A stretch of DNA of 57,673 nt, counting the filler, from Sluysia triapertura (lineage: Eukaryota), in assembly GCA_046118255.1 (NCBI GenBank). It is 5 parts of 5 records of this genome, joined end to end, with 100 filler letters (N's around TTAATTAATTAA, not from the genome) between each part and the next. Parts side by side here need not be neighbours in the genome. Positions count along the whole stretch, not along the records: positions 1 to 11,245 come from JBJNIA010186869.1; 4 more parts are not named here. The stretch is one strand, 5' to 3'. Below are positions 1 to 57,673 of this stretch, piece after piece. Position 1 is the first letter of the stretch; each line of letters starts with the position of its first letter. Made by a program: the position numbers and the translations under genes. The notes beneath the pieces were generated by a model that saw nothing but the letters and a program-made list of their open reading frames with translations, made no database searches and had not been told where the DNA came from.

Positions 1-580
1 AAATTTTAAAATGATATTACGCAACCCTTGTATGGTGTTGCTTTAAAATAAAAAATATTTTAAGTAGGATTTTTTGATTCCCAAATGGTGAATCGCCCTT
101 ATAAAAATAACAATTACTTGTTCATGGAAAATCTAAAGTTGAAAAAATCTTCGGACACTTGAATATTCTTCGGCAAATTTTCCTAAAAATTTTTCTAAAA
201 ATTTTTTGTGAAACTTATATTAAAATCTTACCCTATTTATAGATATTTTAGTGTCTTCCATTTTTTCTTTATTCCATTTAATAAAATTATTTTAATAAAA
301 CAAAAGTAAAATTTTCTTTATTTTTAAAAATTATAAAATTCTTTAAATTTAAACTTTATTTTTATTTAAATTTATTAATTTTTAAAGTTTTAATTTAAAT
401 TTTATTTTATTTAAATTTAAATTAATTTTTTAAATTAATTTAAATTTTTTATTTACTTAAATTAATTATTTTGTAATTTTGTAAATTAATATTTTTTTAT
501 AATATAATAATGATAATAATTTATAAAATAAATAACTATTCAAATATACAATTATATACAATTAATAATTAATTCTGACA
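1..580 (-). mobile_element. LTR-like repeat (family B), partial, apparently inserted into the Gypsy polyprotein ORF
   Basis: Minus strand starts TGTCAG at 580, then an AT-rich tract and TATAAATAG (~233-241). Bases ~15-130 align by eye with 10760-10870. Coding-like sequence starts immediately at 581. Confidence 0.5.
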
Positions 581-625
581 TAGATAAGGTTTTAGATTTT
601 GTAATTAAGAAAACTAAATTATGGA

Positions 626-1640
626 TTGAAAATCAATATAACGAAAGAAAAAAAGAGCCAAAAAACAGAAGAGCCGACAAATATAATGACACAATTATTT
701 GGCAATAACGGTAATATGTTAAATAACGTAATACCAAGGATAGGTAATTCAACAAATAATATGTTATTTATCATGATATTATTAGCAATATTCGGCATAA
801 ATAGAACTAATGCAATAAAGGCATTTGACTGTAATCAGCCACCAATAGGTAGAAAATTTTCATTATTCGATACGGAAGAATACAAATAAAAGATACTAAG
901 TTAATGAGTGTTTATCAAGAAGGTAATCTAACAACAACTCTAATAAGAGAGTGCATGGCAAAACGATCATTGGCAATCTGGTATGGCGGTCACCATAGAA
1001 TAATAATAGAATTATCAATAATAGAATTATCTAATGTACTCAAACCATTTAAGAAATTACCTAAACAATGCAGAGATGTATTTGAAACCAGCTACATAAG
1101 TCTAACAAAGGGAGACAAATTAAAATAGGAAATAATGAAAAGATAATTTATAATATAAGAACCGCCGGAAACGTATTGATAGATGGAACATGCGAACAAG
1201 GAACAATCGAATACGAGGGAAAAATATATCACAATGTTGCCGCACAGGAGACATGCGTAGTTAGTTTAAAATCATTTAATGAAAGTTTTTATATGGATAA
1301 AGGCACGATGATGTCCCGATCATATTGTAAAAGTGATCAAACCAGTTGTGACAATGGAGAATCAATATTAATTTACGAACTAGACAAATTTCAGTTAATA
1401 TTCCTTAAACAAATAAAATTTAATGTAATATCGGAATTTATGTATCAAGATAAAGATGAACACCCATTAGAAGAAATAAATAGAAATGATGACCAAATAC
1501 AAAGAAAAAGATTAGATGAAGTCGAAACACCGACAATACTAATGGATAGTAAAGAAGAAGATGGTCTGATTTTTACTGCTAAGGGAACAGAAATTCGATG
1601 CGGAAAAGAGATGACAGAAACTAACTATCAAGGAATTTAA
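626..1640 (+). pseudogene. env: Env-like glycoprotein, chuvirus G / class III-fusogen-like, N-terminal half, frameshifted
   Basis: Signal peptide MLFIMILLAIFGINRTNA (from 761), then IKAFDCNQP..FSLFDTEE, VYQE..IRECMAKRSLAIWY(G)GHH, GTCEQG..YEGKIYHNV, CG..M..TNY. The Cys pattern matches remembered chuvirus-like glycoproteins. Confidence 0.7.
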
Positions 1641-1802
1641 AATAATGAGAATGAAGAAATAGCAGAAAATCAAAAACACATTAAGATCAAGAAAACTATA
1701 GACATAACTAAAGATAATCAGGAAAAAGGACTTTATCCTATTACTCCAACATCACCACCCCATGTAATCTATGTGATATGTGCTAATAATTATTATAATT
1801 GA

Positions 1803-2100
1803 TCGAATAGACCAATAGTAAACACTAGAATAAACATTAGAGTAGTAACGGCACTAATTGATACAGGAGCAGTAGCCTCCCTAATAAACGAAATAAAGAT
1901 GAATTAAAAAATTTAGCTAATCATATTTCTCATTTATCAGGAGTTACAGGCGATACCATTAATATAACCGGAGTGATGAAAGCTATATGTGAGATAGGAC
2001 AAAACAAGCTAGAAATTAAATTAAGAGTTATGAAAAAATGTCCAGAAGAAATGATAATGGGAATGGACATTCTGTCTCAATTAAAAGAAGTAACACTAGA
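1803..2100 (+). pseudogene. Retroviral-type aspartic protease (PR1)
   Basis: RPIVNTRINIRVVTALIDTGAVASLI (Asp codon 1860-1862); after a frameshift LSGVTG..ITG..EMIMGMDILSQL. Confidence 0.9.
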
Positions 2101-2149
2101 TTTCGACCAAGTTAAATTAATGTATAGTCGATCAAAGAGAGCTATTGAT

Positions 2150-2410
2150 GATGATGTATACGTCGATAAACCAATTTGGTTAGTAAAAAGAAGTGAATAT
2201 ATAATTCATGTCAAGACAAACAGTCTATTAACTGGAAATATCATGTTCATTGCATCAGAGGTCAACCAAGAGAAACTAGACATAGGAATAGCTAATGCAG
2301 TGTGCAATAATTGCGAAGGAAAAATACCAGTTCGGATTATAAACTATACAAATGACAATAAATGGATTTATACATGGACAAAATTAGGAAAAATAGTCAA
2401 ATATACGATA
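2150..2410 (+). pseudogene. dUTPase-like linker domain between PR and RT
   Basis: IGIANAV..GKIPVRIINYTNDNKWIYTWTKLGKI resembles the degenerate dUTPase-fold segment of many Gypsy pol proteins. Confidence 0.5.
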
Positions 2411-2589
2411 CCGCCACACATTAACTTAATTTCCGAAAACAAAAACGAAAACAAGATAAAGAGTAATTAAAATTACAACATGAAATAAAAGATGATGATT
2501 ACAGCGAAATAGTTATTACTAATAAGAACTTAACTAAGAAACAGATTGATCAATTATATAGTGTTATTTACCGATATCGAATTTAATGT

Positions 2590-3050
2590 CGAATTTAAAT
2601 GGACTAATGAACAAACTAATGCATTTAAGGAACTGAAAGAACGATTGACAACGGCACCAATATTAATTTTTCCGGATATTAACAAACCATTTATATTGAC
2701 TACTGATACTAGTAACTATGCTATTGGTGCGATTTTAGGCCAAAAAGACAAAAACAATTTAGAAGCAGTAATTACTTATGCCAGTCGACGTTTGAATAAG
2801 GCCGAGATGAATTATTCGACCATTGAAAGAGAATGTTTGGCTATTGTACACGCTTGCAAATTATTTAGACATTATTATTGGGACAGAAAGCTTATTTATA
2901 TACCGATCACAAGCCCCTAACATATTTATATAATTATAGAGATGAGGTCAGCCGATTAAGCAGATGGTTTAATAAATTAGCAGAATTTAATTTAGAAGTC
3001 ATTTATAAACCAGGCCCTCAAAACAATGGCGCGGATTCTATGTCACGCTT
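2590..3050 (+). pseudogene. pol: Gypsy RT connection and RNase H
   Basis: FKWTNEQTNAFKELKERLTTAPIL..FILTTDTSNYAIGAILGQ..YASRRLNKAEMNYSTIERECLAIV..(frameshift) YTDHKPL..YKPG..ADSMSR. Confidence 0.95.
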
Positions 3051-3088
3051 GACTAATGTAGATGATAAGGAAAATATTAATTTTATAC

Positions 3089-3251
3089 TGCTAGACTTCG
3101 TAAAATGGACTGACCGGGGATCGAACCCGGGACCATCGTCTGCGCAGTCCGACTGCTCTACCACTGAGCTCTCAGCCCCGTCCAACAATTTCAGTTTTAT
3201 TATATTCAATTTTATCAAATGGCACTTTTTTTTAGGCCTTTTACCCCAACA
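3089..3251 (-). mobile_element. 163-bp TG...CA mini-element (solo-LTR-like) carrying a tRNA-like gene
   Basis: Flanked by ATAC at 3085-3088 and 3252-3255. Termini TGCTAG...CCAACA are an imperfect inverted repeat. Excision restores the pol frame (NFI-QIMSISGK). Second copy at ~41784-41923. Confidence 0.85.
3106..3178 (-). ncRNA. tRNA-like sequence with non-canonical anticodon arm, followed by TTTT
   Basis: GGGCTGA/TCAGTCC acceptor stem, GCTC-AGTGGTA-GAGC D arm, CCGGG-TTCGATC-CCCGG T arm. Anticodon region irregular (GACTGCGCAGA, loosely Cys-like); isotype not assignable. Confidence 0.7.
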
Positions 3252-3255
3252 ATAC

Positions 3256-4430
3256 AAATAATGTCAATATCAGGAAAAGTACAGGATACTAAAGAAATTA
3301 TTAAACATCAAAGAGAGGATAAGGAAACCGCTTATATTATAGATTCGCTAGCAAAGGGAACGTTAATCGAAAGCCAAGCAAATAGGTTAGCTATTACTGA
3401 CGGAATACTCAGATTCAGAAATTCGAAAGGTGAATTAGGCGGTCATTTATCTAAGAGAAAGACACTATCTAGAATAAAAGACAAATATTATTGGGAAGAT
3501 ATGGAAGATGATATTACAAATTGGTATAAAGATTGTTCAATATGTTGTAGAAGAAAAAATATGGGAACAAGAACAAAGGTACCATTAAAACCTATGCATG
3601 TACCATTGTCACTAATGGAATTTACAGCAATGGACATAATCGGACCACTACCGGAAACTATCAGTGGAAACAAGTATATTATTGTGTTTGCTGACTATTT
3701 AACTAAATGGCCTGAAGCATATCCAATGCCGAATCAAAAAGCAGAAACTGTAGCACAAATATTGGTAGAAAAAATAATATACAGGTATGGTACACCAAGA
3801 AAATTATTAACTGATCAAGGTACAAATTTTACTGGTGATGTAATCAAATCAGTAGCAATAATATTTTATATTCTTAGAATTCATACATCACCTTACCATC
3901 CACAAACTGACGGATTAGTCGAACGATTTAATCGAGCATTGATAAATATGTTACAATCCTATATTAATGACAGACAATCCGATTGGGATTTATACATTTC
4001 ACCATGTTTATTTGCCTGTACGTGGTTCTGTACATCCAGCTACGAATTTTATACCATTTTACTTAATGTAGGGACGGCATTCTAATATGCCTGTAGATTT
4101 AGAATGGATACCACCAACGTCACAATACATGGAAACTCCGGAATATGTAACAGTAATGCATGAGAGATTACAAGATGCATGGAAACGTGCTGGATTGCAA
4201 ATAAAATTTTCACAAGGAGTATACAAAGACACTTATGATAAAAAAGCCAAACAACACACTTTTCAAATCGGTGACAAAGTACTTATTGAATATCCTGACA
4301 AAACCTGGACAATCACCAAAATTACATAAACCATTCAAAGGACCATACAAAGTAATAAAAATTACCGATACTAATTTATTTGTCAAAGACACTATTAAAT
4401 CAGATTCCGAAACATTTATAGTTCATGTAA
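3256..4430 (+). pseudogene. pol: Gypsy integrase (partial HHCC, DDE core, GPY/F)
   Basis: GGHL..YYW..CSIC; AMDIIGPLP; LLTDQGTNF; HPQTDGLVERFNR; frameshifted tail FQIGDKVL..KLHKPFKGPYKV..IVHVNRCK. Confidence 0.95.
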
Positions 4431-4589
4431 ATAGGTGTAAATTAGCACCAAACAATGAATATAGGTTAAGTAATAGGACAGTTACTAAAACATTAATAAA
4501 AGCTAAACCGAAAATTAAAGACCGTGACAATACAATCATTAGTTGATAAACAAGTAATAATGATATTCAATGTATCAACAGGAATACGA

Positions 4590-4910
4590 ACACATATCTT
4601 TCAAAACGTACGATTTAATGGTAGATGAACCGGAGCTACCACATCTGTAATACATTATAATTTTTTAATTACATGGGAAGTTGTACTTATAGGTCCACCA
4701 CAAACGATAATTTACAATGTTCAACGAGCACCTATACATATGAATGGAATAATACACGCGCATTTACATGTATTAGACAAACAAGTAAATGAGTATATTT
4801 ACGTTTGGGGAGAATCTCCTTTCGATTTAATAATTGGTTTAAATTAGATGATATAGTTATACATAGTAAATACGGACTTATGAAATGTCCATACGGTACA
4901 CAATTACTAG
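4590..4910 (+). pseudogene. Second retropepsin-like aspartic protease (PR2) downstream of integrase
   Basis: One frame reads QNVRFNGR*TGATTSVIHYNFL..IIYNVQRAPIHMNGIIHAHLHVLDKQVNEYIYVWGESPFDLIIGLN. It has (D)TGA and DLIIG motifs; the Asp codon is disrupted at ~4624-4629. Confidence 0.7.
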
Positions 4911-5109
4911 TCCCACAAATTATTGTTCTATCTCTTCATAATGATATTACTCCAATTCATATTCCTACACCTGAACTCCCATCTGGCCGATTAACTGATT
5001 TATGTCATCAGTAACAAGTGAATTTTCAGAATCATTGTCATCAGGAATCGGTTCTGTCGAGACAGTAATGCTCACTTTCTCCAGTAAAAATAATAATAAG
5101 ACTAAGAAA

Positions 5110-5689
5110 TCATTCTGGACCTCATTATTAATATTAATAGTTCTATTTATAACTTTAATTGGTACAGTTAAATCAATAGATATTGAGGAATATTAGGAAT
5201 ATAGGAACTTATATGCCGCAATTAATAATGGAAAGACAAAAAAATATCGATTACAAATATATATAATGAGTATTGGGAAATGAAATTCAATTCAAAGAAA
5301 ATGTTTATACGTCATAAATTCGATATTTACTGCATTTATTTGAAACCGTTATTCATCGGAAAACCACATCATGTAGATAAAATACCACGATGTTTGCAAT
5401 ATGCAATAAACCAATGTTAGTAGCATTTTCATTGGACACTAAAAGAAATATAAGAAAAGTGCAAAATTTCATACAAAATATAACAAATAAAGTCATAAAG
5501 AATTGTACAACTAAGTTCAAAGCTAGCACACTATTATCTAACGATACTATGTATAATATTTTTACTTTAGTTCATAAGTTAATTATTATCTCAGTAATTC
5601 TTATAGTGGTATATGACATATGGATTATATTGCACATAGTTGACTTCAGTAAAAAAAACTACGAACAAGTAATATTAATAAAAAATTGA
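5110..5689 (+). pseudogene. Accessory membrane module 1 (signal peptide, ectodomain, TM), unknown function
   Basis: FWTSLLILIVLFITLIGTVKS|IDIEEY, then a disrupted ectodomain and TM LIIISVILIVVYDIWIIL. Confidence 0.5.
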
Positions 5690-6217
5690 TACATCTAACG
5701 ATAATGATGATAATCACTACAGCCCACTGTAATACTCATAATGTATTACTCATAATGTAATACTCATAATTACGACGCTGAGGTCAGAATCAAAGTATTA
5801 CAAAGTGACATTCAAGTTAGATTTTCTTGCTTAAAACCCGCACGATTTAATTTCAGCTCATGGGAAGTACAACAATATTATATCAATGATAGAGCAAATC
5901 CTGTCGCCATATGCCCTGATTTTCTACAAAACGAAGAAAGACACATTGTTGCAAGAATATATATAGCACCAGCTAAGATAGAACAATTACATTTTGCGTT
6001 AAAAGGAAAACGAAAATATTTGTCATTATCAGAAATGCTACGAAATGACCCGGAATTATTAATTTTAATTTTAGCTGGAATATTATTTGTTATTGCACTA
6101 TGCATTGTTATACTTGTAATTATTATGTTCATATCAAATAGATGTAGGTACCCATGTTTACCATATAATCGTGACGATGATGACAATCAATACACCATTC
6201 CGCATAGGACTAATTAA
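5690..6217 (+). pseudogene. Accessory type-I membrane module 2, unknown function
   Basis: Frame open from 5756 to 6217 (CNTHNYDAEVRIKVLQSDIQVRFSC..TM LLILILAGILFVIALCIVILVIIMFI..CRYPC). Signal-like LIHLTIMMIITTAHC is rejoined if two copies of the 14-bp repeat are removed. Confidence 0.6.
5728..5769. repeat. 14-bp tandem repeat x3 (TGTAATACTCATAA)
   Basis: Three adjacent copies, one mismatch; they cause a frameshift in module 2. Confidence 0.9.
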
Positions 6218-6307
6218 TGAACCGCCACCAGGATTTCAAGTAAGACCAACCCTGTCTACGAGTACGCAACAAATAAACATTCACCTTTAGTATACGGAGG
6301 ATGGCAA

Positions 6308-7242
6308 GTGACTAGTTTACAATCTGTCATGCTAGCATGTATATGTATGACTTGTATAATTAACGTATATGCAAAATCGATAATAATAAAGCCACATATT
6401 GCATTAAAAGTATTACAACGCACGATATATGCAAAGATAAGAAGCGATACTGCTATAGTCACTAATATTACTATGCACTGTTGTTTGACTAAATGGTGCA
6501 ATCATGAATCAGACGTTAGCAAATATACCAAGTACTGGATTGCATCTTGTGATGGTCTTATGGAAAATCAATAATTCAACGTCACTCTACATTTAGAATT
6601 TATGACAAATTGGGATTCGACAACCAAGTTTATATGTATGTACAGGATTTTCTTTTAGTTAGTCATCTTACAATAACTATTAAGTTCTTAATGACATTGT
6701 ATAGGGAGAACAATAACTTCGTTCATACATTAATTCCCTTAATAAAACATAATATATTAATAGGTTACGAATCAAATAAAAAGAATCTTACTAGTGATAA
6801 TTTTGACGCTCTTTTTGATAAAGAACAACATTATGCACTAATATTACCCAACACCAGTATTCATTTATTCTTTGTACCAGAACGCAATTTCACACTTATT
6901 GAAATTTGGATTCTACGTTATAACGAGATCCACGATATTCCTGGATTCTGGCCAGAGTATAGAGTATGCGATCTAGTGGTGCCAATCTTAGACAAGTCAG
7001 ATGTTCTAAATTATCCATCACCAGTTACGACCACTACTATTTTAAGTATATTAAAAACTATAAGTTATACTAGAACCACCAACTATGTCACTAGACCAAG
7101 TAAGAATATAAGTCTACAATCTTATAATTACTTGTGTTTAAGCCATCCGATCATCTCTACAAATTTATATCGCACTATTCTTAGTTATTACATTTTATTA
7201 AGTTTTCTTTTCGTTACTTCATTTATACACATTATATTCTAA
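6308..7242 (+). pseudogene. Accessory secreted/membrane module 3 with Thr-rich stalk and C-terminal hydrophobic anchor
   Basis: VMLACICMTCIINVYA|KSIIIKPHIALKVLQ.., Cys-containing ectodomain, PSPVTTTT stalk, terminal ILSYYILLSFLFVTSFIHIIF*; stop/frameshift near 6574-6610. Confidence 0.55.
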
Positions 7243-7472
7243 GTTCATAAGTTTTATTTATTTATAAGGCATAAAAATCAGTTTTTCATTAAAGTATAAA
7301 TTATAAAAGGCATAAAATGTGAGTGATAGCATTTCCCTGTTTACTAACCATGTGTGACGGCTGTTAACTTTCAATTCTCGGTTGTGGACAGGACAGCGTT
7401 GGAGCTCATATTTTAGTAAAATAACATACGCTATTTAGTTAAGAAGAAGTTTTACTAGCATAATTAGTTAAA

Positions 7473-7919
7473 ATGAATTTTCATATTCACCTTATGCTCC
7501 ATTTGTCGAAGGCCTATACATAGATACTACTCTATCGCAATACTTTGTAGACATCGCTTTCATTTGCGATGTCTGTATTTTCTGTTTGACTCTGCCCCGA
7601 TTCTCTTACTTTCTTGTTCTTTGTGCCGAGCCACAATCACAGAATGTGATATTTTTTTTATAAAAAGTCATTTCGTAGGTCTTACGACTTCTCTATCAAA
7701 TACATTAGACTTAACTCAATCCCTATTGTAGCTTATAATGGGCTCCGGGAGAATGCGAACGTTGATATTTATCAACCTCCAATTTTTCCAGGCGTTACCG
7801 TCCTGTACAACGGATTCCAGGTACCAAAGCCTGATTATCCACCAGGACTAACAAAATCACAAAGGCGTAATTATAGAAATTTCATAAGAATGCACGATTA
7901 TGCAAAAATCCATTTTTGA
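7473..7919 (+). pseudogene. RING-H2 finger protein (putative E3 ligase) inside the retroelement
   Basis: 7495-7629 translates to CSICRRPIHRYYSIAILCRHRFHLRCLYFLFDSAPILLLSCSLCR, with all eight C3H2C3 ligands. Frameshifted tail ..PPGLTKSQRRNYRNFIRMHDYAKIHF*. Absent from the ORF track. Confidence 0.85.
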
Positions 7920-8063
7920 AACGCTAGTATATTTCCTAATTATTATCGCTTATTATAGTACTAAAGTACATTGAAACATAAAAAATTACTTTTTAACATT
8001 TTTCTTTTATTTTTACGAATTTTCCTCTTTATGTAAATTTTAAATTATTTTCATAATCCAGCA

Positions 8064-8563
8064 CACATCGAGTCAAAATACCCCAAGCCAGAACCATCAA
8101 CCAAATCAAAATCTTTTACTAATCTATTGATAAATTCTGCGTAGAGAATACTACTCCTAAATTCTTTTCTAATTCCTTTGCCACGGACTGTAAACTGAAA
8201 TCCGAATTAACTGACAATGTGGCAACCAACATTTTTGCTTTATCATCAGAGATGCCTTTTACTTCCTTACAGGGCTTGACCAATGCGCCTGACGAATTTG
8301 AGACAATGCACATAGTAGCTGCACGAGTGACAATTAAGGTCACTCTAGAGGTTGAAGGAATCCCTTTATTATTACGCCTAGAAAATCACTCGACCCTCCA
8401 TCTATAAAATCTAAATATAAATCTTGTAAGGTAATGATGAAAGCCCTTTAATTCCAAACTTTTCTTTTTGTTCTGCCTTCTAATCCTCTTTTTGTTCTGC
8501 CTTCTAATCCTCTTTTTGTTCTGCCTTCTAATCCTCTTTTTGTTCTGCCTTCTAATCCTCTTT
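8064..8563 (-). pseudogene. Possible antisense accessory ORF with basic KRIRRQNK repeats
   Basis: One minus frame reads (KRIRRQNK)x4-KKSLELKGFHHYLTRF..VE*FSRRNNKG..VKPCKEVKGISDDKAKMLV..; a single internal stop. Confidence 0.35.
8464..8563. repeat. 24-bp perfect tandem repeat, at least 4 copies, running into an assembly gap
   Basis: Unit CTTTTTGTTCTGCCTTCTAATCCT. Confidence 0.95.
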
Positions 8564-8959
8564 NNNNNNNNNNNNNNNNNNNNNNNNNNNNNNNNNNNNN
8601 NNNNNNNNNNNNNNNNNNNNNNNNNNNNNNNNNNNNNNNNNNNNNNNNNNNNNNNNNNNNNNNTTGCTCTCTTTTTCCTCCCGTTTGCAGTGGATGGGAA
8701 GGCGGCTCATCATATACGCACGTTCCGCCCCTTTCTGCGTATGATGAGGAAAGACTTATGTTTGTGGCTTTTCAATATGCCACAGATTTCTTGAATAACC
8801 CTCAACTAATTTGTGTGACCTGTACTCCGTAAAGTCGTCAATTTCACACTGAGCCCCCATCAAACCTCGATGCCGTATCCAAAATTTGAGGCGCAACGTT
8901 CAAACGATCACGGACGTCGATCATAGGTTGGCTAAGGACATGGACGAGGTCCCCCGCAA

Positions 8960-9478
8960 TTGATAGGGATTTTACGTAATAAAATCCTAGTAGCGCTGAA
9001 TCCCAAATTTATTATTAATGCCTTAAACATTCCCTTCGGGTTGCTGAGAGGGATCATTAATTTATCAAACCATAATTTGGTTCCGTTTGCCACTGACGAT
9101 CCTTTTATTAGAGCACGTCAAACAGTGCGACTAATTTTCCATTTTAGTCCAGTGTTGACTTATCGGCAAATGGCATCAGAATTAGTAACCCTGCTTGATT
9201 ATAAAAGGGAGCGAGATTTACAGTTCATTTCTCGCTGTAATAACCCTCCACCCGTTCTCTTTAAGAAACCTTCTACTATCCCTACTTCTAATTCCAAACT
9301 TTCTCCTCCTTCTCCGAAAAAAACTCACATCTTCTTCTTCCCCTTCTACTTCTTTTTCTTTTCTTCCTTAACTTCCACTCCTCATTCGACAAGACAATTC
9401 AACGATTCACCATCATCTGCTCCATCGTTTGCCAAATCATCAGTGAATACTTCATCAGCAACTAAGACTTCATCATAG
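8960..9478 (+). pseudogene. Unknown accessory ORF with Ser/Pro-rich tail, probably part of a longer frameshifted ORF (8664-9650)
   Basis: 172-aa ORF in a locally GC-richer region; no family recognised. Confidence 0.35.
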
Positions 9479-9736
9479 CCAATCCACCACTCACTAAATT
9501 ACCAACGAGTACGACATCAATAAATCATCGAGAAGCACACGAGTTGCAGCTGCTGTCTCCAAAGAAATTTCATAGTGACAATGGTTCCCACTACTTGTTC
9601 CGATACGACTACCTACTCCATGAAGACGACTCGGTGGATTTGGACTGATAATTTAGACTAATATTACAATGATATTTCATAATAATTATGATCTATTTAT
9701 AATAATATGACATTTTTTTCGAGAACGAATTTTCCC

Positions 9737-9751
9737 GAAAGGGAAAGTAGT
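9737..9751 (+). promoter_or_regulatory. Polypurine tract
   Basis: GAAAGGGAAAGTAGT immediately before TGTAAAG, preceded by TTCGAGAACGAATTTT, a Gypsy-like context. Confidence 0.75.
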
Positions 9752-10541
9752 TGTAAAGATTAAATTTTTATAATTACACTTTATGTTTTTATATTTTATG
9801 TATATTTGTTAAAATTTTATATGAAAAAATTATAAATATTATTATTATACTTAAAATAAAAATATAAATTATAAATAAAAATTAAAAATATAAATATAAA
9901 TTAATTTTGTTTAAAATTAAAAGTAAGTTTTTGTTTAAAATAATTAATTAATTTTAAGAAATAAAGAACAATTTTAAATATCTTCATCGTTTTATTACTA
10001 AACTTTGTTGATAGAATTCTCAAATCCCTCACCGGATCTTTAAGTAATCGAATCACTAAATATTGGTTAGCACAAAATGTTTCTTTAATCTGATTAGTTT
10101 CTTGAAAAATAGCTGAAATCTGATCATGTGTAACTAATATTCTACAGAAATAAGAAATATTAAGTTCTGTTGGTTGATCAGTTGCATTCATATTTCCAAT
10201 TAAACATTACTTTTACACTTAATGCTTCACTTATGTTAATCGATTTACTATACTCTTGAGTTAGACTTCCTTCTGCAAGTGTTTCTAAAAACTTAAACTT
10301 ATTTGCAAATTATCTGAGGAGTCGGTTCGCCTAATACATACGATTTATACCACTAATTGGAAACGTACTATTAGGTTTTCTAAATTATACTTAACTAACT
10401 TTTTATTTTATAACTTAAGTCTTATCTTTTATGTCCAGTTGCTTGGAGCACTTTAATTAATTTATACTACAACCCCTTACTAGGTGTTGTTTAATTAAAC
10501 TTTTATATTTTATATTTACGCAACCCATATTAAGGTGTTAC
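9752..10541 (+). mobile_element. 3' LTR of the Gypsy element (3' end uncertain: ..TACTACA 10471 or ..GGTGTTAC 10541)
   Basis: TG start directly after the PPT; AT-rich U3-like tract. Confidence 0.6.
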
Positions 10542-10556
10542 TTTCTCAAAAATTAA

Positions 10557-11245
10557 TGTGAATTTCGATAAAGATAAAGTTTAAACACAATTAATTAAAA
10601 ATGAACTTAAACTGAAACTTTTTATTGCACAAAATGTTAACTTACAAAATTACAATAATAATGAGCTTACAATTAGTTAATAAAACAAAATATAATAATA
10701 ATAATGAATTTAACAAAGTAATTCAACCTCAGTTGATTACAAATAATTTTAGCGTAAGGTTACGCAACTCTTGTTAAGATGTTGCATAAAAAACGAATTT
10801 TCGTTGATTTTTGGATTCCCTTAGAGATGAATCGGACCTTATAAAAAAATTAAATTACTTGTGCATGAACTGATTTACAGTTTTCAATTTTGTCTTCTAA
10901 AAATTCAAATTCTAAATCCTGAACTTGATCTAAAAAAATTGTGTTGAAAATATTTTGCTCACTTCTATTTATATTAATCCAATTGATACTTCCATTTTGT
11001 CAAATATTAATTTAATAAAACAAAATTTGAAAAACAAAGATTTATAAATTTAATAATTTTTTGTTCTAAAAAATGTACTTCACCTTTTATTCAATTTATT
11101 CAATTTTAAGTTTAGTAATTTAATTTTAATTTTAATAGTTTTAATTTTCTAGTTTTTTCTGACTTTGAATTAACGTTTTTATAATTTATTTTATCAAAAA
11201 TATTATTTTAAAATTAATAACTTTTTTATTTTAATTATAATAAAA
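10557..11245 (-). mobile_element. LTR-like repeat (family B), second diverged copy, truncated by spacer
   Basis: Shares TTACGCAAC..GTTGC, GATTCCC..TGAATCG..CCTTATAAAAA..AATTACTTGT and the minus-strand TATAAATAG with 1-300. Boundaries approximate. Confidence 0.5.
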
Positions 11246-11345
11246 NNNNNNNNNNNNNNNNNNNNNNNNNNNNNNNNNNNNNNNNNNNNTTAATTAATTA
11301 ANNNNNNNNNNNNNNNNNNNNNNNNNNNNNNNNNNNNNNNNNNNN
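11246..11345. other. Artificial contig spacer
   Basis: N44-TTAATTAATTAA-N44 (stop codons in all six frames). Confidence 0.95.
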
Positions 11346-13338
11346 AAAATTAATCGTACAAAAATATTCTTTGCCTTAACTTAACAATAATGGGCAAAAT
11401 CGTCGTTTATGTCAATTAACAACAAATGACTTAAAAACTAATTAAGACTAATTAATAGATATTTAAATTAAAATTAAGTGAATAATAATAGTATAAGAAC
11501 ATACTCTTTCCTATATCTCTAAATTCTAATATAACGACCGTAGAATTTATTAAAACAATATTGAAATCGACGTAACTTTTATTTCTAGAAAATATGTATT
11601 AATTATGGTTTATTATATAAAGTAAAAATAACTGTAAACTTAATTTAGGTTTTACGTTTATTTAACAAAAGAATTCAAAAAATTATTTCAAGACTTTTGA
11701 TTATATAAAATGCTATAAAAAACGATAATAATTCAGTGAAACAGATAGTTATAATTATTAACAACACAAAAAATAATAATAAAATTATAATAAAGATAAT
11801 ATTTAAATTATAGTAATGGTCTAGCCGAAAACTCTACCCTTTGATATCTATTTTGTAATTGACCTTAACGGCCAACTAAAGATTCGAGATTTTAGATTTT
11901 AGTTTGATTTTGTGATTGGCTTTAATGACCAACCGTGAAAAATAGTATTTTAAGTATATTTTATAACTCTACGTGAAGCTAACAACTTATATAAACAAAA
12001 CATATAATTTTAATCAAAATCTTCGATGATATTGTCCAAAATCGATCTGCCAAATGTAATTATTGCTGCTGTAGATGTGTTACCCCTCTAATCGGGGACG
12101 CGGGGATCACACAATAATTGCGAGAAGAAATTAATAATGGATTTGTTGAAACTGGATGACACAACGAATTCACTTGTTGATAAAATTGAGCGCTGATTTC
12201 CTTGTTGGCTCTTTCTTTATTTGATAATGGCGTCGAATTAATTAATGATGGCATCTAATTTTTAATGATGGTGTTTATAATTTAATTGTTGTAATTGTGA
12301 ATTGTGACTTCTATTTTCTTTGTATGTCTTTATATAGTCATAGACATTTTTAAATTTTTTGATGTAATTAAACAAAATTGTTTCTAGATGTTTCTTTTGT
12401 AATGTTTTTTAATTTATAATAATAATAATTCTAATTTTAATATAAACTAATAATTTTTTAAATAATATAAATTTTAATAATTTTTTATAATTTTTACAAT
12501 TTTTTTACATAACACAAAATTAAAAATTTTTATACCTTTACATTACTTATTTAATTAAACTGTATCATTAAGAATTGGCGTGTTACATAAATTCCTGATT
12601 AAATTTATGTTTATTTAAATTTCGATTAGATTTTGTGTTTACATTTGATTTTATTACATTTTGATATTGAAGTTTTAATTAAATTAAATTAAATTTTGTT
12701 CGTTCTTGATTCAATTAATTTTCATTTTATATTTCATTATTTTATTTTACTGTATTATTATTACTATTATCATTATTATTTTTTATAATTATAATTATAA
12801 TTATTATTGTAAGAAATAGAAATGCAAAGAAACATAAAAATAAATTTAAAAGATTATTTTGTAAGTATAATTATTTTTAATTTGAAATTATTAAATAATT
12901 AAATAGTTTAAAAAAGGACATTAAAAATTTTAATTACTAAAAAAGAAAATCCTAAAATAATTTAATTGCCTGTTAACAAAAGATTTATAATAGTTAAAAA
13001 AGAGTTATTGTAAAAAACAAAATTTATTGGATGAAAGATAATATTGGAAAACAAATAATGCAGACCACAACAAACAAACAATTCATTAAAGTTATTCAAC
13101 ATTCACACACATTGTTGTAATCCCAATAATTGTTAAAATACAAAGGAAGGAGTAACGATCAGGATTTAAAAGTAATAAAATATCAAACAGTGTTCCAGAT
13201 AATCATTCCAATTTTAAATTTATCTATTGTAAGTTTATTCTCGTAAGGCTAATCTTAAGTAATTAAGATTTAAACTACACTTAAACTCACTATATATTCC
13301 AGATTTTCTTAAGGGTAATCTTAAAATCAATTCATTAT

Positions 13339-13909
13339 TGAGTAGGGTCTTGTTACAGTAAACGCCTTATGTCGTAAAGGTAGCGTCAATGCCAAAAAAT
13401 TTAATCTATTATTTAATTTGGAGGGTCTCTTAAATTACTTTTATTATCAACTTGTCCAACTAATATAATTAAAATAAGTAAACTAAACTAAATTAGCTAT
13501 TTAACAGAAAAGTAAAGACTTATGAAACCGAGTTACAAAAATATAAATTTATAATCAAAATCTTATGGATCTTTGATTTTTTTATAAATGATGATAATTA
13601 AAAACGTTCCCCTCATTAGATCGGGTTTTTGATAGTTCCTTAAATTGAATTTACCTAGATTTTACGTTTCAATTTTTTAAATAAATAAATTGTGTTGAAC
13701 TGATGCTAGTTTATATACTAGTCATCAGCCAATAGAAATCGATGGAATGTTTTAGAACATTCTAGAAGCTTATTTTTTTGAAAAATAATTTTTATTTAGT
13801 GGAAAATAATTTTTTAACTTATTTCGAAGCTTTTAAATATTTTTTCAATGTTTTAAAATGTTTTAATGATTTTTAAATAATTTTAGAGAGTTGCGATGGC
13901 AACCTAACA
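13339..13909 (-). mobile_element. LTR-like repeat (family C), copy 1
   Basis: Minus strand starts TGTTAGGTTG. Shares CTAGTTTATATACTA-TCATCAGCCAAT..ATCGATGGAATGTTT and GTTAC.GTAAACG blocks with 54112-54874. Confidence 0.6.
13744..13769. promoter_or_regulatory. Heat-shock-element-like array near CCAAT and TATA
   Basis: GAAtgTTTtaGAAcaTTCtaGAA forms alternating nGAAn units. Confidence 0.55.
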
Positions 13910-15305
13910 TATATTAACACATATTATATGTTGTTATAATAATTGATAAAATACTTGACTTAGTTGCAGACTGCTCATAGATTAACATTTAATCACAAAA
14001 TTATTAAAAATCGTTAAGTAGAGTTACAATAAATTAAAAGACCATTAAGGAAAAGTTTATTTCAGAAAGATTTGCAAACTTCTTAAGAACCAAAAGGTTA
14101 AAATTCGGTAGGTCGTTTTTTACTTACAGATATGTCTTCGATCAGATATGAATCGACCCTAAGTTTATTTAATTTGCAGACAGCTAAAATTAATAACACT
14201 AGAATTATTATTATTATTATCATCCATTTTTTGTTGTTTTAATTTAAATCCACTTATTATAGACATTAGTTTTAACAAAGAAGTAATTATTTGTATAGAC
14301 ATAATCTTAAATTATATAATCCCATAAATAAAATATAATTAAATAAAATTTTTATTGTGTTAAAGTAAAATAAAATTGTCAGACACTAAGTGCGGTTTTA
14401 AAAATGACTAAACATTATAAATATTATTAAATAATTTTGAAAATTTTTATTCGCACTTCCATCTGCAACATCAGAGTTAGAATAACAATATCACAGTTAA
14501 AGAAAAAATTAGATTTAAATGTTAAATCAGAATAATTTTAATAAAAATTAAAAAGTAACTTAAATATAATATCACTTAAAGTTTTAAAAAGATTTTCATT
14601 TAATTTACGAGTAATTTATAAAATAAGAGCCATTAAATAAGAAGAATCGACAAGCATAGATTAAGTTTATAGTTTGATAAAAAGTAATGCAAAAGTAATA
14701 AATAACTAATAAGCTTTTATTACAATATAAATCAAAATTTTATCAAATTCAAATTCCGTTTCTTTCTTCAAGATATGAGGTCATAGACTTTATTCAAGAC
14801 TTTAAATAATATTATAGTGATCAATATTTTAAAGCTACGGATTCGTTTATAAGTACAAACATTTTTTTTGTTTTATTGTAATACATTTTACTTTCTTGTA
14901 CATCACTCAATTGCTAAACTGAAAATGGATTTAAAAATTCAAGTTTCGGACTAAAAATATTTTTTTCAAATTGTTAAATTTTATTTTTGCTAGTTGTATT
15001 ACAGATTTAATAAATTCAGTATTATATAAATAAATTCTCAAAATCAAAATACATTAAAGATAAAAAATGTATTAATTAAATAAGGAAAATCGAATGTTAA
15101 ATTTAATAAAGATTTGACATTTTCTAAATAATAAATATATTCTTAATGTAATAATTATTATTTATTAATTTCAATTATAAATCATACAACGAAGGAGATA
15201 ATTTAACATAGATTACTGCTTCTCGCATGTCGATGAGATGTTTATGTATATTAGCACTTTTGGGTACTTACTTTGTAGTAGATATGAGCGCAATATAAAT
15301 TAATA

Positions 15306-15362
<57 letters not shown>
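15306..15362. repeat. (ATT)n microsatellite
   Basis: Perfect run. Confidence 0.95.
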
Positions 15363-18199
15363 CATAAAAAGTTGATATGTACGTCTTTAGTTTCATTTTA
15401 AAACGTAATGTATATATAATTGATAAAAATACGATTTTATTACAAAATTATAATTAAAGTTATCGTGTTGACCAGAGATAGTAATAGAAATATAAATTAT
15501 TGAAATATTGACGTATGCAATAAAAATATTATTCTTGTACCATTTGTATCCTTGGAGAATTTTATAAGTATATATTTATATATATGAACATTTTACACAA
15601 TGGTAACGTAAGAACCTCACAAACATTGTAAATATTGTAGAAAACAATTTAAAAAGTATTTTAAATAATTGCACTTACTTTGACATCTAAAATCTACAGA
15701 TATTATTCATCTTACAGCTTGTAAATAATATTATACTTGAAAATAATATATTAGTAAAAAGTATCATTTGTAAATAAAACATATTTAACATTTATTTCAC
15801 TAATTGTAAATAATAATATTTTTATTTTCAAATGTATTTTAATTTAGTTAAATATTATTAACAATAAAGCAAATTAACCGAAATTTTTAATTTCAAAAAC
15901 AAGCCATTTTTATTTGACAATTTAAATTTTTTATTTTGATAATTAAAAAGTTTTTAACTATTTTATTTAACAATTAAAGTTTTTTCTACTATTTATTGAA
16001 ATTTTTATGATAATCAAAAAAAATTTTATTAAAATATTTATGATTGAAATACATATATAAAGTAATACAAAAACTAAAACGCTCTCAACAAAATACGAAG
16101 TACGCGGAATAAAATTATACGATCAGTGGTAGTAATCGACGAAGTCAATTGTATAATCGAAATCAACTTATATAACTGATATTTGATTTTTGGTATCAGT
16201 ATGTATCTTGTCTGATAACGGATGGAAAAATTGATTCATGCGAAAAAAATTTGCAGTAGTCAACAATCCAACATAAATATTTGATTTTCAAGAAAAGTAA
16301 AATAATATTTGTAAAATAAAATAATAAAGCTAAATAATAATAATACATTTAGCGTCAAAATTTATAATATTTTCAATCTAAGTATTAAACCTGGATTAAC
16401 TTAACTTAAAAAATTATTCAAAAATAATTAAAGAAGTTTTATTTTTTAAATTTTAAACTGAATATTATTTTATCATAATCATTTTTACTTTGTCATTTTT
16501 ACAATTATTTTTTAACTTTGTATTTAATACATCATTGACTTATTTGAATTTTGTACATTCATTATAAAGATAAGATTAAATTAAAAAATTGTCAGAAAGT
16601 TTACAAGTATAAAAATTTATATAAAGAGAATACACAATTTTTTCACGATAAGATAGTGATAAGGGTTTTCTAAACTTTATTAATCTACTTTCGTTAAAAA
16701 AGCATATCATTTAAGATAGTGACTGAGATCCGTTAAAAAACATTTAATATTGCAGTATTTCCAAGAGTAAGGAAATAACGTCTATTTCACGTCTATTACA
16801 GACGGACTCGCTTAAAATTTATAATTGTTAGGCAAAAAATAAGAAAAATATTAACAAACTTAAATAACATCTTTATAAACACCAAGTAATAAAAACAAAT
16901 ATGAATAAAAGTAACTAAAAGTAACTGCGGAGGAGAAAGTTATGAACTTATCGCACTTAATATATCATTAAAAGCAGAAATCAATAAAAATCCACTTGAA
17001 AGTGAACACTAGCAAACATAAACGAATATTAACTAGCAAAGCAGATATAAATAAATAATCACATAGTATGAAAACTAATGCATAGTAAAAATATATCACT
17101 GAAGAGATAATATATTCTATGATTAATTAATATATAGCTAAACAGCCATAATATCAGAGCTATCAAGGAATTAAATTGGTTAAATGGAGGGAAGTTGGTT
17201 ATAGAAAAGATCTCGGGTGAGGAAAATTAAATAAATAGATTCGTGTACAAGAAAAAACACTATATAAACATCAGAATTTTGTATTAAAACACACAAAATA
17301 GAAATTTTATTGACGTTATTTATATTTAGTGTCCAATTTTCGATCAAATATCAGTACTTTAACTGTAGGTGAATATATTCCAATTAGTAATTTGGATACT
17401 ACCTTTCTCACATTTCGATGCTACTTTTATAGGTTTTCCATATATTAAACTGTTAATTCTCAACATTTAATGCGTTGTTAATTTACCAATTCCTTTTGTC
17501 TTTCAAAAGTAACTGTTAGATTAAACTTTTTAACAATTATTAATACGGGTGATTTGTTTACCATATTCCATTTTTCATTTTATATTTTAAATGCTAAGTT
17601 ATTTTATATAATAAAAAATAATCCTGTGGCATTAAGCTTGATAAGTATATGAATATTCTTCATTCAGCTCAGTTATAATTTATTAAAATTTTGAAATTAA
17701 CCTTAGACTTTTTGAACAAGTAATATTTTTAAGAATATTGATTCATTAAATTATTTTTAATATTTAATTAATTTATTTATTTTAGAGATTAAAGTTTTTA
17801 TAAATATAGCATTTTTTTGCTCAATACTACATATTATTATATGTGAAGATTGTTGAAGAAAATATAGGTATTGAAAAATTCAGAGATATAATTTATTACC
17901 AAAGATAATGAAATTATCAAAATGACGTGAAAAGAAAGGTTTCAAAGAAACAAGGTATTACAGTTAAATCTGAAAAATCCAAAACTAAAAGGGCAATTAC
18001 CAATATATTAAAGCTGAAGAAGGCAAAGTTTATGCGTTACAAAATTGATGAGTAACGATTTTCAATATATCGGCATATTAACAATATAAATATAAAAAAC
18101 TAGAAAAGTATTCCTCTAACTACCACAAATGTAATTAAAATATTTTTGGTGCGAAATAGTTTTCTCAGATGAAAGATGGTTTGACAACAGAATGAACTC

Positions 18200-18415
18200 T
18201 TATAGATATCCATACGAAGAGATTCATTGAGATTGTAATGTTACTACTAAGTGGACTTCCATATATTATCGAACACTCAAAAGTCTTGATTATAACAATT
18301 TACAACAACAGTAGGTCAAATTTGAACTATTTTAGGTTAGTATAGGATAATTTCTGTATTCACATCTCAATAAATGAAGAAAGTGAAAATATTTTAGATC
18401 CTGCGATCTAAATTT
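18200..18415 (+). mobile_element. Possible highly degraded hAT transposase remnant
   Basis: NVTTKWTSIYY resembles DVxTRWNSTY; ILDP at ~18390 resembles LDPR. Confidence 0.3.
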
Positions 18416-20339
18416 AGTAGAAAATATACAAAGGACGATGAATGATACAATATATAAGCGATTTAAGAAAATAAATAATGGATGCAATTCTACGTACAAA
18501 CAGAACTAAAATAAATGTAACAGAAAGACTTGTTAATATTAGGCAGAAAAATAAACAAAACGTGATTAATTGTAATTTTATGATAAATTTATTAAAATAT
18601 TATTATGGAATTATAAAAACTAAGAATTTCTAAATTTTATAATAATTTACCAGATGACAAAAAACAGAAATTTTTCAATATTTCAATAAAATGAAAACAT
18701 CCAACTCCATTTAGTATAAATAACCTAAATTACTAATATATTAGAAAATTCTCTATTTATACCACTGATGTTCCTTTTTATTCAATGTTTCAATTTATTC
18801 TTTTATTCATTCTTTTCATTCATCAAATATCACAAGATAACGTTTTAAAATGTTTAGTTGAAATTGTAATAAATCAAATCCAGCATGTGCTAGTAATTGC
18901 ATATACGATGTGAGATTTGAACTATTATGTTAATGTCGAACTTCATAAAGCCATAAAATATTTTTAACCGTGTTACATAGTACATCGAATTGAAAATCAC
19001 AATCTCCTTTTCATTATGAAATTGTTGATCAGTTTTGTAAATTAAAATGGATTCGGATAAGGCTAAAATAATAGCTTTTATTCTACAAAATAAAAATATT
19101 TCTTGGTAATATTGTTAGTGCCTGCTTCAAACCCAATTGACTGTGATATGCTAATATAACGCTGCAACTTACGATATATATCTTTTAACTATTTTTTATG
19201 GCTTACGCGTGTTGTTGACAAATCTACTGATACAAGATTACTGTAAGTTAATAGTACTAAAATATATAATCTTAAATTTGAAATTATTAATTAAGTTTTA
19301 CTTTTAAGTTTCCTTGGAACTGTACCATTATGATTCAAATTTCATATTCTTCAAATAGTTCAAACAATTGTATTAATATGTTGTATTCGGAACTACTTGA
19401 ATGTGACTTTCTACTTGTCGCGGGAATATCTAGATATCCGCGACAACGTGCAATCGATTATATCATGTTAAATCGTTCGAATTCGAATCTTCAAATAGTT
19501 TTAAAAATTCCAGATTCACATGAAGTTTATTTCTAAATTCATTTTTATGGGTTACTAATTATTGGACTTAATTGCAGAAAAAGTCCAATGGATTCTGTTT
19601 GCATATATAATTTTTAAAATTAACGAAATAATATAAACTGACTGTATGATCACATCAACCATTATCAATATAAGTTTATGAATGGTGCGTTTCAAAAACA
19701 ATGTATCAATATCTCATGCTGATTTGATTTTATATTATGAATCAAATGAGAAATATGGTTTTGTTTCTTTTAAATTTTACTCCGCCATGTCAAATATTAT
19801 CCTCACTAACACAAACAATGATAAATAAACTCAAAAAAGCTAATACTTTATTGTCAATTTCTGAAGTAAAAAACTCTGAAATATTCACAGTGTATTAAAA
19901 ATAACTACGTCATATAAACCATATTTAATTGACTATATAATTTTTAAAATTTGTTTTGTTATAGTAATTTTGAGATATTTCAGAGCAACAATTCAAATTA
20001 TAGAAATTGTTTATATGTTTGATGTATATTACAAAATTTCGAAAACAAAATTTCCCGAAAGATTAATTGGAAAATGGAATCATTTGTCTCACATGATTTT
20101 TCATCTTTGTTTTTTCCTTTGGATGACAAAGGCTTTCTTAACCTCAGCGGTTTTACTGAAGTTTAAATGGTTCAAATATCACCAGAAGATTGTGTAAATG
20201 TCATGAATAATTCTTAATTTGGTCGAGAAAAAATTCGTGCGCCGCATTAAAATAATACTTTTTGCAGTGTCCATGTTTTTGATGACTATTAAGTTGTACA
20301 TTTTGTGAAAAGTTATTGATTTATTTCCATTTTTAAATG

Positions 20340-20629
20340 TCTGATTACGAAATAACAAATTTTGTGGAAGTTTTTGTCTCATCAAACTTTCTCCATCCGA
20401 TCAAAACACTACTTTAAGAAAGGTTGCAGTTTGAATCACTCGATGAAGTTGAAGAAGCTTGTCAATAATTTTTCGATTCACAAGCGATCGAATCCGAAAG
20501 CTTGCAGATCGCTGTTAAAGGTCGCGGAAAAAAGATTCTTCATTTTGAAGAAAAGTTGTTTTCGAATAAATTATTTCATGAAAATTCATTATTTTAATAC
20601 GGTGCACGAACTTTTCCTTCAACTTAGTA
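20340..20629 (+). mobile_element. Mariner transposon 3' remnant with TIR
   Basis: Fragments EV(L)SH, LSPSD, QFESLDEVEEACQ*FFDSQ, IRKLADR; ends GCACGAACTTTTCCTTCAACTTAG-TA like mariner TIRs. Confidence 0.7.
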
Positions 20630-21166
20630 TTTTCAATAAATAAATGTGTTATTGTTAATGAATACCATGTGGAGAAATATTTAATTTTACATAATAAATC
20701 ATGTCAATTATGTTGTCAGGTTGCGGTCACATAATTGATAACGATATAATTTATTATGAAGATATATCGCTTCAAAAAATGTATATCTGAATTTTATATA
20801 TATTTTGAAGGATATATTTTTGTTAGATATTTTATTTTTATTACAAATCTTAATGCACGAACTTACTTTTAAAAAATATCATCACTTTAATACAAATCAT
20901 CACCAGGACTATACAAGTGGAAAATAGATAAGTTCGTTCAATTAATATGGCGAAGAGACTTGTTTGATTTAGATTGTGCCCTATTATTGCGATTCAGAAT
21001 ATCAATAGAATTTTTCATAGATATATATTCAGACAGCGTAAGTAAAACAATTGTATTATCAAACTGATTTATTGATATATTTTTCATATTAGCTATATCT
21101 GAACTGAGAATGATTGATCTAATGTTACTTTGTTTGTCCAAAAAATTTTTGTACCGTTTTATTACC

Positions 21167-21219
<53 letters not shown>
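21167..21219. repeat. (AAT)n microsatellite
   Basis: Perfect run. Confidence 0.95.
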
Positions 21220-23663
21220 GTAGTAATATAATTACAAAATAATAATAGCAAAAGTAATAATAGTAATTCAAACATTTTTTCTAAAACGCAACTTCGTAAA
21301 AATGACCTTTGGTACTTATTTTTTAGACCATAATTTTTTGAAAATTAAAATAACAAGGAAATAAGAAAATAAAATAGAAAAAATGGTATAGTTAATTAAT
21401 TTTTGTATTTTTTCTATTATAATTATGTCAAAATACATCGATATCGTTGGTCTTTATCGTTTGTTATTAAATTTATTCATGTCAAGATTTCTTTTATTTT
21501 TGTATTATGAAGTATCATCGTCCCATAAGATGGAAGTAATTGTTAAATAATACAAAAATCAACAAAGTTATTATATGAAGGTATATTTTTATAATAATAT
21601 AAACATTAAAGACAAACTAAGATGATTACAAATTTGGTTCAACTTATCTTTCACATTTATTCTACTTGATAAGATTTTAATTTTAAATTGTTCGAAAAAC
21701 AAAAACGAATCGCCCACACATAACGACAATTTATTCAAATTACGATCGAAATCCAATATATAACCAAATAGAAATTTAATCGAATACCAATATTAGCTTA
21801 AAAAATTATTAGTGACACTTTTGTCTGAACATTGCTTTTATGTAATATCCTGTGCTTTTGCTATACTATTACCCTGTTTAGTTTTTTTATGGAATAAAAT
21901 ATAATGCTCATTTTAAAACATTTTAATTGTAAAATATACTACTCAAATCATTTTAAAATACATATTTATAATAAAAATCATTTTAAAATTATATAAAAAT
22001 TACTATTGAGATCATAATGCTTTTATATTACATTAAAGTGAGATAATATAGAAGTAATATAAATTTAAAATTTAGTAACAATAACAATCAATTTTAATTG
22101 AAATTGCATAAATAATCATTTTAAAGTGAGATTGTATAAAAACAATATGAAATCAAATTTTAAGAGCATAATATCCGATCAAAACTATCTTAAAACAGGA
22201 TTTAGAAAATTATATACATAAATCAAATCATATAAAATTAGGATTAAATAAAAACAGCATGTAATCAAAATTTAATAACATTATATTCGATCAAAATTAA
22301 CTTAAATTAAAGATTAGACAGAATAGATAGAAGTCATTTGTAATCAAAATTTAAAAGAATTATAATCGAAAAAAATCTTGAAATCAAAATTTCATGCCAC
22401 AATAAGTCCTAATTCAGACATGAAAAATTAAATAATTATTTAGAACGAACTATAACATGTACTGAACTATATTATTAATTGAACTACAATATGTATTTAT
22501 TATTAATTGGACTATAATATGTACTGATAACGGTGTTATTTATTTATCGAATTATATTAATATGAATGCTGTTATTAAAATTAATTATTTACGCGTATAT
22601 TAATAAATTATATCAATTATTAATATTCATTAATTATCTGTTATTAGTGAACCAGTATAAAAGCAAAAAACTAAATATAAGAAAAATAAATTATCAAGTT
22701 ATATATATATTTCTAGTGAAGATTTACGAACGATTATAATTCTGAACTGAATACTTTTTAAATACTGGTATAGAACAATCTTATAATAACATTAATCAAC
22801 TATTTCATTCATTTATTCAAAAAGGAAAAACTGAACGATCTGGTGATAACGTATTTTTTATTTTTCTGGTCTGAATATTAATAAGATTATAATTATAATT
22901 TTGATAATTTAAATATAAAATTAATACTAATTGCATTATAAAAAATTATATTATTGTAATTATCTGAAATAATTTTTTGTACTGTTATTTTTTATTTTTT
23001 TTGTGAATTGTAATAAAAGAGGAGTTGAAAGTAGAACCACAAGACAAAGCTAAAGCCATAAAATATTAGGATTATTATAAGTTAAGATAAAGTATAATTA
23101 CAGAATTAATTAAGATAATGTTAGGAAATAACAAAATTTTAACCAAATACGATTTTAAAGAATTAATTGGTTATTTAGCACTTCCGTCTCGAACTGGGAC
23201 AAGTATTTGAATTCATATCTTCAGATTAAGTAAAGCTAATATATTGATATAGAGTATAGGTATCATCTTCAGAATAAATTAGTAAAAGTTACACTAACAA
23301 TAAGAGTTTAACCTCTTGAATATTGACTCAAATTTTCCAGGCATGAGTTTAAAATTTAAATCACAAAAAGCATACGCAACTAATTATAAAGCAGAGAAGT
23401 TTCAATGAAATTACTACCATGCACCTATAATTCATAATATTAAATTTACATGGCTTATTAATGTGGAGCATACACTCTTTTTATTAGGTATCTATTTAAT
23501 ATTTGTATTTGTTCGGTATTGTAGCTACTTTTACAAAAGCAAGCATCTGACCACATTCATCTGCTCCTAGTCATTTATTTTAATTGTACCGTTCACTTGG
23601 AAACATATTTCGTTCATGTCTGTTCATTAATATTAATATTATTATTATTAAAATATTTTAAAT

Positions 23664-23763
23664 NNNNNNNNNNNNNNNNNNNNNNNNNNNNNNNNNNNNN
23701 NNNNNNNTTAATTAATTAANNNNNNNNNNNNNNNNNNNNNNNNNNNNNNNNNNNNNNNNNNNN
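23664..23763. other. Artificial contig spacer
   Basis: N44-TTAATTAATTAA-N44. Confidence 0.95.
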
Positions 23764-38810: not shown

Positions 38811-40592
38811 ACTAACTTAATTGACCTCAATGTAGACTTGATAATTCATCCAAAGACTTTAATATTGATGATGAATCGGTGTATACGGAATATATATTAA
38901 ATAGTAAGAATGATGACATTTTATCTCAAAACATACAAATGTCATTTTTAGTTCCGGTTAATACTATGATGAATGTAAATGAATGATTACCAAACAATTT
39001 CACGGAATCATGACACATTAGAAAGTAAAGAAAATATTGAGAATTGTGGTAACAGTTTACGTTATAATATTTTTCAAGATAACATACAATCAGGAAGTAA
39101 TTCTCCTACTCTTTTTAAAAGCTTTCACAAGTCGATTGAATGCTTATCTGAATTAAAAGAAAATACGGAAATTATAGTCTACAAAGACTATAATTGCAGA
39201 TAAAGCAAATGACGAAGTTGAGATTGAGAAAAAAGATGTAAAACAGAGTAATATGAACCTAATTCAAAATTTTGACAATGCACGACAAATATTTAATGGT
39301 GAATTAAATGATAAATTTCTGCAAAAAATATGTCCCAGGTGTGTTTAGAATCTAACGAAAAATGCAAAAAAGATTACAAGACACTATTTCTTCTAAATGT
39401 CAACTTTTTTACTATATACCTAAAATTGTAACGTATGCTCCATCAATTCCTAGAAATCCAGTGTTTCAAAAACATTTCAATAATGAATGACACACAAGTC
39501 AATATATTAGAACAGCACTTTGCCCATAAAGCAGTGACCCAAAAGGTATTTGCATGAAGTTTGGGATCCATTATCAATATGCCCACACAGTTAGCCAAAT
39601 AGTAAATCTTAAGACCGAAGATACGTCTCATGCTGATCACTTTTCCAGACTCGAAAATCTTCTCCAATACTTTGGATTATCAACTTTAAAAAAATCGGAC
39701 AAGATTGTATTCATAAAGTAAATAACTTTTATCCTGACATCAATGATGATATAATTTTTGATTTTTATTTAGATGGCGTAATGTGGAATTCGATAAATGG
39801 CATATATGGGACTAAACACGTGAATTCTAAAAATTTTATAAATAAATCTTTGTGTTAATTATTATTAATGATTTTCTTAATTTTCTATACAGCATAAATT
39901 TAAAATATAAAAACTTAATAAGTTTTTGTACGAAGAACAAACTAATTTCAGTTATAAAGTTCATCTTTAATTTAAACCATATCATAACTCAACAAACATA
40001 ATTATAAATTATAAATTTATATAAATTAACAATAAAAATAATTTAAACAATTTTTAGTAAATAAATAAATATAAAATTGTAATAATTTACAAGATTACTA
40101 CATGAATATAGTAATCCAAGTAATTGAGTTTAAAATAGAAAAAATCTAAAAAAAACTGTTTAAAAATGTTTTGAAGAAGGTAAATTAAAAATAAATTTTA
40201 ACTAAAAATTTTCTGCTTAAATGTTGATTAAATAGCGTTATAATCTTAAAAATTGTATGCTAACGATTATTGTGATTAAAGATGAAGTCCGTCTCAAAAT
40301 ATAGTTTAATTAGTCCTGACGGCAAATACAAATTTTTCCAAATTAATATTTAAAAAATTAACTGGTAAGGAAACCGCTTTGAAAATAAAATTTTTTTGTA
40401 TGAACAATAGTAGTTTACACTACTATTTATATATTAATTGATATTGACCTTGAAGGTCTCGGGTAGTGAAGTTGATTTTATAAGCATAAAACCTAAATAT
40501 AGAGTTAGAAACTGACCAAAAAACGAAAATGTATTATGCAATATGTATTTCATGAATATTTCATGTATTTCAATATTGTTAATGTAGAAAGA

Positions 40593-41752
40593 TGTAAATA
40601 ACATTAGAAAACATTGCAAAGTGATTCATGAATAATTATATTATTTAGTTAATTTTATTGATATAATTATTTATTTGATTTTATTTTTGGTTATTATAAT
40701 TATTTATTTGATTTTATTTTTGGTTATTATAATTAATTATTTGATTTATTTTTGGTCATTAAAAAATGAATATTTTATTATTATATAAAATATAAAAATT
40801 TAATATGTAAAATTTATAAAATTAAGTTATATAAAAAATTTTAATATATTTAAAAAATTATATATAAAAATCTAATTAAGTTAAAAATATATTAATATTT
40901 AAAATTAAGAAATAAATTTTGTTTAAAATAAATAGATTTTGTTTTAAACGTAGGTAAGTATATAAATAGATTGATTTTAATCACGTAGGACAGAATTATT
41001 AAACGTAGCAGTTATCACTAGCAAGAACCAGAACAACCAGGATAAACAACAAACTCAATATCCATGCAAAAGTAATTTCATTTTTGTAGGTCTCTAAAAA
41101 TCCTAATTGTAAGAATAGGATCTTAAAATATCACGTAAAATTCCATTTTGTTTAACAGACCGTAATACGGCTGTTTTAATCTTTAATTAAAATCAAAAGA
41201 ACTAAGAGTAATCTTAAGTTCCTAAACTCAGTATTATTATTATAGTTTTCAACATTTATTATTTTATATATTTGTAAATTCTTTTGGGTTAATACATCTT
41301 TGGACTTGTTTAGTTCCTGAACTTATCTTATTAAACTCATTTTATATTTGACAGACCGTAAAAAGGCTGTCTTAACGTTTAAAAAATCTACAACTATAAC
41401 TAATAATATTATATTTAAGAAAGCCTCTAATTCTTAGACTACTTTTGTTGTACTAATTAACTATTTTACTTCAAATAAGCCTGATTAGACCGTCTTCCAC
41501 TGGTGACGTAAATCGTTTTCTAATCAGCCGAACTTATCTCCAGATAGACATTTTGTAAGCGAGTTCTGTCTTTGTAGGAACTCTTGCAAAATTTGGTGCC
41601 CAGAGTGAGGATTGATTGCCTCACCTTGCAAAATTTTTTGTCATTGACCGGAATCGATCCGTGGTTTTGGTTTGTTGGTTTATGCTTCGCGCCCGTTGGG
41701 GAGTCACGCATTTTGAATTATTATTAAGTTAGGTTCTTTAACTATTGTAACA
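40593..41752 (+). mobile_element. LTR-like repeat with structured 3' part
   Basis: TG start, AT-rich tract with a 33-bp triplication, TATAAATAG at ~40961, several hairpins, ends TGTAACA. No TSD found. Confidence 0.35.
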
Positions 41753-41783
41753 TAACTCTTTGGTTATAAGTATAATACTAAGG

Positions 41784-41923
41784 TGCTTGGTCACTTAATC
41801 GAACCCGGGACCATTTTCTGCGCAGTCGGTGCTCTACCACTGAGCTATCAGTTCCGTCTAACTATTTCATTTTTATTAAATTCAATTTTATCAAATGGCA
41901 CTCTTATGCCTTTTACCCCAACA
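41784..41923 (-). mobile_element. Second, more decayed copy of the tRNA-carrying mini-element
   Basis: ATCGAACCCGGGACCAT..CTGCGCAGTC..TGCTCTACCACTGAGCT..TTCAATTTTATCAAATGGCACT..GCCTTTTACCCCAACA shared with 3120-3251; same CA end. Confidence 0.85.
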
Positions 41924-43079
41924 CTAGATACGTTGCTAAACTCACATATAGTTTTATTCTCGTTTGGAAAACAAGCTTTTCTCACAGTATTATTTTATTA
42001 TTATTATATTAGTGTAATAAAATATTAAAATTATTATAAAATCATAAATGTTTATTTAAAGTATTAAGAAAATTCATTTAAAATATTAAAAAAATTTTCA
42101 ACCAACTTATATTTAAATTTTTTGTTTGAACAAATCAATACTCAATATCTGGGCTTACGGATTACGGCTAGACCGTTGAATTTAAAAAAAAATAATAACG
42201 TTCAATTATTGGAGGTTAAACTTAGTCTCAAATGTCTTATTAATGAACTTTAGCGTTACTTCTTATGTAAGCAATGGTGTAAACTGTTAAGTGATGTATC
42301 ACAAATTTTACTATTCAAAATATAGTGGGGTTTAGACTGATTATTGAATATTAATCTTTTCATTCATTATCAAATTTTACGACAGATCTTTCTTAAATAG
42401 GATCTTTAGAATTTAATGGTTTGTGATATCCGATGAAAATTTCGGATTTTAAAAGAAAGAATTTGATCTGGTATTGTAATTTATAAAATTCGAATCTATG
42501 TAATTTACGAATGATCCTTCTTAAATAGGATCTTTAATTAATATTTTAATTATATATGTGTGAGGAAGTTTACGTTAATTCTCTATTAAACTGAATCAAA
42601 CAAAAAAACTTTGCATACTCATATTAAAAATAAGTTTTTCGTAAACATTGATACAAATATTTTAGTTAGGTTTAAATAAATGAATAAATAAGGTTTATTA
42701 TAAAAAATCAGACAAAAATATTTACAAAACATATATAATTAATGTGTGGAGGGCAATAAACATTCGAATTTATATTCTTTATTATTTTTTAATTTATTAT
42801 GGAAATTGCTTATAACTTTAATTAAATCTAAATTATTTACAGTATTAAATAAACCAAAACACTTTAACTTTGGTTGTATTATGTTTAACAAAGTAGGAGT
42901 AAGGCCTGTAACAAATAACAAACTTAAAAAGGTAACTAAATTTGCCATTTTATTAACTACCAACAATAAAAAAGAACAAAAAAGGTTAATATCAAATAAT
43001 AATAAAACTATGTTTTTCTGTACATCCACTAGAGTATCTTCCGGAGTTGCAACCAATAATTGTAATGTTATTAATCTAG

Positions 43080-43290
43080 CCATTATCCAGACAAATTCAA
43101 TATTAACATCTTCAGCAAAGCTTTCACCAGGTGGACAGTGGGAATGTTTATCGATCGATTTTTCTATTACTTCTTTAAGAGCACCTCTCGATATTAGATA
43201 GTCTCCACTACCACTAATGTAACCCTGTTTCGCGTGCATCTTAGAACGTTTACCCGTAATTGTCAGTGTATTTGGATCCATATGTATTAC
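43080..43290 (-). pseudogene. C1GALT1: Core 1 beta-1,3-galactosyltransferase (GT31) fragment inside the 269-aa ORF 42739-43548
   Basis: DPNTLTITGKRSKMHAKQGYISGSGDYLISRGALK..C..AEDVNI(frameshift)ICL parallels YFGRRFK..KQGYMSGGAGYVLSKEALK..EDLALG.C. Confidence 0.7.
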
Positions 43291-43924
43291 ATAGTCATTT
43301 TCTTCTTTAGTATGTGGTGGCTTAGAAGATTTTGAGTTATTTTTACTTTTATTGATATATGATTTAACACATTTCCAAAATATTACTATAACAGCAAAAA
43401 TCATCAAAAACATTCTGTCGTTAGAGTCAAATTTACTTTTACTTTCCCAATTATTTTTAACTTCATTAGGTATGAATTTAATATTTTTCTTAATAAATTG
43501 TAAACCATGATCTTGTCTTGAAGTATCTCCACTTGACATTTCAAACAATAATTTATTAATATATTTTTCATAAAATCTTTTTTATCCATATTCATCATAA
43601 TAATTAATGCTAATTTAAAATAAGTTTTCAAAACAAAATATTGTTATAATTTAAGTACTTTGAAACTAAATTATGTTAAATTCAAAAACATGATTAAAAA
43701 TAATTATTCCTTTAAACTACTAGATTTTTTTATTGTCATTTAATTATTAGTATATTTAAAGTTTACCAAAATAGAATTGGTCATATAATAGTCTGTTGTT
43801 TAGCAGGTTTTCTATTTTTTACAAGAATAATAATAATTAGGAAAAATCATTGTAATGAAATTAATCTACCACTTGGAGAAATATCCTTATGAAACAACTG
43901 AAAAATATTTGCAGATATTTTCCC

Positions 43925-44395
43925 ATTTTAATATAATCGTTTAACTTTTCCCAAATAATTCGATTTTTTTGTATATTTTCGATCATACCAACTCCATGAT
44001 CCGGATATAGATTAGCAAACATTTCGAAGCATGGATATGCGATTCCATCAAGAAATGATATTTGTAAACTTGGATCACAAGCTCTTTCTCAGTCCATTTG
44101 TTCAACATGTTTTTGACCAGTTGATTTTTCTAAATCACCTTGCGTAAAAAAACTCCTCATAGATCAATTCTGCAACTGCCCTTGTATTTTTCAAATTTTT
44201 TAGATTGATCGCTTAAATCTGCACATGTCATTAACAGATCTCTCGATAACACATGATATCCATCATTATTGATATCATATTTTGATTGAATCATAGCTCT
44301 TTATTCGGAAATAATTCTTAGGTGTTGAGCTAAATCTGTAGCTAAAATAATATCTTGAATTATATCTCAGACTTGCTTATATTCACATGATTCAA
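43925..44395 (-). pseudogene. PDE2A: Cyclic nucleotide phosphodiesterase 2 catalytic-domain fragment, intronless
   Basis: YKQV*DIIQDIILATDLAQHLRI..LLMTCADLSDQSK..VAELIYEEFF/TQGDLEK..MD*ERAC.PSLQISFLDGIAYPCF..NRIIW; three stops and at least two frameshifts. Confidence 0.9.
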
Positions 44396-45429
44396 AATAA
44401 AAGATCTTCATAAATGACAATATAAATTTATTCAAATTTCGAGGATTAATTGTTGTTTGAAGTCTGGATTTGCACTCTTCAATCATTGCTTTGAATTCAC
44501 TTTCGGAATCAATTTCTTTAAAATTACCAAATCTGTGAACACTTAAATACTTTCGGTTGCGGAATTCGTTCCAGTAGTATTAAGTTTTCGACCATTCATA
44601 ATTCGGAATAAATAAATATCAACATTTATTCCGAAGTTTTATTTCATATGATAAGCCGTTTTTATTTGAGGTTAAGTTAGTCGATGGTTGTAATTAATAT
44701 GGTGTTATAACAGATGTCAAGCTCGTTGAAGTTGTAGACAATATTGCAATTATGGGAGTGTATTGATTATATTTATGGTGATGTTGATTGTTAATGTCAC
44801 CACTTGAATAATTGTGAAATTTAGATTGTTTCTGAAAATTCGAAGTTGATAATGTAGAATCTGTTGATAATGTAGAATCTGTTGATTATGTGAATAACAT
44901 TGATGATGTAAATGAGAATCTTGTGAATTATTCACCGTGTGATTGTTATTTGAGTCAAAATATATTGATTGTTTATTGTACGAAGATGAAGTATAATTTC
45001 TGTTAGATTTTTCTAACCACAAATGCGAGTCTTTTTTGGTAGATGTGTAGTATTGAAAAAAAAGAACGAAAGATTGATAATAAGGATAAAATAAATAATA
45101 ATGATGATAAAAATTAAGTGGTTATTACATTTATTAATACTGAATTGTTGATGTTGAAATTTATTATAAAATTTATTATGGAAACTATTACAAAAGTTAT
45201 TTTAAAAGTTATTACTTGATAATCGTATTATATAACAATAATAACTATAATTAATATATATATTTTAATACGATCTGTAATAATAATAGTGGTAGTTCAT
45301 AATAATTAGGTGATGGTCATGTTTGTTTTTTGAATGAGTTTAGTAGTTTGTTTAATAGTCTGTATACATGTGAAGTGTTTTTATGTGATGAAATGTGATG
45401 GACTTTGTGTGATGAATTCCCTACAGTAT

Positions 45430-45780
45430 GAAAAGCTTGTGGTCGATTCGTAGCATCAAATTTTCTGGCATGAAAATATTCGAAATGTTCTACAGCAGAT
45501 ATATTGCTAATATATTCGGTCGAAGACTGAATATCGAGTTTGTTTAGTGTCGACAGTTTGTGAATAAAATTTCTTAGGTTTGGAAAGTGCTTTGGTATTG
45601 GATTAATACTGCTCCTACTGCCACATTAGATGTAAGTATAGCATTGAGATTTCGTTCTATTTTATGGCTTGTGTTTTCTTACCAGATGAAATGGTGTTTG
45701 TGGTGGCCAACACCTTTGCACAAAATTTGTATACACCAAATTACACTAAAAACCATATTTTTACAACATCCAAAGAACTC
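45430..45780 (-). mobile_element. Degraded Gypsy RT-connection/RNase H fragment
   Basis: TSNVAVGAVLIQ..FYSQTVDTKQTRYSVFDR/ILAIY/AVEHFEYF..DHK across frameshifts. Confidence 0.7.
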
Positions 45781-46149
45781 ATCACTTCAAAAATCATTAA
45801 TTTTGTATTTATAATTTCAAAATAACAATAAACTAAATGGAATTTATTTTAACATTTGTAACTTTGCTAATACTCTCTCATGATACTCTTTCATAATTCG
45901 TCATTTCGTTATTATCGCGCCACCGCTCACCGTGCCTTCAACCATCGTTTAACCGACCTACTCATCATCACATGTATCCGTCATCGTATCAGTCTCATGT
46001 ACACACTCATCATGTACCGTATAATCAACAAACACTTAACAGAAACAAGAGTCCCAGTATGAAATTACATGTCAAAAAATTTCCAGAAAGCAAAGAATTC
46101 ATCATAATGACTTAACTGAAGAGCGTACCGCTTCTAGAAATAGAGGACA

Positions 46150-46408
46150 GCAGCTGGCAGATCAATTAGATACAATGACAAGTTTTTGCTTGTTCGACCA
46201 AGATGCAATCGAACAAAGTGAAGTAATGGCTATTTTACAAAGTATGGGACAAAATCCAACAGCAGAAGAATGCGATAAAATTTTAAAAGCGCAGATAAAG
46301 ATGATAATCAAAAGATTACTTTTCTCGAATTTGTCAAACATGCCAACGAATTTATAAAGAAACCTAAAACTCAAAAGAGAAGAATTGAAACAAGATTTGA
46401 ATATATAA
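46150..46408 (+). pseudogene. Calmodulin-like EF-hand pseudogene fragment
   Basis: SFCLFDQD--AIEQSEVMAILQSMGQNPTAEECDKILK/ADKDDNQKITF/LEFV..EELKQ; EF1 loop deletion and frameshifts. Confidence 0.75.
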
Positions 46409-46472
46409 ACAGATTTTAATAATAATCATAATCATAATAATAACAGTGTTTTAAAATTAATGTAATAATAAT

Positions 46473-46572
46473 NNNNNNNNNNNNNNNNNNNNNNNNNNNN
46501 NNNNNNNNNNNNNNNNTTAATTAATTAANNNNNNNNNNNNNNNNNNNNNNNNNNNNNNNNNNNNNNNNNNNN
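46473..46572. other. Artificial contig spacer
   Basis: N44-TTAATTAATTAA-N44. Confidence 0.95.

Positions 46573-46644
<72 letters not shown>
46573..46644. repeat. (ATT)n microsatellite
   Basis: Perfect run at a contig end. Confidence 0.95.
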
Positions 46645-49600
46645 GTTAGCAAAAATTACATTATTAACGACTATTACTCATTTTTATTAATTTCTATAAT
46701 TATCTTATTTATTTATTATTAATTATTAATTTTCAGTTATTAATTATATTAATAATTTTTATTAACTTCTTCATTTTCATACATTTTACTAGTACTTTTT
46801 CTATTATTAATTTTATTATTTTTTAACAATTAAATTTTCGTTATTTCATTAATTTTCATTATTTATTCAATTTGAGATCAGATCTGACAGATGATTTCAT
46901 CTTGAAGAACTTGATGAAATAACTTGAATATGTTTTTGTATATATTTACTAAAAGATAGCGCATAAAAAGTATCCCAGACTTCGCAACACTCATGAATCG
47001 AGTTTTTTTTGAACGGTATCTCTTAGAAAATTGTTAATGAGTATTTTTTGTTTCAAAATAAAAATAATGGAAAACCTTAAATGCAGGTTAATTAACTAAG
47101 AAACCAGAGCAGAATTTAAGCAGAATAATTACTAATTAAAATTAGAATTAAAATTATATATTTACTTTAAAATTTGAATGTTGTTTTCATTCTCAACTGA
47201 AAATGCTTATTTTGAAAACTAAAAATTTACATCGAAAATTAATGAAATATTTATTCAATTAATGTTTCTTCGTAAAATTAATTTTAATATTTATTAATCA
47301 ATAATAATTTGTTTGAATATTTATGTCGTAAAATTTGTAATTACTAATGAATTATAATTTTTGTTTGAAAAAAACAAAAACAAGCAATCTCAATAAAAAA
47401 TTCTTACAAAAAGTGTAAACAATTTTTCTTCGATCCGCCCCTCTAAAAGGGGAATACAAACATAATCGAACTCGATTTATATTCTACTCTGGTAAAAGCA
47501 GAGTCCGACATTGTTTAACAAATTTTCTCTGATGATATTCCAAATACTGTTGGTGAATATTCTCAGCTATTACCAAACTATATCTGGTTTTTTCTGCCTA
47601 AAAATTTACAATATGTTTTTATGATTCTTGTACTTATCTACATACTTTTAAATTGCCATTAATTTAACTTAGTTTGGACTCGATTTTTCTTTGTTTAATT
47701 GAATAATATTAATTCAACTTAGTCAAGAACATTAAATAGTCTTGAAGTAATTCGCATTAAAGGTAAAGTACAAACTCGTAGTGTGTATTTAGGAATCGAA
47801 ATAAATAGTGAACCATTTTTGGTGAGAGCGATCAAACATTAAATTAATTCTTTAAGAGTTAATTAGATACTATTCAAGCAATAAATTTAAATCGGAGTTT
47901 CACGCCACACATGTTATCTTATAAAATCCTCTAGGAACGTCTCTAAGAAGATAAGTATAAATAAGAGAAAAATCTTACAAGTACATGCTAACATATATAC
48001 AATACTTGTTTTTATGCCATATGGTTTTGATACTATTTCTAGACGTTCATTTTTGCGCAAATTTTTCTATAATTGGAAGATCAAACATTTTAGAAACTTC
48101 CGTACATACATGCAAAAAAGAATTTTTAACAGTTATTTTCTGTAATATTAGCCGGAATTTTTCAATTTTTCAATTTATACGATTTTTTTATTATTGTTCT
48201 GCATTTATTAGATCTGTAAGTAAATAATTTAAATCTAGATATATTATTGATTTGTAAGTAAATAGATTGTTGTTTAATACATACGCACAATGAATTTAAA
48301 AAATACTGTAAATACATACATTGAATTTAAGTATAAATTAAATATTGATTTTGTAAAACACAATTTACATAAATATTTTAAAACATCTTAAATTTTCGTA
48401 CCATTTTAATTAATTATTGAATTTTTGATATTTTAGAAATTAATTTTAAGTAAGCATTAAATTGTTTTAATTATAGAATATTAGAAATATAAATAAAGAT
48501 AAAAAATAAAGATTTTATTGGGATTGTAAAAAAATGAATATATTTTGTTTAAATTCTAAAAATATTTATTTTGACCTTCAAGGTAATAATTCTACTGTTT
48601 AAATACAAAACTTTTAACAATTTCTTTAAAACAAAAATTTTTAAAAGTTCTAGTTTAAATCTTATCGAAGGATTTTTGGAACACTATTAATTCGAAATGC
48701 GGAACCCACGATTGATTTTCTTTATTTCGTTAGTTTAATTTTTATAAGTTTTTTGTGCAATTTTTAAGATTGCGTGTTATAAAATCCATTTAACATCATT
48801 TTGTAAAATTTCAGACCTACCATTTAAATATGGTAGCTGAGCATAATATCTCTTCTAAAATAATAGATTAAGATTATTAATATTAATAATCCATCTAAAT
48901 TGTCGTTATTTGTATTTTCTTTGTATTTTGTTTTTTTATTTTATTATCATTTATCAAGTTGTTATTTAAAAATAAATTCTTGTTATTAAAAATCTTCTGT
49001 AATAATTTCTAAACTCATTTTTGATTCAATTTACGAATCGGATTAAAATCATTTTAAAGATCACATTAAAATCATGTTGATAAATTTTGAGAATTATAGC
49101 AACTGAAGAAAAAAGTTTTTAACTCAGAATAGTTATAATTTAAATATCTTTACAGAGGATTTGGAGTAAATTAAGATTTTATCTGGTAAGACTAGTACGT
49201 TGGTGAACTCACATTCATATCTTTATTTTGAGAAAAATAAAATAAAAATTTCACAAATCCATTATTAATCCTTAGAAAACTCAATACTTTAAGGACTTTA
49301 TTTTCATTAACTTTCCGCCTATCGGTCAGATCCAATGGAACCGAATGTAAATTCTAGTTATTTTCTAGCAATATGTTGCTGGAAAATTGTTTTGACTTTT
49401 TATGCATTAGACCAATGTGTTCATTTATATGGTTGGTTTAAACTTTCTTATTTTATGCAGTGCACACATACATTTCTGGAAGACGGAGGATTAATTTTTT
49501 GTAATTGAGTTAACATTAATATTTAGGATAAAGAAAATTTTATAGAAAGAAAAACAATACGCTCTTCATACCTTAATTTAAACTTTTCTTTAACTTCTAA

Positions 49601-52600
49601 TTTATAAAAAGACTTTAGAAAATTTTCAAATTACCAATTCAATTCAATTATATCAATTCAAACCTTTTCTAAATTATTCTTTAGTGTATATTTACAAAAT
49701 ATCTAGACCAACAACACTAAATATTTTATAAATAAGCAAGATTTGAGACTTATTTTATATTGCCTTTACATCTTTCTTTTGTTGTTTTTGTTTTTAATGT
49801 TAAGTGAATCTATTTATTCCTATAAAATATTTATCTATTAATTTTGTATGAATAATTTTAATAATTGCGACAAATTTTTATTATTTAATATTAGAAACCC
49901 ATATTAACTATTTGAATTCTATGACGAGAAATATATTTTAAAATTTTAATAATTGTACGATTTTTGATCAAATATTAGCTATACTTGGTTTAATTTAAAA
50001 GTACAAATGCAAAGTTTCATCGAGATTAACTATTTGTAGTGCAATTAATAAACATCTTATTTATTATTTTAAAGAATCTGAAATTGACAGAAAGAAATAA
50101 AATCCACAGTAAATAAGCAATTAAAATTAACAGAAGTTTAATAAATTTGTACAATTAATATGACACATTAAATTTGTAAACAAGTACTACTAAATTAAAT
50201 CATTTTAAAAAGTTTACATTTTCAAAAATATTTATCATTANNNNNNNNNNNNNNNNNNNNNNNNNNNNNNNNNNNNNNNNNNNNNNNNNNNNNNNNNNNN
50301 NNNNNNNNNNNNNNNNNNNNNNNNNNNNNNNNNNNNNNNNNNNNNNNNNNNNNNNNNNNNNNNNNNNNNNNNNNNNNATAATTTAAAAAATGTGGTTCAT
50401 ATTCCATTAATAGAAAACAGTACATCATTTTGAATTATAGTAAAGTTTTATCGTAATTATTGTTTTTGAATAATGAAATATTTTCTATAAAATAATAATG
50501 CAGTTTTTATAGTTTATAACAATTTTATAATAGCAGTGACCATTATTCAATTTGCAGTATTAGTCGGTGGAGTTATATGAAATATAAAATTTCATGATGA
50601 AATTTAATTATTAGAAGAAGCGACGATATCGAAATATATTTAATATTGTACAACAAATTATCAAAAATTTAATTTTACGTTGTATTTATAATCCAAATTT
50701 TCATTATCTCTGAAGTTTTTATGAATTATTTAATAATTAAAATCCATTTCAAATTTAATTAAAAGTAGAAAATTCAATTTTTAAATTATAATTTATTTTA
50801 TACAATTAGTACAAAATAATTGCATAAGTTTTGTGATTAATAAGAAAATATGAAAATTATTTTAAACTATATATTGAAACTGTTTAATTTTTGAATGTGC
50901 GACCCTTTCTGATCAAAACACTAATTATAGCCTTTCTTTATCTTAAAATTATTTTTCTATCAAATGTTTTTTTAATTAGAGAAGAAATATAAGTTATTTA
51001 GAACGAGATTGTGGAGATTGAATAAATCCAAATTCGCCAAGTGACGCATATTACATATAAGTTTTCCTTTATTGACTTTCTTCTTTTACTATGTTGAGTT
51101 TTTAATTTTAATTAGAAAAAAAGCAATACTTAAATAATTTTTAATAATAATTGAAATAATTAATTTATTCAAAATTGACATAAAAATTATTAATAAAGTA
51201 ATAAATAATTAATAACTTTATAAATAAATAACTTTATAAATGAGGTTAGTAGAATAGTAACAATAATATAATATGTCAATTACTAGATTAATAAGTAATT
51301 GTTATTTTAATTGTTAATCAAATGGAGACGATTAATATTGAAAATTTGTTTTTTGTTATTTTATTAATGCATTAAAAAATAATTGCTAATAAAACTAACT
51401 TAAAATAAGCTAAATGTGACTAAGGGAATTTGATGACATTTAGGTTGTATAAAATATGAATTTATGAACAAAGCAGCAGGACATAACCGAAGAAGGCATA
51501 ACAAATTAAATTTATGCTAGTATTATAATTAACCAAGATTTTACAAGCAACAGTTGAAACATTTAAAAATAGAAAAATAAATTATTAAATTTTATAAATT
51601 AAAAGAGCAAAAAATTTTAAAAAATAAAACTTGCATTTCATAATAAAGAAAGATATGAAAATTAAATCAAATTGTAGTTTTGTTAAATAATTTGTTTTCT
51701 TATTTATACTTATAATTGTTTTGTAGAATAAAGAATAACTTACGAGAACAATTTACGAGTTCATACTATATGACTTAATATGTGAGACCTGAGAAATTGC
51801 TTTATTAATTTAATGCTTCATAGTACAAATTTTGGGATTCGATTTGAATATTTTATGGTTATCTATAATTTTGTACACGCCTTACAATTTTTCGTAAATC
51901 GTCTGAAAATCTACATTTAGACCAAATTCAAGTAGCATGAAATAACGTAACTATGAATTTTTTTAACTCTGTTAGTTAGAAGTAGAAGCATCACTTGTAA
52001 ATCAATGAAATATCCAAAAATATTCTTTATTAAATAAATTAAATTTAATATAGAATAAAATTTACTGCATATTATATCTTATCGAAAGATTTAACTAAAC
52101 ATTTTCATATTATTTCGCTTTCAAACGTTATTTAATAAACCTTTTTTCTCCTTAATTAATTTAATCAAGTTTTTTTTACTTTATCCTATTTTATGTTTAA
52201 AGGTTTTATCATGGTTCTACAGTTATTTGGTACTTAATAAGGTATATAGGTAATTCTAGAAGTTTTCACCTTCAATAATATTGCTCCTTTTCTACTTATT
52301 TATGCTACTTTATATTTGTTATCAATAGCAATATTTTATAAATATTTTATAAATAATTCAAAAGGTTGTCTAATGATCTGAAACGCTTTTTAAAAATCTA
52401 GAAATTTTTAAACATCCAAAGGTTCAGAAGATCCCACGTGATATTAAGGAATTACTTTAAGAACTCAAAATAGTTTCATATATGTCTAAGTTTCTTCGAA
52501 GATCTCAAAATTTTATAAAGGTCTACAGAATATCTAGTGTTCTTTAATGCCTAAAATATTATCACATTACTCTTCTTTCAACAATTCTCTATTATTGTCC

Positions 52601-54111
52601 AAATTTATATTTTTCATTCCTTCTATGTCCAACAATTTGATAATGCAAAAATTCCCACACTAGAATCAAAAAATTTAATTGTTCTTGATTCACATTATCC
52701 AATTATTATTGTGAAATTAAGAACGAAATCATCGAGCTTGTGATATAGTTTACTTAAAATAAGTGACCTACGATTATAAATGATATATATTGTAGGAAAA
52801 TCTAATATCTTGTAAAGAATTTTACAAATAACTTGTAAATGAATTATAATAAACTTTTTAATGAAATGAATTAACAAAATATTACCTTTCGAAATTAATA
52901 AATCCATTTATTTAATAGATACGTTTTAAAAAAAATAATAAATTAATTATCAATTAACAAATCCATTTATTTAATAAATGTACTCCAAATAATAGATTTT
53001 TAATTAATTTTTAGATTAATAAAAACTATAAAACCTTTTTATAATGAATCACTAATGGATTTTTTGAAGTATGTAAATATACAGGACGTAAAAACGATCT
53101 CACTACGCAATAACAATATTGCGTGATTAATTTATCGGTCGCTCAAAAGTATCAAAAATTTGGAAAGCACTATATGAATCTTAGAATTTAGTATTTTGTT
53201 GATCAAAGAAAGAATTTCATAATTTGGAAAGTCAAAAAAAATTATCTATCCGGAAATTTATCCATTATCCCTTGTTGATACAAGAATTTCTAAGTTTTTC
53301 TTATATATAATTTCCTTGCTACAAACCAGACGTGAATTTTACATAATCAGACGCCGGCTTAAGCCAGTGATAAAAATCATTTTAAAAATATTAATAAAAA
53401 TTTCATTAGGGTCAATCTAACGTCATAAACATTTTATTTTATATTTTTTATTGTGCATTTATTTAGCTAAAAATTGTGTTAATTATCTATTTTATTGTGT
53501 CAAAGAATTTTATATTATAAAACCTAGCACTGTTCTTTTGCCTTCAACAAACTTTTTTGAACAATATAATTGATAGGAATTAAAGATTTTAACAAAAATT
53601 GTATCGTAACTTATCTATAACCAATATTGATGTAGTTAATCATGACTGTTCAACAATGAAGAATGTCAAATCGTTTATTTTATGATCATTTTTATGCCTA
53701 TTATTTTGTATCTAAATGATTAAGTATGTGCAACAATATGACAATTTATAATTTTGTCAGCTATGATAAATTTTAATAAAATTTAGAATTATATAAAATG
53801 AAAAATATTTTATTTATTAGTAACTATGTAGCAATTCCATTTGAATTATTCAATGAAGAGTTTTAAAATTAGTATATAAGTATGAATACATTAAAAAAAG
53901 TCACAAAAATTTTTGACGGTAAAAGTGTCTGAATTATACAATTTTCTTAAAACCATTATTATCGGAGAACTTTTATTAACAATAATTTTGGTTCCATATA
54001 CCTGATATCGTATTGCAACTATAAAATAAGGAGAATTCATTGTCGCTTTCTGAAGAGAATTTTTATATTGCTGTAGTTTTCTTAACACTTAACCTACGGC
54101 AAAATATTTTT

Positions 54112-54874
54112 TGACAAGGTTCGGTTACGGTAAACGTCTTACAACGTGTAGGTGGCGCTTCAGCAACTTGAAAAGTTAATAACTACCTTAATTCTAATCT
54201 TATAGCCATAAAACTACTATTGAAATTTAATAGTCTATAAAGTACTTAATAACTACCTTTATAACTACTATTTTAATACTTTATAACTACTATTTAAACA
54301 AGATGAAAAAAACCAAAAATTCAAAAAACTTTATTATTTACAAATTTTTAATAAATTACAATAATGGTGATAGATATAATATGAAAAAAGACAAAATAGA
54401 ATTATAAATTTTAAAGTTAAAACTTTTTCGGTTTTCCTGTATTTTGTCTCCCAATATATCGGGGAAACTTAATTTTTTCTTTTAAGATTTAAATTTTCGT
54501 GGATTTTAAGATATTAATTTTATTAATTAAAACTAATATCACCTTAAAAAATAACTTACAGTTAACAGAGATCTGGTAAAAACTTCTCCAAAGCAATTGC
54601 GAATCTTCTGAATAGAATAAAGTAGCTAAAAATGGCGGATTTCAATATGGCTCTTTAACAAATACTAGTTTATATACTAATCATCAGCCAATGAGAATCG
54701 ATGGAATGTTTCATAACATTCTAGAACATCTAGAAGATTCTATTCTATTTTTAGAAGCGAATTTTCTTGTTTCGAAAAATAATTTCTTTTTTGGAAAATA
54801 ATTAATTTTAAAAATTTGTAAATAGTTTTAAAGCATTTTGTATGATTTTAGGGGGTTGTGATAACAACCTAACA
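54112..54874 (-). mobile_element. LTR-like repeat (family C), copy 2, with HSE-like array at ~54703-54740
   Basis: Homologous to 13339-13909; minus strand TGTTAGGTTG...CCTTGTCA. Confidence 0.6.
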
Positions 54875-57673
54875 ATATCATTAAATCAAAAATCATCGTC
54901 AGTTAGATTGATTGTAAGTTTTCACAAAAATTTAAATTTTTTTCAAAATTGACAAAATTAGAAGTTAAAAAATTTTCCTCAATCATTTAAATAGATTGTT
55001 GCAAGCTTATTTATAAAATTATTTAAGTTATTAATTTCTATAAAATTTTATAAAGTTTTACTATTGAAAACCTGTATAAATTTATTTAATTATTTATTTA
55101 ATCATTTTTAATTAATATAAATTAATGTGTGTTCTACTTTAAATGAATTATTCTTTCGTATATTTAACTTACATAGATTTAACTTAGTTTAAAATCTACA
55201 TTATATATTTTTTGATTAAAATATTTAAACTTTCATTTATAGAACACTTTTAAATTGAGATCCATGTAAAATCATTTTTCATAACTCGCTGTAGCTAATA
55301 AGAGCAAACTAAATATTCATCATTTTCATTCAGTAAGACTTCCTTATACTTTGACATTTGAGTGTTAATACCATATCAATAACCATAACAATCTACCTAA
55401 TTTTCTACGTTTATCATCTTTTGTATGCCACTTACACGTTAGCCCTTAAGTAAATAAGTCTAACATCGTAAGGTTTTCACATAATAAATCTATTTATCAA
55501 AATTACAACACATTATCTTACAACAATAAGAATCATGAAGTGTTAGTCAAATACATACATACGTTTCCATATACTTGATCATCTTATATAAATAAATAAA
55601 GAGAAAAGACCATCAGAATGAGGTTTGCTTTAAATAATTATAAAAAATCCAATAGGTTCGCCTTTTATTAGAAACATAAATCTCACATTATAGACGAACG
55701 ATAATTTTGAAAGTAGATGTTTTGATAAATAAATAAAAAGCAAAAATAATAAAATAAAACCTAGAAACATTCTGAATAATTTGCAAAGTCTTATGAAATA
55801 GCTTTTTCATAGAATAAGATTACGAAAACTTGTGGAGGTTAATCAATTATCTTAGCTTATTTCCAAATTCAAGTACTAAGATTATAACGGCTATCAAAAT
55901 GTTAGTAACATATTTTTTGAATACATTCTGTCAATCTCTTTAAAATTTACTTATAATCTTCAAATGTTTTACTTTAGCAGAAGCCATTATTTAAAATAAG
56001 GCTTGAAAAAACGATTTTATAAGTCCCTTTAAAGTGATTTGTACAATACTGATTTTACGTGATTACAACTTATGTAAATTTAAATTCTCCTTTGATTTTA
56101 TGAGCTTATTTAAAATAGCTTATGAAAATGACGATGTTAATTAAATTTTTGGGTGGATATTAATAAATTAGACAGTAATTTGATATTTAATATTTTTGAC
56201 ACGTTTAAAATTAATTAATAAAATAAAATCAATATTTGAATTTATAAAATGCTTTATTTATTATATATATTGTTTTATTTAGTCTTATCATGTCATTTTT
56301 TGATATAATTTGTAAAAGAATTTGTTTAGTGTCACTTTTATCATCTTTAATTTTAGATTTTGATATTTTCTACATTATTTCGATGACATATTTATGTAGA
56401 GATAATTTGGATACCAATCATCTGTATAATTAACATTATTTTATTAATTATAACTTTGAATTATTAAAATGTATTATCTAACAAGCACATTTTAATAAGC
56501 ACTTTACGTATATAATTTTTAAACAATAAAATTAAATTTATTTCATTTCATATTTAACATATTATAACTAATTTTGGTATTTCAATGCATAATTTTTATT
56601 TATTTAATTACTGATGCACAGTTCTTGTTAAAATGAAATTTCTAAATTTATTTACATTCAAATAATAAATTATTCATATTGCATTGTGATTATCCAAATT
56701 TATGCAAAATCCAGATGTTCTTGAAAATATTATAATATTAAACATTGTATACAAATATTTTAATTTTTTCCAAATCTGATATGATGAGATTGTCTGTTGT
56801 AGACGTTTTATAATGCAGTTCAATTTTAAATAACAAAATTGAAATTAATGTACTTATTTTAATCAAAACATTAATAAAAATTTAGTGTAAAAATTACTAC
56901 AAAGCTTATTAAAAATAACATGGATTGAAACAATAAAATATAAAAAAATCTTCAGATTTATTATTATTAAAAAATATTAATAGAGAAATATTTTGAGTTT
57001 CAGTTTTAAAATGCTTTAAAATGTGAGCTTTTTAATTCCGAAAGGAAAATAAAAATAGAAAAATTTTTAAAGCATTAGAAACATTTTTAATTAATTAAAA
57101 ATGAAATGTCTGATCAAAACTATGGTAACCGTATTCCAATTATTTATCAGATAAGAACAGTTTTACATTCATTACTCAACATAATACAATTTTCTGAGAT
57201 TGATACTTAATAAGTACACAATTATCTTTACTTTTGTATTATTATAATAATAAATTATAATTATTATTAAATGTTATACTAATGACATTAATAATTAATT
57301 TGATGGCAAATATTTTGTACTTTTGCTGTTTTTTGATGATTTATTTATTGTTATAATTATTATATTAATGCTAAATGGTTATTGAAGTTAATATTTGTAT
57401 TGATGATAAACTTTTATGCTAAAAAATGGTTGCCTTTTGTAATGCAACTAAATAATCAGATTAATATTAATTATATATGAAACAAAATTCATAACACGCA
57501 AACAGCCGTTTTTAAATTGTTAATGAAATATATACTTATAAAGTTGTGTAACTAACTTTTTGTTGACAAATATTTTAAACTAGAATATGAAACTTTTTAT
57601 ATTTATTATAAAGTTTATTTTTATAATTTATAATTCTAATATTAGAACACAAATAACAAATAAATGTTTCATA

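Follow-up and report, generated by a model that had tools for sequence, protein, structure and literature searches.

The 57,673-nucleotide stretch of Sluysia triapertura DNA analysed here (the window) raises the question of whether a Gypsy-type retroelement carried a fusion glycoprotein, a second protease, membrane proteins and a RING domain as genes of its own, and to which lineage such an element would belong. By its sequence, the region from 541 to ~10540 is a decayed Ty3/Gypsy element (coordinates are those of the window, on the plus strand unless stated otherwise). What remains is the N-terminal half of Env, a protease, then RNase H and integrase, another protease, ORFs for membrane proteins, a RING-H2 domain that is still intact, a polypurine tract (PPT) and the start of an LTR, while Gag, RT, the other half of Env and a 5′ LTR were not found in this copy, which is dead and internally deleted. 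With a probability of about three in four, it derives from a Ty3/Gypsy lineage whose intact members encode a giant Gag-Env-protease-RT-RNase H-integrase-membrane polyprotein together with accessory genes, and that is likely an enveloped, Burro-like endogenous virus.

Env and Pol remnants

The chuvirus-like glycoprotein that an earlier note on this DNA had placed upstream of pol is confirmed as the N-terminal half of a chuvirus/gB-type Env (Monjiviricetes_fusion), with signal peptide, spread over three frames (731..1640). Profile PF24664 matches it below the cut-off (E 1.4e-4), while the Env profile of the clade described below detects three pieces (E 1.6e-26, 2.5e-10 and 1.6e-8), which align to residues 5-312 of the ~635-aa Env of an intact relative, L023. 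The C-terminal half and the TM anchor are missing. A Bcl-2 remnant suspected by eye at 541-705 was not supported, and neither Bcl-2-like nor ubiquitin-like domains before Env, nor ankyrins, could be detected in the window.

Env stands before the protease (PR), a broken aspartic protease followed by a beta-rich spacer and the first residues before RT (1779..2580; tblastn to P0005, P0011 and L023). The connection/RNase H region comes next in two frames (2585..3090; PF17919, E 1.8e-37). Ahead of it, ~290 codons of RT are deleted, the alignment leaping from residue 312 to residue 601 of P0005. The integrase (3267..4480; PF00665, PF17921) consists of a damaged zinc-finger region, core and C-terminal domain in three frames and is 60-69% identical to clade members. 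Between RNase H and integrase, a tRNA-derived, SINE-like repeat on the minus strand (3106..3254; ARAGORN; Rfam tRNA, 45.6 bits) is a later insertion, of which a second copy with 86% identity lies at 41798-41926. Gene fragments in the window and a tRNA-derived repeat point to an animal host; a search with one host exon returned no match, and a PDB search with another was uninformative. Profile matches and tblastn to relatives bear out the presence of protease, RNase H and integrase, in the Gypsy-type Pol order PR-RT-RNase H-IN, where RT is lost from the window but present in the relatives.

Intact relatives of the element

The window integrase is nested in a 73-row clade of intact metagenomic elements (SH-aLRT 97), within a sub-branch of its own (support 90), in a quick tree of 196 columns from which 83 of 204 rows, all below 50% identity, were omitted. 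Clade proteins recur across many metagenome assemblies, with clusters of 20 and 21 near-identical proteins. Fourteen exceed 2,000 aa (P0121-P0134, here the large relatives) and are polyproteins of 2,400-4,060 aa; some relatives are counted as both locus and protein (L023 = P0121, L021 ~ P0132, L015 ~ P0131).

In 13 of the 14 large relatives, PF24664 detects Env ahead of Pol, and in 13 of 14 a gB-type Env lies between gag and pol. Env is open and full-length, with signal and TM, in 13 of 14, and it is upstream of the protease in the three fetched loci that reach that far. The relatives' Env matches no solved fusion protein by sequence, so calling it class III depends on PF24664 and on published work. 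At the post-integrase position, a protease with an intact DTG/DSG motif occurs in nine large relatives, and a signal or TM segment follows the integrase in 13. The repeat unit of this membrane protein is modelled by AF2 with a pLDDT of 89, and its best Foldseek matches are FN3 domains (E 2e-4); the sequence profile also returns fibronectin (E 5e-4), and by model and profile the unit folds as fibronectin III.

The remaining cargo varies. Four relatives carry a helical domain before Env whose matches are solely Bcl-2-family rows down to rank 50, with a weak model (pLDDT 49, best E 0.01). Some have a ubiquitin-like domain (PF00240, E 4e-5) and ankyrins; Ig and C2H2 domains also come and go, and the FN3/TM module is duplicated in L017 and P0011. 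Of nine loci with more than 1.5 kb of sequence downstream of the polyprotein, eight have a nuclease-like ORF there. That of L012 resembles SDN1, ISG20L2 and ISG20 (E 1e-11 to 1e-14), and the first D-x-E motif is present in five of ten copies and missing in the other five. In L024, PPT, LTR, a PBS-like site and the start of gag share one contig.

The complex, Env-bearing Gypsy lineage proposed earlier is supported. Its cargo keeps the same order in intact relatives, with Env ahead of Pol, additional proteases, a type I membrane protein and accessory ORFs before the PPT. Given their giant protein with Env ahead of the polymerase, extra proteases and an FN3-type membrane protein, the lineage is likely undescribed, virus-like and Burro-like in build.

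Cargo behind the integrase

The region 4560-8460 is derived from coding sequence on the plus strand, as ORFs cover 0.83 of it, compared with 0.37 on the minus strand and no more than 0.45 across 100 simulated sequences. The earlier description of same-strand decayed ORFs after the integrase therefore holds. So does that of a second aspartic protease (4600..4900), whose catalytic motif is interrupted: the ORF at 4629-4895 matches the protease profile with E 4.8e-6 among 1041 window ORFs, its score is reached by 0/1000 shuffles, and tblastn aligns it to the P0005 protease (E 6.6e-6).

Three membrane modules follow by hydropathy. Module 1 (4999..5689), with a signal-like stretch at 5119, a broken middle and a TM at 5579, sits where the clade has its post-integrase membrane protein. 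Module 2 (5700..6217) comprises an ectodomain of ~95 aa, a TM at 6080 and a short tail, its start being disrupted by a 14-nt tandem repeat. Module 3 (6221..7242; one or two genes) has a signal at 6323, a Thr-rich stalk and a TM at 7177. The three signal/TM modules of the earlier note stand insofar as these five hydrophobic peaks fall within long plus-strand ORFs; their number is less secure, as the region's seven hydrophobic stretches are inside the range of 2-7 for nine host stretches of equal length. Since the modules are broken, the 'three proteins' could be two to four.

The affinities of these modules are limited. Modules 1 and 2 match no relative examined, module 2 does not match the relatives' FN3 unit, and modules 2 and 3 do not align to each other. 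None of five profiles built on membrane modules, nor one of a Cys-rich module, has a significant match in the window, the ORF at 6553-7239 has none among 1.84 billion representatives, and an Atlas search with 5756-6214 returned nothing usable. The FN3 unit profile suggests a possible FN3-like unit in module 3 at 6392-6661, where 0/500 shuffles reach its score, yet this score is not above the host background; hhalign of the two gives E 0.016 at a probability of 2.9%.

A RING-H2 domain (7477..7731) occupies a separate downstream ORF, as the earlier note had reported. It keeps all eight ligands in the C3H2C3 pattern, matches PF13639 at the cut-off (E 4.4e-6) and has APC11 as its best PDB match (E 0.025). 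It may act as a ubiquitin ligase in host-protein degradation. As a feature of the lineage the RING is not supported: it was seen in the window copy only, none being found in 15 relative loci or in the 26 large proteins listed. Most likely, the RING and the further membrane ORFs are cargo specific to the window's sub-lineage.

In an alternative, the core architecture is genuine, while the RING and modules 2-3 stem from fragments of host genes or from processed pseudogenes, which the window copy captured or received by insertion and which never functioned as element genes. Their missing homologues in the relatives and databases searched, and the other decayed gene fragments elsewhere in the window, would fit such an origin. 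A host gene should, however, have database relatives; moreover, the dense coding is restricted to the element strand, module 3 resembles the clade FN3 unit by the shuffle test, and cargo is freely swapped among relatives. This origin is unlikely, and cargo of the sub-lineage remains the preferred reading.

The assembly gap and the 3′ end

Two ORF remnants (7650..8407) precede a 24-nt tandem repeat that extends into an assembly gap (8463..8663, no strand assigned). The segment 8123-8407 may be the N-terminal domain of a nuclease-like gene, with a score that is not significant (18/500 shuffles reach it). Past the gap lies the remnant of a DEDDh-exonuclease-like accessory ORF (8665..9478), which matches the clade nuclease family with E 3.7e-5 among 1041 ORFs and scores 18-21.5 bits with all ten leave-one-out profiles (0/1000 shuffles). 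Its first piece, 8665-8832, is reached by 0/500 shuffles, but scores just 3.1 bits; an Atlas search with 8936-9250 yielded nothing usable. The first acidic motif (D-x-E) is missing, and the window ORF is likely a pseudo-nuclease. The ORF after the gap, earlier counted among the unknown ones, is thus a DEDDh-exonuclease-like remnant. Its presence there means that the gap joins element DNA, contrary to the concern that unrelated sequence might follow it.

The PPT downstream of the cargo lies at 9737..9752; in the interval from 4500 to 14000, no other such tract has TG directly behind it. It is succeeded by a probable 3′ LTR (9753..10541, right end putative) whose AT-rich start resembles that of the L024 LTR; this layout of nuclease-like ORF, PPT and LTR start is common to the window and L024. 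No partner LTR was found in the window, and a candidate near 41 kb was discarded as the partner because it matches solely in the AT-rich start. A search of sequencing runs listed one, X1, sharing 0.51 of the query words, and no RNA run.

A second alternative is a mosaic, in which a 5′ part (Env to the second protease and module 1) and a 3′ part (RING, nuclease-like ORF, PPT and LTR) stem from two related elements that recombination, nested insertion or assembly brought together, so that the full cargo never occurred in one element. Base composition is compatible with a separate origin of the RING-to-nuclease block, which is T/C-rich (AT skew -0.10), whereas the window env-pol is A-rich (+0.21), as are the relatives' accessory ORFs (+0.15 to +0.36). 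The gap within a tandem repeat, the lack of a significant tie between the ORFs on its two sides and the two large internal deletions, which mark a rearranged copy, point the same way. Against this, the order of parts agrees with intact relatives from Env through PPT, all parts share one strand, and no internal LTR or repeat was found. A mosaic is therefore quite improbable, and a single decayed element is preferred.

Comparison with known elements

The earlier assumption of no more than an env in Metaviridae is too narrow, since Burro (PMC6431247) and rotifer LTR elements (PMC5408684) carry such cargo, according to the accessible text of these papers. Env-before-pol Gypsy elements with such cargo are already known, namely Burro and the GAG-ENV-POL errantiviruses.

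Burro/GYPSM1 are giant Gypsy elements of planarians, with an internal region of up to 25 kb, an ORF1 of ~5,000 aa and BIR/MATH domains. Their order is Gag, Ubl, BCL-2, Env, PR; the Env, a relative of mononegavirus fusion proteins, is encoded in frame with Gag before it and Pol after it in one giant ORF (excerpts of PMC6431247). A RING+BIR region of Burro is reported, second-hand, to be functional (excerpt of PMC13465017). The clade relatives have the same single polyprotein, in which an in-frame Env separates Gag from Pol and which is broken in the window, as well as accessory ORFs; some of them may share a ubiquitin/SUMO-like then a BCL-2-like domain before Env, together with ankyrins; RING-containing cargo is shared by the window copy only. 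In contrast, clade polyproteins are 2,400-4,060 aa long (contigs of 9-32 kb) against 4,873-5,140 aa in Burro, the longest clade ORF1 reaching 4,057 aa although proteins of up to 6,481 aa were admitted to the search. Multiple proteases, an FN3 membrane protein behind the integrase and DEDDh ORFs go unmentioned for Burro in the accessible part of PMC6431247, while no BIR, MATH or midasin domains were found in the clade relatives scanned. No named Burro sequence appeared among the clade search matches.

GAG-ENV-POL errantiviruses with an HSV-gB-type Env are described from Nematoda, Bryozoa and Platyhelminthes by Chary & Hayashi (PMC13524379), in whose account, as far as available, they include the non-canonical ERVs reported from nematodes by Sacco et al. 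2022. They resemble the clade in combining a Ty3/Gypsy pol with a gB/chuvirus-type Env before it. They differ in that no extra proteases, FN3 protein or nuclease ORF are described in the available text, where 'RING' and 'accessory' have no occurrence and 'protease' has one; clade motifs were not found in the portions of its supplement entries that were listed. Juno and Vesta, LTR retrotransposons of bdelloid rotifers, carry, in the interval from pol to the 3′ LTR, an exonuclease ORF of the DEDD family or small TM ORFs, as in the clade; per the accessible text, however, their exonucleases are DEDDy/RNase D-like with intact motifs, and a gB-type Env before pol is absent (PMC5408684). PDB matches, in contrast, make the clade ORF ISG20/REX4-like, and half of its copies lack the motif.

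Anakin is a BEL/Pao element, whereas the window element is Ty3/Gypsy. This mosquito LTR retrotransposon likewise captured a chuvirus-type glycoprotein (excerpts of PMC7642597 and PMC12440569). Troyka was rejected as a match, having CG termini (excerpt of PMC12440569) where the window element has TG. The openly accessible literature searched yielded no gag-env-pol Gypsy element that combines a protease behind the integrase with an FN3 protein and a DEDDh ORF.

Proposed mechanism and significance

In an intact member, Env and the FN3 protein would enter the membrane by way of internal signal peptides, and Gag and Pol would be left as cytosolic stretches tethered to membrane anchors. The extra aspartic proteases, which adjoin these anchors, could then cut the Gag and Pol stretches free. 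Membrane fusion would be the task of Env (class III, by family), and the FN3 protein may serve as a second surface protein, for attachment or as a decoy. The DEDDh-like protein might bind or trim RNA, half of the copies, including that of the window, being devoid of the catalytic motif. Host cell death and ubiquitin pathways may be the targets of the variable domains, which are Bcl-2-like, ubiquitin-like, ankyrin and, in the window, RING.

Such a design could also belong to an intracellular retrotransposon that uses Env and the FN3 protein for membrane targeting or short-range cell-to-cell passage in the host, with no free infectious particles. IMG/VR scans returned no clade member (one gave 10 distant integrases, 24-30% identity), and the infectivity of Burro is likewise a hypothesis in the accessible text of PMC6431247. 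Yet the blank is weak, since IMG/VR holds few animal retroelements, and the open, full-length Env of nearly all large relatives counts against this reading. The intracellular reading is a serious contender, at somewhat below even odds. The virus-like reading, put forward tentatively and judged on balance doubtful in its full form, is that of an undescribed, complex, enveloped invertebrate retrovirus-like lineage, independent of or sister to Burro, with a class III fusogen and an FN3 attachment or decoy protein as its two surface proteins, up to three proteases for self-processing and a swappable set of genes for host control (Bcl-2-like, ubiquitin-like, ankyrin, RING ligase, ISG20-like nuclease or pseudo-nuclease), whose intact members may still replicate and spread.

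The window copy is of value as a pointer to this clade and as its sole RING carrier so far. Burro has until now been treated as a planarian oddity; the clade presents the same design, an Env within a giant polyprotein alongside apoptosis and ubiquitin cargo, in diverse intact elements, and supplements it with a presumed second surface protein, repeated proteases and a family of RNA nucleases some of whose members are inactive. If this holds, complex genomes rich in accessory genes arose in Metaviridae on a broader scale than the record shows, and there are intact natural members that would allow particle formation and host manipulation to be studied.

Anatomy and decay of the window copy

The element at 541 to about 10540 is a real feature and, with a probability of about three in four, represents one dead copy of a Ty3/Gypsy lineage together with its cargo. 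On the + strand it runs from part of a Monjiviricetes-type fusion glycoprotein through protease, RNase H, a tRNA-derived insertion and integrase to about 5 kb of ORF remnants, the PPT (9737-9752, +) and, directly after it, an LTR-like start. The surrounding scaffold is AT-rich (GC mostly 16-30% outside the element) and presumably from an animal host. The copy is dead. Compared with intact relatives, Env is reduced to residues 5-312 of about 635 and about 290 codons of RT are missing; neither Gag nor a 5′ LTR was detected for the window element. Despite this, 4560-8460 is coding-derived on the element strand, where ORF cover reaches 0.83; the opposite strand has 0.37, and none of 100 simulations exceeds 0.45.

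The tRNA-derived repeat has two window copies (3106-3254 and 41798-41926, 86% identical), both in or adjoining LTR-element remnants. A PBS-like site of 17 bases at 41594-41610 differs by one mismatch from the PBS behind the LTR of the related locus L024 (0 of 100 shuffles), and its primer presumably resembles elongator tRNA-Met. Of 570 tiles compared with the start of the 3′ LTR candidate, the highest-scoring is the AT-rich stretch 5′ of this site, within 40730-41700; beyond that start the region has no alignment to the candidate, and it may be what is left of the LTR and PBS of a related element. Decayed host gene fragments occupy 38137-39720, 42739-44600 and 46040-46357; they include a RUN domain identified by Pfam and pieces that by eye resemble a glycosyltransferase, a phosphodiesterase and calmodulin.

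An Env-bearing clade

Among the best 120 of 1310 integrase matches examined, the top 16 are set apart within the matches listed, 15 of them at 51-68% identity. A clade-specific motif scan yielded 27 loci, 17 with a related integrase (one weakly), and 39 matches were obtained from proteins 2,036-6,481 aa long; some of these proteins are identical elements to the loci, so that the counts overlap. An integrase tree built quickly from 121 of the 204 rows places the window within a clade including proteins P0121-P0134 (SH-aLRT 97). Env precedes Pol in 13 of these 14, the exception, P0130, beginning inside Pol; 13 also have a signal or TM segment behind integrase, and nine a post-integrase protease with intact motif. 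L017, L021 and L023, the three loci that extend upstream of the protease, each contain one ORF of 3,184-3,703 codons in which Env precedes the protease.

Every close relative derives from a metagenome assembly or bin; clade members L036, L037 and P0134 lie within MAG assemblies of bacteria, where they are presumably contaminants of eukaryotic origin. The L024 LTR (1230-1800) contains a tandem array with units of about 60 bases.

Second protease, membrane proteins and RING-H2

The second protease claimed in the earlier note is real and occupies the clade's usual post-integrase position; Env-bearing members have one to three proteases in total. The relatives' membrane protein comprises a signal, one to three beta units of 90 residues, a stalk and a TM segment, the beta unit having a predicted fold (pLDDT 89) that matches FN3 domains. 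Just outside the clade, P0136 and P0137 carry an Ig domain in its place. In a sub-branch (L015:2865-3700, P0013, P0131, P0133), FN3 is replaced by a Cys-rich ectodomain, apparently helical and matching no known family.

The three membrane proteins proposed for the window hold only in part. Module 1 (4999..5689, +) takes the position of the relatives' post-integrase membrane protein, but matches no relative; module 2 (5700..6217, +) is likewise unmatched and shows no resemblance to the FN3 unit. Module 3 (6221..7242, +) bears a weak resemblance to that unit: none of 500 shuffles reached its score, yet host DNA scores 7.4 bits against its 7.1, and hhalign gives a probability of 2.9%. Hydrophobic stretches per se are common in the AT-rich DNA of the window. 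The RING-H2 domain, the most striking item of the earlier note, retains all its ligands, but is found in none of the relatives examined and rests on a single dead copy.

Nuclease-like ORF and assembly gap

Eight of the nine loci with sufficient downstream DNA carry a separate nuclease-like ORF, duplicated in two. Half of the eight scanned match Pfam RNase_T, one matches ISG20-family structures, and the first catalytic motif is missing in five of ten copies. Downstream in L012 and L019, two such genes stand in tandem, one with the catalytic motif and one without it; a further, terminal ORF of L012 appears ubiquitin-like by eye.

The gap at 8564-8663 might have joined unrelated sequence to the element. 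Beyond it, the ORF at 8936-9478, also without the first catalytic motif, robustly matches this nuclease-like family, and PPT and LTR start come after it in exactly the layout of L024, so the DNA past the gap belongs to an element. It is likely but unproven that both sides belong to one element, because the sequence link across the gap is below significance and base skew differs between the two parts.

Cargo, known systems and a possible mechanism

Ubiquitin-like, ankyrin and C2H2 domains are carried by some relatives only. Four members (L017:794-1258, L023:3133-3558, L021:8891-9250, P0122) have a helical domain immediately before Env, whose low-confidence model (pLDDT 49) returns Bcl-2-family structures only (best E 0.01). 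This Bcl-2-like domain adjoins the Env signal, and in several relatives helical and ubiquitin-like domains lie ahead of it.

Burro, the giant planarian Gypsy elements, combine Gag, Ubl, BCL-2, Env and Pol in a single ORF (available text of PMC6431247), with ankyrin and RING/BIR cargo (same text and that of PMC13465017). The clade shares the single ORF with Env ahead of Pol, and some of its members carry ankyrins, but it lacks the size and, in the relatives scanned, the BIR/MATH features of Burro; by this likeness of features, the element probably works like Burro. Nematodes, bryozoans and flatworms are recorded as carrying GAG-ENV-POL elements whose Env is of gB type (PMC13524379), and LTR elements of rotifers can bear DEDD nuclease ORFs (PMC5408684). 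Repeated proteases, an FN3 membrane protein and an ISG20-like ORF in combination with such a design were not found described in the literature open to the search.

Domain order is observed, and known family behaviour suggests the remaining steps. Internal signals would put Env and the FN3 protein into the membrane, Gag and Pol staying tethered. Proteases lie beside anchors, behind the Env TM, behind an extra FN3/TM module (L017, P0011) and ahead of the signal that follows integrase; from such positions they would free the enzymes. Entry would proceed via Env, with the FN3 protein as attachment factor or decoy; nuclease or pseudo-nuclease may handle RNA, and Bcl-2-like, ankyrin, ubiquitin-like and RING domains may preserve host cell life or eliminate restriction factors. 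True extracellular infectivity of the lineage stands at about even odds, and the clade is of greater interest than the window copy.

What the first reader, a model, noticed from the sequence alone, without database searches (positions are those of the whole stretch)
761..1905. Env-like glycoprotein lies 5' of, and in frame with, the protease
Seen: from 1176 to ~1905 one frame carries glycoprotein, then LYPITPTSPP, then LIDTGA, with only two stops (1638, 1800). The signal peptide is internal, and coding-like sequence runs back to 581. Known: env normally follows pol, and chuvirus-like G capture is mainly described in BEL/Pao elements; LYPx and PT/SAP resemble ESCRT late motifs. Inference: an X-env-PR-RT polyprotein order, with the env C-terminal half deleted in this copy.
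Basis: partly seen in the sequence, partly recalled or inferred. Interest (0 to 1): 0.75.

Follow-up and report, generated by a model that had tools for sequence, protein, structure and literature searches.

The report
Decayed Burro-like gag-env-pol gypsy retrotransposon
This is a broken copy of a gypsy-type jumping gene whose intact relatives carry a predicted virus-like membrane-fusion protein in front of the protease within one very long reading frame, a layout already described for the Burro elements of planarian flatworms.

Summary
One frame (1086-1904) has only two stops (1638, 1800) and runs glycoprotein, LYPITPTSPP, LIDTGA. The signal peptide and the next env piece lie in two other frames.

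The order is real, not a chance junction between tandem elements. Eight single-ORF relatives (2,627-4,844 aa) read internal signal-like segment, full Monjiviricetes-type glycoprotein (PF24664) with TM, protease, RT, RNase H, integrase. Four also have Gag zinc knuckles upstream. The window's integrase groups with all eight.

This copy lacks gag, about 330 or more codons of env including the TM, and about 270 codons covering the RT core. It also carries a tRNA-derived insert, so it is dead.

The layout is known: in-frame env between gag and pol in planarian Burro (PMC6431247), and GAG-ENV-POL errantiviruses (PMC13524379). Relatives share Burro's ubiquitin-like, Bcl-2-like and ankyrin domains.

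The ESCRT reading is weak. A YP dipeptide is conserved in the env tail (12 of 14 relatives), a PT/SAP-like motif in none.

Not found in the papers searched: all eight ORFs end in a second predicted membrane protein after integrase.

The parts
605..760 (+). Remnant of the polyprotein spacer upstream of env (frame +2). Gag itself is not present in the window.
   Evidence: Frame open from 605; tblastn to P0004 95-167 covers 659-877
761..886 (+). Internal signal-peptide-like segment and env start (AFDC at 821), frame +2
   Evidence: Hydrophobic 749-799, KD 1.86; matches P0003 375-412 at 42%
853..1125 (+). Second env piece, frame +1
   Evidence: tblastn to P0002 191-259, P0025 249-317, P0003 426-459
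1086..1637 (+). Third env piece, frame +3; similarity ends at the C-x(7)-TNY motif (about 1620-1637)
   Evidence: PF24664 E 1.4e-4; 31-34% to P0003 509-669 and P0002 257-434; AFDC-to-TNY 266 codons against 262-282 aa in 11 relatives
1638..1730 (+). Deletion junction: env C-terminal half, TM and part of the tail are absent
   Evidence: TNY-to-YP 37 aa against 366-596 aa in 8 relatives; a profile of the env C-half from 10 relatives finds no hit in the six frames of the window
1731..1760 (+). LYPITPTSPP: YP motif of the env tail / env-protease linker
   Evidence: YP lies 42-64 aa before the first protease Asp in 12 of 14 relatives and 43 in the window; aligned
1803..2100 (+). Aspartic protease; LIDTGA with Asp at 1860 in frame +3, remainder in frame +2
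   Evidence: RVP E 1.3e-6; tblastn P0003 1084-1109 and 1128 onward
2063..2408 (+). Conserved spacer between protease and RT (the position of Burro's dUTPase-like domain; not identified as dUTPase here)
   Evidence: Profile of 12 relatives hits with iE 3e-22; no Pfam family at E<=1
2399..2575 (+). Second deletion: RT core absent
   Evidence: 59 codons against 327 aa in P0002; an RT-core profile has no hit better than iE 1.1 in the window
2576..3060 (+). RT connection / RNase H, in two frames
   Evidence: PF17919 E 1.8e-37, PF17917 E 3e-26; 53-57% to P0002 and P0003
3085..3251 (-). tRNA-derived SINE-like insert between RNase H and integrase
   Evidence: ARAGORN tRNA call 3106-3178; second copy 41798-41926 at 86%; 6 contigs of run X1 join 3084 to 3252 without it
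3276..4450 (+). Integrase (H2C2, core, C-terminal part) in three frames
   Evidence: PF17921 E 5e-13, PF00665 E 7e-10; 47-64% to P0002, P0003, P0025, P0028
4550..7240 (+). Decayed post-integrase region with several hydrophobic segments (5119-5169, 5579-5629, 6080-6130, 7177-7227); likely remains of accessory membrane proteins of the element
   Evidence: Hydropathy, and a weak match to the relatives' post-integrase profile at 5074-5401, iE 0.0078; covered by contigs of run X1 in all bins; no Pfam hit; no usable Atlas hit for 5756-6214

Best explanation
[quoted passage not shown] Likely mechanism of the intact element (inferred from anatomy, untested): one polyprotein is threaded through the ER membrane. 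Gag is made in the cytosol. The internal signal sequence opens translocation and signal peptidase would free the Env N-terminus. The env TM stops transfer, so protease-RT-RNase H-integrase would hang on the cytosolic tail of Env, and the element's own protease(s) would release them. A second internal signal after integrase would open a further type I membrane protein. Env would give the particle a fusogenic envelope for cell-to-cell or soma-to-germline spread. The conserved YP in the tail is most likely a cytosolic sorting or budding signal. This copy cannot do any of this.
For: Shown: 8 single ORFs with the order env+TM, PR, RT, RH, IN: P0002, P0003, P0025, P0028, P0150, P0152, P0153, P0154; landmarks. 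Zinc knuckles lie upstream in 4 of the 8 (3 by Pfam, P0003 by motif only). Six more proteins have env then protease without reaching RT (P0006, P0008, P0010, P0013, P0151, P0155; P0006 and P0008 share 90% clusters with P0025 and P0028). Window pieces map in order onto the same proteins from env to integrase. In an integrase tree of 48 rows the window lies in a 24-row group with all 8 env-PR ORFs and the 15 nearest integrase hits (94/83; 97/91 with one more row). Best PDB match of P0003 is Ty3 Gag-Pol, E 4.9e-119. Same layout in PMC6431247 section 7.
Against: No intact copy of this exact family was seen: relatives are only 25-42% identical in env and up to 68% in integrase. No genome is held. 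The listed rows show no contig at the env junction, and its tables are cut. The window's Pfam env score is below the curated cut-off. The class III / gB-like fold was not tested by structure, and sequence searches of PDB gave no fusogen among the rows shown. The 24-row group falls just short of the tree's starred threshold, and the window's closest rows (P0030, P0032, P0037, P0038) are fragments that do not reach env. Membrane topology, cleavage and particle formation are inferred only.
Confidence: 0.92

Rival explanations
1. The junction near 1640-1720 is a chance in-frame deletion between two tandem or nested elements, joining the 3' env of one to the protease of the next.
For: A junction does exist at 1638-1730. 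The copy is heavily rearranged (RT deletion, SINE-like insert). Frame is kept by chance 1 time in 3.
Against: The proteins that best match the env piece also match the protease, RNase H and integrase in the same order. The YP-to-Asp spacing of the relatives is kept (43 against 42-64). 0 of 15 nearest integrase relatives carry PF24664, although a separate downstream ORF would not show in protein records. Self-comparison shows no LTR pair.
Confidence: 0.04
2. The order is gag-env-pol, but in this particular family env and pol are separate ORFs joined by readthrough or frameshifting, so the in-frame state here is a by-product of the deletion.
For: PMC13524379 describes GAG-ENV-POL as an arrangement of ORFs and searched with gaps of up to 2,000 nt between ENV and POL. 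Some relatives are on record as separate env-side and pol-side proteins on contigs of equal length (P0004/P0033, P0013/P0035, P0151/P0040). A TGA lies at 1800 between the YP motif and the protease.
Against: 8 relatives have no stop between env and protease. The split records break within or after the protease region or near the TM at differing places, which fits decay or assembly error. The 1800 stop lies about 20 codons before the catalytic Asp, at the protease N-terminal edge.
Confidence: 0.08
3. LYP and PTSPP are ESCRT late domains that drive budding, as in retroviral Gag.
For: YP lies 42-64 aa before the protease Asp in 12 of 14 relatives, against 0.05-0.17 expected per tail for [LIMVH]YP (motif chosen after seeing the data). 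It sits on the predicted cytosolic side. 3 of 14 read YPxL and 6 of 14 read LYP.
Against: P[TS]xP occurs in 0 of 14 tails. The window's motif fits neither P[TS]AP nor LYPx(n)L (consensus recalled). The motif lies behind Env, not in Gag. In 3 relatives (P0002, P0150, P0013) the PF24664 alignment ends just past the YP at profile position 650 of 653, so it may be a feature of the glycoprotein family's tail, such as a tyrosine sorting signal.
Confidence: 0.2

Closest known systems
Burro / GYPSM1 giant gypsy-like LTR retrotransposons of planarians (Arkhipova & Yushenova 2019, PMC6431247; section 7 read whole)
   Same: [quoted passage not shown] Relatives here have ubiquitin-like (P0154 E 4e-5), Bcl-2-like (P0004 E 1e-3, P0151 E 1.5e-3) and ankyrin (P0025, P0151, P0154, P0041) domains.
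   Different: No Burro sequence was available, so orthology is untested. MATH, BIR, Smc and midasin-like domains were not among the Pfam hits. The section read does not mention extra protease domains or a post-integrase membrane protein. The host of the window is not determined.
GAG-ENV-POL errantiviruses with HSV/gB-type ENV of Nematoda, Bryozoa and Platyhelminthes (Chary & Hayashi 2026, PMC13524379; abstract, Results parts 1-2 of 5, Discussion, Methods section 14, passages and part of supplementary table 1 read)
   Same: Ty3/gypsy pol, env between gag and pol, glycoprotein resembling Chuviridae G and gB. The paper also reports 114 arthropod gypsy elements with the chuvirus-like glycoprotein, so such capture is not limited to BEL/Pao.
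   Different: The main text has no occurrence of 'in-frame', 'single ORF', 'fused', 'fibronectin', 'accessory' or 'Burro'. Five short env motifs of this clade were not found in its supplements as held (cells over 400 characters are cut), so overlap with its data set is undecided.
Non-canonical nematode ERVs (Sacco et al. 2022, J Gen Virol; not held; only its title and its citation in PMC13524379 were seen)
   Same: Flipped ENV-POL order in a metavirus with a captured RNA-virus glycoprotein (as cited). A continuous gag-env-pro-pol ORF is recalled from its abstract and comes from no call.
   Different: No sequence or text to compare; membership untested.
Anakin BEL/Pao elements with chuvirus G (Dezordi et al. 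2020, PMC7642597; passages read)
   Same: Same broad glycoprotein family carried by an LTR retrotransposon.
   Different: BEL/Pao pol there; Ty3/gypsy-type pol here.

Membership tests
Ty3/gypsy (Metaviridae) | pol order PR-RT-RH-IN | tested here: met
   Window: PR, gap, RH, IN. 8 relatives: PR, RT, RH, IN.
Ty3/gypsy (Metaviridae) | RT/pol most similar to Ty3/gypsy | tested here: met
   Tested on relative P0003 because the RT is deleted in the window: Ty3 Gag-Pol E 4.9e-119 and Ty3 RT E 1e-90 top the PDB list. No formal tree with named clades.
Ty3/gypsy (Metaviridae) | Paired LTRs, PBS, target-site duplication | tested here: inconclusive
   No LTR pair in the window; the 5' part is missing. A purine-rich tract followed by TG at 7318 is a candidate 3' LTR start, seen by eye.
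Burro-like gag-env-pol elements | env in frame between gag and protease in one ORF | tested here: met
   env-PR in one ORF in 8 full relatives, zinc knuckles upstream in 4. In the window only env-PR is present.
Burro-like gag-env-pol elements | Ubiquitin-like, BCL2-like and ankyrin accessory domains | tested here: inconclusive
   Present in relatives, mostly below Pfam cut-offs (Bcl-xL E 0.01 for P0004). Absent from the window, whose 5' part is lost.
Burro-like gag-env-pol elements | dUTPase-like domain between PR and RT | tested here: inconclusive
   A conserved spacer is there (iE 3e-22), but Pfam gives no dUTPase hit.
Burro-like gag-env-pol elements | Sequence kinship with Burro, giant size, planarian host | not testable with these tools
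HSV/gB-type (class III) envelope | gB-like fold and cysteine bridges | not tested
   No model was obtained. Relatives pass PF24664 at E down to 3e-95. No fusogen among the PDB rows shown.
BEL/Pao (Anakin) | BEL/Pao-type pol | tested here: not met
   pol matches Ty3 best. The Pao-typical Pfam domains (Peptidase_A17, DUF1758, DUF1759; names recalled) appear in none of the scans.
ESCRT late domains | P[TS]AP or LYPx(n)L, conserved among relatives | tested here: not met
   P[TS]xP in 0 of 14 tails, YPxL in 3 of 14, window LYPITPT. Only the YP core is conserved.

The most novel reading that the evidence does not exclude
This lineage is a retrovirus-like element with two envelope proteins cut from one polyprotein: a chuvirus/gB-type fusogen before the protease and a second, fast-evolving, fibronectin-type-III-like type I glycoprotein after integrase that serves as the attachment or immune-modulating partner. 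Up to seven protease-like domains and the conserved YP tail would organise processing and budding. All 8 full ORFs end in signal-like segment, ectodomain, TM-like segment. The ten best named Atlas hits for one ectodomain share the fn3 family or clan, top score 0.90, a lead only; fn3 was not among the 25 of 39 families shown in the Pfam scan. Two paper searches and term searches in two papers found no description. This would suggest how a gB-type retroelement envelope works without gH/gL/gD, which PMC13524379 calls unknown.
Probability: 0.3. Interest if true: 0.6.

Novelty: new member of a known kind. Interest (0 to 1): 0.27.

Why it matters
The env-before-protease order is real but published, so the window copy alone is a decayed example of a known layout. 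The by-product is more useful: eight intact single-ORF polyproteins from unannotated or mislabelled metagenome records (one is filed under a Flavobacteriaceae MAG). They make the open questions on these elements testable: how Gag, Env and Pol are released from one membrane-spanning precursor, and whether the post-integrase membrane protein is the missing partner of the gB-type fusogen.

Tried and rejected
- Word-indexed search with the env piece alone, longer proteins: 181 candidates, none at E<=0.001; the HMMER search of representatives succeeded.
- DNA around P0003 in genome contigs: 21 pattern matches, none confirmed.
- No genome held.
- Sequencing runs: one holder, X1, share 0.23, possibly the source sample; no RNA holder listed. 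The rows shown include no contig at the env or RT junction; tables are cut, so this is no evidence either way.
- No structure model was obtained, so the fold comparison with gB and chuvirus G was not done. PDB sequence searches with P0004 and alignment A1 showed only Bcl-2 and protease rows among the best 60 each.
- Atlas search of 5756-6214: no usable hit.
- Sacco et al. 2022 not held; 'gag-env-pro-pol' found in 0 papers.
- Earlier findings: nothing near, by words or by sequence; one search gave only loosely related notes.
- Rejected: BEL/Pao identity; tandem-element chimera; PT/SAP late domain; a minus-strand gag at 8000-9700 (no ORF of 120 aa or more on that strand there; none recognisable).
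- Rows left out: 8 of the 23 hits (105-234 aa) were not scanned with Pfam; the tree used 39 of the 120 listed hits (the 15 best and 24 others) plus the 8 full ORFs and the window.

Full report
Observation. The window is AT-rich eukaryotic DNA (GC 16-35% per kb) with host exons further on (RUN, Ndr and a weak phosphodiesterase hit). The host is likely an animal (inference from the element's known relatives); I did not determine it. Frame +3 is open from 1086 to 1904 except for stops at 1638 and 1800 and reads glycoprotein, LYPITPTSPP, LIDTGA. Pfam gives Monjiviricetes_fusion (PF24664) on 1086-1637 at E 1.4e-4, below its cut-off, and a retroviral protease on 1803-1904. The signal-peptide-like segment at 761 is in frame +2, open from 605. 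The next env piece is in frame +1. So env alone is spread over three frames, and the protease changes frame again after about 1900.

The rest of the element. After the protease comes a conserved spacer (2063-2408) and then RNase H (2576-3060); the RT core is missing, with 59 codons where P0002 has 327 residues. A tRNA-derived insert lies at 3085-3251; it has a second copy at 41798-41926, and 6 contigs of run X1 join across it. Integrase follows at 3276-4450 in three frames, then about 2.7 kb with several hydrophobic segments. Run X1 gave 19,055 laid pieces covering all 30 bins of 450-7400, most under 95% identity, which shows a family of many diverged copies; depth there is no copy number, and X1 may be the source sample. 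No LTR pair is in the window.

Intact relatives. HMMER with the frame read through with X found 23 proteins at E<=0.001 among 1.84 billion representatives. The 15 scanned all carry PF24664. Cluster look-up and a profile search added longer members. Eight proteins carry both the glycoprotein and RT/integrase in one ORF: P0002, P0003, P0025, P0028, P0150, P0152, P0153, P0154 (2,627-4,844 aa). In all eight the order is hydrophobic signal-like segment, glycoprotein, TM, protease, RT, RNase H, integrase. The window's pieces fall on these proteins in order from env to integrase. The 15 nearest integrase relatives (51-68% identity) carry no PF24664; they are protein records, so a separate downstream ORF would not show. 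In an integrase tree the window, those 15 and the eight full ORFs form one group of 24 rows (support 94/83; 97/91 with one further row), apart from the other gypsy integrases. The best PDB match of P0003 is Ty3 Gag-Pol.

The deletion. From the AFDC motif to the TNY motif the window spans 266 codons and 11 relatives span 262-282 residues, so the N-half is co-linear. From TNY to the YP motif the window has 37 residues and 8 relatives have 366-596. A profile of the env C-half and TM finds nothing in the window. At least about 330 codons, including the TM, are therefore absent between 1637 and 1731. That the frame is kept across this junction proves nothing alone; the order is established by the relatives.

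The motifs. A YP dipeptide lies 42-64 residues before the first protease Asp in 12 of 14 relatives that have both TM and protease, and 43 before it in the window. P0151 has none and P0154 has it only further away. Chance expectation for [LIMVH]YP was 0.05-0.17 per tail, with the motif chosen after seeing the data. Six of 14 read LYP and three read YPxL. P[TS]xP occurs in none. In three relatives the Pfam glycoprotein model ends just past the YP. The motif is best read as a conserved cytosolic-tail signal, for sorting or possibly ALIX binding; the PT/SAP reading fails.

Mechanism. Shown: domain order and a single ORF in relatives, and the breaks in this copy. Inferred: cytosolic Gag; an internal signal that opens translocation; a TM stop-transfer that leaves Pol on the cytosolic tail of Env; release by signal peptidase and by the element's proteases (one to seven D[TS]G domains per full ORF); a second internal signal after integrase that opens another type I membrane protein; and an enveloped particle that fuses with target cells. 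None of this is possible for the window copy.

Comparison with what is known. [quoted passage not shown] The relatives here carry ubiquitin-like, Bcl-2-like and ankyrin domains, mostly below Pfam cut-offs. PMC13524379 (abstract, two of five parts of Results, Discussion, one Methods section, passages and rows of supplementary table 1) reports GAG-ENV-POL elements with gB-type ENV in Nematoda, Bryozoa and Platyhelminthes, and 114 arthropod gypsy elements with the chuvirus-like glycoprotein. Its figure supplements and long cells could not be read and may bear on whether this clade is in its set. Sacco et al. 2022 was not held. PMC7642597 (passages) covers the BEL/Pao case. PMC12440569 (first part), PMC5408684 (passages) and PMC11410931 (passages) added background only. 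The element works like Burro; membership in Burro by descent is untested.

What may be new. All eight full ORFs end with a signal-like segment, an ectodomain of roughly 240-350 residues with N-glycosylation sequons in the post-integrase part, and a TM-like segment. These ectodomains are related within subgroups at 23-42% identity. The Atlas points to fibronectin type III at 0.90, a lead only, and fn3 was not among the Pfam families shown. Two searches and term searches found no description. In the window this module is only weakly recognisable (iE 0.0078 at 5074-5401).

Verdict. Observation confirmed, interpretation supported, architecture already described. New member of a known kind; interest 0.27. 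The two-glycoprotein reading has probability about 0.3 and would deserve about 0.6.

Noticed in passing
P0002, P0003, P0025, P0028, P0150, P0152, P0153, P0154 (C-termini); window 4550-7240: In-frame second membrane protein after integrase: signal-like segment, possible fn3-like ectodomain, TM. The window's 3' region has several hydrophobic segments that may be its decayed equivalents plus further accessory membrane ORFs (5756-6217, 6553-7242).
   Followed up: partly
P0025, P0013, P0152, P0002, P0150, P0010: Several aspartic-protease-like domains per polyprotein (up to 7 D[TS]G motifs in P0025), some after integrase.
   Followed up: partly
P0004 9-80, P0151 1172-1233, P0007, P0010, P0018; P0154 771-835, P0153 845-900: Bcl-2-like and ubiquitin-like domains between Gag and Env, and ankyrin repeats between Env and Pol, as reported for Burro.
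   Followed up: partly
window 3085-3251 and 41798-41926: tRNA-derived SINE-like repeat, two copies at 86% identity; ARAGORN calls the first a tRNA-Arg(GCG).
   Followed up: partly
window 7293-7320 and 7318-9740: Purine-rich tract then TG at 7318, a candidate polypurine tract and 3' LTR start. The following 2.4 kb is more GC-rich, with negative GC skew and a 24-bp tandem repeat at 8463-8563 that runs into an assembly gap.
   Followed up: no
P0003 (HBK71150.1), P0030: These retroelement proteins are filed under bacterial MAG names (Flavobacteriaceae, Turicibacter), likely eukaryotic contigs binned in error.
   Followed up: no
window 42739-43581 (-): 280-codon stop-free frame with hydrophobic segments and no convincing Pfam hit.
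   Followed up: no
window 38565-38897 (+), 44370-44579 (-), 43864-44088 (-), 46040-46354 (+): Host exons or pseudogenes: RUN domain (E 1.8e-8), Ndr family (E 5.6e-4), weak phosphodiesterase (E 0.029), and a calmodulin-like remnant seen by eye.
   Followed up: partly
window 11246-11345, 23663-23763, 35545-35644, 46472-46572: Assembly gaps of N with a TTAATTAATTAA linker in the middle; an artefact that produces false repeats.
   Followed up: no

What the first reader, a model, noticed from the sequence alone, without database searches (positions are those of the whole stretch)
3085..3255. 163-bp TG...CA mobile unit that carries its own tRNA-like Pol III gene
Seen: exact 4-bp TSD (ATAC), TG/CA ends, and removal restores the pol frame, so this is a true insertion. 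The tRNA-like part is internal (73 bp of conserved leader), is followed directly by TTTT, and has no tail. A second copy shares the same terminus. Known: SINEs start with the tRNA head and end in a tail, whereas TG..CA with a 4-6 bp TSD marks integrase products; plant Cassandra TRIMs carry 5S rRNA in their LTRs. Inference: solo LTR of a TRIM-like family with a tRNA in the LTR, possibly supplying a Pol III promoter or its own RT primer.
Basis: partly seen in the sequence, partly recalled or inferred. Interest (0 to 1): 0.85.

Follow-up and report, generated by a model that had tools for sequence, protein, structure and literature searches.

The report
Solo LTR carrying a tRNA-like promoter
A 163-bp insertion inside a dead retrotransposon gene is most likely the single leftover end-repeat (solo LTR) of a miniature retrotransposon whose repeats carry a tRNA-like RNA polymerase III promoter; this kind of element was described in 2024 as "Helenus", so it is probably a new family of a known kind.

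Summary
Window 3089-3251 is a 163-bp TG...CA unit flanked by exact ATAC repeats (3085-3088, 3252-3255). It interrupts the RNase H-integrase linker of a degraded Ty3/gypsy pol, and taking out 167 bp puts the two pol ORFs back in one frame. On the minus strand the unit reads: 73-nt AT-rich leader, 73-nt tRNA-like cloverleaf (Rfam tRNA 45.6 bits; good box A and box B; broken anticodon stem), TTTT, then 13 nt ending in CA. These are TRIMs whose 104-323-bp TG...CA LTRs carry a sense tRNA-like sequence followed by a T-run. Animal families make 4-bp TSDs, and solo LTRs are common. Twenty-four k-mers from the unit were looked up in the paper's consensus file; none pointed to a published family apart from a tail 10-mer, a weak lead. 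I found no second copy in the window, metagenome, viral or prokaryote collections, or in protein space. So pairing with a PBS and PPT, copy number and the host organism remain untested. Verdict: probable solo LTR of a new Helenus-type (TRIMp3) family. The "own RT primer" idea was not borne out in published Helenus.

The parts
3085..3088 (.). Left copy of the 4-bp target-site duplication (ATAC)
   Evidence: Read directly from the sequence
3252..3255 (.). Right copy of the 4-bp target-site duplication (ATAC)
   Evidence: Read directly from the sequence
3089..3251 (-). 163-bp inserted unit, putative solo LTR. On the minus strand it reads 5'-TGTTGGGG...TCTAGCA-3'.
   Evidence: The layout matches Helenus LTRs.
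3179..3251 (-). 73-nt AT-rich leader (30% GC), U3-like, upstream of the tRNA-like part
3195..3204 (-). TATA-like run TATAATAAAA, starting 26 nt upstream of the tRNA-like +1. A role as an upstream Pol III element is inference only.
   Evidence: position
3106..3178 (-). 73-nt tRNA-like sequence. The acceptor stem (with G3:U70), D arm and T arm are intact. The anticodon stem is reduced to about 3 pairs, with a GCAGTC-N-GACTGC palindrome there.
   Evidence: ARAGORN; Rfam; fold; palindrome
3161..3171 (-). Box A-like GAGCTCAGTGG (consensus TRGCNNAGTGG; the first base is G, not T)
   Evidence: Sequence; consensus from general knowledge
3118..3127 (-). Box B GGTTCGATCC, a perfect match to GGTTCGANNCC
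   Evidence: Sequence
3102..3105 (-). TTTT directly after the discriminator A, a Pol III terminator-like run
   Evidence: T-runs sit at the same place in Helenus LTRs
3089..3101 (-). 13-nt terminal tail ACGAAGTCTAGCA (U5-like), ending in CA
2534..3088 (+). Target gene, upstream side: RNase H domain of a degraded Ty3/gypsy pol, in two frames with a shift near 2878-2920
   Evidence: Pfam RT_RNaseH_2 1.8e-37 and RT_RNaseH
3256..4085 (+). Target gene, downstream side: linker plus integrase (H2C2 zinc finger and rve core)
   Evidence: Pfam; homologues

Best explanation
The 163-bp unit is most likely a solo LTR of a small non-autonomous LTR retrotransposon of the Helenus type (TRIMp3), that is, a TRIM whose LTRs carry a tRNA-derived Pol III promoter module. 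Proposed history, all inferred: a full element (LTR-PBS-short internal part-PPT-LTR) was reverse-transcribed. A Gypsy-type integrase supplied in trans then inserted it, antisense, into the RNase H-integrase linker of a Ty3/gypsy copy, duplicating 4 bp (ATAC). Later recombination between its two LTRs removed the internal part and left one LTR between the original TSDs. Proposed working of the family, also inferred: boxes A and B recruit TFIIIC and Pol III. Transcription would start at the tRNA-like +1, so the 73-nt leader acts as U3, the tRNA-like part up to the T-run as R, and the 13-nt tail as U5. The weak T4 run would have to be read through in the 5' LTR and used in the 3' LTR. The tRNA-like part serves as a promoter, not as a working tRNA or a primer. 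What is shown: the insertion, its exact ends, the TSD, the cloverleaf, boxes A and B, and the T-run. Everything else is inferred.
For: TG...CA ends with an exact 4-bp TSD, and the local pol frame is restored on removal. The linker length matches homologue P0120 only without the insert. The tRNA-like sequence is significant, with a perfect box B, a near-consensus box A and a degenerate anticodon arm. The published Helenus class has the same layout: LTRs of 104-323 bp, TG...CA ends, a sense tRNA-like sequence after a leader, usually a non-functional tRNA, 4-bp TSDs in animals (Gypsy-mobilised) against 5 bp in fungi and plants, and frequent solo LTRs with TSDs. In the deposited hymenopteran, bivalve and fungal LTR consensus sequences, the tRNA-like part is followed closely by a T-run and then a short tail ending in CA, as here. 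A Gypsy-type integrase lineage is present in this genome.
Against: Only one copy was seen. No second copy exists in the window or in any searchable collection (protein space 27, 50). So multi-copy status, paired LTRs, PBS/PPT and uniform 4-bp TSDs are untested. No published Helenus consensus shares the unit's specific k-mers. The 3' end is ...GCA rather than the common ...ACA. A U5 of 13 nt would be very short. A T4 run inside the 5' LTR is awkward for full-length Pol III transcription. The host organism is unknown, so 'animal, hence 4 bp' cannot be checked.
Confidence: 0.65

Rival explanations
1. It is a solo LTR, but of a larger LTR element (an autonomous Gypsy or a LARD) whose LTR happens to contain a tRNA-derived segment, rather than of a TRIM.
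For: The ends and TSD are the same as in the main reading. Kojima notes that 'not a few' Repbase LTRs contain tRNA-like segments, and only some of these are TRIMs.
Against: At 163 bp the LTR is short for an autonomous element and sits in the middle of the Helenus range. A complete cloverleaf with box A, box B and a T-run fills nearly half the LTR, which is typical of the Pol III-promoter TRIMs. No coding element with this LTR is in the window.
Confidence: 0.12
2. It is an atypical tRNA-derived SINE or other retroposon inserted by a non-LTR (LINE) machinery.
For: It has a tRNA-like module with boxes A and B and is short.
Against: The tRNA-like head is not at the 5' end. An internal Pol III promoter cannot transcribe the 73 nt that lie upstream of it. 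There is no 3' tail on either strand. The TSD is only 4 bp, and the ends are exactly TG...CA.
Confidence: 0.08
3. It is not a mobile element. A double-strand break in the pol gene was repaired by copying a stretch of another locus (a tRNA pseudogene with 73 nt of 5' flank and 17 nt of 3' flank), and ATAC is repair microhomology rather than a TSD.
For: The unit looks like a Pol III gene with its natural context: an AT-rich upstream flank, a TATA-like run at -26 and a TTTT terminator. Only one copy was seen.
Against: The boundaries fall exactly on TG and CA. The layout coincides with a published LTR class. The anticodon arm is degenerate, as in promoter-only modules.
Confidence: 0.08
4. It is a miniature DNA transposon (MITE), for example of a superfamily that makes 4-bp TSDs.
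For: It has a 4-bp TSD, is small, and both ends fit TGYTRG.
Against: There are no terminal inverted repeats: only 6 of the first 20 nt match the reverse complement of the last 20. No inverted-repeat pair was reported around the unit.
Confidence: 0.04

Closest known systems
Helenus (TRIMs with a tRNA-derived sequence in the LTRs; Kojima 2024, Biology 13:119, PMC10886601)
   Same: TG...CA LTR within the 104-323-bp range. The order is leader, sense tRNA-like sequence with boxes A and B, T-run, short tail. The tRNA is probably not functional. The TSD is 4 bp, as in animal families. Solo LTRs flanked by TSDs are common in the class.
   Different: Of 24 k-mers from this unit, the family-specific ones did not match the deposited consensus file; only generic tRNA k-mers, the LTR-start 8-mer TGTTGGGG and one tail 10-mer did. 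The unit is AT-rich, whereas the hymenopteran LTRs read are GC-rich. It starts TGTTGGGG, as several fungal families do, but has the 4-bp TSD of animal families. No paired copy, PBS or PPT was seen, and the host is unknown.
Cassandra (plant TRIM with 5S rRNA-like LTR modules)
   Same: The design principle is the same: a small-RNA-derived Pol III promoter inside the LTR of a TRIM.
   Different: The module is 5S rRNA-derived, not tRNA-derived. Cassandra is restricted to plants and is 565-860 bp long.
Ajax (nemertean TRIM with a partial 5S rRNA promoter in the LTR)
   Same: It belongs to the same TRIMp3 concept.
   Different: It carries a partial 5S promoter, makes 5-bp TSDs, and is known from two nemertean species only.
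tRNA-derived SINEs (SINE2)
   Same: They have a tRNA-like head with boxes A and B. A SINE2 is the proposed donor of the module that was inserted into an ancestral TRIM LTR.
   Different: SINEs start at the tRNA head, end in a tail, and have variable and longer TSDs. None of these applies here.
Canonical TRIMs (Pol II type, 'TRIMp2')
   Same: Short LTRs, non-autonomous, mobilised in trans by LTR-retrotransposon proteins.
   Different: They have no small-RNA-derived module in the LTR.

Membership tests
Helenus / TRIMp3 | LTR-type termini (5'-TG...CA-3') | tested here: met
   3089-3251 reads TG...CA on both strands.
Helenus / TRIMp3 | tRNA-derived sequence with box A and box B inside the LTR | tested here: met
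   ARAGORN; Rfam tRNA 45.6 bits; box B perfect and box A off by one base. In the TGTTGG...GCA reading it is sense, as in the deposited LTRs.
Helenus / TRIMp3 | Two LTRs in direct orientation flanking a PBS and a PPT (TRIM structure) | not testable with these tools
   The window holds a single copy. The source genome is not in any searchable collection.
Helenus / TRIMp3 | Fixed short TSD (4 bp in animal families, 5 bp in fungal and plant families) | tested here: met
   Exact 4-bp ATAC at this one copy; a 5-bp reading fails. Uniformity across copies is untested.
Helenus / TRIMp3 | LTR length within the family range (104-323 bp) | tested here: met
   163 bp against Table S1 and the text.
Helenus / TRIMp3 | Interspersed, multi-copy family | not testable with these tools
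   No other copy was found in metagenome, viral or GTDB collections, or via translated searches.
Any published Helenus family (sequence identity) | Shares family-specific leader, anticodon-region or tail sequence with a deposited consensus | tested here: not met
   24 k-mers were looked up in DataS1.fa. Only generic tRNA k-mers matched, plus the LTR-start 8-mer TGTTGGGG (Helenus-1_CroRib; about 1.3 hits expected by chance), a 9-mer that hit only internal parts of sturgeon families, and one tail 10-mer in Helenus-1_PHord. K-mers that cross FASTA line ends would be missed.
tRNA-derived SINE (SINE2) | tRNA-like head at the 5' end of the element | tested here: not met
   73 nt precede the tRNA-like part.
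tRNA-derived SINE (SINE2) | 3' tail (A-rich or simple repeat) and variable LINE-type TSD | tested here: not met
   No tail on either strand; 4-bp TSD.
Functional tRNA gene | Canonical cloverleaf with a 5-bp anticodon stem, a 7-nt loop and a purine at position 37 | tested here: not met
   The anticodon stem has about 3 pairs, the Rfam alignment shows an 11-nt stretch against 9 in the model, and ARAGORN's GCG reading puts C at position 37.
MITE / DNA transposon | Terminal inverted repeats | tested here: not met
   6 of 20 terminal bases match.

The most novel reading that the evidence does not exclude
The 163-bp unit is itself the whole mobile element. In this reading it is a single LTR-like unit with integrase-type ends and a complete Pol III transcription unit (TATA-like run, boxes A and B, terminator) that an LTR-retrotransposon integrase inserts without ever having a PBS/PPT-bearing internal part. 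Such a hybrid between a SINE and an LTR is not covered by Helenus or Cassandra.
Probability: 0.05. Interest if true: 0.75.

Novelty: new member of a known kind. Interest (0 to 1): 0.3.

Why it matters
If confirmed, this adds a family to the recently defined TRIMp3/Helenus class, possibly from a host lineage outside the 2024 list. The AT-rich composition is unlike the published hymenopteran LTRs I read. The practical point is annotation. Such LTRs are scored as tRNA genes (45.6 bits here) and can inflate tRNA counts by hundreds, as shown for rust fungi. They also scatter potential Pol III promoters and TFIIIC sites through a genome. As a single solo LTR in a dead retrotransposon it has no evident consequence for the host.

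Tried and rejected
Searches for other copies all came back empty.
- Window: both 17-nt termini at up to 3 mismatches, and a word-7 BLAST.
- Metagenome contigs: two patterns. The only hit was a chance 21-mer in a bacterial ABC-permease contig, L003.
- Viral contigs: four DNA patterns and one protein scan.
- GTDB genomes: two patterns.
- Protein space, using the two fully open frames of the unit: the word search found nothing. The HMMER search of 1.84 billion representatives gave three weak hits; the two I compared (P0121, P0122) are unrelated, P0122 being a repeat protein.

Host identification failed.
- Exact-ORF look-ups were not on record.
- The best integrase relatives are unnamed metagenome contigs at 56-69% identity. 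Their accession numbers appear in no paper.
- The 210-aa downstream ORF has no homologue.
- Pfam is blank for the downstream ORFs.

Other ideas I set aside.
- I looked for LTRs of the host Gypsy element and for a PBS and found none convincing.
- The 65%-identical direct repeat 1-516 / 10745-11243 is too diverged to be the LTR pair of an element that still has a 288-codon ORF.
- The MITE reading is rejected for lack of terminal inverted repeats, and the SINE reading for its layout.
- The tail 10-mer shared with Helenus-1_PHord is treated as a weak lead only, given about 24 k-mers tried against 87 kb.

Full report
**What is in the sequence**

The window is AT-rich: 15% GC in the first 500 bp and about 30-37% over the coding parts. 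Positions 2534-4085 on the plus strand encode the RNase H and integrase parts of a Ty3/gypsy-type pol (Pfam RT_RNaseH_2 1.8e-37, Integrase_H2C2 4.3e-13, rve 5.7e-10). The finding lies in the linker between those two domains. ATAC occurs at 3085-3088 and again at 3252-3255, and the 163 bp between them (3089-3251) start with TG and end with CA. Removing 167 bp brings ORF 2878..3261 and ORF 3219..4085 into one frame with no stop at the junction.

I checked this without the joined sequence, by comparing the two pieces separately with a homologue that carries both domains. In P0120, 26 residues lie between the RNase H motif ADALSR and the point where the integrase-side alignment begins. The window has 30 residues there without the insert and about 85 with it. 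This is a genuine insertion into a previously continuous gene.

**Anatomy of the insert**

ARAGORN finds one tRNA in the whole piece, at 3106-3178 on the minus strand. Rfam's tRNA model scores it 45.6 bits (E = 2.8e-07, gathering score 29), and nothing else in the piece matches any Rfam family. Read on the minus strand, the unit has four parts:
- a 73-nt leader of 30% GC that starts TGTTGGGG and holds TATAATAAAA 26 nt upstream of the tRNA-like start;
- the 73-nt tRNA-like part, 64% GC;
- TTTT directly after the discriminator base;
- 13 more nt ending in GCA.

The acceptor stem is perfect, with a G3:U70 pair, and the T arm is canonical. Box B (GGTTCGATCC) is perfect and box A (GAGCTCAGTGG) departs from the consensus only at its first base. 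The anticodon stem keeps about three pairs, and the loop region is two nucleotides longer than in the model. So it is a Pol III promoter-like module rather than a working tRNA. There is no tail on either strand, and the ends are not inverted repeats (6 of 20 bases match).

**What could not be confirmed**

I then tried every collection within reach:
- two exact-pattern scans of metagenome contigs; the only hit, L003, is a chance 21-mer in a GC-rich bacterial transporter operon;
- four pattern scans and one protein scan of viral contigs;
- two scans of prokaryote genomes.

The unit is open in one frame on each strand, so I also searched protein space for ORFs reading through other copies. The word search found nothing. 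The exhaustive HMMER search gave three weak hits; the two I compared (P0121, P0122) are unrelated, P0122 being a repeat protein. Exact-product look-ups of four window ORFs were not on record. The source genome is therefore outside these tools. Copy number, uniformity of ends and TSDs, and pairing remain untested.

**What it most likely is**

Helenus elements are TRIMs whose LTRs contain a tRNA-derived sequence with conserved boxes A and B. Their published properties are these:
- They occur in Pucciniales and some Agaricomycetes fungi, in six animal phyla and in Selaginella.
- LTRs are 104-323 bp.
- Animal families make 4-bp TSDs and appear to be mobilised by Gypsy elements. Fungal and plant families make 5-bp TSDs; the fungal families appear to be mobilised by Copia elements.
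- Most tRNA-like parts are judged non-functional.
- Some families survive only as fragments and solo LTRs flanked by TSDs.

The deposited consensus LTRs that I could read share one layout. They start with TG, run through a leader of about 30-110 nt, then a sense tRNA-like sequence, then a T-run at or near its 3' end, then a short tail ending in CA. The window's unit has this layout on its minus strand, with a length in the middle of the range and a 4-bp TSD.

The best reading is therefore a solo LTR of a Helenus-type (TRIMp3) element. It would have been inserted antisense into a Gypsy pol by an integrase supplied in trans, and later reduced by LTR-LTR recombination.

**How it would work (inferred)**

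Boxes A and B would recruit TFIIIC and Pol III. Transcription from the tRNA-like +1 would make the leader U3, the tRNA-like part R and the 13-nt tail U5. The T4 run would have to be leaky in the 5' LTR. Kojima stresses that Pol III promoter activity is experimentally shown only for Cassandra.

**Membership and novelty**

The features testable on one copy are met: termini, the internal tRNA-like module with boxes A and B, its orientation, length and TSD. The defining TRIM structure (two LTRs, PBS, PPT) and multi-copy status could not be tested.

The unit is not one of the published families as far as k-mer look-ups can tell. I tried 24 k-mers from the unit against the 87-kb consensus file. Matches were limited to these:
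- generic tRNA k-mers;
- the LTR-start 8-mer TGTTGGGG, in Helenus-1_CroRib, where about 1.3 hits are expected by chance;
- a 9-mer that hit only internal parts of sturgeon families;
- one 10-mer of the tail (TCCATTTTAC), which recurs at the equivalent place in Helenus-1_PHord.

I treat the last as a weak lead, given the number of k-mers tried. The hymenopteran LTRs I read are GC-rich with TGTCACG...CGTTACA ends, unlike this unit. I rate it a probable new member of a known kind. Interest is modest.

**Rivals**

- Solo LTR of a larger element with a tRNA-like segment (0.12).
- Atypical SINE (0.08). Against it: the 73 nt upstream of an internal promoter, the missing tail and the 4-bp TSD.
- Break-repair capture of a tRNA-pseudogene locus, with ATAC as microhomology (0.08). 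It cannot be excluded with one copy, but it does not explain the exact TG/CA ends.
- MITE (0.04). There are no terminal inverted repeats.

**State of the target element**

The element is broken in several places, described here only as breaks.
- No reverse-transcriptase domain was found. Only 66 nt separate the 202-aa ORF upstream of RNase H (1862-2467) from the RNase H ORF (2534-2917), and the upstream ORF has no Pfam match.
- The frame shifts within RNase H near 2878-2920.
- About 20 residues present in relative L002 are missing upstream of the integrase zinc finger.

Noticed in passing
window 1862-2917: The host Ty3/gypsy pol has no reverse-transcriptase domain. The 202-aa ORF upstream of RNase H (1862-2467, no Pfam match) ends 66 nt before the RNase H ORF (2534-2917). 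The copy is an internally deleted, non-autonomous derivative.
   Followed up: partly
window 1-516 and 10745-11243: A direct repeat of about 500 bp at 65% identity brackets almost the whole piece. It is AT-rich, so the score is inflated. It is too diverged to be the LTR pair of the Gypsy copy. It may be a dispersed repeat or recurring intergenic architecture.
   Followed up: partly
window 13-52, 10512-10551, 10756-10795: A motif of about 27 nt, TTACGCAACYC...GTGTTRC, with a GCAAC/GTTGC stem potential, occurs three times on the plus strand. Its nature is unknown.
   Followed up: no
window 8463-8563, next to the N gap 8564-8663: A perfect 24-bp tandem repeat (TCTTTTTGTTCTGCCTTCTAATCC, at least 4 copies) runs into the assembly gap.
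   Followed up: no
window 4800-7242: Downstream of integrase lies a string of ORFs, some with long hydrophobic stretches (for example 5002-5196, 5390-5689, 6020-6217, 6610-7242). They have no significant Pfam match, and the 210-aa ORF has no homologue. This may be a decayed env-like region or unrelated sequence.
   Followed up: partly
window 8000-9650: This stretch is richer in GC (35-39%) with strong C-over-G skew on the plus strand. It holds a Ser/Thr/Pro-rich 172-aa ORF (8960-9478) with no Pfam match. It may be a decayed gene or another repeat.
   Followed up: no
window 3144-3156: The anticodon region of the tRNA-like part holds a perfect 6+1+6 palindrome (GCAGTC-C-GACTGC on the plus strand). 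This is what disrupts the normal anticodon stem.
   Followed up: no
L001 (JGI 3300034947, 1242 bp) and L002 (ENA ERZ2271525, 1917 bp): The closest integrase relatives (69% aa identity over 126 residues for L001, 54-56% for L002; about 68% nt identity) sit on short AT-rich (32-36% GC) metagenome contigs of unknown origin. They probably come from related eukaryotes. Neither reaches the insertion site.
   Followed up: partly
window 7319-7392: A stretch of about 72 nt starts GTGAGT, contains TACTAAC and ends ...GGACAG, resembling a short fungal-type intron. It may well be chance and did not help to identify the host.
   Followed up: no

Follow-up and report, generated by a model that had tools for sequence, protein, structure and literature searches.

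A broken RING-H2 gene behind the pol of a decayed Ty3/gypsy element in Sluysia triapertura, probably an accessory gene with predicted E3 ligase activity

The locus considered here, part of a 57,673-nucleotide stretch of Sluysia triapertura DNA (GCA_046118255.1, filler included; "the window" hereafter), raises the question of whether a RING-H2 gene lying 3 kb behind the integrase of a Ty3/gypsy element, on the same strand as pol, belongs to that element, and what a retroelement would do with what seems to be a ubiquitin ligase of its own. The reading that we favour, with a probability of about 0.6, is that of an element-borne accessory E3 ligase which is dead in this copy and whose activity is predicted; everything beyond the identity of the domain and the repeat status of its DNA is what we infer from the evidence below.

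The retroelement and its relatives

By domain content and order, the element is a decayed Ty3/gypsy retrotransposon of GAG-ENV-POL (Burro-like) layout in an animal genome: a gB-type env lies upstream of pol, and the Ty3/gypsy pol order (protease, RNase H, integrase) is kept, the reverse transcriptase being lost here and present in the relatives of its clade. One of these, P0130, has the env-pol order intact and carries a CCHC knuckle, gB-type env, protease, reverse transcriptase, RNase H, integrase and a hydrophobic tail in a single frame of 3735 aa. The features up to the RING gene are as follows.

713..1634 (+): gB-type (Monjiviricetes fusion-like) env, N-terminal part, in three frames and truncated; PF24664, E=1.4e-4
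1809..2416 (+): aspartic protease and following domain, frameshifted; tblastn to P0014, P0015 and P0019
2576..3093 (+): RNase H, frameshifted; PF17919, E=1.8e-37
3106..3254 (-): tRNA-Arg(GCG)-like repeat between RNase H and integrase; ARAGORN, Rfam
3291..4546 (+): gypsy integrase, broken near its C-terminus; PF17921 and PF00665
4578..4880 (+): another protease-like domain, decayed; matches P0014 by tblastn (E=1e-5)
5090..6290 (+): membrane-protein remains (signal-like stretch, ectodomain, transmembrane helix), read from frames
6221..7242 (+): two open frames (117 and 229 codons) that belong to no known family

The env remains match residues 1258-1573 of P0130 (tblastn E=1e-16), which itself matches PF24664 at E=1e-91, and the domain following the protease occupies the place of Burro's dUTPase-like domain, a label that we apply to it as a candidate only. 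No reverse transcriptase was found between the protease and RNase H, the corresponding region of the relatives having no tblastn match in the window, and the copy thus reads as internally deleted and non-autonomous; since the reverse transcriptase is missing and both env and pol are broken, it cannot replicate. As to where the losses fall, env ends after approximately 315 ectodomain residues (1640-1810) and the reverse transcriptase is absent at about 2470-2576. Because neither a gag match upstream of 713, nor an LTR pair or target-site duplication around the element was found, its 3' boundary is not fixed; a single purine tract lies at 9737. A diverged repeat starting TTACGCAAC is seen on both element flanks (about 17-310 and 10760-11040), with a third start at 10516. 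PHROGs returned no matches for nine frames, the 229-codon frame had no usable ESM Atlas hit, and no BIR, BCL2 or MATH Pfam match was obtained for the frames of the window, in which the region upstream of env is missing. Weak protease matches behind the integrase also occur in P0016 and P0021, and P0015 has two before its reverse transcriptase.

Of 1965 candidates from a word search with the integrase frame, 979 proteins reached E<=1e-20, of which 120 were listed; the best relatives are 52-68% identical to the integrase, which in a tree of the window and 34 of 121 relatives forms a clade with 16 unnamed proteins at a support of 99/99. A RING motif was present in none of 120 pol relatives, as judged from the listed protein of each. 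The clade's polyprotein often extends 338-738 residues beyond the integrase and has one to three hydrophobic helices there, the tails (P0010-P0024, P0130) being made up of a signal-like stretch, an ectodomain that looks beta-rich and a hydrophobic helix at the C-terminus, and falling into no clear Pfam family; they look like a second surface protein besides env, with motifs that resemble fibronectin type III repeats by eye only. The remains at 5090-6290 stand in the place of this protein, and their homology to the relatives' tails is unproven, as a profile of those tails matched the frames below threshold (E=0.055 and 0.25). The post-integrase surface protein, which the excerpted text of PMC13524379 does not mention, is possibly the more novel feature of the clade. 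Contigs carrying gypsy pol genes (L014, L015, L016; P0010) sit inside bacterial MAG records, one of them labelled Turicibacter, and are probably eukaryotic contamination.

The RING-H2 domain and the broken gene around it

The integrase is followed by approximately 3.4 kb of extra frames, of which the last to be considered are those of the RING gene itself.

7243..7472 (+): RING gene leader, with ATTAAA at 7288, TATAAA at 7295 and 7302, and acceptor-like TTTTACTAG at 7450-7458; pattern match only
7473..7475 (+): probable start codon, in another frame than the RING; the first break lies between it and 7495
7495..7629 (+): RING-H2 (C3H2C3) domain, unbroken within its own frame; Ile precedes Cys2 and Arg follows the last Cys
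7650..7919 (+): Pro-rich frame with a basic tail at 7851-7916, probably the RING protein's C-terminal part, in a different frame from the RING

The frame at 7477-7731 (+) holds C-x2-C-x13-C-x-H-x2-H-x2-C-x14-C-x2-C, that is, a complete RING-H2 ligand set at RING spacing, with ligand codons starting at 7495, 7504, 7546, 7552, 7561, 7570, 7615 and 7624. The complete motif which a sequence-only reading of this DNA had reported is thus borne out, all eight ligands lying within 7495-7626; the motif is unique in the window over all six frames and turned up in none of 1000 Markov-1 resamples of 601-8500. The Pfam search for zf-RING_2 suggested by the same reading gave E=4.9e-6 and fell just short of the curated cut-off (27.2 against 27.3 bits, i.e., 0.1 bit under), and the top ESM Atlas match was a zf-RING_2 cluster (0.94). 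A structure model from a three-row alignment reached a pLDDT of 73.8, which is not independent evidence, because the other rows are themselves RING proteins, and the single-sequence model was unusable (pLDDT 46.7). Foldseek matches listed for the former were nearly all RING or E3 entries, with a best probability of 0.98-1.0 and none at E<=0.001; as modelled, the domain has the RING fold (hairpin and central helix) and resembles RING ligases.

No close homologue of the domain turned up: a word search with the RING frame at 46-147 aa brought one candidate and none at E<=0.01, and phmmer against 1.84 billion representatives brought nine hits at E<=0.001 (31-45% identity), none of them under 1e-10. 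Eight of the nine were examined, all generic RING proteins, P0005 being left out as repetitive and showing no RING motif by eye. Many Atlas look-alike clusters are recorded as Nucleocytoviricota or Preplasmiviricota, and these taxa do not show a donor or a transfer.

Is the domain then a ligase? A Trp in the central helix and a Pro after the seventh ligand are common, if not universal, in active RING-H2 ligases; here a Leu stands four residues past the sixth ligand instead of the Trp, and a Ser follows the seventh ligand instead of the Pro, which two of the phmmer hits (P0004 and P0007) do have. Decay or a non-catalytic role could explain both absences. Two other hallmarks are kept, a hydrophobic residue preceding Cys2 (Ile) and the linchpin Arg after the eighth ligand, these being marks of E2 binding and E2-ubiquitin activation (PMC13061254, in excerpt), and on the strength of these residues we regard the domain as a RING-H2 with predicted E3 activity. 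An element-borne accessory protein in which the RING is a non-catalytic zinc scaffold and which, by virtue of its basic tail (6 K/R of 22), works as a regulatory or RNA-export protein in the manner of CERV of Cer1 or Rev of HIV is rather improbable: the missing Trp and Pro fit it, E2 binding is absent from some RINGs (PMC13061254, in excerpt) and CERV sets a gypsy precedent (PMC10309623, in excerpt), but the Ile and the linchpin Arg are both retained, and for CERV no RING domain is described in that excerpt, its "rings" being oligomers. CERV, a spliced-mRNA product of Cer1 of C. elegans with a Cys-rich loop and needed for gRNA export, is like the RING gene in being a gypsy accessory protein that is a Cys-rich zinc-binding candidate with a basic nuclear signal, and unlike it in having 517 aa, in overlapping gag, in lacking any described RING and in serving RNA export (PMC10309623, in excerpt).

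As regards the gene around the domain, the sequence-only reading had proposed one ORF over 7473-7919 with a single frameshift after its ATG. The likely ATG (7473) is indeed out of the RING frame, but there are two breaks, since the ATG, the RING and the basic tail fall in frames 0, 1 and 0, respectively. The first lies between 7473 and 7495; the second is placed near the T8 run at 7652-7659, because the RING frame stops at 7731 and the basic patch sits in the 89-codon frame 7650-7919. The RING frame contains no ATG of its own, and the phmmer hits P0004 and P0007 likewise begin five residues ahead of Cys1. In this copy, then, the gene has become a pseudogene whose frame is broken twice, and as it stands the copy cannot make a RING protein. 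That splicing might bridge the first break was considered and rejected, the RING frame being closed by the stop at 7474-7476 with no AG between 7477 and 7495. A 63-codon frame at 7472-7663 was likewise discarded as a real gene, having no family match; its codon-position score is nevertheless slightly better than that of the Cys-rich RING frame (1.1 against -5.2).

The acceptor-like TTTTACTAG in the leader ends 15 nt upstream of the ATG, and, together with the TATA-like words, would fit a separate message for the RING gene, of the sort described for rotifer ORF3 genes (PMC5408684, in excerpt). From its length (103 of 20000 resamples left 85 codons open from a fixed point) and its codon-position score (frame 0 best over this part, -0.5 against -7.3 and -6.9), we infer that the frame 7650-7919 continues the RING protein as its C-terminus. 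The basic patch claimed for that end exists (6 K/R and 1 acidic residue in the last 22), although it sits in this separate frame rather than in that of the RING. Neither the word search nor phmmer found a homologue spanning the two parts, the C-terminal frame had no candidate homologue in the word search at 48-156 aa and no family match in Pfam or PHROGs, and downstream of the stop there is neither a poly(A) tail nor an AATAAA. The GC content of the gene is 0.37 against 0.32 for pol. Taken as a whole, it is probably the pseudogene of an accessory gene of approximately 150 codons in the 3' region of an env-bearing GAG-ENV-POL Ty3/gypsy family.

Copies of the RING stretch and their link to the element

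Evidence on copies comes from one public run (X1), whose contigs were aligned at 80% likeness and which probably represents the same organism, to judge from a contig of 573 nt that differs from 9244-9816 at a single position. The listing of runs with this stretch included no RNA run, which has no bearing on expression. As many as 20,945 contig records fall on 500-10500, most of them at <95% identity. Summed contig depth is no copy number and swings widely between bases (639 at 7135, 96,997 at 7306); by bin it runs as follows:

5176-7179: 7,636-58,815 over the bins
7180-7513: 30,149
7514-7847 (the RING bin): 17,687
Past the RING bin: down to 6,801, then 1,318
8182-9851: 778-7,554
Most env and pol bins: 105,000-430,000
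Single contigs: 16-34

Most pol bins are 6-15 times deeper than the RING bin; the summed depth of the latter is comparable to that of the adjoining accessory region and single contigs stand at 16-34, so the RING stretch is clearly repeated, at about the level of that region. Positions 7180 and 7306 are covered by 28 and 36 contigs, respectively, and near 7306-7322 the depth peaks locally and a loose end occurs.

Two contigs connect the stretch with other parts of the element. The first, with a depth of 35.5 and a shorter side of 45 nt, runs from env (1545) into the C-terminal frame (7812) and is among the 15 joints listed out of 290; the other joins 5286 to the RING leader (7347) at a depth of 24.8, with letters between at the joint. 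The sides of both joints are unlike the rest of the window (best 24-29 of 45), and they look like internally deleted copies at other loci, each represented by a single contig. For the linkage with pol in other copies that the sequence-only reading had asked for, the depth over the RING and these joints are supportive, and no single piece with both integrase and RING was seen among the X1 contigs. Elsewhere, the integrase search returned nothing in viral contigs and one distant locus in metagenomes, a search with the clade alignment returned 12 distant viral-collection loci and three short loci (1.9-4.7 kb), and the RING frame returned no loci in viral contigs; none of 16 loci, which at 1.9-7.1 kb and mostly from other clades are too short or distant to speak on linkage, had a RING motif, and none matched 4550-8460 by tblastx.

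What do the copies say about the origin of the gene? Animals have many RING-H2 genes, often lineage-specific ones, which would suit a one-off host retrocopy, or a host exon, lying beside this element copy by chance, the very outcome that the sequence-only reading had named as fatal to its own proposal. It is, however, quite improbable: the stretch is multicopy, highly repeated in run X1 and tied to the element by the two contigs, no close relative was found among the 1.84 billion representatives or in the word search at 46-147 aa, and neither a poly(A) tail nor AATAAA follows the stop.

It is rather unlikely, too, that the gene comes from a different repeat (a nested or adjacent element, a DNA-virus or a Polinton-like fragment) or is a passenger fragment that multiplied neutrally along with a non-autonomous subfamily. 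The composition shift at the RING, the depth peak and loose end near 7306-7322, the many Atlas look-alike clusters recorded as Nucleocytoviricota or Preplasmiviricota and the missing LTR could be taken that way; against this, the RING lies on the pol strand with no repeat boundary or second transposase seen, the depth is continuous with the upstream accessory region, the two contigs tie RING-flanking DNA to element parts 2-6 kb upstream, and the Atlas taxa give no sign of transfer. The claim that the gene lies inside the retroelement thus has repeated, element-linked DNA behind it and falls short of proof, as no LTR was found; that the gene is element-borne is, to our minds, quite probable.

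Predicted function, known systems and other features of the window

In an active element, the RING protein would be made from a separate message, spliced or internally promoted, as a small and presumably soluble protein, its N-terminal RING binding two zinc ions and an E2-ubiquitin conjugate, and its unrelated, Pro-rich and basic C-terminal part perhaps directing it to nucleic acid or into the nucleus and selecting the substrate; it would thus be a self-contained E3 ligase acting on host proteins that limit the element. Such a small soluble ligase, with its substrate chosen by the C-terminal part, is the reading we favour and hold to be rather probable.

The target is another matter. The anti-silencing or anti-defence role proposed from the sequence can point to the RING-H2, its two E3 hallmarks and the multicopy, element-tied DNA, but nothing points to a silencing or defence target, and the role is a possible one by analogy to viruses. 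Granted E3 activity, we would name a silencing or restriction factor tentatively and cell-death or stress signalling, by analogy with what has been suggested for Burro cargo, with somewhat more doubt; the element's own proteins, trafficking or budding seem unlikely to us, and any other target less likely still, these being matters of our judgement. Cell-death signalling or the element's own proteins would be about as likely targets as a silencing or restriction factor, and that such a factor is the substrate at all is, overall, unlikely. The same may be said of the most far-reaching version, in which an undescribed gB-env gypsy clade has a polyprotein ending in an extra single-pass membrane protein and one of its families carries, as a separate 3' accessory gene, a catalytic RING-H2 E3 that degrades a host silencing or restriction factor.

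How much of this has precedents? The capture of extra ORFs by gypsy elements is already known, and so are the ubiquitin- and apoptosis-related domains of Burro. Burro/GYPSM1 are giant gypsy elements of planarians, with an env related to mononegavirus fusion proteins ahead of pol and a cargo of MATH, Ubi2/SUMO-like, BIR, BCL2 and ankyrin domains linked to ubiquitination and apoptosis (PMC6431247, in excerpt). By description, the present element is like Burro in its mononegavirus-type env before pol and its accessory ORFs, and a relative (P0021) shares the ankyrin repeats, whereas Burro's cargo is placed in the long polyprotein or upstream and the RING here stands alone behind pol (PMC6431247, in excerpt). 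The Burro polyprotein, near 5000 aa, has BIR, BCL2 and MATH cargo; P0130, at 3735 aa, gave no match to any of these. Burro also has an AIR1 motif, a motif which consists of CCHC knuckles. Such knuckles are assigned to Gag in the Burro review, the excerpted text of which describes no stand-alone RING-H2 ORF behind pol, its sole RING wording being the name of the AIR1 motif (PMC6431247).

GAG-ENV-POL errantiviruses with an HSV/gB-type env are described from Nematoda, Bryozoa and Platyhelminthes (PMC13524379, in excerpt); our element resembles them in having a gB-type env ahead of a Ty3/gypsy pol and in being multicopy, and differs in that this copy is without gag, reverse transcriptase and recognisable LTRs and has the approximately 3.4 kb of extra post-integrase frames. 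The main text of that paper has no whole-word occurrence of RING, ubiquitin or accessory. Bdelloid LTR retrotransposons carry captured ORF3 genes behind pol, typically as separate spliced units, the types named being DEDDy, GDSL, coiled-coil and transmembrane, with a silencing role discussed as a possibility (PMC5408684, in excerpt); they, too, have an extra non-env ORF behind pol, and RING and ubiquitin occur nowhere in PMC5408684. RING as a whole word is equally absent from the Retand (PMC11963269) and orchid AlkB-gypsy (PMC9289625) papers, and a literature search covering mostly the main texts of open-access papers found no report of a stand-alone RING-H2 ligase or accessory ORF in an LTR retrotransposon.

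BFVD fold matches of the RING came from Mimiviridae, Pithovirus and nimavirus wsv222-like proteins, and the gene product would resemble the small RING proteins of large DNA viruses in being short, with a RING at its N-terminus and, behind it, an unrelated region on the substrate side; this is a generic fold similarity (17-35% identity, E>0.001) that provides no evidence of a viral donor or a common target. Herpesvirus ICP0 and poxvirus p28 serve as functional models of viral RING proteins. All in all, the RING gene was probably carried as accessory cargo by a gypsy family that is multicopy and of GAG-ENV-POL layout. If the most far-reaching version is true, this would be a retroelement with a self-contained ligase and not an adaptor to host ligases, which is what lentiviral Vif, Vpr and Vpu are. 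If selection maintained the RING in the family, the substrate of the ligase would identify a host protein restraining env-bearing retroelements in an invertebrate, a restraint of which, to our knowledge, little is known beyond the piRNA pathway.

Several other features of the window deserve recording. The tRNA-Arg(GCG)-like repeat between RNase H and integrase is a very high-copy SINE-like insert, with a second copy at 41798-41926 (86% identity), approximately 75 conserved nt 5' of the tRNA and a depth of about 1.25 million at 3150 in run X1; six sister-element contigs skip 3084-3252 and are thus without the insert. The region 8060-9740 is GC-richer (0.33-0.40) with decayed frames on both strands, the purine tract at 9737 being followed by TGT; within it, a 24-nt tandem array (8463-8563) runs into an assembly gap, and a minus-strand frame (8122-8385) looks helix-hairpin-helix-like by eye, with no Pfam or PHROG match. 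Further along, a 280-codon frame with a hydrophobic helix at 42739-43581 (-) has no Pfam match and includes a stretch that we take, by eye, to resemble a galactosyltransferase motif, 46040-46357 (+), which has no Pfam match at E<=0.01, looks by eye like a decayed EF-hand of calmodulin or myosin-light-chain type, and 38565-38900 (+) is a host-gene exon with a RUN domain (PF02759, E=1.8e-8).
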